DNA of 64,000 bases from Candidatus Omnitrophota bacterium (GCA_041663665.1 JBAYMG010000003.1:3991-67990), one strand, 5' to 3'; numbered from the stretch's first letter, positions 1-64,000 are shown. Program-made: numbers and translations. The notes: a model not told the origin generated them from the letters alone.

Positions 1-29
1 AATATTTAAAATACTCCGGGGTTAATTTC

Positions 30-533
30 TTGGTGCAAGGTCCGGCTAACTGGGTTGATTATGGAAGGCTTAACCTCGAAGGTAATAATATATTTTCTAT
101 TCCGATTAAACCAGACATCAGGGTTGATGAAGTACATTTTTTGCTGGGAGGCAATTATAGTAATAGTTATGAGCATGATTCGTTAATGCGCTTATATGGA
201 GACAAATATTTCTACGCAGTGCTAAAAGTTATTTTTGTTTATCAGGATGGTGTCTATAAAGAGCTTTCTGTGCCAGTTTTTTGGGATTGGTTTCGGATTA
301 ACCTTGGCGTATGGTCTAAAAACGGGGCAAGGATTGAATCTTTGGGGGAGAATCCGGTACGCAAAGATTGTAATATATTCCATGCCAGTTTTATTAATCC
401 CCGGCCGCTTGAGATGGTAAAAGATATTTTAGTTACGGATAGCTGGATAGATGATCGTCCGTTTTCAGATGTTTTTGCGGTTACGCTTAAGTCTTCTGAT
501 GTGTTCGAAGCAGCAGCAAAAGAAGGGAAATAG
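30..533 (+). CDS. hypothetical protein, possibly 5'-truncated by the window edge
   Basis: ORF track entry (TTG at 30). The frame stays open back to position 3, so the true start may lie upstream of the window. No recognisable catalytic motif. Stop is 1 nt before the purD start. Confidence 0.4.
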   Translation: MVQGPANWVDYGRLNLEGNNIFSIPIKPDIRVDEVHFLLGGNYSNSYEHDSLMRLYGDKYFYAVLKVIFVYQDGVYKELSVPVFWDWFRINLGVWSKNGARIESLGENPVRKDCNIFHASFINPRPLEMVKDILVTDSWIDDRPFSDVFAVTLKSSDVFEAAAKEGK

Positions 534-1805
534 ATGCGGATATTAGTTATTGGTTCCGGCGGCCGCGAGCATGCGCTAATTTGGAAGATTGCGCAATCAA
601 AGCTAACGGATAAGATTTTTTGCGCTCCCGGTAACGGCGGGATTGGACAGCTCGCTGAATGTATTGCTATAAAAGCAGATGATGTTTTTGGCTTACTTGA
701 ATTTGCCAGAAAAGAAAAAATTAACTTGACTGTGGTCGGCCCTGAAGTGCCTTTGGCTTTAGGTATTGTTGATGAGTTTGAGAAAGCCGGGTTAGAAGTT
801 TTTGGGCCGAATAAACAAGCTGCAAATTTAGAGGCAAGTAAAGTTTTTTCTAAAGAACTGATGGCAAAATATAAAGTACCTACTGCCGAGTTTAAAGTTT
901 TTGATAATCCTGACCAGGCAAAAAAGTATATTGAGAAAATCGGCTGTCCTTGTGTAGTTAAGGCTGATGGTTTAGCTGCCGGCAAAGGTGTAGTTGTGGC
1001 TAAAACTGTTGATCAGGCAATTGCGGCAGTAACTTCGATTATGCAGGATAAGGTCTTTGGCGATGCCGGTAAAAAGATAATTATTGAAGAGTGTTTGGTT
1101 GGACAGGAAGCATCAATTTTGGTTATTACCGATTCAAAAAAAGTAATAGCTTTAGCTTCGGCTCAGGACCATAAAAGAGTTTTTGATAATGATCAGGGAC
1201 CGAATACCGGAGGCATGGGTGTATATTCCCCGGCTGCGATAGTTACCGCGGATATTTTAAACGAAGTAATGGAGAAAATAATTTACCGCACCATTGATGG
1301 TTTGGCTAAAGAGGGAATAGCTTACCGGGGAGTTTTATATGCCGGGGTAATGTTAACTTGCGATGGCCCGAAAGCTTTAGAGTTTAATGTGCGTTTTGGC
1401 GATCCTGAAACAGAAGCAATCTTGCCAAGATTAAAATCCGATCTGGTGGAGGTAATGCTGGCAACCAGTCAGGGAAAACTTGTAAAAATAAAAAAATTAG
1501 AATGGGATAATCGTGCTTGTGTATGTGTTATTTGCGCAAGCCATGGTTATCCGGGTAATTACGCTTTAGATAAAGAGATTAGCGGCCTGGATGAAGCCGC
1601 TCAATTAAAAGATATAGTTATCTTTCATGCCGGTACTAAGAAAGTGGGAAATAAAATTTTAACTAGCGGCGGCAGGGTTTTAGGCGTAACCGGGCTAGGC
1701 GTGACAGTTAAGGATGCAATAAATAAGACTTATTCGGCGGTAAGTAAAATAAATTTTGAAGGCATGCATTATCGTAAGGATATCGGGCAAAAAGCTTTAA
1801 GGTAA
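534..1805 (+). CDS. purD: phosphoribosylamine--glycine ligase (GAR synthetase)
   Basis: N-terminus MRILVIGSGGREHALIWKIAQS, an ATP-grasp core, 423 aa; typical PurD. Confidence 0.95.
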   Translation: MRILVIGSGGREHALIWKIAQSKLTDKIFCAPGNGGIGQLAECIAIKADDVFGLLEFARKEKINLTVVGPEVPLALGIVDEFEKAGLEVFGPNKQAANLEASKVFSKELMAKYKVPTAEFKVFDNPDQAKKYIEKIGCPCVVKADGLAAGKGVVVAKTVDQAIAAVTSIMQDKVFGDAGKKIIIEECLVGQEASILVITDSKKVIALASAQDHKRVFDNDQGPNTGGMGVYSPAAIVTADILNEVMEKIIYRTIDGLAKEGIAYRGVLYAGVMLTCDGPKALEFNVRFGDPETEAILPRLKSDLVEVMLATSQGKLVKIKKLEWDNRACVCVICASHGYPGNYALDKEISGLDEAAQLKDIVIFHAGTKKVGNKILTSGGRVLGVTGLGVTVKDAINKTYSAVSKINFEGMHYRKDIGQKALR

Positions 1806-1816
1806 AGGGGGAAGAT

Positions 1817-2299
1817 ATGGCAAGAGTGAGTATACTTATGGGCAGCCAGTCAGATTTAGAAACGGTAAATGAAGCAATTAGTGTTTTAAAGGAATTTAAA
1901 GTAGATTTTGAGGCTAAAGTTTTATCGGCGCATAGAACACCTAAAGAGGTGGCGCAATATGTTCAGCAAGCGCCTAAAGCCGGAACAAAGGTTTTTATTG
2001 CTGCTGCCGGAATGTCTGCAGCGTTAGCCGGAGTGGTAGCTGCGCATACAACTTTGCCGGTCATTGGCATACCGATTGAAACAAAAAATTTAAAAGGCCT
2101 GGATTCGCTTTTGTCAACTGTGCAGATGCCCCCGGGGGTTCCGGTTGCTTGTATGGCGATTGGTAAGTCTGGTGCAAAGAATGCCGCACTTTTTGCGCTT
2201 GAAATTTTAGGTGTTACTGATCTTAAGATTAGTGCAAAATTAGCCGGTTATAAAAAGCAAATGCGCTTAAAGATAAAAAAGATTAAAATTAAATTATGA
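1817..2299 (+). CDS. purE: N5-carboxyaminoimidazole ribonucleotide mutase (PurE)
   Basis: MARVSILMGSQSDLETV...SAHRTP...AAGMSAALAGVVAA, 160 aa. GGGGGAAG Shine-Dalgarno 5 nt upstream. Confidence 0.93.
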   Translation: MARVSILMGSQSDLETVNEAISVLKEFKVDFEAKVLSAHRTPKEVAQYVQQAPKAGTKVFIAAAGMSAALAGVVAAHTTLPVIGIPIETKNLKGLDSLLSTVQMPPGVPVACMAIGKSGAKNAALFALEILGVTDLKISAKLAGYKKQMRLKIKKIKIKL

Positions 2300-3357
2300 G
2301 TTTGACCAGAATAGTTAAAGTTAATCCGCTTGATCCTGAAGAGGCAGGCATTAAGCAGGCAGCTAAAGTTATAGCCGGCGGCGGATTAGTAATTATTCCT
2401 ACTGAAACTGTTTATGGTGTTGCGGCGAATGCTTTGGACAAAAAGGCGCTCGACAGGCTTTATGAAATTAAAAAACGGCCTAAAGATAAACCTTTTGCCA
2501 TACTCATCGGACAGCTGGACAAGGTGGAGGAATTTGCTTGCGATATTCCGGCGGCTGCTTATAAATTGATCAATAAGTTTTGGCCGGGCCCTTTAACGAT
2601 TTTATTGAAAGCTAAAACTCAGGGCAAGGTTGGCTTGCGTATGCCGGATAATCAGGTTGCTTTAGATATTATTGCTCAAGCAGCAGTTCCGGTAGCTTGT
2701 CCTTCAGCTAATATCAGCGATAATTTAGCTCCGGCTGATTTTAAACAAGCAATTAAAGATTTGGATGGTTTGGTGGATTTGGCCATTGATGCCGGACAGG
2801 CAGCCTTAGGAATAGAATCCACTATTGTGGATTTAACAGTTATCCCGTTTAAAATAATTAGAAGCGGGGCGATAAAAGATGAAGATATAATTTCTACCGT
2901 TAAAAATAAGAAAGTACTTTTTGTCTGTACAGGTAATTCCTGCCGTTCGGTAATGGCTGAGGCGTATTTAAAGAAACTTTTAGCAAGAGACAGAAGATCT
3001 GATGTCCAGGTTAGTTCTGCCGGCATGATGGCGCTTGAGGGAATGGGTGCCAGTGGTGAGACGCGCCAGGTTTTGGAAGCAGAAGGTATAGATGCAGGAA
3101 CTCATCGTTCAGTAAGAGTGAGCAAAGAGTTAGTCGATCAGTCAGATATTATTTTGGTTATGGAAAAGATACATGAGGAGAGAATTCTGCAGCTTGCTCC
3201 GGAAGTAAAGAATAGGCTTTTTTTATTAAAAGAATTTGCTAAGATAAATGATAGTAATTTGAATATTTCCGATCCTATTGGAGGGTCTTTGGAATTTTAT
3301 CAAGAGGTGTTTTCGGTTATTAAAGATGCCGTAGAAAGGATAAGTAAGATTATATGA
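2296..3357 (+). CDS. fusion protein: L-threonylcarbamoyladenylate synthase domain (YrdC/TsaC, Sua5_yciO_yrdC) + C-terminal low-molecular-weight protein tyrosine/arginine phosphatase domain
   Basis: N-terminal ~190 aa IIPTETVYGVAANALD...WPGPLTILL (YrdC fold). C-terminal ~150 aa VLFVCTGNSCRSVMAEAY (CX5R P-loop) and ISDPIGG (DP motif) of LMW-PTP. Start overlaps the purE stop (ATGA). Confidence 0.85.
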   Translation: MSLTRIVKVNPLDPEEAGIKQAAKVIAGGGLVIIPTETVYGVAANALDKKALDRLYEIKKRPKDKPFAILIGQLDKVEEFACDIPAAAYKLINKFWPGPLTILLKAKTQGKVGLRMPDNQVALDIIAQAAVPVACPSANISDNLAPADFKQAIKDLDGLVDLAIDAGQAALGIESTIVDLTVIPFKIIRSGAIKDEDIISTVKNKKVLFVCTGNSCRSVMAEAYLKKLLARDRRSDVQVSSAGMMALEGMGASGETRQVLEAEGIDAGTHRSVRVSKELVDQSDIILVMEKIHEERILQLAPEVKNRLFLLKEFAKINDSNLNISDPIGGSLEFYQEVFSVIKDAVERISKII

Positions 3358-3854
3358 ACCCAATATTAATTGCTTCAGATCACGCCGGATTTGACTTAAA
3401 GGAAAAAATAATGACCTTTCTTATAAAAAAAGGAATTAGGGTCAAGGATTTGGGTACGTATTCTAAGGAGAGCTGTGATTATCCGGTTTATGCCTACGAA
3501 TTAGCTAAAAATATTTCTTCCGGTAAATATCAGCGCGGTATACTTATTTGTAAAAGCGGAATTGGAAATTCCATTGTTGCGAATAGATTGCGTGGTGTAC
3601 GCGCGGCACTTTGTCATTGTGTTAAAATAACTAAACTTAGCCGTGAGCATAATGATAGTAATGTTTTAGTAATGGGCTCAGGTTTTGTCAAAGCGGATCT
3701 GGCTAAAAGAATGGTTTTAGCCTGGATAAATACTAAATTTTTAGGGGGAAGGCATTTAAGAAGAGTGAAATTAATTGACAGCATTGATAAAAAAAATAAT
3801 AACTCGTGTCAGGTAGCGCAGTGTGCCCGTGTGGGCAAGGAGTGTGTAAAGTGA
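3354..3854 (+). CDS. rpiB: ribose-5-phosphate isomerase B
   Basis: [19 protein letters not shown]...[24 protein letters not shown]; RpiB/LacAB family. It has a ~20 aa Cys-containing C-terminal tail that overlaps the glyA start. Confidence 0.88.
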
Positions 3855-5098
3855 AAGATTTAAAACAAACAGATCCGGAAGTTTTTGCGGCAATTCAAAA
3901 AGAAGTTGTACGCCAGAATGATAATTTAGAGTTGATTGCTTCGGAGAATTTTACTTCGTTGGCGGTTTTAGAAGCACAAGGTTCAGTGTTAACTAATAAA
4001 TATGCTGAAGGCTATCCCGGTAAACGTTGGTATGGAGGATGCGAAAACGTCGATATTGTGGAGAGCCTGGCAATTGAACGGGCCAAAGCAATATTCGATG
4101 CTGAGCATGTCAATGTCCAGCCGCATTCCGGATCCCAGGCAAACATGGCGGTTTATTTTGCGGCGGTAAATCCCGGGGATACGGTATTGGCTATGGATTT
4201 GTCAGCCGGCGGACATCTTACACACGGCCATCCGCATAATTTTTCCGGAAGATTTTTTAAGATGGTTGGTTATGGCGTAGATAAAAAAACTGAAGCTTTG
4301 GATTATGACTCAATCCAGGAGTTAGCGAAGATACATAAGCCGAGAATGATTTTAGCCGGGGCTTCGGCATACCCAAGAATAATTGACTTTAAAAGATTCC
4401 GCCAGATTGCCGATAGTGTCGGGGCATATTTATTTGTCGATATGGCGCATATTGCCGGATTAGTTGCTGCAGGTTTGCATCCATCACCGGTGCCTTATGC
4501 CGAATTTGTTACTTCGACTACCCATAAAACTTTACGTGGCCCGCGCGGAGGGATTATTCTTTGTAAGAAAGAGTTTGCTAAAAAAATTGACAGCCAGATT
4601 TTTCCCGGAATTCAAGGCGGACCATTGATGCATGTAATTGCCGCAAAAGCTGTGGCATTCTGTGAAGTTTTAACTGATGAGTTTAAGCAATACCAGGTTC
4701 AGCTGACTAAAAATGCAGTGGAACTAGCTGTTTCTTTAGAGAAAAAGGGTTTTCGTATTGTTTCCGGAGGCACGGATACGCATTTAATGCTGGTGGATTT
4801 AAATTCGAAGAATATTACCGGCAGCGATGCTTCCAGGGTATTGGGGGAGGTTAATATAACCGTAAATAAAAACCTTATTCCTTTTGATCAAAAGAGCCCG
4901 TTAGTTACCAGCGGCATTCGCTTGGGAACTGCAGCGGTTAGTACACGTAAGATGAAAGAATCAGAAATGCAGAAAATTGCCAGCTTAATCAATGATGCGT
5001 TGGAAAATTATGACCGGCCTGAAAAATTAGCTCAGGTTAAAAAAGAGACTGTTGCTTTAACTAAAAAATTCCCAATATATTCGGAGTTATTAAAATAA
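3851..5098 (+). CDS. glyA: serine hydroxymethyltransferase
   Basis: Full-length SHMT ([14 protein letters not shown]-Lys region [12 protein letters not shown]). I prefer the GTG at 3851 (AAGGAG 10 nt upstream, N-terminus [12 protein letters not shown] matches SHMT length) over the track ATG at 3806. It overlaps the rpiB stop by 4 nt. Confidence 0.92.
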
Positions 5099-5099
5099 T

Positions 5100-5561
5100 A
5101 TGAAAAAAAAGATACTTGCACATAAACGGCCCAGTTGGGATGAATATTTTCTAGAGATGGCCTCTTTGGTGGCTAAACGGTCTACTTGTCTGCGCCGCAG
5201 GGTTGGAGCTGTTTTGGTAAGAGATAAAAGGATTTTAGCTACTGGTTATAATGGCGCACCCAGCGGTTTAAAACATTGTATTGAAATCGGCTGTTTGCGC
5301 CAGAAGTTGAAAGTTCCCTCTGGAGAGCGCCATGAATTATGCCGTGCACTGCACGCTGAACAGAACGCGTTGATTCAGGCATCTTTGCATGGTATAAGCG
5401 TCAAGGCAGCTATATTATATACTACCACCCAGCCTTGTGTTATTTGTGCCAAGATGCTGATTAATGCCGGGATAAAAGAGATTGTTATGACTCAAGGTTA
5501 TCCGGATAAAATGGCTATGGATTTTCTAAAGCAGGCAAAAATTAAAATAAGAAAAATATGA
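5100..5561 (+). CDS. dCMP deaminase (ComEB-type cytidine/deoxycytidylate deaminase)
   Basis: HAEQNAL zinc motif and PCVICAKML; 153 aa; dCMP deaminase family. Confidence 0.8.
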
Positions 5562-6028
5562 GATGTCCGTTTTGCGGGTATAAAGAAGATAAAGTCGTGG
5601 ATTCCCGTGCTACCGCTGAGGAGTCGGCAGTCCGGCGCAGAAGGGAATGTTTAAAATGCGGTAAGCGTTTTACTACTTATGAATATGTTGAAGAGAATTC
5701 ATTGCTGGTAATTAAGAAAGATGGCCGGCGCGAAGCATTTGACCGGAAGAAGATTCTGGCCGGTATAATCCGGGCTTGTGAAAAAAGGCCGGTGAGTGTT
5801 GAGAAGATGGATGATGTGGTTATTCAGGTTGAGCGTTTGATTGCTAAAAAAAGCGACCGTGAAGTTTCCTCGAGTAAAATAGGCGAGTTGGTTATGGAGA
5901 AGCTTAAGTCTATTGATGATGTTGCTTATGTGCGTTTTGCTTCGGTCTACCGGCAGTTTAAAGATGTCGGCCAATTTATGGTCGAATTAAAGGATATTTT
6001 GGGTAAGGATAAAAAGAAAAAGGGTTAA
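5558..6028 (+). CDS. nrdR: transcriptional repressor NrdR
   Basis: [22 protein letters not shown]...[20 protein letters not shown] zinc ribbon followed by an ATP-cone; start overlaps the upstream stop. Confidence 0.93.
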
Positions 6029-6029
6029 T

Positions 6030-6443
6030 ATGATTGAGATGGAGCTGAATAAAATTGTTATTGATGAGAAAAGGCATGACCAGCTGATTGTTTTAAAAGA
6101 AAAAGGGGGCAGCCGGGTTTTACCGATAGTTATCGGTTTAAATGAAGCCTCAGCGATTAAATTAAAAATCAGCGGTTTTAACCCGCCTCGGCCCTTGACT
6201 CACGATTTAATTTTTACCATGCTTAATAATCTTAATGCAACTATTGATAAGGTGCTCATTGATAAACTGGAAGAGAATACATTTCATGCTAAGATTATTA
6301 TTAAGGCCTCAGACGGCCAGTTTAAGACTGTTGACGCCCGGCCAAGCGATAGCATTGCTTTGGCAGTGAGGTTTCATGCACCAATATTTGTTGAAGAAGG
6401 AATTATTAATCAGTATGAGATTTTTAATAAAGATAAGCTTTAG
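6030..6443 (+). CDS. bifunctional nuclease (BFN/DUF151) domain protein
   Basis: LIVLKEKGGSRVLPIVIGLNEASAIKLKISGFNPPRPLTHDLIFTML, the typical BFN fold sequence; 137 aa. Confidence 0.7.
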   Translation: MIEMELNKIVIDEKRHDQLIVLKEKGGSRVLPIVIGLNEASAIKLKISGFNPPRPLTHDLIFTMLNNLNATIDKVLIDKLEENTFHAKIIIKASDGQFKTVDARPSDSIALAVRFHAPIFVEEGIINQYEIFNKDKL

Positions 6444-6469
6444 CTTAAATCCTTAGCCCTACACATTTA

Positions 6470-7960
6470 ATGCTTGTTCGTTGCACTCACAAATATTTCA
6501 CTAAATCAAAACTTATGATGCTTAAATTCAGCGAAAAAGAAAAAGATATTTTAAAGCCGGTTTATAACTTTGCTTTAGCTAAAAAAGTAAAGTTATTTCT
6601 TGTCGGGGGGGCTTTGCGTGATTTAATCCTTAAAAGAACGAAAGTAAATCCGGATTTTGATTTTTGTTTAAAAAAAGGAGCATTAACGTTTGGCCGCCGG
6701 CTCGCCCAGGAGATAAGAGCGGCTTTTGTAGTGTTGGATGAAGAGCATGCTGCTTGCCGCCTGGTTAAGAAAATTGACGGCCAAGTTTATACATTTGATC
6801 TATCGGATTTTCGTGCGGAAACTTTAGAAAGAGACCTGTTGCACCGGGATTTTACGATAAATTCTTTAGCTTTAGAGTTAAAGCATGTTTTTACAGGGCA
6901 AGACTTAGAGGAGTTAATTATTGACCCGAATTCCGGAAGAGGTGACATAAAGCGTAAAGTAATAAAAGTTACCAGCAAAGATTCTTTTAGCGAGGATCCT
7001 TTGAGAATCCTGCGGGCTTTCAGTTTAAGTTGTATTTTAAAATTTAATTTAGACAGAGAAACATTAGCTTTATCCAAAAAAGAAAGAAATAAGATTAGCG
7101 GTGTTTCAGCTGAACGTGTTCGCGAAGAGTTATTTAAAATCCTGGATAGCGGTTCAGCTTATGATTCTTTAGTAATTCTGGATAGACTTAAGATCCTGGA
7201 GATTATTTTTCCAGAAATTAAACCCATGCGCAAGATCGGGCAGGGGCCGCATCATCACCTGGATGTTTGGCAGCACACTTTGGAAACATTGAATCAGTTT
7301 GAGCTGATATTGAAATCGGTTAAGCGCGAAGAGATAAACAGTTATCTTAATGAAGAGGTTTCCGGGCTACGTAAAAGATCAAGCCTTTTAAAATTAGCTT
7401 GCATCTTGCACGATGTGGGGAAGCCTAAAGCATTACGCAGAGAAAAAGGGAAGATTATTTTTCACGGCCATGAGCGTGTGGGTTTGGGCTTAACCCGCGT
7501 TATTTGCCGCAGATTAAAATTATCCAATGAGGAATGCCGCTGTTTAGAGAGAATTGTGCTTTGGCATTTAAGGCCGGGATATTTGGCTTCAAGCAAGCGT
7601 CCTACCCAACGGGCGATCTTTCGTTATTTCCGGGACACAGGCAGCGATGCGTTAGCTGTGCTTTTGTTGTCTTTAGCTGATCAGCGTGCAACCAAAGGCC
7701 CTTTGGCTACGGCTCTTTCACGCGTCTGCCATGAGCGGACAGTTAAAGCGTTAATTAATAAATTATTAAAGAAAAACAGCGAAATTAAGCCAATGCGTTT
7801 TTTAAACGGCAATGATCTTATGAATAAATTTAAATTAGCAGCTTCGCCTTTGATTGGCAAGGTGCTTAGCCGATTAGAGGAGTCACAGGCTATCGGTATG
7901 ATTAAAAATAAAAAAGAAGCTTTAAGCCTGGCGGCAAAAATAATTAAACAACAGAAATGA
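6470..7960 (+). CDS. cca: CCA tRNA nucleotidyltransferase (PolyA_pol head + HD domain)
   Basis: LFLVGGALRDLILKR head domain and HD motif HHHLDVWQHTLE...LHDVGKP. The true start may be an internal ATG at 6515/6518, since there is no SD at 6470. Confidence 0.85.
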   Translation: MLVRCTHKYFTKSKLMMLKFSEKEKDILKPVYNFALAKKVKLFLVGGALRDLILKRTKVNPDFDFCLKKGALTFGRRLAQEIRAAFVVLDEEHAACRLVKKIDGQVYTFDLSDFRAETLERDLLHRDFTINSLALELKHVFTGQDLEELIIDPNSGRGDIKRKVIKVTSKDSFSEDPLRILRAFSLSCILKFNLDRETLALSKKERNKISGVSAERVREELFKILDSGSAYDSLVILDRLKILEIIFPEIKPMRKIGQGPHHHLDVWQHTLETLNQFELILKSVKREEINSYLNEEVSGLRKRSSLLKLACILHDVGKPKALRREKGKIIFHGHERVGLGLTRVICRRLKLSNEECRCLERIVLWHLRPGYLASSKRPTQRAIFRYFRDTGSDALAVLLLSLADQRATKGPLATALSRVCHERTVKALINKLLKKNSEIKPMRFLNGNDLMNKFKLAASPLIGKVLSRLEESQAIGMIKNKKEALSLAAKIIKQQK

Positions 7961-10389
7961 AAAAGTTTATTATAATCGGAATAATCCTATTTATAATTTC
8001 TTTAGGGGCTATTGCCTATTTAAATAAAGTAATCCTTCCTCAAAAAATCAAATCCCTGATTATATCTACGTTAAAAAAGCAGACCGGTAAAGATGTTACT
8101 ATAAAATCTCTGGAGTTTAGTTTATTCAAAGGTTTAGTCTTGCGTGATTTGGTTGTTACTGATAATCAAAATGTAATTTTAAGTACGCGTCAGGCGGACT
8201 GTAGCATCTTTATCTGGCCGATTTTTAAAAAACAGATTATTATTCCGAGTATTGCTCTGAGAAGCCCGTATATTTTCCTCGAGCGCAGGCAGGATCAAAG
8301 TTTTAACCTGCAGGACCTTTTTACCCCTGCTATTCCGGCTAAACCGGCGGATTTCAGTATTACTGTTTTTAAGGTAAGCGTAGTGAATGGTAATGTTGTT
8401 TTTCAGGATGATACGTTGGCAGTAAAATTTAAGAAAGAATTAAAAAATATTCAATTTAGTTTGCATTTGGGCCTACCGGTTAATATCAAATTTAATTTTA
8501 AAGGTGAAATTTCGAATAATCCTTCGGTTTTTATTGATGCTACCGGTGAATACAAAATCTTGAACCGGGAATTAGTTAGTAAAGTAACGGTTAAGAATTT
8601 ATCAATGGGAGAGTTTGCTGTTTATTACAATAATTTAAGCGGCTCAGTCTCAGGGTTGGTTAATTTAGATGCGCAGATTAATTTCAAGGGCCAAATGTTG
8701 CAGGCCTATGTTAATGCTAAAGCGGACAGCCTGGTTTTGGCAAAAGATAAATTAAAAGCTAAAATAAACTTAAATATTCAAACAAAAATTAATTATGACC
8801 TTGGAAGTAAAGTGTTTAGTTTTGATGGTTTATGCGATATTTTGCAGGCTGATATTTCGGGGATAGACTTTGTGGATGGTATTAAAAATTTGCGCGGCAA
8901 GTTTACTTTTAATCAGGATTCTTTAGTTGCGGAAAATTTAAAAGCAGAATTATTAGGTAAGCAGTTTGAAATTAAGCTAGGGGTCAAAGATTTTAATACC
9001 CCGGTGTTAAGCATCGATACAGATTTAGATTTAAATTATTTACCCAGTATCCTTAAGGATAGGTTTAAATTTACGATGATCGATTCAGCCAGCGGTAAGT
9101 CAACGCTATCAATCAAAGCATATCCGGGCAAGAATGGTGACTGGGCGCTCCGCGGGGATATGAATATTAAGGCAGCTAGTTTAAAGCTGGAGAAGCAAAA
9201 TGTCCCGGTAGAAAATATTTCGTTGAAATTAGCATTCAGCCAGGATGGCCTCAATTGGGAGAATGCTAAATTTAAATACCAGGGGATCGATTTTGAGAGT
9301 AGCGGTACTTTAGTTAATTTTGTTTCACCGGGCATTAAGTTAAAACTTTATTCCGCAGATTTATCCCTAGTTTCAGAGTTTGATTGTTCAGGTAAGAAGC
9401 TAAAACTTAGCCAGCTTAAAGGTAAATATCTTGATTCGCAATTTTTAATCAGCGGAGATATAGATAATACTAATCCTGAAAAACTACAGGTAGATTTAAA
9501 TGGTCAGGTTAATCTGGTGCTGGGAGATTTAAACCGGATATTGGCTAAACAGTATCCGGCAATAAAAACCATGAAGTTAGCCGGGCAGGTGGACATAAAA
9601 TTTAATTTGAATGGTGCTCCGGTTGATTTTAAAAACTGTTACCTGCGGGCGAAACTTACGAGCAATAATTTTTCTGGGTATGGCTTGCATGCGCAAAATT
9701 TGAATTTCGATTTTTTCCAGGATCAAAAAATAGTTAAGATTTCTGCCTTTCGTATTGGTTTTTATGATGGGTTAATTGAAGGTAGCGCTGAGTTAAATTT
9801 GGATGATCTTAATCCTGCGTATCAACTGGAGTTAAAGGCTGTGGGAATAAAAATTGAAAAATTAAAGCTGGATACCCCGTCAAAAGATAAAAATATTTCA
9901 GGTACGCTGCTTGGTGAATTAAAGCTCAATGGTTTTTTAAATGATTTAAATAAGTTAAACGGAGGGGGAAGTTTTTCGATCAGTGAAGGTAAACTTTGGG
10001 AGTTGAATTTACTTCAAGGAATAGGAAACATTTTGTTTACTAAGGATTTGGGGAGCATTACATTCTCCGATTGCAGCTCTGATTTTAAGATCAAAGATAA
10101 ATTTGTCTACATGGATAATCTAAAATTGAAAAGTGAAATCGCCAATATTTCCGGGTCTTTAAAAATTGGTTTTGATAGTTCTTTGGATGGGGCTCTAAAT
10201 GTTGAGATTATAAGTGCCATGATTCCGGTAACCGGAACCTTTAAGGATGTCAGTACCGCTATCCTGGGTAATGGCGGAGTATTCGGGGTTATTAAATTAG
10301 GCGGCACCCTTAGTCAGCCGAAGCATAGCTTTAAGCCGGCAGTAAGTAATATTATCCGGGGCTTGACGGATGTAATTTTTGGTAAATAA
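7957..10389 (+). CDS. AsmA-family outer-membrane biogenesis protein
   Basis: N-terminal TM anchor MKKFIIIGIILFIISLGAIAYL followed by ~780 aa of beta-rich repeats typical of the AsmA/TamB-like family; ATGA overlap with cca. Confidence 0.65.
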   Translation: MKKFIIIGIILFIISLGAIAYLNKVILPQKIKSLIISTLKKQTGKDVTIKSLEFSLFKGLVLRDLVVTDNQNVILSTRQADCSIFIWPIFKKQIIIPSIALRSPYIFLERRQDQSFNLQDLFTPAIPAKPADFSITVFKVSVVNGNVVFQDDTLAVKFKKELKNIQFSLHLGLPVNIKFNFKGEISNNPSVFIDATGEYKILNRELVSKVTVKNLSMGEFAVYYNNLSGSVSGLVNLDAQINFKGQMLQAYVNAKADSLVLAKDKLKAKINLNIQTKINYDLGSKVFSFDGLCDILQADISGIDFVDGIKNLRGKFTFNQDSLVAENLKAELLGKQFEIKLGVKDFNTPVLSIDTDLDLNYLPSILKDRFKFTMIDSASGKSTLSIKAYPGKNGDWALRGDMNIKAASLKLEKQNVPVENISLKLAFSQDGLNWENAKFKYQGIDFESSGTLVNFVSPGIKLKLYSADLSLVSEFDCSGKKLKLSQLKGKYLDSQFLISGDIDNTNPEKLQVDLNGQVNLVLGDLNRILAKQYPAIKTMKLAGQVDIKFNLNGAPVDFKNCYLRAKLTSNNFSGYGLHAQNLNFDFFQDQKIVKISAFRIGFYDGLIEGSAELNLDDLNPAYQLELKAVGIKIEKLKLDTPSKDKNISGTLLGELKLNGFLNDLNKLNGGGSFSISEGKLWELNLLQGIGNILFTKDLGSITFSDCSSDFKIKDKFVYMDNLKLKSEIANISGSLKIGFDSSLDGALNVEIISAMIPVTGTFKDVSTAILGNGGVFGVIKLGGTLSQPKHSFKPAVSNIIRGLTDVIFGK

Positions 10390-10416
10390 CACTTTGCTTT
10401 AATATATTGTGCTTTT

Positions 10417-11805
10417 ATGGCAAGGAGAGATATGTCGAATAATAAAATTTTTCTAGAAAAAAAAGATATCCCTAAACAATGGTATAACTTAGCTGCTGAT
10501 TTATCCGGGCCAAGGCATCCGCCTTTAGCTGCTGATGGTTCTACTCTTAAGGCTGGAATGCTAGAAAAGGTGTTTCCTGCTAATATTATTGAGCAGGAGG
10601 TTTCTACTGCCCGTTGGATTAATATCCCTGAAGAGATCCTGGAGATTCTAACTTTGTGGAGGCCTGCTCCGTTACGTAGGGCTTTAAGGTTAGAGAGATA
10701 TTTAAAAACTCCGGCGCGTATTTATTATAAAGATGAAAGCGTAAGCCCGGCAGGAAGCCATAAACCAAATACTGCTGTAGCTCAAGCCTGGTACAATAAG
10801 GAGTTCGGAATTAAGCGATTGACTACCGAAACCGGGGCAGGGCAGTGGGGTTCTGCTCTTGCTTTTGCTTGTAATTTAATTGGGCTTAAATGCAAGGTTT
10901 ATATGGTGCGCATTAGTTTTGATCAAAAGCCAATGCGTAAAACTATGATGCAGGTCTGGGGTGCAGAATGTGTTGCTAGTCCCAGTTCGACTACACGCTC
11001 TGGCAGAGAAATATTAAAGAAGATGCCGCATACACCTGGTAGCTTAGGTATGGCAATTAGTGAAGCAGTGGAGGATGCCCTTTCTGATAAGAGCGGTAAA
11101 TCCCGTTATTCTTTAGGCAGTGTTTTAAATCATGTTTTATTGCACCAGACAATTATTGGCTTAGAGGCAAAAAAACAGCTAAAAATAGCTGGTGAGAAAA
11201 AACCGGATATAGTTATTGGTTGTGTTGGCGGCGGGAGCAATTTTGCCGGTATTGCCTTTCCTTTTATTAGTGATAAAATTTGCGGCCAAAATATAGAAAT
11301 TATTCCTGTTGAGCCAACGGCTTGCCCGACTTTAACTAAGGGTCCATTTACTTATGATTTTGGCGATGTTGCCGGGCTTACTCCATTATTGGCTATGCAT
11401 ACATTGGGGCATAGATTTGTTCCAGAGCCGATTCATGCCGGAGGATTGCGCTACCACGGTATGGCGCCTTTAGTAAGCCAAGCAGCAGTCGAAGGTTTGA
11501 TTACACCGCGTGCTTATGATCAGATTAAATGTTATCAGGCAGCTTTCCTTTGGGCCAGAACTGAAGGAACAATTTGTGCCCCTGAAACAAGCCATGCGAT
11601 TGCTTGTGCTATTGATGAAGCCAGGAAAGCTAAAAAAGAAGGTAAACAAAAAGTGATTTTATTTTGCTATAGCGGGCATGGGCTGATGGATTTAGCCGGA
11701 TATGATAAATTTTTATCCGGTAAGTTAACCAGGTATGCGCTTCCAAGAAATAAATTACACAACTCTTTGAAGTCGATCAGAGGTTTGCCTAAAATAGAAT
11801 GTTAA
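10417..11805 (+). CDS. TrpB-like PLP-dependent enzyme (tryptophan synthase beta chain 2 family, TrpB2)
   Basis: 462 aa; conserved TrpB2-family regions (e.g. [40 protein letters not shown]), the TrpB2 N-terminal extension, and no trpA nearby. Confidence 0.85.
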
Positions 11806-12551
11806 GAATCGATTTAAATAACAATTTTTTTCGAAAATTGATTTATTTTAAAAAATATCTGTTTATTTTATCAGCTTTACCTTTGTTAATTTTATTTAAT
11901 CTTTTGCTCTGGGCGAATGCCGACGTCCTTCATTTAAAAAATGGCCGTAGCATTGAAGGGCTGATTAAGAAAGAGACCGCGGATAATGTTGAGTTAGAGA
12001 TAAGTTTTGGTTCTATGAAATTTTCTAAAGATCAGATAGAGAACATTGAAAGATCTTCACCTGTCCAGGTGGAATTGATCCGGCAGGAATGGAGTGAAGA
12101 AAAAGCCAAAGTGCAGGAAAGGGCTAAAGCGGTAGAAGAAGAAAGGGAGCATGCGCCAAAACAGGTAAGCGTGGATAAGAAAAGCGGGCATGTGATTGTG
12201 GTAACTACGTTAAATAAGGAAGTAAAAGCCAATCTTGTTTTAGATACCGGTGCTTCTTTGATGATGTTGTCAAATAAAGTAGCGGTTAGTTTGGGCTCAA
12301 GTATTAACTCTAGCAGCGGGAAGGTTATTGATTTAATAATGGCCGACGGCCGCAGAGTAGAAGCTAAAATGGTAATTTTAGATAGTGTAAGCGTGCAGGA
12401 TTCTGAGGTGCAAAATGTCGAGGCTGCGGTTTTGTCAGCAGAAGACAGTGATGCTGTTGTCGGTGACGGCCTGCTGGGTATGTCTTTTTTGAAACACTTT
12501 AATTTTAAAATTGACCAGAAGTATGGTAAGTTAATTTTGGAGAAGCTGTAA
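11799..12551 (+). CDS. membrane-anchored retropepsin-like (clan AA) aspartic protease
   Basis: N-terminal TM helix, a coiled-coil linker, and the retroviral-type protease signature [20 protein letters not shown]; overlaps the TrpB2 stop by 7 nt. Confidence 0.7.
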
Positions 12552-12968
12552 ATGAAATCTCACACCGAATATCTCTATTTTAATACCACTCAAAGGCAGG
12601 AGTTTGTTAATATAACTAGCCAGGTGGAGAAGGCTCTGGCTAAAAGCGCAATCCAAGAGGGTTTGTGTTTAGTTAATCCTATGCATATTACCGCCAGCGT
12701 TTTTATCAATGATGATGAAACTGGTTTGCATCAGGATTTCTCTCTTTGGCTTGAAAAACTAGCTCCGTTTAGTAAAGATAGATATCAGCATAATTCTACC
12801 GGCGAAGATAACGCGGACGCGCATTTGAAGCGTACGATCATGGGTAGGGAAGTAGTAGTGGCAGTAACCGGAGGAAAGTTAGATTTCGGCCCATGGGAGC
12901 AGATTTTTTACGCTGAGTTTGATGGCCAACGCAAGAAACGGGTGCTGATTAAAATAATCGGGGAATAA
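12552..12968 (+). CDS. YjbQ/UPF0047 family protein (secondary thiamine-phosphate synthase-like)
   Basis: 138 aa; typical YjbQ length and fold sequence ([21 protein letters not shown]). Confidence 0.8.
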
Positions 12969-12970
12969 TT

Positions 12971-13906
12971 ATGAAAATAAAAAATACCGAAATTAAAGTG
13001 ATGCTGGGTGATATTACTGAGCAAGAAGTAGATGCTGTTGTTAATGCGGCTAATAATAAATTATTGATGGGTGGAGGTGTAGCTGGGGCGATTAAGAAAA
13101 AAGGCGGCCAGATTATTGAAGATGAAGCAATAAAAGATGGGCCTATTGAAATTGGGCAAGCGATTGCAACTGGTGCAGGTAAACTCAAAGCAAAATATGT
13201 GATCCATGCTGCAACTATGGGTATGGATTTTAAGACTGATGAAATTAAAATTCGTAATGCTTGCCGGAGCTCGTTGGATTTAGCCGGGAAATTAAAAATT
13301 AGTTCAATTATCTTTCCGGCTTTAGGTTGCGGTACCGGAGGATTTCCTTTGTTAGCTTCAGCTAAGATTATGGCTCAAGAGCTTTTAAAAGACTTGCGTC
13401 AGGAAAAGTCAGGGTTAAAAGAGGTAACCTTCTGTTTGAATAATCAGGAAGCAGTTGCTGTTTTTAACAAAGGTGTATTAGGCTATTTAGAGTATGTAAC
13501 CACAAAATTATCCGGCGGTCCGTATGTTACAGTGGATGCAATTATTGAATTATCGGAAGGAATCGTGATTATCGAGCGTAGTAATCCGCCTTTTGGCTGG
13601 GCACTGCCTGGAGGATTTGTAGATTATGGAGAAAGCTTGGAGGAAGCAGTAATTAGAGAGACAAAAGAAGAAACTAATTTGGATTTAACTGAAATTAAAC
13701 AGTTTCATACTTATTCTAACCCGCAGCGTGACTTGCGATTTCACACAATCGGAACTGTATTTATTGCCAAAGCTAAGGGTATTCCTAAGGCTGGTGATGA
13801 TGCAAAGGGCCTAAAAATTGTTAAATTAAGTGAGATAGAGAAGCTGCAACTTGCCTTTGATCATAAGAAAATTCTTCAGGATTACCTTCAGGCAAAACAG
13901 GCTTAA
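12971..13906 (+). CDS. Macro domain (ADP-ribose/O-acetyl-ADP-ribose binding) fused to a NUDIX hydrolase (ADP-ribose pyrophosphatase-like)
   Basis: N-terminus [29 protein letters not shown]...HAAT (macro domain). C-terminus Nudix box [24 protein letters not shown]. Confidence 0.8.
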
Positions 13907-15807
13907 CCTTCGCGTAATTGTTTTTCGGCGTCAACAATATCGCGGTTAATTACGCGGATGGTTTCTTTGATTTTATCTTTAAGTAAATAGGAAGCAACCG
14001 GGGCACCGGAGATTTCCCTTAAAACTTGCACGCTCATCCGAAAATACCGGACTACTTCACCTTCATCGCAATCCGTCAGTAATAATGTTTTATCAAAACT
14101 TGTCCCGCGTAGCCAGGCTTCCATAGCAGAACAGAGATGAAAATAGGGAAGCTTGCTAAAAGGATAAATTTTATAGCGTCTTTCCTTATCTTTTATCTGG
14201 TCATAGGTTTCTTCGCATGTTTTTTTAAGCCAGCGGCTGGATTTGGATATGCTTGATGGCATGCGTTGATTTTTGCGGGGGTCGAAGACAACAGAGGCCG
14301 CTACTACGCCTAATCCGAATTCATCTTGTTGTTCAAGGATGTTCTGTTCGTATAATTCCGAGAGGACTAATTCATAGCCATAAACAGTTTTAGCAAATTT
14401 TCCTTTGTTGGTAAGTTTTCCGTCAGAGATATAGTTTAAGTCTTTGAGTAGTTTAAGTTTTGCATCCAAGAGATTTAATGCATGTTTCTGTTCGTTTTTA
14501 CGTGATTGGTAATAATGTAAAGAAAGAGGATAAATTTTAAATAAATCCTCCTGATATTTTTCATAAAGATTAAGAATAGTGGCATAAGAAGTATTTAATT
14601 GGCTTTTTACTTCCTCAGGCTTGCCATAAATTATTCTGCGTACATCATCAAAGGTCATTCTTTGTGAGTTAACTCGCGTATAGACAAACCCTTCTTTGTC
14701 AATACCGCGCCTTCCGGCCCTGCCGGCCATTTGGAAAAAATCGCGGGTTTTTAAATTACGGACATAGGTACCGTAAAATTTACGCAGGCCGTCAAACATA
14801 ACCGAGCGGCTGGGCATATTGATCCCCAGGGCAAATGTTTCGGTGGTAAAAATTACTTTAAGCAAGCGGCTGGTAAAAAGCCGTTCGATTACTTCTTTTA
14901 ATGTGGGCAGCATCCCGGCGTGGTGATAGGCAATACCGCGTTGAATGAGGGGGTAAAGCATTTGGGCTGATTGTTCATTTTTTAAGTTAAATCTTTCCAG
15001 CAGATCTTCATACATCTGGGTAATTGCCCGGCTTTCTTTAGCGTCTAAGAATCTAAATCCATATAATTCCTGAGCAAGCTCTTCAGCGCGTTTACGGCTA
15101 AAAACAAAATAAATTGCTGGAAGCCCGTCATTATTACGCAAATAATCAATTAGCGAGCTTAATCTGTTAGGTTTATTTGAGCGGATGCGTTTAAGGTGCT
15201 CGATTTTATCGACGATTTCATTTTGGCACTGGAAAAGGAAATGCAAGGGGACCGGGCGGTTGTCTTCAATAACTACTTGGACGCTCTTATTATGGATTGA
15301 TTCGATCCAGGCGGCAAACTGCTTGATATTCGGGATCGTCGCTGACAGTCCAAGCAGCTTCATGTGTTTAGGGAGGAAAATCAGTGATTCTTCCCAGACT
15401 GTCCCGCGTTCAGGATTATCAATGTAATGAATTTCGTCAAAAATAACCCAGGTGTATTTATCCAGGCTTTGCGGTTCATCCAATATTTTATTACGTAGAA
15501 TTTCGGTAGTCATGATTAAAACCGGGGCTTGTGGGTTAATTGAAACATCACCGGTTAGGATGCCGATATTATCTTGAAATTGTCCTTGGAAGTCGCGGAA
15601 TTTTTGATTGGAGAGGGCTTTGATCGGTGCAGTATAGATAACTCCTAAATTATTAATAATCGCGTTGCTAATAATATATTCGGCAATAGCGGTTTTTCCA
15701 GCTCCGGTTGGCGCTGAAACAATTACTGAGTGCCCATTGTTTATATGGTCAATGGCTTCCTGCTGGAATCGATCGTAAATCATGAATCCATTATAATCTA
15801 AAATCAT
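13903..15807 (-). CDS. Ski2/HelY-like DEAD/DEAH-box superfamily-2 RNA helicase with a DSHCT-like C-terminal domain
   Basis: Q-motif FQQEAI, motif [10 protein letters not shown], motif II FDEIHY, SAT motif GLSAT. This is the only minus-strand CDS in the window. Start is uncertain (ATG at 15807, 15786 or 15843; track TTG at 15993 would overlap the divergent gene by 150 nt). Confidence 0.8.
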
Positions 15808-15841
15808 TGATTTATCTATGTAAAAATAATATAATGCATCC

Positions 15842-16393
15842 ATGGGGTATGAGGTTGCGCTTAATAAAGCTTGGGATAATTTGGCTAACCAGAAGGCGCC
15901 CAATAATTTATCAGTAAAATTTATGGGCGATGAGTATAGTATAGACATTGTTCTAAAGCGTATCCTTTCTCTATCTTGTAACACTCCGGTCAAGGATTTT
16001 CCGGCTATCTTAATTTTGCATTATTTGCTGCAGAAATTAAAGGGGATGCCTGCAATAACTGGCCTCTGGCTTACTTTCAGGGAGTTTTCCGGGATTGAAG
16101 GTTATTATGACGCTTATCATAAGCGTTCAATTGAGCCGTTAATCCGTAAATATGGCAAGCATCCGGATGCCATTAAAGATGTTTTAAACCGGTTACCGGG
16201 CAGGCTTGCCAGCGGCGGAGATGTAGGTATTATTATTGAGGTTTTTGAGGATATTCCGGTATTGATCAAACTTTGGGAGCAGGATACGGAATTTGGCCCG
16301 GATGCCAATATGTATTTTGACGCAAGCATAAAAGACATTTTTTGTATTGAGGATATTATAGTTTTAGCTCAACTGGTTAGCAGTCAGCTTTAG
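15842..16393 (+). CDS. hypothetical protein, DUF3786-like
   Basis: 183 aa, no catalytic motif recognised. N-terminus YEVALNKAWDNL and the SLSCNTPVKDFPAILILHYL segment resemble the DUF3786 family as I recall it. An internal start at 15923 is possible. Confidence 0.45.
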   Translation: MGYEVALNKAWDNLANQKAPNNLSVKFMGDEYSIDIVLKRILSLSCNTPVKDFPAILILHYLLQKLKGMPAITGLWLTFREFSGIEGYYDAYHKRSIEPLIRKYGKHPDAIKDVLNRLPGRLASGGDVGIIIEVFEDIPVLIKLWEQDTEFGPDANMYFDASIKDIFCIEDIIVLAQLVSSQL

Positions 16394-16424
16394 TGTTTTT
16401 TAGTATTTATGCAGGGAGAGAAAA

Positions 16425-16985
16425 ATGAATAAAGTTATTATATTGTTGTTTATCGGGTTATTGGGCTTGACCGGCTATCTGTTTTGTGATGACCTTGATT
16501 CTCGGTTTCATTCTCAAGAAGAAGTTAAGCTCCAGATACCCTTTGGCAGAAATATCGATTACAATAATATTCTAGTATCCAGGGCTGTTGACGGAGATAC
16601 TCTGGTTTTAGAGAATAATGAACGGGTGCGTTTAATTGGTATTGATACTCCGGAAATGCATGAATCGAATAAGCTTAATCGCGACGCACAGCGTTCCGGG
16701 CAAGATGTTGAAGCAATAAAACAGATGGGCAGGCAAGCTTATGAGTTCACTAAAAAACTTGTCGAGGGCAAACGGGTACGTTTAGAGTTTGATGTTGACA
16801 GGCATGATAAGTATAAAAGAACTTTAGCTTATGTCTATCTGGAGGATGGGACTTTTTTAAATGCTAAAATTGTGGAAGAAGGTTATGCTTCGCTGATGAC
16901 CTATCCGCCAAATGTAAAATATGCAGATTTATTTTTAAAATTATATCAACAGGCTCGTCAAAATCAGCGCGGGCTTTGGAAATAA
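16425..16985 (+). CDS. secreted thermonuclease (staphylococcal nuclease, SNase-like)
   Basis: Signal peptide MNKVIILLFIGLLGLTGYLF, then the SNase core AVDGDTLVL...RVRLIGIDTPE...RTLAYVYLEDGTFLNAKIVEEGYA. Confidence 0.85.
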   Translation: MNKVIILLFIGLLGLTGYLFCDDLDSRFHSQEEVKLQIPFGRNIDYNNILVSRAVDGDTLVLENNERVRLIGIDTPEMHESNKLNRDAQRSGQDVEAIKQMGRQAYEFTKKLVEGKRVRLEFDVDRHDKYKRTLAYVYLEDGTFLNAKIVEEGYASLMTYPPNVKYADLFLKLYQQARQNQRGLWK

Positions 16986-17040
16986 TATTGGAGAGGTTAT
17001 GTTTTGTTCTGCTCCTTGGGATTTTTCTAAATAAAACATT

Positions 17041-18093
17041 ATGGAGGATATTATGTTAAGGTGTTTAACTGCAGGTGAATCGCACGGTAAAGGATTATTT
17101 GCTATTTTAGAAGGGTTTCCGGCCGGGCTTAAAGTTAATGCGGCAGATATTAATCAAGAATTAAAACGCAGGCAATCCGGGTTTGGCCGGGGCAAGCGCA
17201 TGCAGATAGAGCATGACCAGGTTGAGATTGTCTCCGGTTTAAAAAATAATCAAACTTTGGGCAGCCCGGTTACTTTGCTAATTAAAAATAAAGATGCCAG
17301 CATCGAGAAATTACATAAGGTTTTAGCTGCCCGCCCGGGCCATGCCGATTTAGCTGGGTTATTAAAATATGGTTTTACGGATATCCGGGAAGTTTTAGAA
17401 CGTGCTTCAGCGCGCAGCACAGCGGCTACTGTAGCAGTCGGTGCTTTATGCAAAATCTTCTTAAAAGAATTTGGGATTATTGTGGCCAGTAAAGTTTTGT
17501 CGGTTGGCGGTGAATCTGAAGAAGCGGCAATCGAGGAGAAAATAACCGAAGCAATTAACAATAAGGATACGGTGGGTGGGGTCTTTGAGGTAGCTATCAA
17601 GAATGTCCCGGTAGGTTTGGGTAGTTATGTTCAACCAGACCGCAGGCTAGATAGCCGCTTAGCTCAAGCAATTATTGCTATTCCGGGAATTAAATCTTTT
17701 GAGGTCGGTTTGGGCTTAGGCTATGCAGTTAGTTTTGGTTCTGAGGTGCACGATGCGATTTATCATGATAATAAAAAAGGATATTTTCGCCGGAGTAACA
17801 ATTCCGGAGGTATTGAAGGGGGTATTTCTAACGGCGAGGTTATTGTTTTGCGTGCTTGTATGAAGCCGATTGCTACTTTGATGAACCCGCTGGATTCAGT
17901 AAATATTAATACCAAAAAAATTGCTAAGGCTGCGGTTGAACGTTCGGATATTTGTGTTGTTGAATCGGCCGGGGTTGTAGCTGAATCAGCGGCGGCTTTT
18001 GTTTTAACGGAAGCTTTCCTTGAAAAATTCGGCGCTGACTGTTTAAGCGATATAAAAGAAAGTTATAAGAATTATTTAAAAAGAATTAGTTAG
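17041..18093 (+). CDS. aroC: chorismate synthase
   Basis: MLRCLTAGESHGKGLFAILEGFPAGL...RPGHAD; 350 aa. Confidence 0.95.
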   Translation: MEDIMLRCLTAGESHGKGLFAILEGFPAGLKVNAADINQELKRRQSGFGRGKRMQIEHDQVEIVSGLKNNQTLGSPVTLLIKNKDASIEKLHKVLAARPGHADLAGLLKYGFTDIREVLERASARSTAATVAVGALCKIFLKEFGIIVASKVLSVGGESEEAAIEEKITEAINNKDTVGGVFEVAIKNVPVGLGSYVQPDRRLDSRLAQAIIAIPGIKSFEVGLGLGYAVSFGSEVHDAIYHDNKKGYFRRSNNSGGIEGGISNGEVIVLRACMKPIATLMNPLDSVNINTKKIAKAAVERSDICVVESAGVVAESAAAFVLTEAFLEKFGADCLSDIKESYKNYLKRIS

Positions 18094-18142
18094 ATTCTAT
18101 CGCCTCGTTCGTCTATTGTCGGTAAGAAGGAGGTGATAGGAT

Positions 18143-18400
18143 ATGAAAGAAAACGAAATTAGTGTCAGCCGTATCTATAAGTTAGAGACTGATTCTAAAC
18201 TTAAGGCTTTTGCGGATGTTGCATTTTCGGGGATTGTAATCAAAGGCTTTAGTGTGGTTAACGGCGAAAAAGGATTGTTTGTGAGCATGCCTCGCCATCA
18301 AGGTAAAGACGGTAAGTGGTATGATACAGTTTACCCGGAAACCAAGGAGTTAAAGCAGCAATTAAGCGCAATTGTTCTGGAAGCGTATCAGGCTAGTTAA
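18143..18400 (+). CDS. spoVG: septation protein SpoVG
   Basis: 85 aa: KAFADVAFSGIVIKGFSVVNGEKGLFVSMPRHQGKDGKWYDTVYPETKELKQQLSAIVLEAY matches SpoVG along its full length. Strong SD AAGGAGGTGA. Confidence 0.9.
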   Translation: MKENEISVSRIYKLETDSKLKAFADVAFSGIVIKGFSVVNGEKGLFVSMPRHQGKDGKWYDTVYPETKELKQQLSAIVLEAYQAS

Positions 18401-18406
18401 AAAATC

Positions 18407-18460
18407 GGGGACGCTCCTATTTATTTTTTCTGTTTCTTAAGAATAAATAGGAGCGTCCCC
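18407..18460 (+). terminator. 19-bp perfect inverted repeat (GGGGACGCTCCTATTTATT / AATAAATAGGAGCGTCCCC) with a 16-nt T-rich loop; possible terminator, attenuator or RNA-stability hairpin after spoVG
   Basis: Read directly from the sequence. No canonical U-tract follows on the + strand, so the terminator call is tentative. Confidence 0.4.
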
Positions 18461-18485
18461 AGATTAAATGAAGGATTGATATAAA

Positions 18486-18989
18486 ATGAATATTTATTTA
18501 GTTGGATTTATGGGCACTGGAAAAACTTCAGTTGGCCGTTTATTGGCTAGTAAAAAAGGTTGGAATTTTGTCGATTTGGATGAATTGATTGAATTAAAAG
18601 AACAGCGCAGGATTGTGGATATTTTCGCTCAGGATGGCGAGCCGTATTTTCGTAAAATCGAAAAAAAGTTTTTAAAACAGGTTTCTACACAAGAGAGATT
18701 TGTGGTTGCTTGCGGGGGAGGGGTTGTTTTAGATAAAGACAATATTAAGGTGATGAAAAAAACCGGAACCTTAATTTGTTTAAGTGCCGAAAGTAAGGTA
18801 ATTTTAAAAAGAGTTTTAATCAGTTCTCATCGGCCGCTTTTAAATGTCGCTAAGCCTAAGGAGCGCATTGAGCTTTTGCTTAAATTGCGCCAGCCTTACT
18901 ATTTGCAAGCTGACAGTATAATTGATACTTCGTGTTTGTCAATCAAGCAGGTGGTAGGAAAGATCCTAAAAATAGCTAAAACTAGATGA
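18486..18989 (+). CDS. aroK: shikimate kinase
   Basis: MNIYLVGFMGTGKTSVGRLLA (P-loop); 167 aa. Confidence 0.9.
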   Translation: MNIYLVGFMGTGKTSVGRLLASKKGWNFVDLDELIELKEQRRIVDIFAQDGEPYFRKIEKKFLKQVSTQERFVVACGGGVVLDKDNIKVMKKTGTLICLSAESKVILKRVLISSHRPLLNVAKPKERIELLLKLRQPYYLQADSIIDTSCLSIKQVVGKILKIAKTR

Positions 18990-20071
18990 ATACGCTGGAA
19001 GCATTAGTGAGCTTAAATCTTATTCCGCAGATTGGCAGCGTACGCCTTGAGAATTTACTTAAATATTTTCTGAAGCCGGAAGCTGTGTTTACCGCTAGTC
19101 GAAAGGATTTATCTTCAGTAGTCGGTGAGCAAATAGGGGAAAGTATTGCTACTTTTGATGTAAAGCGGTTAGAAAGGGATTTAGCACTAGCTAAAAAATT
19201 AGGGCTAAAAATTATCACTCTTTTTGACCAAGAGTATCCGCAAGTCCTTAAAGAGATACCCGGTCCTCCGATTGTGCTTTATGTTTTAGGTAATATAGCT
19301 TGTGAAGATAATCTGGCGATTGGTATTGTGGGCTCTCGGCGCGCTTCACTCTATGGCTTAAGTTGTGCTGAGAAGTTTGCTGCTGAGTTAGGTGCTCAGG
19401 GAGTTACCATAGTTTCAGGGATGGCTCGGGGTGTGGATACTTATGCTCACCGGGGTGCTCTAAAAGTAAAAGGCCGTACGATTGCGGTAATCGGAAGCGG
19501 CTTCAATCATATTTATCCTCCGGAAAATGAAAGTTTAGCTAAAGAGATTTCTTCCTCCGGTGCGGTTATTTCGGAATTTCCTATGGAAACAGTGCCTTTA
19601 CCGATGAATTTCCCCCGTCGCAATCGTTTAATCAGCGGATTAAGTTTAGGTGTTTTAATTACGGAAGCAGCTAGGAATAGCGGGGCATTGATTACTGCTG
19701 ATTTTGCTTTAGAGCAAGGCCGGGAAGTTTTTGCTTTGCCGGGAAGGATTGATTTCAACGGCTCAACCGGAACCAATGCTTTGCTTAAGCAAGGCGCAAA
19801 GATGGTTACTTGTTGCAATGATATTCTCGAGGAATTAAATTTAGCTACGACTCAAGCAAAAGAGCCTGTGGATACAATCAAGAAGCAGGAGATTGCTTGC
19901 GGTAAAGATGAGGGCCTGCTTTATGAACATATAAGTAATCAGGCAGTGAGTATTGATGCTCTGGTTGAGAAAACAGCTTTGCCGAGCAGCCAAATATTGA
20001 ATTTGATTTTAAAGCTGCGCTTTAAAAAATTAATTAAAGAATTACCGGGTAAACAATTCATGAGGAATTAA
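18986..20071 (+). CDS. dprA: DNA-processing protein DprA (Smf)
   Basis: IVGSRRASLYG...GMARGVDTYAHRGAL Rossmann-like DprA core; dprA-topA synteny. Confidence 0.9.
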   Translation: MNTLEALVSLNLIPQIGSVRLENLLKYFLKPEAVFTASRKDLSSVVGEQIGESIATFDVKRLERDLALAKKLGLKIITLFDQEYPQVLKEIPGPPIVLYVLGNIACEDNLAIGIVGSRRASLYGLSCAEKFAAELGAQGVTIVSGMARGVDTYAHRGALKVKGRTIAVIGSGFNHIYPPENESLAKEISSSGAVISEFPMETVPLPMNFPRRNRLISGLSLGVLITEAARNSGALITADFALEQGREVFALPGRIDFNGSTGTNALLKQGAKMVTCCNDILEELNLATTQAKEPVDTIKKQEIACGKDEGLLYEHISNQAVSIDALVEKTALPSSQILNLILKLRFKKLIKELPGKQFMRN

Positions 20072-22066
20072 ATGGCCAAAAATCTAGTGATTGTTGAGTC
20101 TCCGACTAAAGCTAAAACTATCGGTAAAATTTTAGGGCCAGATTTTACCGTGGTTTCATCAATGGGGCATATTATTGATTTGCCGGCGAAAAAACTTGGC
20201 GTAGATATTGAAAATAAATTTGAGCCGGAATATGTGGTTATTCCGATTAAGAAAAAACTATTAACTCAGTTAAGAAAAGAAGCTAAGATCAGTGAAAATA
20301 TATATATGGCTACTGACCCTGATCGGGAGGGAGAGGCTATCGGTTGGCAGATAAAAGAGAAAGTTTTCAAAGGTAAAGATGTTTTGCGCGTGAGTTTTCA
20401 TGAAATTACCCCGCAGGCAGTCAGCCAGGCTTTTAAGAGTGGCCGTGAGTTTAATATTAGAATGATTGAAGCGCAGATTGGGCGCAGGGTGTTGGACCGG
20501 ATCGTGGGTTATTTTTTAAGCCCTTTACTTTGGAAAAAGATTGCCCGGGGTCTTAGTGCCGGGCGTGTGCAATCCGTGGGTTTAAGGTTAATTGTTGAGC
20601 GGGAGAGGCTAATTCAAAAATTTGTGGCCAGTGAATATTGGGAGGTGGCTGCGGAATTGTTCAAGCCTAAAATTTCCGGAGAAAGCAGTTTTAGCGCAAA
20701 ACTGGATAAGGTTGATGGTAAAAAATTAGAGGTAAATTGCCAGAAGGATGCACAGGATATTTGTGATCAATTAAAGGATCAAGAATTCAAAGTCCTTGAG
20801 ATTAAAAAAACAGAAAAGAAACGTAATCCCGCGCCGCCGTTTATTACCAGTACTATGCAGCAGGAGGCATTCAATAAGCTCAGGTTTAATGCTTCAAAAA
20901 CCATGTTAATTGCGCAGCAACTTTATGAAGGCATAAATATCGGTGCGGATAACCCGGTAGGTTTAATTACTTATATGCGTACGGATTCTCCGCAAGTAGC
21001 GTCGGAAGCAATTAACGAGGTGCGTGAATATATCGGTCGGAGTTTTGGTAAGGATTTTCTTCCTGAAAAGCCAAATGTTTATAAGGCTAAGAAATCAGCT
21101 CAGGAAGCGCATGAAGCAATCCGGCCAAGTTATGTCGGCCGGGCGCCTGAGAGCTTAAAAGATTTTCTCAATCATGATCAGATACGGCTTTATGAACTTA
21201 TTTATAATCGTTTTCTAGCCAGTCAAATGAAGCCGGCGGAATATTTGGCTACTGCGGTGAATATCGCAGCGGGTAAATATTTGTTTGTTGCTAATGGCAG
21301 CCATTTACTTTTTGAAGGATTTTTAGCGGCATATAATAAAACCGAAAGTGAGGAGAAAGAAGAAGAGGATGATGAAAAAGAAAAAAATAAAAATGTGATT
21401 CCTCCGCTTGAAATAGGAGAGATTTTGGGCTTAGATAAGCTTACTCCTTCGCAGCATTTCACCAAGCCGCCGCCAAGGTATTCGGACAGTTCTTTAATTA
21501 AGGCGTTAGAAGAGGAGGGTATCGGCCGTCCGTCGACTTATGCTCCGATTATTTATACGATTATTTTACGTGATTATGTGCGTCGGATCAAAGGTTACCT
21601 TAATCCTACGGAGTTAGGTTTTAAAGTTAACGATATGCTGGTTGAATATTTTCCTAAGATTCTTGATCCAAAGTTTACTGCGCTCATGGAAGAGGCGCTG
21701 GATGGAATTGAAGAGGGTAATTTTACCCGGCAAAAAGTTTTAGAGGATTTTTACGCGCCTTTTAAAGTTAGTTTAGATTTTGCCCAGGCAAATATTGTTA
21801 GAGAAGTTATAACCAGTGATCAGATTTGTGATAAGTGCGGCAAGCCGATGATTATTAAGTGGGGCAGGAGGGGTAAGTTTTTAAGCTGTTCAGATTTTCC
21901 GGCCTGTAAAAATTCAAAATCAATTACCTCAGGGGTCAAATGCCCTAATCTTGGTTGTACAGGAGAGTTGATTGAACGGCATTCTCGGCGTGGAGTATTT
22001 TTTGGCTGTTCAAGTTTTCCTAAGTGTACATTCACTTCGCGTACTTTGCCCGAGGATAAAGAATAA
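20072..22066 (+). CDS. topA: DNA topoisomerase I with C-terminal zinc-ribbon repeats
   Basis: MAKNLVIVESPTKAKTIGKILG Toprim, catalytic domains, three C-terminal C4 zinc fingers; 664 aa. Contains an acidic low-complexity insert EEKEEEDDEKEKNKN. Confidence 0.95.
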   Translation: MAKNLVIVESPTKAKTIGKILGPDFTVVSSMGHIIDLPAKKLGVDIENKFEPEYVVIPIKKKLLTQLRKEAKISENIYMATDPDREGEAIGWQIKEKVFKGKDVLRVSFHEITPQAVSQAFKSGREFNIRMIEAQIGRRVLDRIVGYFLSPLLWKKIARGLSAGRVQSVGLRLIVERERLIQKFVASEYWEVAAELFKPKISGESSFSAKLDKVDGKKLEVNCQKDAQDICDQLKDQEFKVLEIKKTEKKRNPAPPFITSTMQQEAFNKLRFNASKTMLIAQQLYEGINIGADNPVGLITYMRTDSPQVASEAINEVREYIGRSFGKDFLPEKPNVYKAKKSAQEAHEAIRPSYVGRAPESLKDFLNHDQIRLYELIYNRFLASQMKPAEYLATAVNIAAGKYLFVANGSHLLFEGFLAAYNKTESEEKEEEDDEKEKNKNVIPPLEIGEILGLDKLTPSQHFTKPPPRYSDSSLIKALEEEGIGRPSTYAPIIYTIILRDYVRRIKGYLNPTELGFKVNDMLVEYFPKILDPKFTALMEEALDGIEEGNFTRQKVLEDFYAPFKVSLDFAQANIVREVITSDQICDKCGKPMIIKWGRRGKFLSCSDFPACKNSKSITSGVKCPNLGCTGELIERHSRRGVFFGCSSFPKCTFTSRTLPEDKE

Positions 22067-22068
22067 TC

Positions 22069-22938
22069 ATGGAGAAGTATATAGAAAAATTTGTGCGCTA
22101 TTTGGAAATCGAGAAGAATTATTCCCCGAATACTATTGTAAATTATAAAGTTGACCTTGAGGGATTTAATAAATTTATTTCCTCTTCTGAGCTTGAGAAA
22201 ATTGATTATTTGATGCTCAGGAAATATTTAGCGGTGCTCAAAGAGAAAGGGCTGGGCAATCGCAGCGTTGGGCGCAAGCTTTCGACATTGCGCAGCTTTT
22301 TTAGATTTCTCACTCGTGAGGGGTACATAAAGAGTAATCCTATGCTTATGCTTTCCAGCCCCAAGCTTGAAAAGCATCTGCCTTCTTTTATGACCGAGGA
22401 TGAGGTTTATAAACTTATTGAATCAGCTTTTGCTAAAAATGAAAAAGATCTTTTAGGCTTGCGTGACCGGGCAATTCTTGAAGCATTTTATTCAAGCGGT
22501 TTGCGTATCTCGGAGTTAGTGGGTTTAAATCTCGGTGACATTGATTTTATCAGTGGTATTTTAAAGATAAAAGGCAAGGGTAAAAAAGAGAGGATTGTCC
22601 CGATGGGGGAAACTGCCCTTCTGGCAATTCGCAATTATCTGAGTAAAAGAAAGAAGCAGACAGATGCCACGTTTTTAAATAACAATAGCCGGCGGATTAC
22701 AGCGCGCGGAGTACGTTTTGTTTTAAAAAAATATTTAGTTGCTGCCGGAATTAAGCCGGGAGTTTCGGCGCATACTTTTCGCCATTCATTTGCAACGCAT
22801 CTATTAAACCGGGGAGCAGATTTGCGCACAGTCCAGGAGCTTTTGGGACATGCAAATTTATCGACGACTCAAATTTATACGCATTTAACTACTGAAAAAT
22901 TAAAAAGTGTTTACGATAAAGCGCATCCGCACGCCTAA
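22069..22938 (+). CDS. tyrosine recombinase XerC/XerD family
   Basis: N-terminal SAM-like domain plus the catalytic R..HxxR..Y region (HTFRHSFATHLL...TQIYTH); 289 aa. I cannot tell XerC from XerD. Confidence 0.88.
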   Translation: MEKYIEKFVRYLEIEKNYSPNTIVNYKVDLEGFNKFISSSELEKIDYLMLRKYLAVLKEKGLGNRSVGRKLSTLRSFFRFLTREGYIKSNPMLMLSSPKLEKHLPSFMTEDEVYKLIESAFAKNEKDLLGLRDRAILEAFYSSGLRISELVGLNLGDIDFISGILKIKGKGKKERIVPMGETALLAIRNYLSKRKKQTDATFLNNNSRRITARGVRFVLKKYLVAAGIKPGVSAHTFRHSFATHLLNRGADLRTVQELLGHANLSTTQIYTHLTTEKLKSVYDKAHPHA

Positions 22939-22946
22939 AACAAAAA

Positions 22947-24218
22947 ATGTTTATAATTTATAATTTAATATTTTTTATTTTTATGTTGGGGTATCTACCC
23001 ATTTATTTATTACGCGGTAAATTCCACCGTGGATTTGCCCGGCGTTTGGGGTTTCTACCTGATAACCTGAAATTGGATAATCCGATTTGGATTCATGCCG
23101 TAAGCGTTGGTGAGGCTATTGCGGTTAAAGGATTAGTTGCTGAATTAAGAAAAGCTTATCCGCAGAAAAGGCTGGTTATTTCTACTGTAACTGCTACGGG
23201 GAATAAACTTGCGGAAAGTTTAATAGCTGAGGGTGATTTTTTGACTTATTTGCCTTTAGATTTTAGTTTTCTCGTTAAACATGTTCTTAAACAGGTTAAT
23301 CCTTGCATGTTTATTATCGCTGAGACTGAAATTTGGCCTAATTTGATTACCTGCCTTTATAAGCAAAAAATACCAGTAATTACGGTTAACGGCAGGATTT
23401 CGGATAGTTCTTATTCCGGGTACCGGGCAATTAAATTTTTTATCCGGCCGATTCTAAATAAAATTACAAAATTTTGCGTACAATCAGGTACTGATGCGCA
23501 GCGTTTGCAAAATTTAGGGGTGGATAAAAATAAAATTCAGGTTACCGGGAATGTAAAGTTTGATATTAATTTAGAGGTAGTTTCGCAAATAGATGCATTA
23601 AGTTACCGCCAGAAACTTATGTTTGGTCAGGGAGATAAATTATTAATTTGTGGCAGTACGCATCCGAAAGAAGAAGAAATAATTTTTGAAGCTTACAAAC
23701 AGCTTTTAATAATTTTTCCTCAGATGAAACTTCTTATTGCCCCTCGTCATCCGGAGCGCAGTAAGGGTATTGCCAAGTTGGCGGTGGATAATGGTTTTAC
23801 GCCGGTTCTTATTTCAGATATACTTAACTTAAGCTTAGCCTCTATTAGCCGGCCAGTATTTATTTTAAATATAATCGGTGAGCTATTTAATTATTATTCT
23901 GCTGCAGATATTGTTTTTATTGGGGGTAGTTTTGTTAAAACCGGAGGGCATAATATTCTTGAACCGGCTAGTTTGAATAAGCCGGTCATTTTTGGTCCGC
24001 ATATGTATAATTTTCGGGACATCAGTGAATTATTTTTAAAAAATAAAGCTGCTTTCATGGTTTTTGATGCTGATGAATTGGCGGCAAAGATAAAAGAAAT
24101 TATTGAAAGCGATTCTTTAGTTCAAGGAATAGTTGCTCGGGCTAGGGAGTTAATTATTAAGAACCGGGGGGCAAACAAAAGGAACATTCAGGTTATCTGG
24201 GATCTAAATTTAATTTAA
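22947..24218 (+). CDS. waaA: 3-deoxy-D-manno-octulosonic acid (Kdo) transferase
   Basis: IWIHAVSVGEAIAVKGLVAELRKAYP matches the WaaA/KdtA N-terminal signature; 423 aa. Confidence 0.9.
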   Translation: MFIIYNLIFFIFMLGYLPIYLLRGKFHRGFARRLGFLPDNLKLDNPIWIHAVSVGEAIAVKGLVAELRKAYPQKRLVISTVTATGNKLAESLIAEGDFLTYLPLDFSFLVKHVLKQVNPCMFIIAETEIWPNLITCLYKQKIPVITVNGRISDSSYSGYRAIKFFIRPILNKITKFCVQSGTDAQRLQNLGVDKNKIQVTGNVKFDINLEVVSQIDALSYRQKLMFGQGDKLLICGSTHPKEEEIIFEAYKQLLIIFPQMKLLIAPRHPERSKGIAKLAVDNGFTPVLISDILNLSLASISRPVFILNIIGELFNYYSAADIVFIGGSFVKTGGHNILEPASLNKPVIFGPHMYNFRDISELFLKNKAAFMVFDADELAAKIKEIIESDSLVQGIVARARELIIKNRGANKRNIQVIWDLNLI

Positions 24219-24223
24219 GGAGC

Positions 24224-24700
24224 GTGAATATGGCGGGTGAAATTTATCTGACACAGGAAGGTTATGAAAAGCTGGTTAATGAATTAGAGTATTTAAAAAC
24301 CGTTAAGCGCCACCAACTTTCAAGAGCCGTAGGCGAGGCGCGGGCACACGGGGACATTAGTGAAAATGCTGAATATGATGCAGCTAAAGATGCCCAGGGT
24401 CATAATGAGAAACAAATTGTGGAGTTAGAAGATAAATTGGCGCAGGTGCGCATTCTTGATAAGAATATCTCCAGCGATGAAGTTTTAATCGGGGCGACAG
24501 TAAAGCTAAGGGATATGGATACTGATGAAGAGTTGGAATATACTTTAGTTTCGGAGCTGGAGGCAGATTATAACCGGGGTAAGATTTCTGTGAATTCTCC
24601 GGTGGGAGGTGGTTTGTTGGGTTATAAGGAAAATGAAATAGCGGAAATAAAAATTCCTGCGGGGATTTTAAAATATAAAATAGTTAAGATATCGCGTTAA
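24224..24700 (+). CDS. greA: transcription elongation factor GreA
   Basis: LTQEGYEKLVNELEYLKTVKR...AHGDISENAEYDAAKD; 158 aa. Confidence 0.95.
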   Translation: MNMAGEIYLTQEGYEKLVNELEYLKTVKRHQLSRAVGEARAHGDISENAEYDAAKDAQGHNEKQIVELEDKLAQVRILDKNISSDEVLIGATVKLRDMDTDEELEYTLVSELEADYNRGKISVNSPVGGGLLGYKENEIAEIKIPAGILKYKIVKISR

Positions 24701-24709
24701 GCTTAAAAA

Positions 24710-24877
24710 ATGCAAGAGAAGATCGGACATTTGAAAGTAAATATTTTTAAGATTAAGAATCGGGCAGGGTTTGCGGCTATTTGCTTTGAGCATCTTACTG
24801 AAGGTAAGACTCCTCAGGAAGCCTACGAGCGTATGGTTAAGGCTATACGCAGAAGCAATCACAAGCAGATAGGTTAA
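24710..24877 (+). CDS. small hypothetical ORF (55 aa), not in the ORF track
   Basis: ATG 24710 to TAA 24875-24877, in the only long (>200 nt) gap of this region. Peptide MQEKIGHLKVNIFKIKNRAGFAAICFEHLTEGKTPQEAYERMVKAIRRSNHKQIG. No SD seen; coding status unproven. Confidence 0.25.
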   Translation: MQEKIGHLKVNIFKIKNRAGFAAICFEHLTEGKTPQEAYERMVKAIRRSNHKQIG

Positions 24878-24911
24878 ACAGGTTGGTTGTTCTATTAATC
24901 GATAAAGCCAG

Positions 24912-25292
24912 ATGAAAAAAACTATTTTTAGTTTGTTGATTATTTTTCTAATTTGTATAGTTTCCATTGTTTTTGCCGGTCAGGATTTTTCACGAAAATT
25001 TAAGGTCATACGCGTTCCTTTGGGAAAGGTTATCGCTATACCTTTGGACTCAAATCCCTCTACGGGATTTAGCTGGCAGTTAGTAAAAATATCGGATAAG
25101 ATGATTCTAGAGTTTGTAAAAAAAGAATATATCGCTAATTCAGGAAACACAGTGGGTTCTGGGGGGATAGAGAGCTGGAGTTTTAAAACTCTTAAACACG
25201 GTACGGCAATTATTGTCTTAGAGTATGTTCGAGCTTGGGAAAAAGATTTAGCTACAGCAAAAAAAGAAGAGTTTACTGTTTTTGTTGAATGA
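24912..25292 (+). CDS. secreted chagasin-family (I42) peptidase inhibitor-like protein
   Basis: Signal peptide MKKTIFSLLIIFLICIVSIVFA. The NPSTGFSWQL motif matches the chagasin NPTTGY(S/T)W signature. 126 aa. Confidence 0.55.
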   Translation: MKKTIFSLLIIFLICIVSIVFAGQDFSRKFKVIRVPLGKVIAIPLDSNPSTGFSWQLVKISDKMILEFVKKEYIANSGNTVGSGGIESWSFKTLKHGTAIIVLEYVRAWEKDLATAKKEEFTVFVE

Positions 25293-25765
25293 AAAAACTA
25301 GATATAAAATTTATGCAGTTGGCAATGGCTAAGGCTAGAGCGGGGGTAGAAAGCGGCCAGACTCCTTTTGGTGCCTGTATTGTGAAAAATGGCAAAGTTA
25401 TTGCCTGCAGCCATAATATTGTCTGGCAGGATACGGATATTACTGCTCATGCTGAAATAACTGCAATTCGCCTTGCCTGCAAGTCATTAAGAACAATAGA
25501 CCTGTCTGGCTGTACTATTTATTCTACCTGTGAGCCATGTCCGATGTGTTTTTCTGCTTGTCATTGGTCGAGGATCTCAAGGATTGTTTTTGGTGCCGGG
25601 ATCCAGGATGCCCGGAGATTCGGTTTTAATGAATTGGCGATTTCTAACTTAAGGCTTAAGCAATTAACTAAAAGTAAGATTGAAATTATCTCAGGCTTAT
25701 TGGTTAAAGAGAATATCGGGCTTTTTGAGTTTTGGCAAAGACAGCCGAAAGCGAAAACTTATTAA
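25289..25765 (+). CDS. CDA-fold nucleoside/nucleotide deaminase (TadA / guanine deaminase-like)
   Basis: HAEITAI ... CEPCPMC zinc-binding motifs; 158 aa; ATGA overlap with the upstream gene. Confidence 0.8.
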   Translation: MKKLDIKFMQLAMAKARAGVESGQTPFGACIVKNGKVIACSHNIVWQDTDITAHAEITAIRLACKSLRTIDLSGCTIYSTCEPCPMCFSACHWSRISRIVFGAGIQDARRFGFNELAISNLRLKQLTKSKIEIISGLLVKENIGLFEFWQRQPKAKTY

Positions 25766-25769
25766 CAAG

Positions 25770-25783
25770 TAATTTGCAAATTA
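25770..25783. promoter_or_regulatory. 14-bp perfect palindrome TAATTTGCAAATTA 9 nt upstream of the STAS-PilZ start codon
   Basis: Read directly; sits where an SD or operator would be expected. Confidence 0.3.
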
Positions 25784-25792
25784 GATCCTAAT

Positions 25793-26515
25793 ATGTTAGA
25801 GATAAAAATAAGGCAGCTGGGGAATATTGTTATTTTAGATTTAAGCGGACGCATAGACGTAGATTCGGCTAATTTAGTGGAAGTAGCCGGCCAATGTGTG
25901 TCTAATGGTTACATAGATATTCTTTGTAATTTTGAAGATATTCAGACTATCGATTATATGGGTATTTCGGTAGTGGTTATTGCTTATAAAGAGGTGGTTA
26001 ACCATCTGGGTAGAATGAAATTTATCAATATTCCGGCACACCTTAAGAGTGCTTTAGTAGTTTCCGGCATAGACAAGGTTATTGAAACTTATGCTTCCGA
26101 AGATATAGCCTTAAATAGTTTTAAGGAAGATAAAATTATTGAGAAAATTAAGAAAATGCAGCTGCGCCGCAGGTTTAAGCGCTTGCCCATTGACCTAAAG
26201 GTAGAATTAAAATCTAAACAAGATAATTCTTTATCCTGTCCGGAACTTGACATGCTTAACTTAAGCGCTATCGGCGCTTATATATTCGGGTGTAATAAGT
26301 TTAAACTGGGGGATGAAGTATTGCTTAAGATGAAGCTTGCTCCGCAACAGGACCAGCTCTGTTTAGAGGCAATCGTAGTTTGGATACCGGATAGGGCTGT
26401 TCAACCGCATCAGTATCCGGGAATCGGGGTAGAGTTTGTTAATCTATCTATAGTCAACCAGCAGAAATTGATCGCATTTATTGAACGTAATCTTTCTTTT
26501 ATGTCTTCGGATTAA
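25793..26515 (+). CDS. STAS (anti-sigma-factor antagonist-like) domain fused to a C-terminal PilZ c-di-GMP-binding domain
   Basis: N-terminus IVILDLSGRIDVDSANLVE...KFINIPAHLKSALVVSGIDKV (STAS fold). C-terminus has RRRFKR (RxxxR) and NLSAIG (D/NxSxxG) PilZ motifs. Confidence 0.65.
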   Translation: MLEIKIRQLGNIVILDLSGRIDVDSANLVEVAGQCVSNGYIDILCNFEDIQTIDYMGISVVVIAYKEVVNHLGRMKFINIPAHLKSALVVSGIDKVIETYASEDIALNSFKEDKIIEKIKKMQLRRRFKRLPIDLKVELKSKQDNSLSCPELDMLNLSAIGAYIFGCNKFKLGDEVLLKMKLAPQQDQLCLEAIVVWIPDRAVQPHQYPGIGVEFVNLSIVNQQKLIAFIERNLSFMSSD

Positions 26516-26562
26516 AATTTCATATCTTGTTGTAACTCTTCAGTTTTTATTCTTTAAAACAG

Positions 26563-26591
26563 TTGCCCCGGCACTCCTTGTGTGATAAAAT
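26563..26591 (+). promoter_or_regulatory. sigma70-like promoter candidate for lpxK and the LPS operon
   Basis: -35 TTGCCC at 26563-26568, a 17-nt spacer, and -10 TAAAAT at 26586-26591. Confidence 0.3.
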
Positions 26592-26594
26592 ATT

Positions 26595-27689
26595 ATGTTT
26601 TGGTATACTTATTTTAAAGGGGGAATTCCGGTGGTTTCGCTAAAAGAGCACTTATGTAATTTGGTTACCGGCAAAACAAAAGGTTTGGTGGCTGGGCTTT
26701 TGAGGGGTTTTTTATTTGTGCTTTCTTTAATTTATGGTTTGATTGTAGTTATTTTGGCAGGGTTCTATAGGGCCAGGCCGGTTAAATTTAAAGCTAAAGT
26801 TATCAGTGTAGGTAATATTACCTTGGGGGGTACAGGTAAAACGACTTTTGTTGAGTATTTGGCTGGTAAATTAAATTTAGAAGGAAGGAAGATTGCAGTA
26901 TTAAGCCGCGGTTATAAAAGTAAAAAGCATGACGGCTTGCAAGCCAGGGGTGATGAGCCGGCTATGTTAGAAAAGAAATTGCCATTTGCTCTAGTGTTAG
27001 TTGATAAGAATAGGGTCAGGTCGGCTCTTAAGGCGACTAAAGATTATGCGGTAGATACCTTAATTCTTGATGACGGTTTGCAGCAGTGGCGGATATTTAA
27101 AGATTTAGAGATAGTGGCTATTGATGTCGGCAATGCTTTTGGAAATTCCCGTATACTTCCGGCTGGTTTCTTGAGGGAGCCGCTAAGTGCTTTAAAGCGT
27201 GCAGATGTCTTTCTGTTGACTCAAGGCTTTCTTGGGCAAGATGTAAATGAATTGACGGCTAAATTAAAACGCATAAATTCTCAAGCCCTAATTATTGAAT
27301 CCGTACATCAACCTGTGGGGTTTAGCCCCCTGGATAACCCGGATGAGCTGTTAAGTTTAGATTTCTTTAGAGGCAAAAGTGTAATGATATTTTCTGGTAT
27401 TGGCAATCCCCTGGGGTTTGAAAATAGCATTAGTTCATTGGGAGCCAATATTGCTAAAGCAATTAGATTTAGCGACCATCATGATTATACTATTGAGGAT
27501 GTCGATAAGCTTATTGTTGAAGCACAACGAAAGAAATTAGAAGCAGTTATCACAACCGAAAAGGATGCTGTTAAAATCAGGCAGTTAGGGATAAAGGATT
27601 CCGGCATATCGGTCTTAGGCATAGAGTTAAAGGTAATTAAAAATGAAGCCGAACTCGATCGTAGATTATTCAGCTTGTATTCTTTTTAG
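26595..27689 (+). CDS. lpxK: tetraacyldisaccharide 4'-kinase
   Basis: P-loop VGNITLGGTGKT; 364 aa. The in-frame GTG at 26631, with SD AAGGGGGAA 7 nt upstream, is a better start if the promoter at 26563-26591 is real. Confidence 0.88.
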   Translation: MFWYTYFKGGIPVVSLKEHLCNLVTGKTKGLVAGLLRGFLFVLSLIYGLIVVILAGFYRARPVKFKAKVISVGNITLGGTGKTTFVEYLAGKLNLEGRKIAVLSRGYKSKKHDGLQARGDEPAMLEKKLPFALVLVDKNRVRSALKATKDYAVDTLILDDGLQQWRIFKDLEIVAIDVGNAFGNSRILPAGFLREPLSALKRADVFLLTQGFLGQDVNELTAKLKRINSQALIIESVHQPVGFSPLDNPDELLSLDFFRGKSVMIFSGIGNPLGFENSISSLGANIAKAIRFSDHHDYTIEDVDKLIVEAQRKKLEAVITTEKDAVKIRQLGIKDSGISVLGIELKVIKNEAELDRRLFSLYSF

Positions 27690-29568
27690 GTTAGTAAGCT
27701 TTTTCACAGCTTACTTACCTTTAAATTTCAGTCTTTTTTTTGGCAGGAGGCTGGGTGATCTTATTTATCTATTTGATAGGAAACATCGCTTGATTGCCTA
27801 TACGAATATCCGGCACGCTTTAGCTGATAAAATTAATTGGCAGAGATGCAAAAAGATTACTCGTTCTGCTTACCAGTCTTTTGGCCAGAATCTTATGGAA
27901 ATTTCTTTCATCGGGCGTATAGATAAACAGTATCTTGAAAAATATATCCAAATTGAGAATAAAGATAACATCGATGCTGCTTTTAAGAGAGGTAAGGGGG
28001 TAATTTTCCTGGCGGTTCATGAAGGAGATTGGGAGCTTTCTAATATTATTTGTGCCAATTTAGGTTTTCCTTTTACTTTGTTTGTGCGCGACCAGGGGCT
28101 TCCCCGGCTTAATGATTTACTTAATTCATATCGGCTTAAACGGGGGGCAAAGATTATTCATAAAAAAGCCGGAGTACGCCAATTAATTGAAGTGCTTAAA
28201 AATAACCAGGCGATCGGGATGACTACCGACCAGGGCGGCAAGAATGGACAACTGGTTAGATTTTTTGGGCAAGATGCTTCAATGGCTGTGGGTGCTGTAA
28301 AGTTGGCATTAAAGTATGATTGTTCAATAATTCCGGTTTTTTATACGCGGATTAAAGGTCCTTATACTAAAGTATTTTTGGATCAAGTTTATACGGTTAC
28401 CAGAAGCGAAAACCCTGAGAATGATTTAAAGGATAATTTGCAGAGAATAATTAGTGTCTATGAAAATTATATCCGGAAATATCCTTATGAATATCTCTGG
28501 ACTTACAAGGTATGGAAGTACGGCAAGGATAAGGAAATCTTAATTCTTTCTGATGGAAAAACCGGCCATTTGCGTCAATCAGAAGGATTAGCTAAATTAA
28601 TTAACCAACAGTTGTCCAGCCGGGGCATAAAAACTAATTTGTTTATTAAAGAAGTAAAATTCGGCCGCGAGGCCTTAGTTTGGCTTCAAATAGCCAAAGC
28701 CATCGGCCGCATTGATTGTTTGCGCCATGCTTTAACTGATGAAAGCTGGCAAAGTTTAATGAGTTCTAAACCGGATTATATTATTTCTGCCGGAGGCTTG
28801 ATGAGTGTTCTAAATTATCTTTTAGCCCGGGAAAACCAGGCAAAATCAATTTGCTTAATGAAGCCGTCGAATATCAGCTTAAAAAAATTTAATTTAGTAA
28901 TTGTTCCGGAACACGACGGGAATTTTAAAAGAAAGAACGTCGTAATTACTGAAGGGGCGCTTAATTTAATTGACGCTGATTATTTAAATCAGAAACTAGA
29001 GAGAATAAGGCGCTCTGGCCTTATCAAAGCAGGTTTACTTAATCCTTGTATTGGGGTATTAATTGGAGGAGATAGTAAGAATTTTTCTCTCGATCAAAAG
29101 ATAATAACTAAGCTTGCTGTTCAAATTAAGAAATCTGCTGAAGAGTTAAATGCCAGCCTTTTGATTTCTACTTCACGTCGTACTTCTCCGGAAGTCCAGG
29201 AGCAGGTAAAAAATGAATTTGCCAATTATCCACGCTGCAAGTTGTTGGTTATTGCCAATGAGAATAACAATCCGGATGTTGTTGGAGGAATAATCGGATT
29301 AAGTAATATAATAATCAATTCTCCGGAAAGTATTTCCATGATTTCTGAAGCCGCGGCAGGAGAGAAATACGTTGTCGTATTTAAGGCTAGAGGCCTGAGT
29401 AGAAAGCATGAACGTTTTTTAAAAAAATTTCAAACCAAGAAGTATATCTATTTTAAACAGATTGAAGAATTAGCTGATTGTCTTAACTGGATATGGCAAA
29501 ATAAACCTCAAGTTAATTCTCCCCGGGATGATTTAAAAGTAATTGAGGGTTTAAATAAAATAATATGA
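27643..29568 (+). CDS. fusion: lipid A biosynthesis late acyltransferase (LpxL/HtrB family) + C-terminal ELM1-like (DUF1022) domain
   Basis: N-terminal ~300 aa: TM anchor, then LAVHEGDWELSN (H(X)4D/E-type acyltransferase motif) and the MTTDQGG region typical of Kdo2-lipid IVA acyltransferases. C-terminal ~340 aa starts ILILSDGKTGHLRQSEGLAKL, resembling the SDGkxGHenQ opening of the Mito_fiss_Elm1 family. 47-nt overlap with lpxK. Confidence 0.65.
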   Translation: MKPNSIVDYSACILFRLVSFFTAYLPLNFSLFFGRRLGDLIYLFDRKHRLIAYTNIRHALADKINWQRCKKITRSAYQSFGQNLMEISFIGRIDKQYLEKYIQIENKDNIDAAFKRGKGVIFLAVHEGDWELSNIICANLGFPFTLFVRDQGLPRLNDLLNSYRLKRGAKIIHKKAGVRQLIEVLKNNQAIGMTTDQGGKNGQLVRFFGQDASMAVGAVKLALKYDCSIIPVFYTRIKGPYTKVFLDQVYTVTRSENPENDLKDNLQRIISVYENYIRKYPYEYLWTYKVWKYGKDKEILILSDGKTGHLRQSEGLAKLINQQLSSRGIKTNLFIKEVKFGREALVWLQIAKAIGRIDCLRHALTDESWQSLMSSKPDYIISAGGLMSVLNYLLARENQAKSICLMKPSNISLKKFNLVIVPEHDGNFKRKNVVITEGALNLIDADYLNQKLERIRRSGLIKAGLLNPCIGVLIGGDSKNFSLDQKIITKLAVQIKKSAEELNASLLISTSRRTSPEVQEQVKNEFANYPRCKLLVIANENNNPDVVGGIIGLSNIIINSPESISMISEAAAGEKYVVVFKARGLSRKHERFLKKFQTKKYIYFKQIEELADCLNWIWQNKPQVNSPRDDLKVIEGLNKII

Positions 29569-31658
29569 AAATATTGCAGATATTGCCTGAACTTAATGTC
29601 GGAGGAGTTGAAACCGGGACTTTGGATTTATCCAAATATCTGGTTCGGCTGGGACATAAATCAGTAGTTGTTTCTGCCGGCGGGAGTTTGGTTAAAGAAT
29701 TAGAATCCGGAGGCGCTAAACATTATACCTTAGCAGTAAACAAGAAATCGATTGTTTCTATGTTCAAGTTGGTTCCGGAATTAGTTAAGATAATTAAAAA
29801 AGAAGAGATTGATATTGTGCATGCTCGTTCAAGGGTGCCGGCTTGGATCGCTTATTTTGCCTGTCGGCGGACCAAAGCAGTATTGATTACTACTTGCCAC
29901 GGTTATTATAAAAAACACTTTTTTGGTTTAGTCATGGGCTGGGCAAAAAGAGTAATTGCTATAAGCAATGTGATTGCCAGGCATATGATCGATGATTTTT
30001 CTGTTCCGCATGATCGTATTAAGCTTGTGCCGCGCAGCGTAGATTTAGAGAAATTTAAGTACCTTGACCCTAAAGAAAAAAGAAAGGAAGTTTTTAATGT
30101 CGGCATTATCGGCAGGATTACTCCACTCAAGGGACACTTGCATTTTATTAAGGCTATGGCGCATCTTTCCCGGGTTATTCCGCGCTTAAAGATTTGGATT
30201 GTCGGGGATGCTCCTGCTTCGAAGGAAGCGTATAAAGAAGAAGTCCAGGTTTTAGTCCGCAGGCTCGGGCTTTGGCATTGCACGCAGTTTTTGGGTACGC
30301 AGCGGGATATTCCTGGAATACTGGCGAATTTGGATTTAGTAGTTTTGTCGACTACAACCCATGAAGCATTCGGCCGGGTGGTGGTTGAGGCCCAGGCTGC
30401 TGGAGTACCGGTGGTAGCTACCAAGGTCGGAGGCGTAATTGATATTATTGAGGATGGTAAAAATGGGCTTCTTGTGCCTCCGGCAGATCACAAGAGTATG
30501 GCTGAAGCTGTGCTGCGGATATACAAGGATGTGCAATTAGCAAGAGAATTAGCTGAGAATGCTTATGCTAAGGTTAAAGAAAAGTATAATGTGGAATTAA
30601 TGGTTAAAAATACCCTGGATGTTTACCGGGATGCTTTAAGTAATTTTAAAATTCTAATCATTAAGCTTAGTTCTTTAGGGGATGTAATTCTAACTACCGC
30701 GGCGTTAAGGGCTATCCGGGAAAAATTTCCCCGGCCGAATTTTAAAATAAGCTTTTTAATTGGTGAAGAATCTAAGGATATACTTTTGAGGAGCCCTTAC
30801 ATTGATGAACTGTTAGTTTGTGACCTAAAGAATAAAGATAAAGGTTTATCCGGCTTATGGAACGTTGGGAATATTTTACGCAAGAAATATTTTGACATGG
30901 TCATCGACCTGCAGAATAGCCGGGCAAGCCATGTATTATCTTATTTAAGCGGTTCGATTAACCGGTATGGCTATGACAACAATAAATTTTCTTTTTTACT
31001 TAATCATACTATTAGAGATGACAAGTCGTTGATTGATCCGGTAACTCATCAATTTAGAATTTTAAAAATGCTCGGAATTGATCTTTTGAATAGCCGTCTT
31101 GAGCTTTGGCCGTCTATGGAAGATAGTAAAGCTATGGATGAGCTTTTGAACGCCCAGTGGGTAAGCCAGGCGCAAAAGATTGTTGGGATTAATATTAGTG
31201 CTTCTAAAAGGTGGAATACTAAAATTTGGCCGCTGGAATATCTAGTCTGTTTGTGCGAAGAATTAGGATTAAAAGATATACGTGTGGTAGTCACCGGTAC
31301 AGCTAGCGATATTTCTTTTGCTAACCGGTTGATTGGTTCAATAAAAAATACGAAGATTATCAATGTTTGTGGTAAAACCAGCATAAACGAGTTAGCGGCT
31401 TTAATTAGTAAATGTAACGTATTTATTTCTGCGGATTCTTCTCCGCTGCACGTTGCTTCTGCTGTTGGCACTGCTTTTGTTGCGTTGTTTGGCCCGACTG
31501 ATTACCGCCGGCATTTACCTCCCGGTAAAAATTGTGTTGTAATTAGCAAGAACCTGAATTGTAGCCCTTGTTATAAAACTAGCTGCCGGTCTAAGCGCTG
31601 TATGGCTGAGATTAAACCCAATGAAGTATTTGAAGCTGTGGTAAAATTGCTTAAATGA
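29565..31658 (+). CDS. bifunctional glycosyltransferase: N-terminal GT4 (GT-B, retaining) + C-terminal GT9 (heptosyltransferase-like) domains
   Basis: N-terminus MKILQILPELNVGGVETGTLDL...E(X)7E-type region VVEAQAAGVPVVATKVGG. C-terminus ILIIKLSSLGDVILTTAALRAIREKFP and ADSSPLHVASAVG (GT9 signatures). 697 aa. Confidence 0.8.
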   Translation: MKILQILPELNVGGVETGTLDLSKYLVRLGHKSVVVSAGGSLVKELESGGAKHYTLAVNKKSIVSMFKLVPELVKIIKKEEIDIVHARSRVPAWIAYFACRRTKAVLITTCHGYYKKHFFGLVMGWAKRVIAISNVIARHMIDDFSVPHDRIKLVPRSVDLEKFKYLDPKEKRKEVFNVGIIGRITPLKGHLHFIKAMAHLSRVIPRLKIWIVGDAPASKEAYKEEVQVLVRRLGLWHCTQFLGTQRDIPGILANLDLVVLSTTTHEAFGRVVVEAQAAGVPVVATKVGGVIDIIEDGKNGLLVPPADHKSMAEAVLRIYKDVQLARELAENAYAKVKEKYNVELMVKNTLDVYRDALSNFKILIIKLSSLGDVILTTAALRAIREKFPRPNFKISFLIGEESKDILLRSPYIDELLVCDLKNKDKGLSGLWNVGNILRKKYFDMVIDLQNSRASHVLSYLSGSINRYGYDNNKFSFLLNHTIRDDKSLIDPVTHQFRILKMLGIDLLNSRLELWPSMEDSKAMDELLNAQWVSQAQKIVGINISASKRWNTKIWPLEYLVCLCEELGLKDIRVVVTGTASDISFANRLIGSIKNTKIINVCGKTSINELAALISKCNVFISADSSPLHVASAVGTAFVALFGPTDYRRHLPPGKNCVVISKNLNCSPCYKTSCRSKRCMAEIKPNEVFEAVVKLLK

Positions 31659-31727
31659 ACCACGTATATTCTGTAATTTTAACTATGGAATGGGGTTTAA
31701 TGAAATGAATAAGGAAGAGGGTGTAAG

Positions 31728-32822
31728 GTGAATGTGCTTTTTATTGCTAATCATCTTAACGTTGGTGGAATATCCAGTTATCTGTTTACTTTATCTACCG
31801 GTTTAAAAGAAAATGGGCATAATGTTTATTTGGCTTCCAGCGGCGGAGAATTAGTTGAAAAGTTTGTTTTGTCGGGAATAAAACATATCCAGGTCCCCCT
31901 AAAGACAAAGAGCGAAATCAGCCCGAAAATTATTCTTAGTTTTTTAAAATTAAAAAAACTGATGCGGGTAAATAATATTGACCTGGTTCATTCCAATAGC
32001 CGGACTACTCAGGTGTTGGGTAATTTATTGAGCCGATCCAGGGGTGTTGTGCATATTTTCACTTGTCACGGTTTTTTTAAGCCGAAACTTTCACGCAGGC
32101 TTTTCCCATGTTGGGGAGAAGCTGTTATTGCTATCAGCCAAGAGGTAAAAGAGCATTTAATTTTCGATCTTAAATTACCTGAGTGTAAGATAAGTGTAAT
32201 AAATAATGGTATTGATGTTAAAAATTTCGGAGATTTTTCGCAAAGGGATAATTTACGTAAAAAATTAGGAGTTAATGACCAGTTTTTAGTCGGTATTATC
32301 GCCCGTTTATCTGATGTAAAAGGCCATATTTATCTTATTCGGGCAATGCCTGAAATTTTGAAAAGCTTTGCTCTGGTTAAATTATTAATTATCGGAGAGG
32401 GTAAGATGAAAACAACGCTAGTTAAGGAAGTTGATCGCTTAGGTATTAAGGATAGCGTTTTATTTATTGATCAGGCCAGCGAAACTAGGGACATGCTTTC
32501 AGCGATGGATATTTTTATTATGCCTTCATTGCAGGAGGGGTTGGGGCTTGCGCTTATGGAAGCAATGGCTCAAGGTTTGGCTGTTGTTGGTTCTCGTGTC
32601 GGAGGAATAAAGACCTTAATTCAGGATAAGGTTAATGGCTTATTAGTTAATCCGCAGGATTCCGCAATGCTGGCTGAAGCAATCATAACTTTACTTAAAG
32701 ACAGCCGGATGCGCCGTGATTTAGGATTGAATGCGCGTAAATTTATTATGGGTAATTTCTCTAACGAAAAAATGGTTGAAGGTACAGAACTAATTTATAA
32801 ACATTGTTTAAAAGATGGATAA
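31728..32822 (+). CDS. glycosyltransferase family 4
   Basis: MNVLFIANHLNVGGISSYLFTL...LMEAMAQGLAVVGSRVGG; 364 aa. Confidence 0.85.
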   Translation: MNVLFIANHLNVGGISSYLFTLSTGLKENGHNVYLASSGGELVEKFVLSGIKHIQVPLKTKSEISPKIILSFLKLKKLMRVNNIDLVHSNSRTTQVLGNLLSRSRGVVHIFTCHGFFKPKLSRRLFPCWGEAVIAISQEVKEHLIFDLKLPECKISVINNGIDVKNFGDFSQRDNLRKKLGVNDQFLVGIIARLSDVKGHIYLIRAMPEILKSFALVKLLIIGEGKMKTTLVKEVDRLGIKDSVLFIDQASETRDMLSAMDIFIMPSLQEGLGLALMEAMAQGLAVVGSRVGGIKTLIQDKVNGLLVNPQDSAMLAEAIITLLKDSRMRRDLGLNARKFIMGNFSNEKMVEGTELIYKHCLKDG

Positions 32823-33852
32823 AAGGCACAGTTATAAACGTATTTTAATATTTAACGTTAATTGGCTGGGGGATGTTTTATTTTCTACCGCAACCATAAG
32901 GAATATTCGCATGAACTATCCTGATAGTTATCTTGCCTGCATAATTCCTAGCCGTTGTTCTGCGATATTAAAAGGCAATCCCTATCTGGATGAAGTGATT
33001 CTCTTTGATGAGAAAGATAAACATCGGGGAGTGTTCGCCAAGCTTAATTTTGTCAATCTTCTTAAAAACAAAGAATTTGATGCTGTTTTTCTGTTACACC
33101 GCTCGTTTAGCCGGGCACTCATCTGTCGCTTGGCCGGTATTGTTAACCGCATCGGGCATATTACTAAGAAGCGCGCATTTCTTTTGACTAAGCGGATTGT
33201 TCCTCCGAAAGTTGATTCTCTGCATCGTATAGATTATTATCTGGATATAATCAAGAAGGATGGGCTGCGTGTTGTAGACCGGCACCTGGATTTCTTTTTT
33301 GCCGTTGAAGATGAAGAAGCTGTTGATAAGTTTTTAATTAAAAATTCAGTTTTCAAGGATAATTTTGTAATCGCGCTTAATCCCGGAGGAAATTGGCTGC
33401 CTAAACGCTGGCCTCGGGAATATTGGGCAGAATTGGCGGATAAATTAATTAGTCAGTTAAAAGCGAAAGTAATTGTTACCGGTAGTTCAGCTGATTTATT
33501 ATTGGTTAATCAGATTAAAGAGAATATGCGGGAGTTACCGTTAGTTGCTTGCGGGGTTTTTAATATAAAGCAACTGGGGGCATTAGCAAAAAAGGTTGAC
33601 CTTTTTATTACTGCCGATACCGGCCCATTACATATTGCTAATGCTGTGGGCGCTAAAAAAATAATTGCGATATTTGGGCCGACTGCCAAAGAGATTACCG
33701 GTCCGTATCCGCCTACGAATGTGATTATTTTACAAAAAAATACAGGGTGTTTGATACCCTGCTATAAGGTTGATTGTCAGGATAACCGTTGTATGAAGGC
33801 AGTTACTCCTGATGATGTTTTTGCTGAAGCCAGAAAAGTAATAAAAAAATGA
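32815..33852 (+). CDS. glycosyltransferase family 9 (LPS heptosyltransferase-like)
   Basis: ILIFNVNWLGDVLFSTATIRNIRMNYP, ADTGPLHIANAVG; 345 aa. Confidence 0.85.
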   Translation: MDKRHSYKRILIFNVNWLGDVLFSTATIRNIRMNYPDSYLACIIPSRCSAILKGNPYLDEVILFDEKDKHRGVFAKLNFVNLLKNKEFDAVFLLHRSFSRALICRLAGIVNRIGHITKKRAFLLTKRIVPPKVDSLHRIDYYLDIIKKDGLRVVDRHLDFFFAVEDEEAVDKFLIKNSVFKDNFVIALNPGGNWLPKRWPREYWAELADKLISQLKAKVIVTGSSADLLLVNQIKENMRELPLVACGVFNIKQLGALAKKVDLFITADTGPLHIANAVGAKKIIAIFGPTAKEITGPYPPTNVIILQKNTGCLIPCYKVDCQDNRCMKAVTPDDVFAEARKVIKK

Positions 33853-35855
33853 AGATTCTTTTTGTAACCTTAAGCAATATTGGGGATTGTATTTTGACTC
33901 TTCCGGTTTTAGATGTTTTGCGGGAAAAATACCCGCAGGCAAAAATTACCTGTCTTGTGCCGCCCCGGCCTAGCGAGATTTTTGTTAATAATCCGGTAGT
34001 TGATAGAGTGGTTGTATTTGATAAGCATGTTAAGTTAAAAGAAAAGATTAATTTATTCCTTTCATTAAATAAGGAAAAATTCGATTTAGTTGTCGATTTG
34101 CGGAACAGTTTTTTCGGTGCTTTCCTTGCGGCTAAAAAAAGAACTTCTCCTCTGCGCAGGATTCCTAAAAAGTTCAGGCATATGAAAGACCGGCATTTAT
34201 TTTGGGCTGAATTTTGTGATTATGTTTTGAAGAATAAATTAAATCGGTCTTTAGTGATTACTTCTGGCGATAGGGATTATATTGCGGGTATGCTTAAGGA
34301 GAATAATTTAGCTGATTGTGATAAATTGATCGTGGTTGCTCCTGGTTCACGGAGCCAGTCTAAGTGTTGGGACAAGCAAAATTTTAGCCAGCTCTGCCGT
34401 CGGCTAGTTAAGGAAGGTTTTGATTTGGTTTTAGTCGGTGATAAGGCCGATCAGTTTGCTTGTTCGTATGTGCAGAAATCCTGTCCGGAAGCTGTTAACC
34501 TTTGCGCTAGAACATCTATAAGCCAGTTGGCTGCTTTATTGAAAAAAGCAAAATTATTATTGACCAATGACAGCGCGGTGATGCACTTAGCAAGCTATTT
34601 GGATGTACCGGTTGCAGCAATATTCGGGCCAACCGATGAAGCCAAATACGGTCCATGGTCGAAAAAAAGCGTGGTGATTAAAAAAGATATTTTTTGTCGG
34701 CCTTGTCAGAAAGCGCAATGCCGTTTTCAAACTTTAGCTTGTTTGGCGGCAATCAAACCCGATGATGTGTTCTTGCAGATAAAGCCCTTACTTGAGGATA
34801 ACGGCCAAATAATCCTTGGAAATAATAAGCAGTACCGCAGAATTCTTATCAGCCGTACAGATCGCATGGGGGATGTTCTTTTATCAACTCCGGTTATTCA
34901 GGCCCTAAGGGAAAGTTTTCCCCAGGCTTATATTGCGATGATGGTTACTCCTTATGCTCGAGATATCGTCGAAGGTAACCCTTATTTGGATGAAGTTATC
35001 CTCTACGATAAAGACGGCAAACATAAAAGCTGGGTAGGGAGCCTTAAATTTGCCGGCAGATTAAAGAAGAAAAAATTTGACTTGGCGATTGTTTTGTATC
35101 CTAATAACCGCGTACATTTGATAACTTTTTTAGCCGGGATTAATCAACGTTTGGGTTATGATCGTAATTTTAAATTTTTACTTACAGATCAAATTAAGCA
35201 CACTAAACAATATGGGGAAAAGCATGAATCCGAGTATGCTTTAGACCTGGTTAGGTATTTAGGGGTTAAGCCTAAAGAAGTTTCGTTGTTTATGCCGATA
35301 AAGCAGGAGTCCGAGGAATGGGCTAATGCCTTGTTCAGAGAAGAAGGTATTAAGGGTACGGATAGATTATTAGTTATTCATCCGACTGCAAGCTGTGATT
35401 CAAGGATTTGGCCGGCTGAAAGGTATGCGCAAGTTGCTGAAAAGCTTATTCAGAAATATGGTTTTAAAGTTTGTATTGTTTCCGGCGGTAAGGATATTCA
35501 AAAAGCCAAAGCGGTGGTTAAAAACATGCGCAGTAAGGTGGTGGACCTAATTGGCAAGACTTCAATTAGCCAGGTGGCTAGCCTGTTAAAGAGATCACAA
35601 TTGTTTATTTCTACGGATTCCGGGCCCATGCACGTGGCAGTGGCTTTCGGTGTGCCGGTGGTTACGATTTTTGGCCGCAAACAACCAGGGCTTAGCCCGA
35701 AGCGCTGGGGGCCGCTGGGTAAACAAAGTAAATATCTTCATAAAGATGTGGGCTGCATTCAGTGCTTGGCGCATAATTGCAAAAAAGAGTTTGCCTGCCT
35801 TAAAGCAATCAGCGTTGATGATGTCGTTTTAGCCGTAGAATCAATTTTAAAGTAA
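33849..35855 (+). CDS. tandem double GT9 (two heptosyltransferase-like domains in one 668-aa polypeptide)
   Basis: Domain 1 ILFVTLSNIGDCILTLPVLDVLREKYP...NDSAVMHLAS. Domain 2 ILISRTDRMGDVLLSTPVIQALRESFP...TDSGPMHVAVAFG. Confidence 0.8.
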   Translation: MKILFVTLSNIGDCILTLPVLDVLREKYPQAKITCLVPPRPSEIFVNNPVVDRVVVFDKHVKLKEKINLFLSLNKEKFDLVVDLRNSFFGAFLAAKKRTSPLRRIPKKFRHMKDRHLFWAEFCDYVLKNKLNRSLVITSGDRDYIAGMLKENNLADCDKLIVVAPGSRSQSKCWDKQNFSQLCRRLVKEGFDLVLVGDKADQFACSYVQKSCPEAVNLCARTSISQLAALLKKAKLLLTNDSAVMHLASYLDVPVAAIFGPTDEAKYGPWSKKSVVIKKDIFCRPCQKAQCRFQTLACLAAIKPDDVFLQIKPLLEDNGQIILGNNKQYRRILISRTDRMGDVLLSTPVIQALRESFPQAYIAMMVTPYARDIVEGNPYLDEVILYDKDGKHKSWVGSLKFAGRLKKKKFDLAIVLYPNNRVHLITFLAGINQRLGYDRNFKFLLTDQIKHTKQYGEKHESEYALDLVRYLGVKPKEVSLFMPIKQESEEWANALFREEGIKGTDRLLVIHPTASCDSRIWPAERYAQVAEKLIQKYGFKVCIVSGGKDIQKAKAVVKNMRSKVVDLIGKTSISQVASLLKRSQLFISTDSGPMHVAVAFGVPVVTIFGRKQPGLSPKRWGPLGKQSKYLHKDVGCIQCLAHNCKKEFACLKAISVDDVVLAVESILK

Positions 35856-35960
35856 CTTAAATTTATCTGTTTTGCCTTATTTTTCCGCGTACCGTTTTAC
35901 TTAAAAACCTGAATAAATCTGCACCTTAAAACAAGCTAATCCGGTTAAGAAAATCAACCG

Positions 35961-36020
35961 TTGTACGCTGAGTCAGTATTGTTAAAATCTATTTGCTTTA
36001 GTGCTAGATTATGCTAAAAT
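35961..36020 (+). promoter_or_regulatory. two tandem sigma70-like promoter candidates upstream of the DHS-like gene
   Basis: TTGTAC-16nt-TAAAAT at 35961-35988 and TTGCTT-16nt-TAAAAT at 35993-36020. The second leaves only ~5 nt of leader before the ATG at 36033. Confidence 0.3.
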
Positions 36021-36032
36021 TATACCTTCAAG

Positions 36033-36962
36033 ATGATAAATATTAAGAAGATTAAGACCTATTCAATAAATACTCGTTTAAGCAAGGTAAGTAAGGGTGA
36101 TTTTGCTCTTAAACCTGTTAAAGGCAAGAGTTTTAGTGCCTTTTTGGATTCTTTGCCCAATATTTTAAAAGCCAAAGATTTGGACGCGGTTTCTTCAGAT
36201 ATAGTTTCGGCGGCTAAGAAAAAGAAGGGCGTAATTTTTATGGCCGGAGCCCATGTTATTAAATGCGGGCTTAATCCGGTATTAATTGAATTAATCCAAA
36301 AGAAAATAATTACCTGTATTTGTTTGAATGGCGCAGGTATTATTCATGATTTTGAGATAGCTTTCCAGGGTAAAACTTCCGAAGATGTTGCTGAGAACTT
36401 AAAGACCGGAAAATTTGGCATGGGCAGAGAGACTGCTGATTTTTTAAATGTTGCTTCGACGAACGGAGTTAAAAAAGGTTTTGGTTTAGGCTATGCTGTA
36501 GCTAATGCGATAGCTGCGGAAAATTTACCAAATAAAGATTTAAGCCTGCTTTATAATGCTTATAAACACAAGGTGCCGGTTTGTGTTTTTGTGGGTATTG
36601 GAACTGATATAATTCACCAGCATCAATCATTTGATGCCGCCTCTACAGCGTTAGGTTCTTTGCGCGATTTTCATATTCTCGTTGACAATATCCGTTCGAT
36701 AAATCAAGGCGGGGTAGTTTTAAATTTTGGTTCGGCAGTATTATTGCCGGAAGTATTTTTAAAGGCGCTTAATCTTGCACGTAATTTGGGGAATAAAGTT
36801 AAAGATTTTACTACTGCAAATTTTGATATGATTTATCAATACCGGCCAAGCCAGAATGTGGTCAATCGCCCGGTTTTGTCAGGGGGTAAAGGCTATTATA
36901 TTATTGGCCATCATGAATTAATGCTTCCGCTTTTAGCCCAAAGTGTAATGGAAAAGATCTAA
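36033..36962 (+). CDS. deoxyhypusine synthase (DHS)-like family protein
   Basis: KKKGVIFMAGAHVIKCGLNPVLIELIQKKIITCICLNGAGIIHDFEIAF aligns by eye with archaeal/eukaryotic DHS ([46 protein letters not shown]). Later VPVCVFVGIGTDIIHQH aligns with IPIFSPAITDGSLG. 309 aa. Confidence 0.6.
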   Translation: MINIKKIKTYSINTRLSKVSKGDFALKPVKGKSFSAFLDSLPNILKAKDLDAVSSDIVSAAKKKKGVIFMAGAHVIKCGLNPVLIELIQKKIITCICLNGAGIIHDFEIAFQGKTSEDVAENLKTGKFGMGRETADFLNVASTNGVKKGFGLGYAVANAIAAENLPNKDLSLLYNAYKHKVPVCVFVGIGTDIIHQHQSFDAASTALGSLRDFHILVDNIRSINQGGVVLNFGSAVLLPEVFLKALNLARNLGNKVKDFTTANFDMIYQYRPSQNVVNRPVLSGGKGYYIIGHHELMLPLLAQSVMEKI

Positions 36963-37015
36963 AGGCCTGTAGAAAATAATATTTTAATCGGGTAAGAATA
37001 AGAGGATTTTAATCG

Positions 37016-38029
37016 GTGAAAAATTTAAAAAATATTATTAATAAATTTAATCGAGCTAAGATTTTAGTTGTCGGCGACCTGATTCTTGATGAATATATTC
37101 GTGGTACAGTTGAGCGGATTTCTCCTGAAGCTCCGGTTCCCGTGCTTTGGGCCAGCAAGCGTACTTTTGTCCCCGGCGGTACAGCTAATGTTGCCAACAA
37201 TATCAATTCGTTGGGCGGAAAAGTTACCTTGTTGGGGGTAGCCGGCAATGACGCTAACGCAAAAATTTTATTTAGTGAGTTGGAAAAAAGAAAAATCAGC
37301 ACCCAGGGTATTTTTATTGAAAAAAACAGGCACACAACTGTAAAAACAAGGATTCTTGCCGGGCATCAGCAGGTGGTTAGGGTTGATTGGGAACATACAC
37401 ATGATTTAACCGGAGAGCTCAACACGAAAATTTTGAAATTTATTGAAAAGAATATTGATTCTTTTGATGCGATTATTATTGAAGATTACGGTAAAGGAGT
37501 AATTAATATTGCGTTACTTGAGAAATTAATTTTGCTAGCGCAGCTTTATCATAAAATTATTACTGTTGATCCTAAAGAAGAAAATTTCCGGTATTATCGT
37601 GGAGTAACTTCGATTACTCCCAATCGTAAAGAATTAGAGAATGCGGTTAGAAATCTTAAGGTCCAGGATACGGCCAATCGTTTTAAAATGAATACGGATA
37701 AATTGTTTACCGATAAAGATGTGGATTTAGCCGCGCGCGAAATTTTAGAGTATCTTAACCTGGATTCTATTCTGTTTACTTTGGGTGAGCAGGGAATGAA
37801 GTTGCTGGAAAACAACGGCCATCTGACACACATCCCGACGCAAGCTCAAGAAGTTTTCGATGTATCCGGTGCCGGGGATACTGTCATTAGCACTTTTACT
37901 CTGGCTCTTTGTTCGGGGGCCTCAAAATTAGAAGCAGCTTATATTGCGAATTTTGCCGCAGGTATTGTCGTCGGCAAGTCCGGAACGGCAGTTACGGATA
38001 CTCAGGAACTTTTAGAGAGGATAAAATAA
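37016..38029 (+). CDS. hldA: D-glycero-beta-D-manno-heptose 7-phosphate kinase (RfaE domain I, PfkB family), monofunctional
   Basis: ILVVGDLILDEYIRGTVERISPEAPVPVL and DVSGAGDTVIS (ribokinase-like anion hole). There is no fused adenylyltransferase domain. GTG start with SD AAGAGGA. Confidence 0.8.
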   Translation: MKNLKNIINKFNRAKILVVGDLILDEYIRGTVERISPEAPVPVLWASKRTFVPGGTANVANNINSLGGKVTLLGVAGNDANAKILFSELEKRKISTQGIFIEKNRHTTVKTRILAGHQQVVRVDWEHTHDLTGELNTKILKFIEKNIDSFDAIIIEDYGKGVINIALLEKLILLAQLYHKIITVDPKEENFRYYRGVTSITPNRKELENAVRNLKVQDTANRFKMNTDKLFTDKDVDLAAREILEYLNLDSILFTLGEQGMKLLENNGHLTHIPTQAQEVFDVSGAGDTVISTFTLALCSGASKLEAAYIANFAAGIVVGKSGTAVTDTQELLERIK

Positions 38030-38770
38030 ATGGATGTAATCGGAGTTATCCCTGCAAGGTATTCATCGACTAGGTTTGCGGGTAAGGTACTTGCGGATAT
38101 TATGGGTAAGCCAATGTTGCAGCATGTTTGGGAACGCGCCAGGCAATCACGCATGTTGGATGATTTGATTATCGCCTGTGATGACGAAGCTATCCTTAAA
38201 GCGGCAAAAAAATTCGGCGCTCATGCCGTGATGACATCTAAGGAGCATACTTGCGGAACAGACAGGATTAGTGAAGTGGTTAATCCTTTGGATGTTAAAG
38301 TTATTATTAATATCCAGGGTGATGAGCCATTAGTTCACCCGATGATGATTAATAGCGTTGCCCGGGCATTATTAGAAGATCCTTCTTTGAATATGGCTAC
38401 ACTGATGAGAAAAATTGAAGATTCAATGCAGGTATTTGATCCGAATGTTGTAAAAGTAGTGGTAGATAAAAATAATTTTGCTTTATATTTTTCGCGTGCC
38501 CCTATTCCGTTTCTTGCTCCGAATGCCGATATTGAACAGGTAACTTATTATAAGCATATCGGTCTTTACGGTTATACCAAGGATTTTCTTTTTACTTATA
38601 AAAATCTTCCTGCGTCGAATCTTGAGAAAACGGAAAAATTAGAACAGCTGCGCGTTTTATCTGAAGGTTTTAAAATAAAAGTAATTGAAACAACTTTTGA
38701 TACTGTCGGCGTGGATACGGTGCAGGATTTAGAAAAAGTTAAAGCACAATTGCAGAAGGGGATAAACTGA
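38030..38770 (+). CDS. kdsB: 3-deoxy-manno-octulosonate cytidylyltransferase (CMP-Kdo synthetase)
   Basis: MDVIGVIPARYSSTRFAGKVLADIMGKPMLQHV; 246 aa. Confidence 0.93.
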   Translation: MDVIGVIPARYSSTRFAGKVLADIMGKPMLQHVWERARQSRMLDDLIIACDDEAILKAAKKFGAHAVMTSKEHTCGTDRISEVVNPLDVKVIINIQGDEPLVHPMMINSVARALLEDPSLNMATLMRKIEDSMQVFDPNVVKVVVDKNNFALYFSRAPIPFLAPNADIEQVTYYKHIGLYGYTKDFLFTYKNLPASNLEKTEKLEQLRVLSEGFKIKVIETTFDTVGVDTVQDLEKVKAQLQKGIN

Positions 38771-39582
38771 TGCAGCAGGTTAATGTTAAGAATATAAAAT
38801 TTGGGGATAAATATCCGCTGGTACTTATTGCCGGGCCTTGTGCAATTGAAAGCCAGAGTTCTTGTTTAGCAGCAGCTAAACAGATTAAGGATATCGCCGC
38901 CGGCCAAAACGTGCCGTTTATATTTAAGTCTAGTTTTGATAAAGCTAACCGGCTTTCTCATGGTTCTTATCGCGGGCCGGGATTAAAAAAAGGATTAGCA
39001 ATCTTAAAAAAAGTAAAAAACCAGCTTAAAGTGCCTATTTTAAGTGATGTGCATTGTGCAAAAGATATGTCTGCAGCTGCGCAAGTTTTGGATATTATCC
39101 AGATACCGGCTTTTCTCTGCCGCCAGACCGATATTGTGCTCGCGGCTGCTTCAACCGGTAAGGTTGTAAATATTAAAAAAGGGCAATTTCTTGCGCCTTG
39201 GGATATTTTGCCGATAATTAAAAAAGTCGAATCTGCAGGCAATAAGCAAATTTTGATTACCGAGAGAGGGGCAAGTTTCGGTTATAATAATCTAGTTACT
39301 GATTTTCGTAGTCTAAAAATTATGCGCGATTTTGGTTATCCGGTAATTTATGATGCTACGCATAGCGTGCAACTTCCCGGAGGCAAGGGCAGTTGTTCCG
39401 GAGGACAGAGTGAATTCGTTGCCGGACTTTCCCGCGCGGCTGTGGCTTTTGGTTGTGATGGATTATTTTTAGAGGTGCATAATGACCCAAAGAATGCGCC
39501 TTGTGATGGAGCTAACATGATTAATTTTAAAGAATTAGAGGATCTGCTCAAGCAGATAAAAAAGATCAGGGCGGCGTTATGA
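38770..39582 (+). CDS. kdsA: 2-dehydro-3-deoxyphosphooctonate aldolase (Kdo-8-P synthase)
   Basis: LVLIAGPCAIES...KSSFDKANR; 270 aa. Confidence 0.95.
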   Translation: MQQVNVKNIKFGDKYPLVLIAGPCAIESQSSCLAAAKQIKDIAAGQNVPFIFKSSFDKANRLSHGSYRGPGLKKGLAILKKVKNQLKVPILSDVHCAKDMSAAAQVLDIIQIPAFLCRQTDIVLAAASTGKVVNIKKGQFLAPWDILPIIKKVESAGNKQILITERGASFGYNNLVTDFRSLKIMRDFGYPVIYDATHSVQLPGGKGSCSGGQSEFVAGLSRAAVAFGCDGLFLEVHNDPKNAPCDGANMINFKELEDLLKQIKKIRAAL

Positions 39583-40547
39583 AAATAAATGTGGCTAAAC
39601 GGGCAAAAGAAGTTTTTGATATTGAAGCTGATGCTATAATCCAGCTTAAAAGCCGGATAGGGAAAAATTTTATTCAGGCGATAGAATTAGTTCTTAAATG
39701 TAAAGGCAGGGTGGTAGTCAGCGGTATGGGTAAGACTGGAATTATCGCTCAGAAATTTTCTGCAACTTTAGCTTCTACCGGTACGCCTAGTTTATTTCTG
39801 CATACGGCTGAAGCTATCCATGGAGATTTAGGCAAGGTTACCGTTGACGATATCGTAATTATTCTTTCCAATAGTGGCTCAACCGCAGAGATGAAGCAGC
39901 TTTTGCCGATACTTAAAAAAATCGGTTCGCCAATAATCTCGCTTACCGGAAATATAAAATCAATTCTTGCTAAGTATAGCGATGTTGTGCTGGATGTTTC
40001 AGTAAAAAAAGAAGCTTGCCCGCTAGGTTTGGCTCCTACGGCTTCAACTACTGCTTCGCTGGCTATGGCTGATGCTTTAGCGGTATGCTTGTTGGAATGC
40101 AAAGGTTTTAAAGAAAAGGATTTTGCTTTTTTTCATCCGGGAGGAGCTTTGGGCCGCCGGTTGCTTTTGAGTGTTGAGGATATTATGCGCCGAGGGCAGG
40201 CCAATGCAATCGTTAGTGAAGATAAAAAAGTTTCGCAAGTTTTATGTGCGATTACCCGGGCTCGCGCCGGATCAGCGATAGTTGTGGATAAAAAAGGAAA
40301 AGTGAAAGGGATTTTTACTGACGGGGATTTGCGCAGGCATTTAGAAAGCGATGAAAATTTGCCGAGCCGCCGGATAACCGAAGTAATGACTAAAAATCCT
40401 ACGGTAGTTAAAAAAGATATGTTGGCTGCTGAGGCAATGCATATTATGCAGTCTAAAAAAATCGATGAAATTCCGGTAGTTGATAATAATTTTCACCCGC
40501 TGGGTTTATTGGATGTACAGGATTTACTTAAAGCAGGATTGGTGTAA
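39579..40547 (+). CDS. kdsD: arabinose-5-phosphate isomerase (SIS + tandem CBS)
   Basis: VVVSGMGKTGIIAQKFSATLASTGTPS (SIS) plus C-terminal CBS pair; 322 aa. Confidence 0.88.
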   Translation: MKINVAKRAKEVFDIEADAIIQLKSRIGKNFIQAIELVLKCKGRVVVSGMGKTGIIAQKFSATLASTGTPSLFLHTAEAIHGDLGKVTVDDIVIILSNSGSTAEMKQLLPILKKIGSPIISLTGNIKSILAKYSDVVLDVSVKKEACPLGLAPTASTTASLAMADALAVCLLECKGFKEKDFAFFHPGGALGRRLLLSVEDIMRRGQANAIVSEDKKVSQVLCAITRARAGSAIVVDKKGKVKGIFTDGDLRRHLESDENLPSRRITEVMTKNPTVVKKDMLAAEAMHIMQSKKIDEIPVVDNNFHPLGLLDVQDLLKAGLV

Positions 40548-40549
40548 AA

Positions 40550-41092
40550 ATGGATAAGCTAGCTATTGGCGAAGAATTGTGTGTGCGTTTTAAGAAAATT
40601 AAACTTCTCCTCTTGGATGTTGACGGAGTTCTAACCGATGGGAGGATAATTTATGATTCGCAGGGCAGAGATTCAAAATTTTTTGATGTGCATGATGGTT
40701 TGGGCGTTTTTGTTTTACATAAATCCGGAATTAAGACGATTTTGATTACAGCTAAAAGTTCAAAAACCATAAAGCCGCGTGCTCGCGATATGCATGTTGC
40801 TCAGGTCTTCGCCGATATTTTTCCAAAAACTGTTGTTTTGGGCAAAATTTTGATGAAATACAAAGTTTCATCGGATGAGGTTTGTTTTATTGGCGACGAT
40901 TTAGTGGACTTAGCGCTGATGCGAAAAATCGGTTTACCGATTGCAGTCGCTAATGCTTCCGCGCCGATTAAAGAAGCAGCTGTTTATGTTACTAGCCATT
41001 CCGGCGGACGCGGGGCAGTTAGGGAAGTTGCCGAGTTAATTCTTAAGTCACAGGACAAATGGAAAGATATCTTGCATTTTTATGAAGCATAA
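40550..41092 (+). CDS. kdsC: Kdo-8-phosphate phosphatase (HAD superfamily, subfamily IIIA)
   Basis: LLLLDVDGVLTDGRIIYDSQG...FIGDDLVDL; 180 aa. Confidence 0.85.
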   Translation: MDKLAIGEELCVRFKKIKLLLLDVDGVLTDGRIIYDSQGRDSKFFDVHDGLGVFVLHKSGIKTILITAKSSKTIKPRARDMHVAQVFADIFPKTVVLGKILMKYKVSSDEVCFIGDDLVDLALMRKIGLPIAVANASAPIKEAAVYVTSHSGGRGAVREVAELILKSQDKWKDILHFYEA

Positions 41093-41966
41093 AAAAATAG
41101 TTTTAGTTTTTACGTTTCTATTCCTTTTATCTTCCATTCTTTTAGCTGAAGAAAACAAAGAAGCAAAAGAGTCTACTCAACAGATTGGAGATTTTTCCCT
41201 TTCCGGGTTTGGAGATAAAGGGAAGAAGTCCTGGGATTTAGCCGGAAAATCTGCAGATATTTATAATGATGTAGTCAAGCTTAAAGAAGTAAAAGGCAAT
41301 CATTATGCACCGAAAGATAGTATTAATTTAACTGCCGATAATGGAGATTTTAACAAAAAAAGCGGCATGGTGCATTTACAGGATAATGTGGTGATTACTA
41401 CTTCAAGCGGCGCAAAGCTGACTACGGATTCTCTGGATTGGGATCGTAAGCAGCAAATCGTCAGTACTTTAGAAAAAGTTAATTTAAACCGGGCAGATAT
41501 GAATCTTTCCGGAGTTGGGGCAAAGGGGCAGACTGCCTTAAAACAAGTGGTATTAGAAAAAGATGTCCGATTGGATGTTGCGCCTTTTGATAAACAAAAA
41601 AATAAAAAAGAGAAGATTACTATTACCTGTGACGGACCGCTAGATGTGAATTATGAAAAAAATATTGCCATATTTAATAATAATGTTAAAGTAGAAAAAT
41701 CAGATTTAACTATTTATAGTGATAAGATGCAGGTCTATTTTTCTCCCAAGCAGGAAGAAGGTAAAGTCGTTAAGGAAGATGGCGTTACTTCAAGCTCGAT
41801 TAATAAAATTGTAGCTTTAGGGAATGTGCGTATCTTGCGTGGTGAGAACACAACTTATAGCCAGGAAGCAATCTATAATGCATTAGATAGAAGAATAACT
41901 TTAACCGGTAAGCCACAGATAGTTATTTACCAGACGGAGAATCTGAATGCGACTTTTGGAAACTAA
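41082..41966 (+). CDS. LptC/LptA-like (OstA-like beta-jellyroll) LPS transport protein, apparently an LptC-LptA fusion
   Basis: N-terminal TM anchor, then an LptC-like segment ([40 protein letters not shown]) and an LptA/OstA_N-like segment ([20 protein letters not shown]...[22 protein letters not shown]). It sits between kdsC and lptB as in the E. coli kdsD-kdsC-lptC-lptA-lptB order. Confidence 0.6.
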
Positions 41967-42669
41967 AGGGTTAGCTAAGTCTTACGATGGCCGAGCTGTG
42001 GTTAAGGGGGTCGATATAACGGTTAAGCGTGGGGAGATTGTCGGGCTCCTTGGGCCTAACGGTGCAGGCAAAACTACGACTTTTTACATGATTGTCGGTA
42101 TTGTTCCGCCGAATAACGGAACAATTGTTTTTGATAATCACGACATTACTAATTTGCCGATTCATGAGCGTGCGCGTTTTGGCATAGGCTATCTTGCGCA
42201 GGAAGCTTCAATCTTTCGTAAACTTACGGTTGAAGACAATATTACTGCCATTTTAGAGACTTTGCCTTTTTCCCGTGCGGAAAGAAAACGCAGGCTTGCT
42301 TCTTTGCTTGAAGAGTTAAACATTGCGCATCTGGCTAAAAATAAGGCTTACACTTTAAGCGGAGGAGAAAGAAGGCGGCTTGAGATTACTCGGGCCTTGG
42401 TAACTAATCCTTCTTTTATACTTTTAGATGAACCTTTTAGCGGTATTGATCCGATAGTGGTTAATGAGGCGCAGGAAATTATTAAAGAGTTAAAAGCAAA
42501 AGGGCTGGGTATCTTATTGACTGACCACAATGTACGTGAAACTTTAGCTATAACCGACCGGGCGTATTTGATTTCCGGTGGGGAAATTCTTATAGCCGGT
42601 ACGGCGCATGAACTGATTAACCACCCGCAGGCGCGCCAGGTTTATTTGGGTGAGAAATTTAAAATGTGA
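41947..42669 (+). CDS. lptB: LPS export ABC transporter ATP-binding protein
   Basis: Walker [10 protein letters not shown], signature [11 protein letters not shown], Walker [12 protein letters not shown]; 240 aa. Confidence 0.93.
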
Positions 42670-42792
42670 GTGAAGCTATAACTAAAAGTAAGCACTTGGC
42701 TTCTTAAGATGTTTGGCTGAACTTATCCTTAAGTTCTATAGGTTTTAAATCTTTAAACTTGAGGATTCGGAATAACATTAGAAAGGATAGTA

Positions 42793-43668
42793 ATGAAAAC
42801 TGAAGTTAAGAAATTGGATAGTTCTAAATGTGAAATTAGTGTGGCGGTAAGCGGGGAGTTGGTTAAAAATAAGTTTGAAACTGTTTTTTCTCAAGTGGCC
42901 AAAGATGCTAAAGTTCCCGGTTTCCGCCCGGGTAAAGCGCCAAGAGATGTTTTAGAGAAACATTATGCTTCTCTTGTCCATGAGCAAGTTTTAAAAGAAT
43001 TGGTTCCGGATGTTTATAATCAGGCAATTGAAGCTGAAAAACTTGATGTAATTGAATTGCCTCAGATAACCGACGTGAAACTTGATCGCAGCAATCTTTC
43101 TTTTAAGGCTGTTGTCGAAGTAACCCCTGAGATTGCGGTTAAGAATTATAAGAATCAAAAAATTAACTTTAAAAAAATCGAGGTAACCAGCGAAGAGATA
43201 AAAAAACAGATTGATTCGGTTAAGGAATCGCGGAAGGCTGAAACTGTTAATGAGAAATTTTGCCGTTCTCTGGGGTATCCGGATTTAGCGGAGTTTGAGA
43301 AAGCAATCGAGAGGCAGATTTTTATCAGCAAAGAGAATCAGGAGCGTCAGCGAATTGAGAATGAGTTGATTGAAAATGTGATGCAGGGTCTAGAGTTTAA
43401 GCTGCCTCAAGGCTTGGTTGCCCGGCAGACTCAGGATATGCTTAAGTCAACTAAAATTGATTTAGCCATGAAAGGTATCCCCAGAGATAAAATCGATGAG
43501 CAGGATAAATTGCTTTTAGAAAGTATTGAGCCCGAAGCTAAAAAACAAGTTAGGGTGTATTTAGTTTTATCTCAAATTGCTAAAAAAGAGAATATTGCAA
43601 TTGATGATCATATGCCGCGTAAAGTAATGGAATTTTTATTAAGCGAAGCGGAATGGCAGATAATTTAA
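42793..43668 (+). CDS. tig: trigger factor, short form lacking the central PPIase (FKBP) domain
   Basis: N-terminal ribosome-binding domain with GFRPGKAP signature, then directly the C-terminal chaperone arm; 291 aa rather than ~430 aa. tig-clpP synteny. Confidence 0.78.
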
Positions 43669-43682
43669 TAAGGAGGAAAAAT

Positions 43683-44294
43683 ATGCCGACGAAAATGCAA
43701 ACATTTGTTCCTATGGTAATTGAACAGACTCCCCGTGGTTTTGAACGGGCTTACGATATTTATTCCCGGCTCTTAAAAGACCGTATTTTATTTATCGGCA
43801 CTGCGATTGATGATTATGTAGCAAATTTAATTATTGCCCAGCTGCTTTTTCTGCAGATGGAAGATAAAGACAAAGATATCAATGTTTATGTTAATTCACC
43901 AGGTGGTTCAGTGACTGCGGGATTGGCTATATATGATACGATGCAGTTTATTAAGTGTGATATCGCCACTTATTGCGTTGGGCAGGCTGCCAGTATGGGT
44001 GCGCTTTTGCTTGCTGCCGGTACAAAAGGGAAGCGGTTTGTGCTCCCTAATTCCCGGGTTATGATTCATCAGCCGTGGGGCGGAGCGCAGGGGCCGGCCT
44101 CGGACATATCCATTCAGGCCAAAGAAATTTTAAAACTGCGTGACCGGCTTAATGAAATATTGGCGCATCATACGGGTCAGAATTTAGAGAAAATACAGAA
44201 GGATACCGACAGAGATTATTTTATGTCGGCTGAAGAATCTAAAGATTATGGTTTAGTTGATGAGGTAATTTTACCGGAAAATAAAAAGAAATAA
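43683..44294 (+). CDS. clpP: ATP-dependent Clp protease proteolytic subunit
   Basis: Catalytic triad context [24 protein letters not shown] prefer ATG 43683 (AGGAGG 7 nt upstream) over the track start at 43653. Confidence 0.93.
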
Positions 44295-44323
44295 AATAAT
44301 TATATTAATTTAGGGAGAAGAAA

Positions 44324-45460
44324 ATGAGAAAAGAATATTTATTAACACCAGGCCCCACTCCTTTACCGCCTCAGATAAGTTTGGCTATGGCCAGGCCGAT
44401 TATTCATCATCGTACGCCGCAATTTCAGGCGATTTTAAAAGAAGCCAGTGTTGGATTAAAATGGGTATTTCAAACAGCTAATGATGTCTTCATTATTTCA
44501 TCTTCAGGGACCGGGGCAATGGAAGCTGCGATAATTAATTTACTTAGTGCTGGTGATACTGCTTTAGTGGTACATGGGGGTAAGTTTGGCGAGAGGTGGT
44601 CGGAGATTGCTAAGGCTTACAGCATTAAAGTAGAGATTATTGATGTTGAATGGGGCAAAGCGGTTAGCCCTGAAGAAATAAGGAAAAGATTAAAAGCTAA
44701 TCCGGAAATAAAAGCGGTGTTTACTACTTTATGCGAAACTTCAACGGGCGTAGATAATGACCTTGCCTCAATTGCCTCAATTGTCAAAGAAACTTCTGCA
44801 GTTCTAGTGGTTGATGCTATTAGTGGGCTGGGAGCAGTGGATATTAAGACTGATGTTTGGGGTATTGATGTAGTGATTGCCGGATCGCAAAAAGGATTAA
44901 TGCTGCCTCCGGGGTTAGGTTTTATTTCGCTTAGCCCTAAGGCTTGGAAATTAGTTGAGGCCTCAAAATCTCCACGCTACTATCTGGATTTGAGAAAAGC
45001 CAAGAAGGCCTTGGACAAAAACGATACGCCGTTTACTTCCTCGATTACTTTGATTATTGCTTTAAACGAAGCTTTGAAAATAATGCAAAGCGATGGATTG
45101 GAGAATATATTAAAACGCCATAAGACTATGGCTAATGCTACCCGCACGGCAATGAAAGCGCTGGGTTTAGAGTTATTTGCACCAACTGCTGCCTCTGACG
45201 GAGTAACGGCGGTTAAAGTGCCGGCAGGGCTTGATGGTGAAAAATTAGTTAAAACTATGCGTGATACTTACGGAGTGACAATCGCCGGAGGGCAGGATGA
45301 GTTAAAGGGTAAAGTTTTCCGTATTGCACATATGGGTTTTATTGCCGAGTCTGATATTATTACCGGTTTAGCCTGTTTGGAAAAAGTATTGACTCAACTC
45401 GGGTATAAATTTAATTTAGGTTCTGGAGTAAAAGCAGCTGAAGAGGTATTTTTATTATAG
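44324..45460 (+). CDS. class V aminotransferase (phosphoserine/serine-pyruvate aminotransferase type; probable SerC given the serA neighbour)
   Basis: 378 aa; aminotransferase class V fold with PLP-Lys region GSQKGLMLPPGLGF; immediately upstream of serA. Confidence 0.7.
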   Translation: MRKEYLLTPGPTPLPPQISLAMARPIIHHRTPQFQAILKEASVGLKWVFQTANDVFIISSSGTGAMEAAIINLLSAGDTALVVHGGKFGERWSEIAKAYSIKVEIIDVEWGKAVSPEEIRKRLKANPEIKAVFTTLCETSTGVDNDLASIASIVKETSAVLVVDAISGLGAVDIKTDVWGIDVVIAGSQKGLMLPPGLGFISLSPKAWKLVEASKSPRYYLDLRKAKKALDKNDTPFTSSITLIIALNEALKIMQSDGLENILKRHKTMANATRTAMKALGLELFAPTAASDGVTAVKVPAGLDGEKLVKTMRDTYGVTIAGGQDELKGKVFRIAHMGFIAESDIITGLACLEKVLTQLGYKFNLGSGVKAAEEVFLL

Positions 45461-45556
45461 CCACATTTCGTGTTGTTAATATTCGACGCTTTAAGTATTG
45501 CGCCGGTGCGTGTTGATTAGGCAGCGTAAAATAACTATGCGGGTAAGGAGAGTGAA

Positions 45557-47143
45557 ATGATTAAGGTTTTAGTTAGCGATGCGTTAAGCGAGGAAGGTCT
45601 AAAAATATTTAAAGATTGCAAGGAACTTTCCTTTGATGTAAAAACAGATTTGAAGCCTGAGGCTTTAAAAGAAATAATTAAAAATTATGATGCTTTGGTT
45701 GTGCGCAGTGCAACTAAAGTTACCAAGGATGTAATTGCTTCTGCTACGAAACTAAAAGTTATCGGCCGAGCTGGCGTGGGTTTGGATAATGTTGACTTGG
45801 AAGCTGCCACGCAAAAAGGGATTATTGTCATGAATACTCCGGCCGGAAATACTATTTCTACCGCCGAGCATACTTTTAGTATGATTCTGGCTTTATCCCG
45901 GAATATCGCTCAGGCAAATTCTTCGATGAAAAAAGGGGAGTGGAAGCGTTCTAAGTTTATGGGTGTTGAGTCATACAACAAAGTTTTAGGTATTGTCGGA
46001 TTCGGCCGGATTGGTTCAGAGGTGGCAAAACGCGCATTATCTTTTGGTATGCGGGTTTTAGCTTTTGATCCATTCTTATCCAAGCAGGTAGCTGAGGGAA
46101 TTGGGGTGGAAATTGCGGAGTTAAAAAAAGTTTTGCAAGAGGCTGACTATATTACAGTGCATACGCCTTTAACTGATGAGACTAGGCATATGATCTCAGA
46201 TAAAGAGTTTGGAATAATGAAAAAAGGCGTGCGGATTATCAATTGCGCCCGGGGTGGGATTATTGACGAATTGGCTTTAGTCAAAGCGCTTAAAGATGGC
46301 AAGGTGGCCGGTGCGGCTATGGACGTTTTTGAAAAAGAACCGCTGGCAGCCGATAGTGAACTTTTAAAGTTTGATAATGTAATTACAACTCCGCATTTAG
46401 GTGCTTCTACTGAAGAGGCGCAGGTTAATGTAGCAATTGAGGTTGCTGAGATTGTGCGTGATGCGCTCTTGGGGCGCGGAATTCGCAATGCTGCTAATTA
46501 TCCATGCTTAGATGCAGAAGTCTGCAAAATTCTTAATCCTTATATTAATTTAGGAGAGAAAATCGGAATGTTTGCCGGGCAGTTAGTCGAAGGCAGGTTT
46601 GCTGAGGTAACCATAAGCTATAGTGGGCAAATTACTAAATATAATTTAAGCCCGGTAACTATGGCTTTAGTTAAAGGCCTGCTTACTCCGATATTAAAAG
46701 AAACTGTTAATTTTGTTAATGGCGTTTCGCTGCTTAAGGAAAGAGGAATAAAACTTTTAGAATCAAAGTTTGCGCAGGAAGGCGAATTTGTTAACCTTAT
46801 TCAGTTAGATATTAAGACAGATAAGGAGACTAAATCGATTTTTGGCACGCTCTCTAGCAATAAACAGCCGCGAATTGTTAAGATTGATGATTATTATTTG
46901 GAATTGCATCCGGTTGGGCAAATGATTTTTATCCGTAATCTTGATAAGCCGGGGTTAATCGGTAATTTAGGAACCTTGATGGGTAAAAGCGGTATGAATA
47001 TTGCCGCTATGGCTTTAGGCCGTAATAAACCAGGTGATAAAGCCATTAGTGTCTGGAGTATCGATAATCAGGTAGGTCCGGAAATTCAGGAAAAAATAAG
47101 AAAATTGGATAATGTTTTGACGGTAAAAGTAATCAAAATATGA
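45557..47143 (+). CDS. serA: D-3-phosphoglycerate dehydrogenase (with ASB and ACT domains)
   Basis: NAD motif GIVGFGRIGSEVA, catalytic region, C-terminal ACT domain; 528 aa. Confidence 0.93.
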   Translation: MIKVLVSDALSEEGLKIFKDCKELSFDVKTDLKPEALKEIIKNYDALVVRSATKVTKDVIASATKLKVIGRAGVGLDNVDLEAATQKGIIVMNTPAGNTISTAEHTFSMILALSRNIAQANSSMKKGEWKRSKFMGVESYNKVLGIVGFGRIGSEVAKRALSFGMRVLAFDPFLSKQVAEGIGVEIAELKKVLQEADYITVHTPLTDETRHMISDKEFGIMKKGVRIINCARGGIIDELALVKALKDGKVAGAAMDVFEKEPLAADSELLKFDNVITTPHLGASTEEAQVNVAIEVAEIVRDALLGRGIRNAANYPCLDAEVCKILNPYINLGEKIGMFAGQLVEGRFAEVTISYSGQITKYNLSPVTMALVKGLLTPILKETVNFVNGVSLLKERGIKLLESKFAQEGEFVNLIQLDIKTDKETKSIFGTLSSNKQPRIVKIDDYYLELHPVGQMIFIRNLDKPGLIGNLGTLMGKSGMNIAAMALGRNKPGDKAISVWSIDNQVGPEIQEKIRKLDNVLTVKVIKI

Positions 47144-48867
47144 AAAATATTAGAAGCATATTGCTTGTTTTAGTTTTTTTATTTTTAATGAGTAATTTTT
47201 TGTACGCTAAAGATATCACTATTGTCTATAGCGGGCAGACCCACGCTATGCTTTATACTTGCAGCTGCCCTATTGAGCGGGACGGCGGGATTGCTCGTCG
47301 AGCTTCCTTGATAAAGGAATTAAGAAAAAGCGATCCAAATCTTTTACTTTTAGATTGCGGTAGCTTTTCTGCCGGTGGTTTACTGGATGAATATACTCAA
47401 AGTGCCAAGCTGGATATGCAGCGGACACTGGTTAATTTCAAGGCACTGGAGCTTATGCGTTATGATGCCGTAGGCATTAGCTCTGATGAGTTTAATTTCG
47501 GCAAAGAATTTTTTTTAAAAATTTCCCGGACCGCTAATCCTGCTTTCTTAAGCGCTAATCTAGAATCAAGGCAGGTTATTCCCTATGTAATTAAGGATCT
47601 AAAAGGTATCAAGGTTGGGTTAGTCGGTTTGACTGGTCTGGCTGTCAGCCAAAAATCAGAAGGCATAAAGATAAGCGAACCTAAAAAAATCTCGGAATTA
47701 ATCAGCCGTTTAAAACAAGAAGGGGCTCAAGTAATTGTTCTTTTGAGTACGCTGGGTGAGAAAGAAGACTTAAAGTTAATTTCTGAAGTTAAAGGTATTG
47801 ATATACTTTTTGTCGGGCAAAATCCCTTAAAAGATGAGCCACTGACTAAGGTGGATTCTACTTTTATCTTGCGTCCGTTATGGCAAGGGCGTAAAATTGG
47901 TAAATTAACTTTAAAAATTAAAGATGGCCAGCTTACCGATTGTAAAACTGAAGAAATAAAAGTCTCGGAGAGATTTACTGATGACCCTCAGATATTATCA
48001 ATTCTTCCGCGTTGTTATTCTGATGCTAATTGTAAGAAAGAAGGTTTTGCCGGTAATTGTGCAAATCCCGGTGATTTAAGTGCGCAGTGCGTATTTACCC
48101 GGCCAAACGAAATCAGCTTGCGTGTAATTACTGTAAAAGATTGCATTGTTTGTAATGAAGAGCCGGTAATTAATTTATTGAAAAAGAAATTTCCCGGGAT
48201 AGTTGTGAAATATCTTTATTACCCGGATCTTGCTGTACAGGAATTAATTAAGGGCCTGCCGGTAGAAAGCTTGCCCGTTTATTTATTGGGTCAAGAAATT
48301 GAGAAAGAAGATAATTTTTATAGTATAAAGGATGATTTTATATTGGTTAAAGACAGCTATTTGCTTAAGCCTCAACTAAGCGGTTTAGCTTATTTTTTCA
48401 AACGGAATAAAAATGAAGGAAGTCTGGATTTATTTTTTAGTATATTTGAAAAAGATGCGGATAAACTCTTAAGCGCTACCGAGGACCTTAAGCCTAATTT
48501 GCATTTTTTAATAGTTGAAGATGCGCAAGGTTTTACTGCTAAGCATGGTGCTTTAGAAGTGGAAGAGTGTCTGCGCGGGGCGTGTGTGCAGAAATACTAT
48601 CCCAAGGTATTCTGGAATTATTTAACCTGCCGATCTAAAAAAATCGATAGTTCTTATTGGGATGATTGCCTTAATGCAGCGCAATTGCCTGAGATTAGAA
48701 CTTGTGCTAGGGGGCCTGAGGGCATAAAATTGCTTAAAGAAAATATCAGTTTAAGTAAAGAGCTGCAAATTATGTTTGGCCCAACTTATCTTTTGAATAA
48801 TCAGGAGATTTTTTCTCTTCGGGATGTCCCGAAAAAAGAGGAACTTAAGAAAATAATTAAGAGGTGA
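47140..48867 (+). CDS. secreted multidomain protein: degenerate calcineurin-like/5'-nucleotidase-like domain + two thioredoxin-fold (DsbA-like) domains, one with a CIVC motif
   Basis: Signal peptide. The N-terminal half follows the metallophosphoesterase motif order but the metal ligands are substituted (GQTHAM, LLLDCGS, GISSDEFNFG, FVGQNP). The C-terminal half has KDCIVCNEEP (CxxC) and two cis-Pro-loop-like segments (SLPVYLLGQE, GPTYLLNNQE), and is Cys-rich. Confidence 0.45.
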   Translation: MKNIRSILLVLVFLFLMSNFLYAKDITIVYSGQTHAMLYTCSCPIERDGGIARRASLIKELRKSDPNLLLLDCGSFSAGGLLDEYTQSAKLDMQRTLVNFKALELMRYDAVGISSDEFNFGKEFFLKISRTANPAFLSANLESRQVIPYVIKDLKGIKVGLVGLTGLAVSQKSEGIKISEPKKISELISRLKQEGAQVIVLLSTLGEKEDLKLISEVKGIDILFVGQNPLKDEPLTKVDSTFILRPLWQGRKIGKLTLKIKDGQLTDCKTEEIKVSERFTDDPQILSILPRCYSDANCKKEGFAGNCANPGDLSAQCVFTRPNEISLRVITVKDCIVCNEEPVINLLKKKFPGIVVKYLYYPDLAVQELIKGLPVESLPVYLLGQEIEKEDNFYSIKDDFILVKDSYLLKPQLSGLAYFFKRNKNEGSLDLFFSIFEKDADKLLSATEDLKPNLHFLIVEDAQGFTAKHGALEVEECLRGACVQKYYPKVFWNYLTCRSKKIDSSYWDDCLNAAQLPEIRTCARGPEGIKLLKENISLSKELQIMFGPTYLLNNQEIFSLRDVPKKEELKKIIKR

Positions 48868-50108
48868 ATATGGATAAGAAACCAATAATTTATTTGCTGG
48901 ATGTAACCAATCGGGACGGAGTTCAGACTTCACGGATCTGTCTATCTAAATTACAGAAAACCATGCTTAACTGGTATCTTGATCAGATGGGGGTTTCTCA
49001 GTCAGAATTTGGTTTTCCGCTTACCCGCCATGAAACAAATTATTTAAATGCTAATCTGGAACTGGTTAAATTAGGCGGATTTTCCAGAATCAGGCTCAGC
49101 GGTTGGCTGCGTGCGACCAAAGATGATGTCAGAACTGCTTTTAAATTGATCCCGGATTTAAAGTATTTAAATCTTTCTATTTCAACCAGTGATCAGATGA
49201 TTGTGCATAAATTTAAAGGTAAGCTTGATCATCAGTCGATAATTCAGGAAATGCAGGAGGCGGTGCATGTGGCTTTAAAGTTAGGCGCAGAGTCAATTGG
49301 GGTAAATGCTGAGGATGCTTCGCGTACCAATCTGGATTATCTGATTGAATTTTCGCTTAAAGCAAAAGAAGCCGGTGCAAATAGGATTCGTTATTGTGAT
49401 ACCTTAGGGTGTGATACCCCTTTTAGTATTTATGAAAGAATTAAATTAGTGGCTGAAGCAGTGGGGTTGCCTATTGAAGTGCATTGTCATAATGATTTAG
49501 GCCTGGTAATAGCGAATTCAATTGCCGGAGCAAGAGCGGCAACTGACGCCGGAGTAGATTCGTATATTAATACTTGTGTTAACGGTATGGGGGAGCGGGC
49601 AGGAAACGCGGATTTGGTATCAGTTATTCTGGCGCTTAAATACGGTAAAGGAATGTCGGGATATTGCTTGGATGAAAAAGTAAATTTAAAGTTGGCCTGG
49701 AAAATTTGTAAATATGCATCTTATGCTTTCGGAGTGCCTATCCCGATTAATCAGCCGGGAGTTGGAGCAAATGCTTTTGCTCATGAATCCGGGATTCATG
49801 CTGATGGAGCGCTCAAGGATCGGCGTAATTATGAGCTTTATGATTATGAAGAGCTTGGCCGAGGCGAGCCGGAAATAATTGAGACGGGGAGAAAAATTAC
49901 TGCCGGAGAATATTCCGGAATCAAAGGTTTCCGCAATGTTTATGAAAAATTAGAAGTAGTTTTTAAAGATGATGCCCAGGCTACGCGCATATTAGAATTA
50001 GTCAGGTATGCCAATGTCCACAATCAAAAACCTTTAGTTGACGATGAGTTAAATTTTATTGCCAAATATCCGGATATTGCCCATAAGATATTTACCATGA
50101 CACCATAA
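48864..50108 (+). CDS. HMGL-like (DRE-TIM) family synthase: homocitrate / citramalate / 2-isopropylmalate synthase-like, short form
   Basis: LLDVTNRDGVQTS (a variant of the TLRDGEQ motif) and EVHCHNDLGLVIANSIAGARA (HxH metal site); 414 aa with no LeuA regulatory domain. Confidence 0.7.
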   Translation: MNMDKKPIIYLLDVTNRDGVQTSRICLSKLQKTMLNWYLDQMGVSQSEFGFPLTRHETNYLNANLELVKLGGFSRIRLSGWLRATKDDVRTAFKLIPDLKYLNLSISTSDQMIVHKFKGKLDHQSIIQEMQEAVHVALKLGAESIGVNAEDASRTNLDYLIEFSLKAKEAGANRIRYCDTLGCDTPFSIYERIKLVAEAVGLPIEVHCHNDLGLVIANSIAGARAATDAGVDSYINTCVNGMGERAGNADLVSVILALKYGKGMSGYCLDEKVNLKLAWKICKYASYAFGVPIPINQPGVGANAFAHESGIHADGALKDRRNYELYDYEELGRGEPEIIETGRKITAGEYSGIKGFRNVYEKLEVVFKDDAQATRILELVRYANVHNQKPLVDDELNFIAKYPDIAHKIFTMTP

Positions 50109-51390
<1,282 letters not shown>

Positions 51391-51392
<2 letters not shown>

Positions 51393-51440
51393 GTACTTGA
51401 AGACAAAGTACTTGACTATAAATATCAGGTGTGTTATATT
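51391..51440 (+). promoter_or_regulatory. sigma70-like promoter (TTGACT-17nt-TATATT) overlapped by a 10-nt direct repeat AAGTACTTGA x2
   Basis: -35 at 51412-51417 and -10 at 51435-51440. Repeats at 51391-51400 and 51406-51415, each containing the palindromic AGTACT. Lies upstream of the OmpA-like lipoprotein gene. Confidence 0.4.
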
Positions 51441-51480
51441 TAATTTTAATAATTTAGCAAAAGTCAAAAGGAGAGGTAAG

Positions 51481-52152
51481 ATGAAGAATAAGTTTTTTAA
51501 AATCGCTTTAGCCTTGTTTATTTCTTTTAGTTTAGCCGGATGCACCTTTATTTTCCAAAAAGGCAGGCGTTCGGATCTTCAGAAGATAGATGAATTGAAT
51601 GCACAGTTGGATGAACTTTCCCGTTCAAAGGGATTATTGGAACAGAAGCTGGGACAGGAGATAAATGACAAACAAATAAAACTTCAGATGATGGAAAAAG
51701 GTTTAGTCATTACCGTCGTCGGAGATCTCTTATTTGATTCCGGGAAAACTAAAATTAAGTCTGAGGCTTATCCTTTATTAGACAAAGTTTCCGCTGTGTT
51801 AAAAGATAATATGGCACAGTTTAATATCGGTATCGAAGGGCATACTGATAATATTCCGATTAAGGTTTCCGGTTGGAAATCAAATTGGGAACTTTCCACT
51901 AGCCGTGCTTTAAGCGTATTACATTATTTAGCCAATGACCAGGGGATTTCTCCTGAGAGGTTATCTGCGATTGGTTACGGTGAATATCGTCCGGTTGCTT
52001 CCAATGAAACTAAATCTGGGCGTAAACAGAATCGCAGGGTAGAGATAGTCATACTGCCTAATGTTACTAAAATTAAAGGCGATGCTTCTGAGCCATCGGA
52101 ATCAAAAGAACTTCAGCCTGAATTAAAAGAACCTCAGGAAAATCTTAAATAA
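51481..52152 (+). CDS. OmpA/MotB-family peptidoglycan-binding lipoprotein
   Basis: Lipobox LAGC after a signal peptide. OmpA_C domain NIGIEGHTDNIPI...WELSTSRALSVLHYL...RRVEIVIL. ATG 51481 with SD AAGGAGAGG; the track start at 51397 would read through the promoter. Confidence 0.85.
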   Translation: MKNKFFKIALALFISFSLAGCTFIFQKGRRSDLQKIDELNAQLDELSRSKGLLEQKLGQEINDKQIKLQMMEKGLVITVVGDLLFDSGKTKIKSEAYPLLDKVSAVLKDNMAQFNIGIEGHTDNIPIKVSGWKSNWELSTSRALSVLHYLANDQGISPERLSAIGYGEYRPVASNETKSGRKQNRRVEIVILPNVTKIKGDASEPSESKELQPELKEPQENLK

Positions 52153-52164
52153 GAAAAGGCTTAA

Positions 52165-52545
52165 ATGTTTGAAAATTTAAAAAGTCGCGTTGTAATAGTC
52201 TTAGGGATATTGTTAGTATTATTTTTCTTTTCGACGCTTAGTTCATGTAATAGCGCTATGCGTCAGAAAACGGCTCGTGATAAAGAGATGGCTGCGCGCC
52301 TTGTTTTGGAAGAAAAAGTTAATAAGTTTTCCCAGGACCGGGCAGTTCTAGAAGAAAAAGCTAAAGCTAAAGAAAAAGAGGTATCGGAATTAAAAATTAC
52401 GCTTGAAAATGTAAATAAATCTTTGATCCAGGAGCAGATGGTTAATCAAAGTTTAAAAGATGAGCTGCAAAAGGTAGCTAAGCTTAAAGAAACCTTAGAA
52501 AATGATTCGAAGTCCAAGGACGATGGGAAAAAATTTAAAAAATGA
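52165..52545 (+). CDS. coiled-coil lipoprotein (hypothetical)
   Basis: Signal peptide ending in lipobox LSSC, then ~90 aa of a K/E-rich heptad-like coiled coil. Confidence 0.5.
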   Translation: MFENLKSRVVIVLGILLVLFFFSTLSSCNSAMRQKTARDKEMAARLVLEEKVNKFSQDRAVLEEKAKAKEKEVSELKITLENVNKSLIQEQMVNQSLKDELQKVAKLKETLENDSKSKDDGKKFKK

Positions 52546-52586
52546 AATAAGGAGGGGCAGAAAGTCGCAGGAGAACGTTTTTAGTT

Positions 52587-52609
52587 AAGGGGAGAGAATC
52601 CCCTTTTTT
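52587..52609 (+). terminator. rho-independent terminator
   Basis: AAGGGGA-gagaa-TCCCCTT stem-loop followed by TTTTTA, 40 nt after the 52165..52545 stop. Confidence 0.6.
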
Positions 52610-52625
52610 ATTGGAGGGAGGTAAG

Positions 52626-53606
52626 GTGAAAAAAATACTAAAGAATCTGAAGGGGAATCTCAAAAAAATTATTTCTAAGGTAGGTTCTAAAGCTAAAGCC
52701 AAGATTAAGAAGGTTGGTACCTCTAGGAAAAAAGTAAATGACCAAATTCAGAATGAAATTCCGAGTTTTCACGAAACCGCTATCGCCAATACAAAATTTT
52801 CTCATTCGGAAAATGCTGGTATTAAGCGTGCTATGCCGCAGGAGCTTCCATCTTTTTATGATCAAGATAAAATTGTCCTATTGGTCCGTGATCCTCACTG
52901 GCTGCATACCTACTGGGAGTTAAGAACTCAAACCTTTGAAACTGTAAAGAATAAATTGGGTAATGATTTCAATCATTCTAAAAAAGTTTTAAGAGTTTAT
53001 GACGTTAGCAATATCATGTTTAATGGTTCTAATGCTAACAGCTTTTTTGATATTGTAGTTAACGATTTTGCTAATAGCTGGTATATTGAGACAGCAGGCT
53101 CAGGCAGGTCCTGGTGTGTAGATTTAGGTTTAATGCTGTCTGATGGCAGGTTTATTACGATAATTCGCTCGAATGTCGTAACTACCCCTTTAGACGGGCC
53201 TTCTTGGGTGACAGATGAGGAATGGATGATTCCTGACGAAATGTTTGCCAGGCTTTATGGAATGGGTTTTGGCCTAGGTAAAACTTCTCCGGTTGGCGGT
53301 GCTTGGCAGGAACGCATAAAGCAAGGATTATTCAGTTCAGGATTATCTTCAAGCCCGGTGAAAAAAGAAGTTAAGGAAAGAAGTTTTTGGTTAAAAGTCG
53401 ACTGCGAGTTAATTGTTTATGGGGCAACCGAGCCGGATGCAAAAGTAACAGTACAAGGCGCACCGATTAAGTTAAGACCGGATGGTACTTTTACCTTACG
53501 TTATTATTTGCCTGACGGAAAACAAATAATTCCAGTCAAGGCAGTTTCAGCGGATAATGTCGAAGAACGTACTATTACTCCAATTGTAGTTCGAGAAACC
53601 AAATAA
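52626..53606 (+). CDS. DUF4912 domain protein with a Lys-rich N-terminus (GH57-associated)
   Basis: Family membership is inferred from the conserved adjacency with the GH57 gene; I did not verify it from a sequence motif. GTG 52626 after GGAGGGAGG. Confidence 0.55.
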   Translation: MKKILKNLKGNLKKIISKVGSKAKAKIKKVGTSRKKVNDQIQNEIPSFHETAIANTKFSHSENAGIKRAMPQELPSFYDQDKIVLLVRDPHWLHTYWELRTQTFETVKNKLGNDFNHSKKVLRVYDVSNIMFNGSNANSFFDIVVNDFANSWYIETAGSGRSWCVDLGLMLSDGRFITIIRSNVVTTPLDGPSWVTDEEWMIPDEMFARLYGMGFGLGKTSPVGGAWQERIKQGLFSSGLSSSPVKKEVKERSFWLKVDCELIVYGATEPDAKVTVQGAPIKLRPDGTFTLRYYLPDGKQIIPVKAVSADNVEERTITPIVVRETK

Positions 53607-53611
53607 AAACT

Positions 53612-55192
53612 ATGCTTAAAGGATACCTCTGTTTAGTTTTACATGGTCATTTGCCGTTTGTGCGCCATCCGGAACATGAAAATTTTCTGGAAGAAGATTG
53701 GCTTTATGAAGCAATTACCGAAACCTATGTTCCCTTAATTTCTGTCTACGAAGGGCTTGTTCGTGATGGAATAGATTTCCGCATCACTATGACTTTAAGC
53801 CCTACGCTCATTTCCATGCTCGCTGATCCCTTGTTAGAAGAGCGTTACTTAAAGCATATAAATAAACTTATTGAATTATCTCAAAAAGAGATCGAGAGAA
53901 CCAAGTGGCAGCCGGATTTTAAGAATTTGGCGATAATGTACTTCAATAAATTTGTGCATGCGCGGGATACTTTCTTAAAATATAATTGTAACCTGAGCCT
54001 GGCATTTAAGAGATTTCAGGATTTAGGAAAACTGGAGATAATTACCTGTGGTGCTACGCATGGATTTTTTCCGTTGATGGATGTTTGCCGGGATTCGGTG
54101 CGTGCACAGGTTAATGTGGCAGCTAATCATTATTATGATACTTTTGGCAGGAGGCCACAGGGTATTTGGCTACCGGAATGCGGGTATTGCCCGGGCCATG
54201 ATGAGATTCTAAAAAATGCAGGTATTCGTTATTTTTTAACTGATTCTCATGGGCTCCTCCATGGTACACCCCGCCCTAAATACGGAGTATTTGCTCCGGT
54301 TTATTGTAAGGGTACCGGGGTGGCTGCGTTTGGGCGTGATTTAGAATCTTCAAAACAGGTTTGGTCTTCTATTGAGGGCTATCCTGGTGATTATAACTAT
54401 CGGGAATTTTACCGTGATATTGGTTTTGATTTGGAATTTGATTATATTAAGCCCTATATTCATCCTGATGGGGTGCGTATTAATACCGGGATGAAATATT
54501 ACCGTATTACCGGTACAGACAATCATAAAGAGCCTTATATTCAAGAGCGGGCAAGAGAACGTTCAGCAGAGCATGCCGGTAATTTCATGTTTAACCGTCA
54601 GAAACAGGCGCATTATCTTAATGATTTGATGGGTAAGCCTCCGATTATTGTTTCTCCTTATGATGCTGAGCTTTTTGGTCATTGGTGGTATGAGGGCCCG
54701 ATGTGGCTTGATTTTTTATTTCGTAAAATAGCCTGTGACCAGGATGAAATCCGTATGATTACTCCTTCTGAATATTTAAACCAGAATCCGCGTAATCAGG
54801 TCATTACTCCATCGTTATCTAGCTGGGGGTATAAAGGTTATTCGGAGATGTGGCTGCAGGGTACAAATGATTGGATCTATCGTCATTTGCATGTAGCTTC
54901 AGAACGGATGAGCGAATTGGCCAAGAATTTCCCGGGAGCTCAGGGGTTATCCCTCCGGGCTTTAAATCAGGCTTTGCGCGAATTATTATTGGCACAGAGT
55001 TCGGATTGGGGATTTATCTTGGGTACCGGTACACATACTAGCTATGCGATACGCCGCACTAAAGACCATCTCTTAAGATTTAACAAGATTTACGAAGATG
55101 TTAAGTCTAATAATATTGACGAGAGCTGGTTAGCTGATATTGAACATAAAGACAACCTCTTCCCGAATATAGATTACCATCTACATCGGTAA
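53612..55192 (+). CDS. glycoside hydrolase family 57 (1,4-alpha-glucan branching enzyme type)
   Basis: N-terminal LCLVLHGHLPFVRHPEHE signature of GH57; 526 aa. Confidence 0.88.
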   Translation: MLKGYLCLVLHGHLPFVRHPEHENFLEEDWLYEAITETYVPLISVYEGLVRDGIDFRITMTLSPTLISMLADPLLEERYLKHINKLIELSQKEIERTKWQPDFKNLAIMYFNKFVHARDTFLKYNCNLSLAFKRFQDLGKLEIITCGATHGFFPLMDVCRDSVRAQVNVAANHYYDTFGRRPQGIWLPECGYCPGHDEILKNAGIRYFLTDSHGLLHGTPRPKYGVFAPVYCKGTGVAAFGRDLESSKQVWSSIEGYPGDYNYREFYRDIGFDLEFDYIKPYIHPDGVRINTGMKYYRITGTDNHKEPYIQERARERSAEHAGNFMFNRQKQAHYLNDLMGKPPIIVSPYDAELFGHWWYEGPMWLDFLFRKIACDQDEIRMITPSEYLNQNPRNQVITPSLSSWGYKGYSEMWLQGTNDWIYRHLHVASERMSELAKNFPGAQGLSLRALNQALRELLLAQSSDWGFILGTGTHTSYAIRRTKDHLLRFNKIYEDVKSNNIDESWLADIEHKDNLFPNIDYHLHR

Positions 55193-55193
55193 T

Positions 55194-55913
55194 ATGCAGA
55201 ATAATTCCAATATCCCCAAGCATGTGGCTTTCATTCTGGATGGTAACGGCCGTTGGGCAAAAGCCAGAGGCCTGAATCGTACTGCCGGGCATCGTAAGGG
55301 TGCGGATCGGGTAAAAGAAATTATTCGTGGTGCAGGTTCATTGGGTATTGAAATAGTAACGTTTTTTGCTTTCTCAACCGAGAATTGGTCTCGGCCAAAA
55401 ACCGAAGTAAATGTTTTGATGCGTTATTTAGATAGTTTCTTGAGCAAAGAAATTAAACACCTGCAAGAAAATAATGTGCGTTTTTTGTCAATTGGCCGTA
55501 CTTATCCGGTACCTAAGTATCTCCAAGCCAGGATAAAAAAAACAGAAGAGGAGACGGCAAGCAATACCGGTTTGCTGGTTGTTTTAGCTTTGAATTATGG
55601 GGGCCGGCAGGAGATCGTGGATGCGGCAAAGAAATTTGGTAAAGATGTGTTAGCGGGAAAAATCAATCCGGAAAATCTGGATGAGGAAAAATTCCGGGGT
55701 TATTTTTATGCTGCTAGTATTCCCGATCCGGATTTACTAATTCGCACCAGCAATCAAATGCGCATTAGTAACTTTTTGCTTTGGCAGCTTTCTTATTCCG
55801 AGTTTTATTTTTCGCATAAATATTGGCCGGATTTTGGTATGGATGAGTTAAAAGATGCTATTAAAGAATATCAGAGAAGGGAAAGAAGATTTGGAGGCAT
55901 AAATGTTAATTAA
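55194..55913 (+). CDS. uppS: isoprenyl transferase (undecaprenyl diphosphate synthase)
   Basis: HVAFILDGNGRWA...FSTENWSRP...RTSNQMRISNFLLWQLSYSE; 239 aa. Confidence 0.93.
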   Translation: MQNNSNIPKHVAFILDGNGRWAKARGLNRTAGHRKGADRVKEIIRGAGSLGIEIVTFFAFSTENWSRPKTEVNVLMRYLDSFLSKEIKHLQENNVRFLSIGRTYPVPKYLQARIKKTEEETASNTGLLVVLALNYGGRQEIVDAAKKFGKDVLAGKINPENLDEEKFRGYFYAASIPDPDLLIRTSNQMRISNFLLWQLSYSEFYFSHKYWPDFGMDELKDAIKEYQRRERRFGGINVN

Positions 55914-56691
55914 GAGGATAATCAGTTCTTTCATGCTTATTAGCATTATCTGCAGTGTAATCTTTTTTGATTGGTTATGCGGTTTAGTAGTTACTATTTT
56001 TATTATTGGAGGCTTGTATGAATACTTTCTGATGCTTGAAAAGAAAGGGATCAAAATTTATAAATATTTTGGTATTGGCATGGGGGCGGTCATTCCCTTA
56101 TCGATTATGCTTAGGTTCGAACCGACCAAAAATTGGGAGTTACTTTTTATTGTTTTGGCTTTATTTTTTCTTATCCTTATGCAATTTAAACGCAGGGATA
56201 ATTCCGGGGTAATTGTCGATATTTCAACTACTCTTTTTGGCATTCTTTATGTTTCCTGGTTTTTTAGTTTTCTTATAAAAATAAGGTATTTGCACGGTGG
56301 GCTAGGGTTTTTGGCCAGTTTGTTATTAATTACAAAATTGGGGGATATCGGTGCATTTTTAGTGGGTAGCCGATGGGGCAAGCATCTATTAATATCGCGA
56401 ATCAGCCCGAATAAAACAGTGGAAGGGGCCTTAGGAAGTTTAGTTTTTAGTATTTTCGGAGCGTTGGCCTGTAAATCGTTTTTGCCATTCAATAATGCCC
56501 AACTATTATTAATTGCAATTTGTTTGAATATTTTAGGCCAATTAGGAGATCTTTCAGAGTCTTTACTTAAGAGGGATTGTCAGGTTAAGGATTCAGGGAG
56601 GATATTTCCAGGTATGGGCGGAGTATTGGATGAAATTGACAGCTTATTGTTTACCGCCCCGGTATTTTATTTTATCTTAGCTCGATTATAA
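55903..56691 (+). CDS. cdsA: phosphatidate cytidylyltransferase
   Basis: Polytopic membrane protein with the CTP_transf_1 C-terminal signature SRISPNKTVEGALGS...GGVLDEIDSLLF. Confidence 0.85.
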   Translation: MLIKRIISSFMLISIICSVIFFDWLCGLVVTIFIIGGLYEYFLMLEKKGIKIYKYFGIGMGAVIPLSIMLRFEPTKNWELLFIVLALFFLILMQFKRRDNSGVIVDISTTLFGILYVSWFFSFLIKIRYLHGGLGFLASLLLITKLGDIGAFLVGSRWGKHLLISRISPNKTVEGALGSLVFSIFGALACKSFLPFNNAQLLLIAICLNILGQLGDLSESLLKRDCQVKDSGRIFPGMGGVLDEIDSLLFTAPVFYFILARL

Positions 56692-56693
56692 TT

Positions 56694-57839
56694 ATGAAGA
56701 AAATTGCGGTTTTAGGTTCAAGCGGTTCTATTGGCCAGAATACTCTGGCGGTTGTCAAGAGCTTAGCTGGAAAATTTAAGGTTGAGGCTTTAAGCGTTAA
56801 TTCCGATATTGTTAAATTAAAACAACAAATAGACGAATTCCATCCGCGTTTAGTATGCGTAAGAGATAAGCAGAGCGCTTATAAGTTAAAATCTGCCGTT
56901 GGTTCAAAAGTAAAAATTTTCTGTGGCGATGAAGGCTTGGCTGAGTTGGTTAAAGATAAGCAGATAGAACAAGTGATGCTTGCTATCTCCGGATCTGCTG
57001 CCCTTACGCCGTTGATTAGCGCAATTAAGGCAAGTAAAGACATCGCTTTAGCTAATAAAGAGGCAATAGTTATGGCTGGGCCGATAATTATGCGCTTAGC
57101 CGAAAAATATAAGGTTAAGATATTACCGGTTGACAGCGAGCAATCAGCTATCTGGCAGTGCTTAGGCGGATCCAGCCAAGATAATGTCAGGCGGGTATAT
57201 TTGACTGCTTCCGGAGGCTCGTTGAGAGACTTGCCGAGAAACAAGTTTAAGCAGGTAACTATAGAAAAAGTATTGCAACATCCACGCTGGAAGATGGGCA
57301 GGAAGATTACGGTAGATTCAGCGACTTTAATGAACAAGGGGCTTGAACTGCTCGAGGCAATGTTTTTATTTAATTTGAGAGTAGAGAAAATAAGCGTATT
57401 GATTCATCCGGAGGCTTTTATTCATTCGATGGTTGAATTTAATGATGGGGTGATTATGGCCCAGCTTTCAATTACAGATATGCGTATACCTATTCAGTAT
57501 GCCTTATCATATCCGGAACGTCTGTCTAGTCCGCTTTCCGGGATTGATTTTTATCGTTTGAGTAAGCTGCATTTTGCCAAACCGGACTTAAAAAAATTTC
57601 CTTGTTTAGGGCTTGCTTATCAGGCGGCTAGAGATTTAGGAACCATGCCGGCGGTATTAAATGCAGCTAATGAAGAAAGCGTTAATCATTTTTTAAATAA
57701 GCGAATTAATTTTTTAACCATACCAAAAATAGTGGATAAGGTAATGCGGCGCCATATAAAAAGTGCTAATCCTAGCTTTAAAGATATACTTTCTGCTGAT
57801 GCTTGGGCCAGAGAGGAAGTTGCGCGCTTTGCGTATTAA
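56694..57839 (+). CDS. dxr: 1-deoxy-D-xylulose 5-phosphate reductoisomerase
   Basis: MKKIAVLGSSGSIGQNTLAVV NADPH motif; full-length Dxr, 381 aa. Confidence 0.95.
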   Translation: MKKIAVLGSSGSIGQNTLAVVKSLAGKFKVEALSVNSDIVKLKQQIDEFHPRLVCVRDKQSAYKLKSAVGSKVKIFCGDEGLAELVKDKQIEQVMLAISGSAALTPLISAIKASKDIALANKEAIVMAGPIIMRLAEKYKVKILPVDSEQSAIWQCLGGSSQDNVRRVYLTASGGSLRDLPRNKFKQVTIEKVLQHPRWKMGRKITVDSATLMNKGLELLEAMFLFNLRVEKISVLIHPEAFIHSMVEFNDGVIMAQLSITDMRIPIQYALSYPERLSSPLSGIDFYRLSKLHFAKPDLKKFPCLGLAYQAARDLGTMPAVLNAANEESVNHFLNKRINFLTIPKIVDKVMRRHIKSANPSFKDILSADAWAREEVARFAY

Positions 57840-57851
57840 CCTTAATTAAAG

Positions 57852-58934
57852 ATGATCCCGATAATTATTTTCATTTTAATTTTAAGCTTACTTATTATCG
57901 TACACGAATTTGGCCATTTTATTGCTGCGCGTAAAAATGGCGTACGGGTAGAGCAATTTTCATTAGGTTTTGGGCCGCAGATTTTTAAGAAAAAATTTGG
58001 TGATACTGAATTTAGTATAAGCCTTATTCCTTTAGGCGGCTATGTTAAGATGTCCGGGGACAGTCAATCAGATTATAAAGGATTAGATTATGAGTATTTT
58101 TCAAAATCACCCGGGAAAAGATTCCAGATTATTTTTTTGGGCCCGTTTTTAAATTATCTTCTGGGGTTTTTATTTTTCTGGTTTATTCTTTTTATCGGTT
58201 ATCCCAGCCTGACCACCAAAGTCGGAGGATTAATTGATGGCTATGGCGCTCAAGAAGCCGGCCTTAAGGTTGGCGATAAGATTATCTCAGTTGGCGGTAA
58301 GCAAGTTTATTTCTGGGATGATCTCCAGAGCAGGATACAGGAAAGTAAATCTAATCCCAGCGTAGGAGTCAGTGTTTTGCGCAATAATCAAGAATTAAAA
58401 TTTAATGTCTTGCTTAAAAATAAAGTTTTTGATGATCAGTCGGGTAAAAAACGTGCTTTAGGAATTATTGGGATTTCTCCTTTTGACGAAATAGTTGAAG
58501 TAAAACATGGTTTTTTTGAATCGGCGTATTTGGGCATGCAAAAAACTATTAATTTAACTGTTATAACTTATCAGGGTTTATGGGGTTTGATCAGCGGAAA
58601 GATGTCAATGCGTGAATCTATGACCGGGCCGTTAGGGATATTCTTTATTACATCTAAGGCGGCAAAATTAGGATTAATCGCAGTAATGCACTTGATTGCA
58701 GTATTAAGCGTAAGTTTAGCAATTTTTAATCTTTTGCCGTTTCCGATTTTAGATGGCGGGCATTTATTTTTATTGGGGCTAGAGAAATTAAGAAAAAAAG
58801 CGTTGGGGGTTAAAACGGAAGAGGTAATTGGTAACATTGGTTTTACGCTTTTAATTAGCCTGACAATATTTGTTACTTATAATGATATCTTGCGGCTTTA
58901 TGGAGATAAGATCAGTAAATTAATTACTAAATAA
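57852..58934 (+). CDS. rseP: RIP metalloprotease RseP (site-2 protease, M50)
   Basis: HEFGHFIAAR (HExxH), PDZ segment, NLLPFPILDGGH (LDG motif); 360 aa. Confidence 0.9.
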   Translation: MIPIIIFILILSLLIIVHEFGHFIAARKNGVRVEQFSLGFGPQIFKKKFGDTEFSISLIPLGGYVKMSGDSQSDYKGLDYEYFSKSPGKRFQIIFLGPFLNYLLGFLFFWFILFIGYPSLTTKVGGLIDGYGAQEAGLKVGDKIISVGGKQVYFWDDLQSRIQESKSNPSVGVSVLRNNQELKFNVLLKNKVFDDQSGKKRALGIIGISPFDEIVEVKHGFFESAYLGMQKTINLTVITYQGLWGLISGKMSMRESMTGPLGIFFITSKAAKLGLIAVMHLIAVLSVSLAIFNLLPFPILDGGHLFLLGLEKLRKKALGVKTEEVIGNIGFTLLISLTIFVTYNDILRLYGDKISKLITK

Positions 58935-58935
58935 T

Positions 58936-60009
58936 ATGGAAATCAAGCGAAGAAAATCCCGGGTAGTTAAAATTGGCAAGGTTTTAATCGGTGCAGGAAA
59001 TCCGGTTGCTGTTCAATCGATGGCCAAAACAAAGACTTCCGATATTGATGGTACGGTCGAGCAAATTAAACGTTTGGAATTAGCCGGTTGCCAAATAATT
59101 CGCTTGGCGATTAAGGATCAGTCGGATGCTGAAGCCTTAAAACAGATTAAGCCTCAAGTGGCAATTCCTTTGGTTGCGGATATTCATTTCTCTTACCGTT
59201 TAGCAATTACTGCGATTGAAAATGGGGTTGATAAAATTAGGTTAAATCCGGGTAATATTGATAATCTTAAGCAGATTGAGATGGTTGTCTGTGCGTTAAA
59301 GGCCGCTAAGATTCCTTTGCGTATCGGCCTTAACAGTGGTTCGGTCAAAGATACCGGTCCGAGGAAATCATTAATGACTGATAAGCTAGTCTCTGCCTGC
59401 CTGGGTTATGTTAAAATGATTGAGAAATTGAAGTTTAATAATTTGGTAATTTCGCTTAAGGCCAACAATGTTTTGGATACAATCGAAAGTTACCGCAAGA
59501 TAGCCAGGCTTTGTGATTATCCTTTGCATTTAGGAGTTACTGCTACAGGTGCTCCTTACGGCGGCATCATTAAGTCTAGTGTCGCAATCGGTGCTTTACT
59601 ACTAGAGGGTATTGGTGATACAATAAGGGTATCGCTTACGGATGATCCGGTTGAAGAGGTAAAAGCAGCCAAATGTATTTTGGAATCTTTGGGCCTGCGG
59701 AATCGGGGCATTCAGATAATCAGTTGCCCTACTTGCGGCCGTTGTGAAGTAAACTTGATTAATATAGTTAAAGAGTTAGAAGATAAAATAGCCGTACAAG
59801 AACATAAAAGGACAGCGTATCCTTTAAAAGTAGCAGTTATGGGTTGTGTAGTTAATGGCCCGGGGGAAGCCAAAGAAGCAGATTTGGGAATTGCTTTTGG
59901 TAGAGACCAGGGGATATTATTTTCAAAAGGAAAGATAGTTAGAAAAGTATTGGCTAAAGATTGTGTGCGTGTTTTATTGCGGGAGCTTAAATTAAACACC
60001 TCGCGTTGA
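58936..60009 (+). CDS. ispG: 4-hydroxy-3-methylbut-2-enyl diphosphate synthase (GcpE)
   Basis: Full-length IspG with C-terminal 4Fe-4S Cys ligands (CPTCGRC ... GCVVNGPGE); 357 aa. Confidence 0.95.
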   Translation: MEIKRRKSRVVKIGKVLIGAGNPVAVQSMAKTKTSDIDGTVEQIKRLELAGCQIIRLAIKDQSDAEALKQIKPQVAIPLVADIHFSYRLAITAIENGVDKIRLNPGNIDNLKQIEMVVCALKAAKIPLRIGLNSGSVKDTGPRKSLMTDKLVSACLGYVKMIEKLKFNNLVISLKANNVLDTIESYRKIARLCDYPLHLGVTATGAPYGGIIKSSVAIGALLLEGIGDTIRVSLTDDPVEEVKAAKCILESLGLRNRGIQIISCPTCGRCEVNLINIVKELEDKIAVQEHKRTAYPLKVAVMGCVVNGPGEAKEADLGIAFGRDQGILFSKGKIVRKVLAKDCVRVLLRELKLNTSR

Positions 60010-60066
60010 TATCTAACCGTAGTTAATAAGTGTTTTTCGGTGTGCCTTTATAGGCAAGGAGGCAGG

Positions 60067-61326
60067 ATGCAGCATACATTAAAAAATAGGGTGCGTGAAG
60101 ATTTTATTGCGAAATACAGTTATATTTTGCAAAAAAGTTCCGGAGACAAAGTCGAGGTGGCAACGGTAGTTAGAAATATCCTGGAGGGGATTTTAAGCCA
60201 GCCGCGAGGCTCGCTCAAAGATCAGGATCGGACAAATATTATTAACGAACTGGTTGATGAATTCTCAGGGTTTGGGCCGATTGAGAGATTAATGATGGAC
60301 CCGGATATTACTGAAATTATGATTAATGGTACACAGAATGTATATATAGAAAAACAAGGGAAGAAGCAGCTAACGGATATTAAGTTTGATAGTGATCAGC
60401 AATTGATGTATATCATTCAAAAAATTTTAGCGCCAACCAGAAGGAGGGTTGATGAAGTAGTTCCCTATACGGATGTTTGCCTTCCGGATGGTTCGCGTGT
60501 GAATATTATTATCCCTCCCTTAGCTTTAGACGGGCCGACAATAACTATTCGCAAATTCCTTAAAAAAATTGTCAAAGCTGAACATCTTATTGAATTAGGG
60601 ACTCTGGATAGAAGAATGGCGGATTTTTTGATAGCCTGTATTAAGGGCAAGATTAATATTATATTCGCTGGTGCTACGGGAAGCGGAAAAACTACTACTG
60701 TTGGAGTATTCTCCAGCTATATTGATAATGACGAACGTACCATTACTATCGAAGATACAGCTGAGCTGCATTTAGCTCAAGATCATGTTGTCAGGCTCGA
60801 GACAAAGCCTTCTAATATTGAAGGAAAGGGCGAGATTACTATCCGGGATATTTTTCGTAATACCTTGCGTATGCGCCCGCAGAGAATTATTTTAGGTGAA
60901 ATTAGAAGTGCTGAAGCTTTGGATATGCTTCAGGCAATGTGCTCAGGGCATAATGGGGCTCTTTCAGTTATTCATGCTAACACTCCTCAAGAAGTTTTGT
61001 ACCGTTTGGAGACAATGATTCTTATGTCCGGGGTACCGATAACTTTGGAGGCAATACATCGTCAGATTGCTGAAAGCTTGCATTTAATTATTCAGCAAGA
61101 TCAACTTGCTGACGGGACGCGTAAAATTACACGTATTACCCAGGTTCATGGATTAAAAAACGGCTGGGTGAATTTGGAAGATATTTTTTTCTACGAGATT
61201 AGCAATGTTGTTGAGGGCGGGAAGGTTTATGGCCGTTTCAAAGCTACAGGAATAGAGCCGGCATTTTATCCTCTTTTTGTTAAACGAGGAGTAAACTTGC
61301 CCAAAGAAATTTTTAAAAAGGATTAG
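60067..61326 (+). CDS. CpaF/TadA-like secretion ATPase (T2SSE family), paralog 1
   Basis: Walker A GATGSGKTT, Asp box ITIEDTAEL, His box, Walker B RIILGEIR. ATG 60067 with AAGGAGG 5 nt upstream (track start GTG 60040). Confidence 0.85.
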   Translation: MQHTLKNRVREDFIAKYSYILQKSSGDKVEVATVVRNILEGILSQPRGSLKDQDRTNIINELVDEFSGFGPIERLMMDPDITEIMINGTQNVYIEKQGKKQLTDIKFDSDQQLMYIIQKILAPTRRRVDEVVPYTDVCLPDGSRVNIIIPPLALDGPTITIRKFLKKIVKAEHLIELGTLDRRMADFLIACIKGKINIIFAGATGSGKTTTVGVFSSYIDNDERTITIEDTAELHLAQDHVVRLETKPSNIEGKGEITIRDIFRNTLRMRPQRIILGEIRSAEALDMLQAMCSGHNGALSVIHANTPQEVLYRLETMILMSGVPITLEAIHRQIAESLHLIIQQDQLADGTRKITRITQVHGLKNGWVNLEDIFFYEISNVVEGGKVYGRFKATGIEPAFYPLFVKRGVNLPKEIFKKD

Positions 61327-61327
61327 T

Positions 61328-62572
61328 ATGTTTTGGTCAAAAGTTTTTATTCCGACGTTAAAAGAAACACCTAAAGAGGCAGAGTCAATAAGCCATCAAT
61401 TGTTGCTGCGTGCAGGTTTTGTGCGGATGCTGATGGCTGGAGCTTATACTTATCTTCCTTTAGGTTTGCGAGTTTTAGAAAAAATTCAGGAAATAATCCG
61501 CCAGGAGATGAATGCTTGCGGGGCCAGTGAATTGCTGCTGCCGGCTTTACATCCGCTTGAGCTTTGGCAGAAAACGGGCCGGGATAATGATTTAGGCGAA
61601 GTAATGTTGAAACTTAAAGATCGTCGCGGGAGATCTATCTGCCTGGGTCCGACGCATGAAGAAGTAATTACGGATTTAGTAAAAAATAATATTTCTAGTT
61701 ACCGGCAGTTGCCTCTGGTTTTATACCAAATCCAGACAAAATTCCGCGATGAGATGCGGCCGCGTTTTGGATTAATCCGTGCGTGCGAATTTATTATGAA
61801 GGACGCTTACAGTTTTGACCAGGATGAGGTAGGTTTAGATAAAAATTATCAGTTAATGTTTGAGGCCTATAAGCGGATATTTGCCAGGTGTGGTTTAGAG
61901 GTTTTAATTACTGAAGCAGATTCTGGTGTTATGGGGGGAAAAGTTTCCCATGAGTTTATGGCCGCAGCTGCACTTGGTGAAGATATAGTTTTGCGTTGTC
62001 CGAAATGTAAGTCGGCCAAGGCTTTTAAAGAGAATAATAATTCTTGCCCTAAATGCCAGGCAGAGATGGAGAAAGTTAATACTATTGAAGTCGGGCATAT
62101 ATTTAAACTCGGTTTAAAATATAGCCAGGCAATGCAGGCAAATTTTTCTGATATTTCAGGCCAGCTTAAGCCGGTAGTTATGGGTTGTTATGGAATCGGC
62201 GTATCGCGCTTGATTTCTACAATTATTGAACAAAATAATGACGCTAATGGAATTATTTGGCCGAAAGAAGTTGCTCCTTTTCAAATTATGATTTTACCTT
62301 TGGATGTGACTAATTCCAGGGTGATGGAGGAGTCAATGTATCTTTACCGGCAGATCAATAATGCTGGTTTTTCAGTGCTTTTGGATGATCGCGATGAGCG
62401 GGCTGGCGTAAAATTCAAGGATGCTGAGCTCATTGGCATACCTTTGAGTATTGTTGTTGGTAAAAAAAATATTGAAGAAAATAATATAGAATTGAGAATC
62501 CGCAAGGATAAAGTAACTAAGCTTGTACCCAAAGAAGAATTAATCGAATTTGTTACCAAATTTAGTTCATAA
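61328..62572 (+). CDS. proS: prolyl-tRNA synthetase, bacterial-type catalytic core without an INS editing domain, with a Cys4 ribbon insert
   Basis: N-terminus FIPTLKETPKEAESISHQLLLRAGF, class II motifs, C-terminal anticodon-binding domain. 414 aa. Insert LRCPKCKSAKAF...CPKCQAEM sits where INS normally is. Confidence 0.82.
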   Translation: MFWSKVFIPTLKETPKEAESISHQLLLRAGFVRMLMAGAYTYLPLGLRVLEKIQEIIRQEMNACGASELLLPALHPLELWQKTGRDNDLGEVMLKLKDRRGRSICLGPTHEEVITDLVKNNISSYRQLPLVLYQIQTKFRDEMRPRFGLIRACEFIMKDAYSFDQDEVGLDKNYQLMFEAYKRIFARCGLEVLITEADSGVMGGKVSHEFMAAAALGEDIVLRCPKCKSAKAFKENNNSCPKCQAEMEKVNTIEVGHIFKLGLKYSQAMQANFSDISGQLKPVVMGCYGIGVSRLISTIIEQNNDANGIIWPKEVAPFQIMILPLDVTNSRVMEESMYLYRQINNAGFSVLLDDRDERAGVKFKDAELIGIPLSIVVGKKNIEENNIELRIRKDKVTKLVPKEELIEFVTKFSS

Positions 62573-62585
62573 ATATTGAAAATAA

Positions 62586-63821
62586 ATGGCTATGGATAAT
62601 CATTTACAAACTGCTAAAGATGACATTATAAGGAAGCTTGCTTTGCGCGAAGATGAGTTTAAGTCCAGCCTCGCTCAAGGCGATCGTCTTGGTTTTCAGC
62701 GCATGATCGAAGCTGCTTTTAGGTCTGTGGTTAGAGAAAACAGGATTTCTTTTAATCGGGAAGAGCAGGATGAAGTTTTAAGTGAAGTCATAACTTATTT
62801 TATAGGATTTGGCCCAATTGAGATTTTACTTAAAGATCCGGATGTTACTGAAATCATGATCAACGGGCCAAGCCAAGTGTACGTTGAGCGTAAAGGGAAT
62901 TTAGAATTAACGGATATCACTTTTGAAAATGAAGCTCAGGTTGCGCATATTATTGAAAAGATAATTTCGCCTATGGGTAGAAGGATTTCTGAGTTTGAGC
63001 CTTTTGTTGATGCTAGGCTTAAGGATGGTTCGCGGGTTAATATTGTCAGGTCTCCGGTCTCCAGGATTGGCCCGGTTCTGACTATTAGAAAATTTTCTTA
63101 CCGTGTTTTACGTGCCGAGGATCTTATTAAGCTTGGAAGCCTTACTTCTTTAGCTGCGCAATTTCTCAAAGCTTGTGTAATAGCTAGGATAAATATAATA
63201 ATAGCCGGAGGTGCCGGAACAGGCAAGACTACTCTTTTGAATGCTTTGATCGATTTTATTCCGGAGAATGAAAGGCTGATTACTATTGAAGATACCCGGG
63301 AGTTAATTGTTTCAAGGAAACATGTCGTTCCAATGGAGACCAGGCCTTTTAATATCGAAGGCAAGGGTGAGATTAGTATAAGAGATTTATTTAAGAATGC
63401 TTTACATATGCGTCCGGATAGAGTCATTGCCGGTGAAGTCAGGGGGGATGAAGTATTAGATATGATCCAGGCGATGAATTCCGGCCATGAAGGTTCAATG
63501 ACTACTTTGCATGCCAGTTCGCCGGTAGAGGCTCTAGATCGCCTTGAGATTTTAACTTTAATGGGCAGCAGTAATAATATATCAAGTGAAGTAGCCCGGA
63601 GGCAGATTGTTGGTGCAGTGGATATGGTTGTTTACTTAACTAGATTTCCGGACGGTTCAAGAAGAGTTACTCAAATTAGTGAAGTGGCGAAATCCAAAGA
63701 ATATTCTGTGCAGGATATTTTTGTTTATGATGATAATTCTAAAGCCCTTAAAGCTACAAATATTAAGCCTCACTTTGCTAATAAGCTAAAGAAGTCAGCT
63801 AATTATGTAATGCAAGATTAG
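62586..63821 (+). CDS. CpaF/TadA-like secretion ATPase (T2SSE family), paralog 2
   Basis: Walker A GGAGTGKTT, ITIEDTREL, RVIAGEVRG. Clearly paralogous to 60067..61326 (e.g. FGPIE(R/I)L..DPD(I/V)TEIMING...DGSRVNI...TIRKF). Confidence 0.85.
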   Translation: MAMDNHLQTAKDDIIRKLALREDEFKSSLAQGDRLGFQRMIEAAFRSVVRENRISFNREEQDEVLSEVITYFIGFGPIEILLKDPDVTEIMINGPSQVYVERKGNLELTDITFENEAQVAHIIEKIISPMGRRISEFEPFVDARLKDGSRVNIVRSPVSRIGPVLTIRKFSYRVLRAEDLIKLGSLTSLAAQFLKACVIARINIIIAGGAGTGKTTLLNALIDFIPENERLITIEDTRELIVSRKHVVPMETRPFNIEGKGEISIRDLFKNALHMRPDRVIAGEVRGDEVLDMIQAMNSGHEGSMTTLHASSPVEALDRLEILTLMGSSNNISSEVARRQIVGAVDMVVYLTRFPDGSRRVTQISEVAKSKEYSVQDIFVYDDNSKALKATNIKPHFANKLKKSANYVMQD

Positions 63822-63836
63822 AACAGAGGAACGGTT

Positions 63837-64000
63837 TTGGATAAAGAAGAGTTAGTGTTTAAGCTAAATGAGTTGATCAATGCCTGCCTTATTGATAATG
63901 GTAGTGAGTTGATTGATTTAATTTGCAGGTTTGAAGGTAAAAATTTAATTATTAAGATTTTTGCGGATAAGCTGGAAGGCAAGATAACTTTAGGAGAATG
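63837..64000 (+). CDS. rimP: ribosome maturation factor RimP, 5' end (truncated by the window)
   Basis: TTG 63837 with AGAGGA 6 nt upstream. (M)DKEELVFKLNELINACLIDNGSELIDLICRFEGKNLIIKIFADK matches the RimP N-domain pattern (xxLVDVEF.REGG...LRIFIDK). Confidence 0.55.
   Translation, partial: MDKEELVFKLNELINACLIDNGSELIDLICRFEGKNLIIKIFADKLEGKITLGE

Follow-up and report, generated by a model that had tools for sequence, protein, structure and literature searches.

Two genes in a 64-kb stretch of DNA (the window) from a Candidatus Omnitrophota MAG encode members of the CpaF/TadA family, the hexameric pilus-motor ATPases. The two genes, here called A1 and A2, flank proS within a block of housekeeping genes. 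We give about even odds to the reading that A1 and A2 work independently of each other as accessory motors, constitutively expressed, for a Tad-like machine whose genes are dispersed. The nearest relatives of the host are in the Velamenicoccia, Gygaellales and Profunditerraquicolaceae.

CpaF-family ATPases in a translation-gene operon

The gene order of the block is uppS-cdsA-dxr-rseP-ispG-A1-proS-A2-rimP-nusA-infB (Table 1), and the contig 3' of rimP carries nusA, infB, trpS, scpA and ruvB. The placement of proS between the two ATPases, with rimP following, agrees with what a first-pass annotation of this DNA had read. The proS product has no INS editing domain, and its matches to NF006625 and TIGR00409 are each split around the absent insertion. 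We set the start of A1 at the ATG at 60067, not at the GTG at 60040, because of the Shine-Dalgarno sequence in front of the former; the public gene call likewise gives 419 aa. Only 1 nt separates the A1 stop from the start of proS, intergenic gaps in the block are 1-57 nt long, and none of the gaps from ispG to rimP contains a terminator-like site. With gaps this short and free of terminators, A1 and A2 probably share a transcript with the surrounding housekeeping genes. The sole convincing intrinsic terminator upstream of the uppS-to-infB block is a hairpin, at which the transcription unit before the block may end.

Table 1. Positions of the ATPase genes and neighbouring features in the window.
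Feature	Position	Strand	Basis
Terminator-like hairpin, then T-run	52587..52605	+	sequence AAGGGGAGAGAATCCCCTT then TTTTATT
uppS (Prenyltransf), opens conserved housekeeping block	55194..55913	+	PF01255; syntenic in 20+ loci
cdsA	55903..56691	+	PF01148; conserved synteny
dxr	56694..57839	+	PF02670, PF08436, PF13288; conserved synteny
rseP (M50 site-2 protease)	57852..58934	+	PF02163 plus PDZ; conserved synteny
ispG (gcpE)	58936..60009	+	PF04551; conserved synteny
Shine-Dalgarno AAGGAGG, 4 nt 5' of A1 ATG	60056..60062	+	direct sequence reading
A1, CpaF/TadA-family ATPase, 419 aa	60067..61326	+	PF00437 T2SSE, E 3e-56
proS, bacterial-type prolyl-tRNA synthetase, 414 aa	61328..62572	+	NF006625, 600 bits; TIGR00409
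A2, CpaF/TadA-family ATPase, 411 aa	62586..63821	+	PF00437 T2SSE, E 9e-51
rimP 5' part, continues beyond window end	63837..64000	+	PF02576 (L001:11252-11716)

As first annotated, both ATPases have a complete set of motifs: Walker A (GATGSGKTT at 202 in A1, GGAGTGKTT at 208 in A2), Asp box (ITIEDTAE at 226, ITIEDTRE at 232), the Walker B glutamate (regions RIILGEIR and RVIAGEVR) and His box (GHNGALSVIHA at 294, GHEGSMTTLHA at 300). Every one of these motifs is included in the 72 positions that are invariant over A1 (25 sequences), A2 (33) and the CpaFs of tad operons (17). CpaFs from tad operons have 143 conserved positions, of which A1 keeps 105 and A2 97. Judged from these residues, both proteins are predicted to be catalytically intact. 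A2 also has a precomputed match to PF27713 (UCP018868).

The best solved relative of both proteins is Caulobacter CpaF (8rkd; 352 bits for A1, 319 bits for A2), and weaker PDB matches were to archaeal GspE/FlaI (about 130-144 bits) and VirB11 (91-117 bits). A phylogenetic analysis placed A1 and A2 in a CpaF-like clade apart from archaeal GspE, FlaI and an Omnitrophota FlaI-like ATPase (97-99% bootstrap), with A1 sequences forming a clade at 100%. The trees are neighbour-joining trees of 254-407 columns in which deep nodes have just 52-74% support, and VirB11, PilB, PilT and GspE were compared with A1 and A2 by model scores alone, outside the tree. The pilT, pilB and gspE models gave 22-54 bits. 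For both proteins the best NCBIfam model was TIGR03819, a TadA-family ATPase associated with conjugal transfer (helicase/secretion neighbourhood). We regard this as resemblance and not membership, as the scores (276.9 bits for A1, 302.7 bits for A2) are under the curated cut-off of 373.15 and the defining neighbourhood is absent. Three further identities were rejected on their cut-offs: VirB11 (TIGR02788, 198 and 224 bits against 249.95), TrbB (TIGR02782, 177 and 201 bits against 304.55) and FlaI (NF058587, 183 and 194 bits against 550 bits), the last also by its separation in the tree.

Structure prediction points the same way. AF2 models of A2 and A1, of moderate confidence (pLDDT 68.8 and 64.0, from shallow alignments), had their best Foldseek matches to 8rjf, 9e24 and 8rkd over the full length (E 7.5e-34 and 1.9e-35; about 410-427 aligned columns). 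At that confidence, both are modelled with the fold of solved CpaF, comprising an N-terminal helical bundle, an N2 domain and a C-terminal ATPase domain. Caulobacter crescentus CpaF (in one family with Aggregatibacter TadA; PDB 8rkd, 8rjf, 9e24) is the motor of the Tad (type IVc) pilus, and A1 and A2 match it in size at about 410-420 aa once the N-terminal extension of the Caulobacter protein is set aside. The genomic setting differs: in its tad operon, CpaF is immediately followed by two T2SSF platform genes, whereas A1 and A2 are two paralogues in a translation-gene operon.

We surveyed the Pfam calls of all window genes, as well as those about 2 kb before and 10 kb after. No Flp, secretin, RcpC/CpaB, TadE or prepilin peptidase gene was found in the 64-kb window and its flanks, and the T2SSF platform family (PF00482) was equally absent there. 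A scan of the window and its extension for the Flp-prepilin motif yielded 0 matches, compared with 2-5 per real Tad-like locus. Of the other genes in the window just one, for a STAS+PilZ protein (25793-26515), is loosely related to pili. The first-pass annotation had reported that other Tad, T2SS and T4P components were missing from the window and had described A1 and A2 as orphans among translation genes; the survey upholds the former, and the lack of platform, pilin and secretin genes nearby supports the latter. Ellison et al. recognise a tad ATPase operationally by its co-orientation with two T2SSF platform genes (tadB/tadC), which A1 and A2 do not have. This extends to their relatives, as HMM searches found T2SSF beside CpaF-like genes in 0 of about 47 Omnitrophota loci versus 16 of 41 outgroup loci. 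All five canonical loci (L111, L112, L113, L115 and L117) have a T2SSF neighbour, and the control tad operons were verified with Pfam.

Divergence, spread and C-terminal face of the two paralogues

Aligned over 378 aa, the A1 and A2 proteins share 44% identity (E 6e-115) and have no identical run longer than 8 residues (NIEGKGEI); their genes share 63% DNA identity over 684 nt. The earlier description of clear paralogues stands in that this homology is well past chance, but the "long identical stretches" it cited were overstated. Mean distances are 0.81 between A1 and A2 versus 0.70 and 0.73 to canonical CpaFs, and a sister grouping of the two received 0.3-18% support. Since they have diverged more from each other than from the CpaFs of other phyla, a recent duplication does not explain them; by these sequence distances they are ancient paralogues.

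The A1-proS-A2 arrangement is no accident of one genome, as it recurs in 27 loci, which belong to three of the four deep lineages in housekeeping trees. Median gaps across these loci are -4, 27, 6 and 3 nt. Some housekeeping blocks contain A2 only (L026, L028 and L043) or A1 only (L118-L120), and solitary A2-like genes are found away from the block (L008, L019, L044 and L071). Mapped onto the housekeeping tree, these patterns amount to several independent losses from the block, some of A1 and others of A2. The block with both ATPases dates back to the ancestor of a class-level clade, and its major groups agree with the housekeeping tree.

We next compared the C-terminal faces of the two ATPases. 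According to Whitfield et al. (2026, bioRxiv 10.64898/2026.02.24.707734), a preprint built on Caulobacter mutants and AF3 models, a dual-orientation CpaF, one that serves both extension and retraction, is characterised by the N-terminus of alpha11 (P386, R387), the beta13-beta14 turn and a C-terminal motif. In that work R387 gave the strongest retraction phenotype in Caulobacter, and the beta13-beta14 turn superposes on the PilT retraction motif AIRNLIRE. Canonical CpaFs have P386, R/K387 and G441 in 16/17 sequences each and a hairpin of 24 aa. A1 is the more canonical-like paralogue and keeps two of the three features: P386 and G441 are each present in 24/25 sequences and the hairpin is 24 aa long, while position 387 is mostly Q/S/L, with R in 3/25. 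A2 is the divergent one. It has P386 in 13/33 sequences, L or Y and never R/K at position 387 (L in 24/33), K441 instead of G441 in 33/33, deletions at 443-444, an altered beta13-beta14 turn and a hairpin shortened to 19 aa. R387 is thus conserved in neither paralogue, and A2 has a remodelled C-terminal face on which all three features are missing. For this reason A2 is predicted to be a motor of the extension-only type, which would have lost the features that CpaF uses to engage the platform for retraction.

A Tad-like locus with its own ATPase, and competing explanations

Related Omnitrophota contain a Tad-like locus in the order PPIase, RcpC, secretin, TadZ::CpaF fusion, DUF192 and an array of Flp-type prepilins. 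The fusion, about 727 aa long, is found in L091, L093, L094, L100 and L102, and L051 has an orthologue. TadB and TadC are not adjacent to this locus, and a FlaI-like ATPase lies beside it (L090-L102). The fusion forms its own clade (100% with the L051 orthologue, L051a) and is a third CpaF lineage, nearest the canonical CpaFs (distances of 0.56-0.59, versus 0.71 to A1 and 0.74 to A2). It is 46-49% identical to A1, and both have G441 and the 24-aa hairpin and lack R387. What sets it apart from A1 and A2 is its fused ParA/MinD-type TadZ domain and its place immediately downstream of RcpC and the secretin, ahead of the Flp prepilin array. Tetranucleotide correlations of L091-L102 with the window are 0.84-0.87, compared with 0.92-0.97 for family-level relatives; composition places these loci only among similar low-GC Omnitrophota.

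The locus fits an Omnitrophota secretion/pilus locus upstream of giant genes, as outlined in the searched text of West-Roberts et al. (bioRxiv 10.1101/2023.11.21.568195), in having a Rotamase_2 PPIase, rcpC, a gspD-type secretin and many small genes with class III signal peptides. The searched text of Seymour et al. (PMC10066038) reports TadB/TadC/RcpA in 74/116 Velamenicoccia species, a complete and expressed Tad locus in V. archaeovorus, and some Profunditerraquicolaceae without Tad complexes. As described there, that survey covered TadB, TadC, RcpA, Flp and TadZ and left out the ATPase. One of the loci with A1-proS-A2 (L037) comes from the same genus as V. archaeovorus. CpaF, TadA and proS go unmentioned in the searched text of both papers. 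Three single cases place A2-like genes beside Tad or pilus genes: in L051 one directly follows the TadZ::CpaF fusion, in L044 one adjoins a pilin gene, and in L008 the A2 orthologue adjoins a FlaI-like ATPase of the kind that abuts the Tad-like locus elsewhere (best model FlaI, 223 bits, under cut-off).

These loci bear on whether A1 and/or A2 could simply be the cpaF of an ATPase-less Tad locus elsewhere in the genome, in which case adjacency to proS would be meaningless. Omnitrophota pilus genes are scattered, with TadB and TadC apart even from the core Tad-like locus, and A1 and A2 are typical CpaFs by size and motifs. The first-pass annotation had held that a tad locus without an ATPase would reduce the pair to displaced copies; in the related Omnitrophota examined, the RcpC-secretin locus has its own TadZ-fused CpaF in five metagenomic loci, and this resident ATPase is a lineage apart from both A1 and A2. 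Furthermore, random displacement would not be expected to keep two different ancient paralogues at a single site throughout a class-level clade. We therefore consider displacement unlikely, and A1 and A2 are probably additional motors. Whether they could serve outside any pilus, in a cytoplasmic task connected with translation or with the handling of RNA or DNA, is a separate question. A precedent exists in PINA, an archaeal PilT-like ATPase working on Holliday junctions. The position among proS, rimP, nusA, infB, ruvB and scpA is deeply conserved, and other CpaF-like/FlaI-like orphans adjoin dnaX-recR or a PIN ribonuclease, or, in Chloroflexota, appear joined to RidA/L-PSP, with a gene for a YbaK-type editing domain nearby. 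There are also weak NCBIfam PINA matches (28-30 bits) and Foldseek matches to the archaeal Holliday-junction helicase 5f4h, from a superfamily capable of such roles. However, similarity to PINA and 5f4h is generic to the fold, and operon neighbours are weak functional evidence in compact genomes coding on one strand. Both proteins lie firmly within the CpaF clade and retain most of its conserved positions, and the L051, L044 and L008 neighbourhoods connect A2-like ATPases with genes of Tad or pilus systems, which makes a non-pilus role rather improbable.

A hetero-hexamer of A1 and A2 powering an unrecognised machine had been raised in the first-pass annotation; taken as an obligate, single mixed ring, it seems the hardest to sustain. 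A tightly packed and probably co-transcribed operon in 27 loci, two paralogues that both appear catalytically competent and complementary differences in their C-terminal faces would all be in keeping with a mixed ring. Against this, blocks with A1 only (three) or A2 only (three) and the solitary A2-like genes, arising through phylogenetically independent losses, make an obligate partnership unlikely, and the solved CpaF rings (PDB 8rkd, 9e24) are homohexamers. As the catalytic motifs are complete in both, neither A1 nor A2 is a degenerate partner subunit.

We favour a role for A1 and A2 as accessory motors. Each would assemble as a separate homohexamer, a motor of its own, and would act in trans on a dispersed Tad-like pilus or secretion apparatus. 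Expression would be constitutive because the genes are carried on a translation-gene operon. The lack of T2SSF neighbours among the Omnitrophota CpaF-like genes and the report of Profunditerraquicolaceae without Tad complexes count against this reading.

Implications for Tad-type motors

CpaF is regarded as the single bifunctional motor of Tad pili, driving both extension and retraction, which sets these pili apart from other type IV filaments (bioRxiv 10.1101/616128; PMC12019362; PMC11300603). A 2026 preprint explains this bifunctionality by inversion of the ring on its platform (bioRxiv 10.64898/2026.02.24.707734). Type IVa pili have dedicated extension and retraction paralogues, PilB and PilT (and PilU), and thus likewise several diverged motors per organism. 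These belong to a different subfamily, and their specialisation has been shown experimentally, whereas that of A1 and A2 is read from sequence. The C-terminal differences suggest that the Omnitrophota motors split labour in place of one bifunctional motor. More speculatively, and we would not bet on it, Omnitrophota could have a multi-motor Tad-type machine comprising the TadZ::CpaF resident in the Tad-like locus, up to two CpaFs (A1, A2) encoded in trans in a translation-gene operon and the FlaI-like ATPase, with a division of labour that evolved independently, either between extension and retraction or by pilin, and with A2 lacking the retraction face.

If true, such a division among paralogues would parallel the evolution of PilB and PilT, and the multi-motor reading would depart from the single-bifunctional-motor rule that defines Tad pili. 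Up to three ancient CpaF lineages together with a FlaI-like ATPase offer a natural experiment on the ring-inversion model. Lying apart from the rest of the Tad genes, A1 and A2 will be missed or miscounted by annotation pipelines and by locus models in the style of TXSScan. Omnitrophota are described in the searched text of Seymour et al. as ultra-small and probably predatory or parasitic, with Tad-like machinery thought to mediate host attachment (PMC10066038). Motors fixed in an essential housekeeping operon would imply a permanently powered apparatus, and in place of the one motor of a textbook Tad system this phylum may have several.

Two CpaF-family ATPases around proS

Judged by their sequences, A1 and A2, the ATPases encoded on either side of proS, are CpaF-family members with predicted intact catalysis. 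Both are publicly annotated as "CpaF family protein" of a Candidatus Omnitrophota bacterium, and the closest solved protein by far was Caulobacter CpaF (352 bits for A1, 319 for A2), ahead of archaeal GspE/FlaI (~131-144 bits) and then VirB11 (91-117 bits). The first-pass annotation had proposed a phylogeny against CpaF and archaeal FlaI. In a neighbour-joining tree rooted on A. fulgidus GspE and S. acidocaldarius FlaI, A1, A2 and the CpaFs of other phyla formed one clade with 97-99% support. AlphaFold2 models, of moderate confidence (pLDDT 64-69), had CpaF as their top structural matches over the full length. As first described, both proteins have complete Walker A, Asp box, Walker B glutamate and His box motifs, and 72 positions are invariant over 25 A1 orthologues, 33 A2 orthologues and 17 CpaFs from tad operons. 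Neither protein appears to be a degenerate subunit.

No NCBIfam model reached its cut-off for A1 or A2, the best being TIGR03819 (277 and 303 bits versus 373). In precomputed Pfam annotation, PF27713 (UCP018868) matches A2, most A2 orthologues and some members of a FlaI-like ATPase family, with a single match among the listed A1 orthologues; a search for literature on PF27713/UCP018868 found nothing.

The two genes had been described as paralogs with long identical stretches, split by proS, followed by rimP and without Tad, pilin or secretin genes nearby. Their homology is beyond doubt (44% protein identity over 378 residues, E 6e-115) and the gene order was confirmed, but the identical stretches were overstated: the longest shared run is eight residues, and DNA identity is 63% over 684 nt. 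The lack of Tad neighbours held. In precomputed Pfam annotation covering every gene of the window together with ~2 kb of preceding and 10 kb of following sequence, T2SSF, Flp, secretin, RcpC, TadE and prepilin peptidase were all absent, and a motif scan found no Flp prepilins in the window, compared with two to five in each real Tad-like locus. Genes around A1 and A2 in the same interval have housekeeping, LPS/core-oligosaccharide and nucleotide metabolism functions.

An AAGGAGG ribosome-binding site lies 4 nt 5' of the A1 ATG. Gaps of 57 nt (ispG to A1), 1 nt (A1 to proS), 13 nt (proS to A2) and 15 nt (A2 to rimP) separate the genes, and none of these four contains a terminator-like site. A promoter scan was uninformative (29 matches versus 34 expected).

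Several other features of the window, which is the reverse complement of a 106-kb ENA metagenome contig, were observed. Coding strand bias is extreme, with all but one of ~60 called genes on the plus strand, and GC skew is positive (0.08-0.29) across all 2-kb bins. The only gene loosely linked to pilus regulation encodes a STAS+PilZ protein. The proS product (414 aa) lacks the INS editing domain, which is replaced by a short zinc-ribbon-like CxxC...CxxC insert, CPKCKSAKAFKENNNSCPKCQ (approximately residues 224-245), with weak matches to zinc-ribbon models; no YbaK/ProX-type trans-editing gene was seen within the window.

Features in the window and in loci retrieved during the analysis (positions without a locus handle refer to the window; genes of the Omnitrophota Tad-like locus are in order)
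Feature	Position	Strand	Description
DEAD/DSHCT helicase	~13903-15783	-	lone minus-strand gene
STAS+PilZ protein	25793-26515		putative c-di-GMP receptor
575-aa ORF	47140-48867		no Pfam match on record
126-aa ORF	52165-52545		no Pfam match on record; preceded by OmpA-family gene
A1	60067-61326	+	T2SSE-family ATPase, 419 aa (ORF and domain match)
proS	61328-62572	+	between A1 and A2
A2	62586-63821	+	T2SSE-family ATPase, 411 aa (ORF and domain match)
rimP	starts 63837	+	after A2
FlaI-like ATPase	L008:11270-12619		
FlaI-like ATPase	L089:10001-11335		
FlaI-like ATPase	L090:10001-11347		
FlaI-like ATPase	L091:819-2165		
FlaI-like ATPase	L102:7459-8802		
Tad-like locus gene 1			Rotamase_2 PPIase (5/5 loci)
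Tad-like locus gene 2			RcpC
Tad-like locus gene 3	L091:10915-12588		secretin with C-terminal TonB_C domain
Tad-like locus gene 4			~727-aa fusion of ParA/MinD-type TadZ domain and CpaF ATPase; 46-49% identical to A1
Tad-like locus gene 5			DUF192 gene
Tad-like locus gene 6			~290-aa ORF
Tad-like locus gene 7			some 8-10 small genes in an array, with Flp-type "KGQS-xxEYA" leaders; last is a weak TadE-like gene
Very large ORF	L072:140-6247		no Pfam match
Very large ORF	L064:43-2397		no Pfam match
Chloroflexota CpaF-like ORF	L059:9404-11668		in-frame C-terminal Ribonuc_L-PSP (RidA) domain
Chloroflexota CpaF-like ORF	L041:9728-11629		in-frame C-terminal Ribonuc_L-PSP (RidA) domain

Conservation of the proS block and age of the paralogues

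An A2 profile was run against GTDB species representatives, and the loci obtained were analysed for ORFs and gene order. The block uppS-cdsA-dxr-rseP-ispG-A1-proS-A2-rimP-nusA-infB-trpS-scpA-ruvB was found in 27 loci, the window included, with identities of 51-90% for A1 and 48-80% for A2 and median gaps from ispG to rimP of -4, 27, 6 and 3 nt. The loci nearest to the window were L009-L011. In supplementary data of Seymour et al. (PMC10066038), L011 and L020 belong to the Velamenicoccia, Gygaellales, Profunditerraquicolaceae, L033 and L038 to the Velamenicoccaceae, and L037 to a Velamenicoccus species. Four deep lineages were seen in a tree of concatenated housekeeping sequences (3,218 columns), and three of them have the two-ATPase block. 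The position beside proS, with its tight operon spacing, is ancestral at class level.

Three loci, which are not monophyletic, lack A1 and read ispG-proS-A2-rimP (L026, L028 and L043). Because the GTDB scan was seeded with A2, we also looked up genomic contexts seeded with A1. All three of these (L118, L119 and L120; 63-76% identical to A1) lack A2, read ispG-A1-proS-rimP and fall at three separate places in the tree, in or beside the window's clade. The reading that A1 never occurs without A2 was thus rejected as an ascertainment bias of the A2-seeded scan. A1 and A2 were lost independently from the block, and either ATPase can therefore exist at the site alone.

A1 orthologues formed a clade with 100% support, and A2 orthologues a second group that takes in every A2-like gene detected at other sites in Omnitrophota genomes (83%, 407-column analysis). 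The mean distance between A1 and A2 (0.81) exceeds that to the CpaFs of other phyla (0.70 for A1, 0.73 for A2), and their sister grouping received 0.3-18% bootstrap support, arguing against recent or Omnitrophota-specific tandem duplication. These alignments place the divergence of A1 and A2 as ancient. A1 grouped with canonical CpaFs (those of other phyla) at 52%; when the TadZ::CpaF fusion of the Omnitrophota Tad-like locus was added, a group of fusion, A1 and canonical CpaFs that excluded A2 reached 74%. As the ATPase trees are neighbour-joining trees on 254-407 columns, with deep-node support of 52-74%, this deep branching order is only suggestive.

Outside the block, A2-like genes have diverse neighbours. 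One adjoins a FlaI-like ATPase and dnaX-recR (L008), one is flanked by sugar-phosphate isomerase-like and Memo-like genes (L019), and one lies near radA, aroB and lptD (L071). At L044 the A2-like gene follows a type IV pilin gene; this was rejected as a complete pilus operon, since the ATPase is followed by two ORFs of unknown function, mscL, an asmA-like gene and a GGDEF gene. At L064 and L072 it follows a very large ORF (truncated at the contig end, with a length of at least 2,035 aa) that overlaps the 5' start of the 398-aa ATPase. This overlap may link A2-like ATPases to the giant genes of Omnitrophota.

A Tad-like locus with its own CpaF in related Omnitrophota

Outgroup CpaFs recovered by the A2-profile scan served as a control: they lay in textbook operons of RcpC, secretin, TadZ, CpaF, TadB and TadC (Pfam-verified at L083 and L057). 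By an HMM built from outgroup operons, 16 of 41 outgroup loci had a TadB/TadC pair, compared with none of ~47 Omnitrophota loci. TadZ HMM matches to A1 were discarded as an artefact, because over-extended or fused ORFs had brought CpaF sequence into the profile.

The partner ATPase at L008 is FlaI-like (223 bits) and belongs to a third Omnitrophota family, which is highly conserved (68-82% identity among the best 120 matches). It is encoded directly 5' of dnaX-recR at L008 and L089, and at L090 a few kb from a PPIase-RcpC-secretin cluster. Where it neighbours the Tad-like locus, it is oriented divergently from it, at the head of a series of genes for FIST, histidine kinase and response-regulator-GGDEF proteins.

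Using the L090 RcpC as a query against JGI metagenomes, we recovered a conserved Omnitrophota Tad-like locus (L091, L093, L094, L100 and L102). It agrees with the secretion locus upstream of giant genes described by West-Roberts et al. (bioRxiv 10.1101/2023.11.21.568195). The TonB_C domain of the secretin (PF03544, E 7e-15), an unusual fusion, was seen at L091; the secretin has orthologues at the other four loci.

These metagenomic relatives thus have a separate CpaF within their Tad-like locus. The fusion ATPase branches as a lineage of its own, with canonical CpaFs as its nearest relatives, and forms a clade with the first ORF of L051 (100% support), where the fusion is directly followed by an A2-like ATPase and then a PIN-domain gene. 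No T2SSF gene was found by HMM within 6-8 kb 3' of the fusion at the five loci, although the distant canonical loci L111-L117 gave TadB/TadC matches to the same HMM (E 1e-67 to 1e-80). The Omnitrophota apparatus is thus dispersed, and the CpaF of its core locus is its own. Tetranucleotide composition places L091-L102 no more closely than among similar low-GC Omnitrophota, and some Profunditerraquicolaceae have no Tad complexes according to Seymour et al. (PMC10066038).

L051 (JAIWAR010000030.1) is labelled a Methanosarcinales archaeon MAG. Its genes are bacterial (mnmE, folC, purH, ychF, folE), which together with the Omnitrophota-type fusion points to an Omnitrophota-like contig binned with a Methanosarcinales genome. 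This may be merely a binning error; it is intriguing because V. archaeovorus attacks Methanosaeta (PMC10066038).

Chloroflexota CpaF-like ORFs of ~600-750 aa, as at L059 and L041, bear an in-frame C-terminal RidA domain, and approximately 24 loci among L045-L087 are similar. The T2SSF HMM found no platform genes or TadB/TadC neighbours at these loci, and Pfam found no platform gene in two ORFs downstream of the L059 CpaF. Either these CpaFs are orphans too, or the HMM is insensitive there; negative results from the HMM carry less weight than those from Pfam for the window. The RidA-bearing ORFs may constitute another family of orphan CpaF-like ATPases, the second after that of A1 and A2. At L059, a PF04073 aminoacyl-tRNA editing-domain gene lies ~2 kb upstream of the CpaF-like ORF.

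Possible roles of A1 and A2

In the CpaF literature, Tad pili are held to run on one bifunctional CpaF, and Whitfield et al. (bioRxiv 10.64898/2026.02.24.707734) report that extension-only CpaFs have lost C-terminal-face features tied to retraction, namely the alpha11 N-terminus (P386, R387), the beta13-beta14 turn and a C-terminal motif. In our alignment, CpaFs from tad operons retain P386, R/K387 and G441 in 16 of 17 sequences each, with a 24-residue hairpin. A1 orthologues (n = 25) keep P386 and G441 in 24 sequences each, as well as the 24-residue hairpin, and position 387 is mostly Q, S or L. Among A2 orthologues (n = 33), P386 is found in 13, position 387 is L in 24 and never R/K, and position 441 is an invariant K, roughly half of the sequences also having a deletion of one or two residues there. 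The A2 hairpin is shorter, at a median of 19 residues (16 for copies outside the block), in agreement with the shorter C-terminal strands of A2 in AlphaFold2 secondary structure. By the criteria of Whitfield et al., A2 would resemble an extension-only motor and A1 would be nearer to a canonical CpaF.

We suggest that A1 and A2 act as independent homohexameric motors, supplied in trans to a dispersed Tad-like pilus or secretion machine, that the translation operon would keep them constitutively expressed, and that their roles are possibly divided. The first-pass annotation had raised an A1/A2 heterohexamer, whose obligate form is disfavoured because blocks with only A1 or only A2 exist. It had also considered that a Tad locus elsewhere might lack an ATPase, making A1 and A2 displaced sole cpaF copies. 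At the five related Omnitrophota loci this is not so, and the resident TadZ::CpaF fusion makes displacement a disfavoured explanation. A cytoplasmic role unrelated to pili is conceivable. The recurrent neighbours are notable (proS/rimP/nusA, dnaX/recR, a PIN nuclease and, in Chloroflexota, RidA fusions), but neighbours are weak evidence in compact genomes coded on a single strand.

The searched text of Seymour et al. (PMC10066038) and West-Roberts et al. (bioRxiv 10.1101/2023.11.21.568195) makes no mention of CpaF, TadA or proS. Tad systems are treated as single-motor throughout the CpaF literature that we searched, and the independent motors suggested here would be of greater interest if a multi-motor Tad machine were confirmed.
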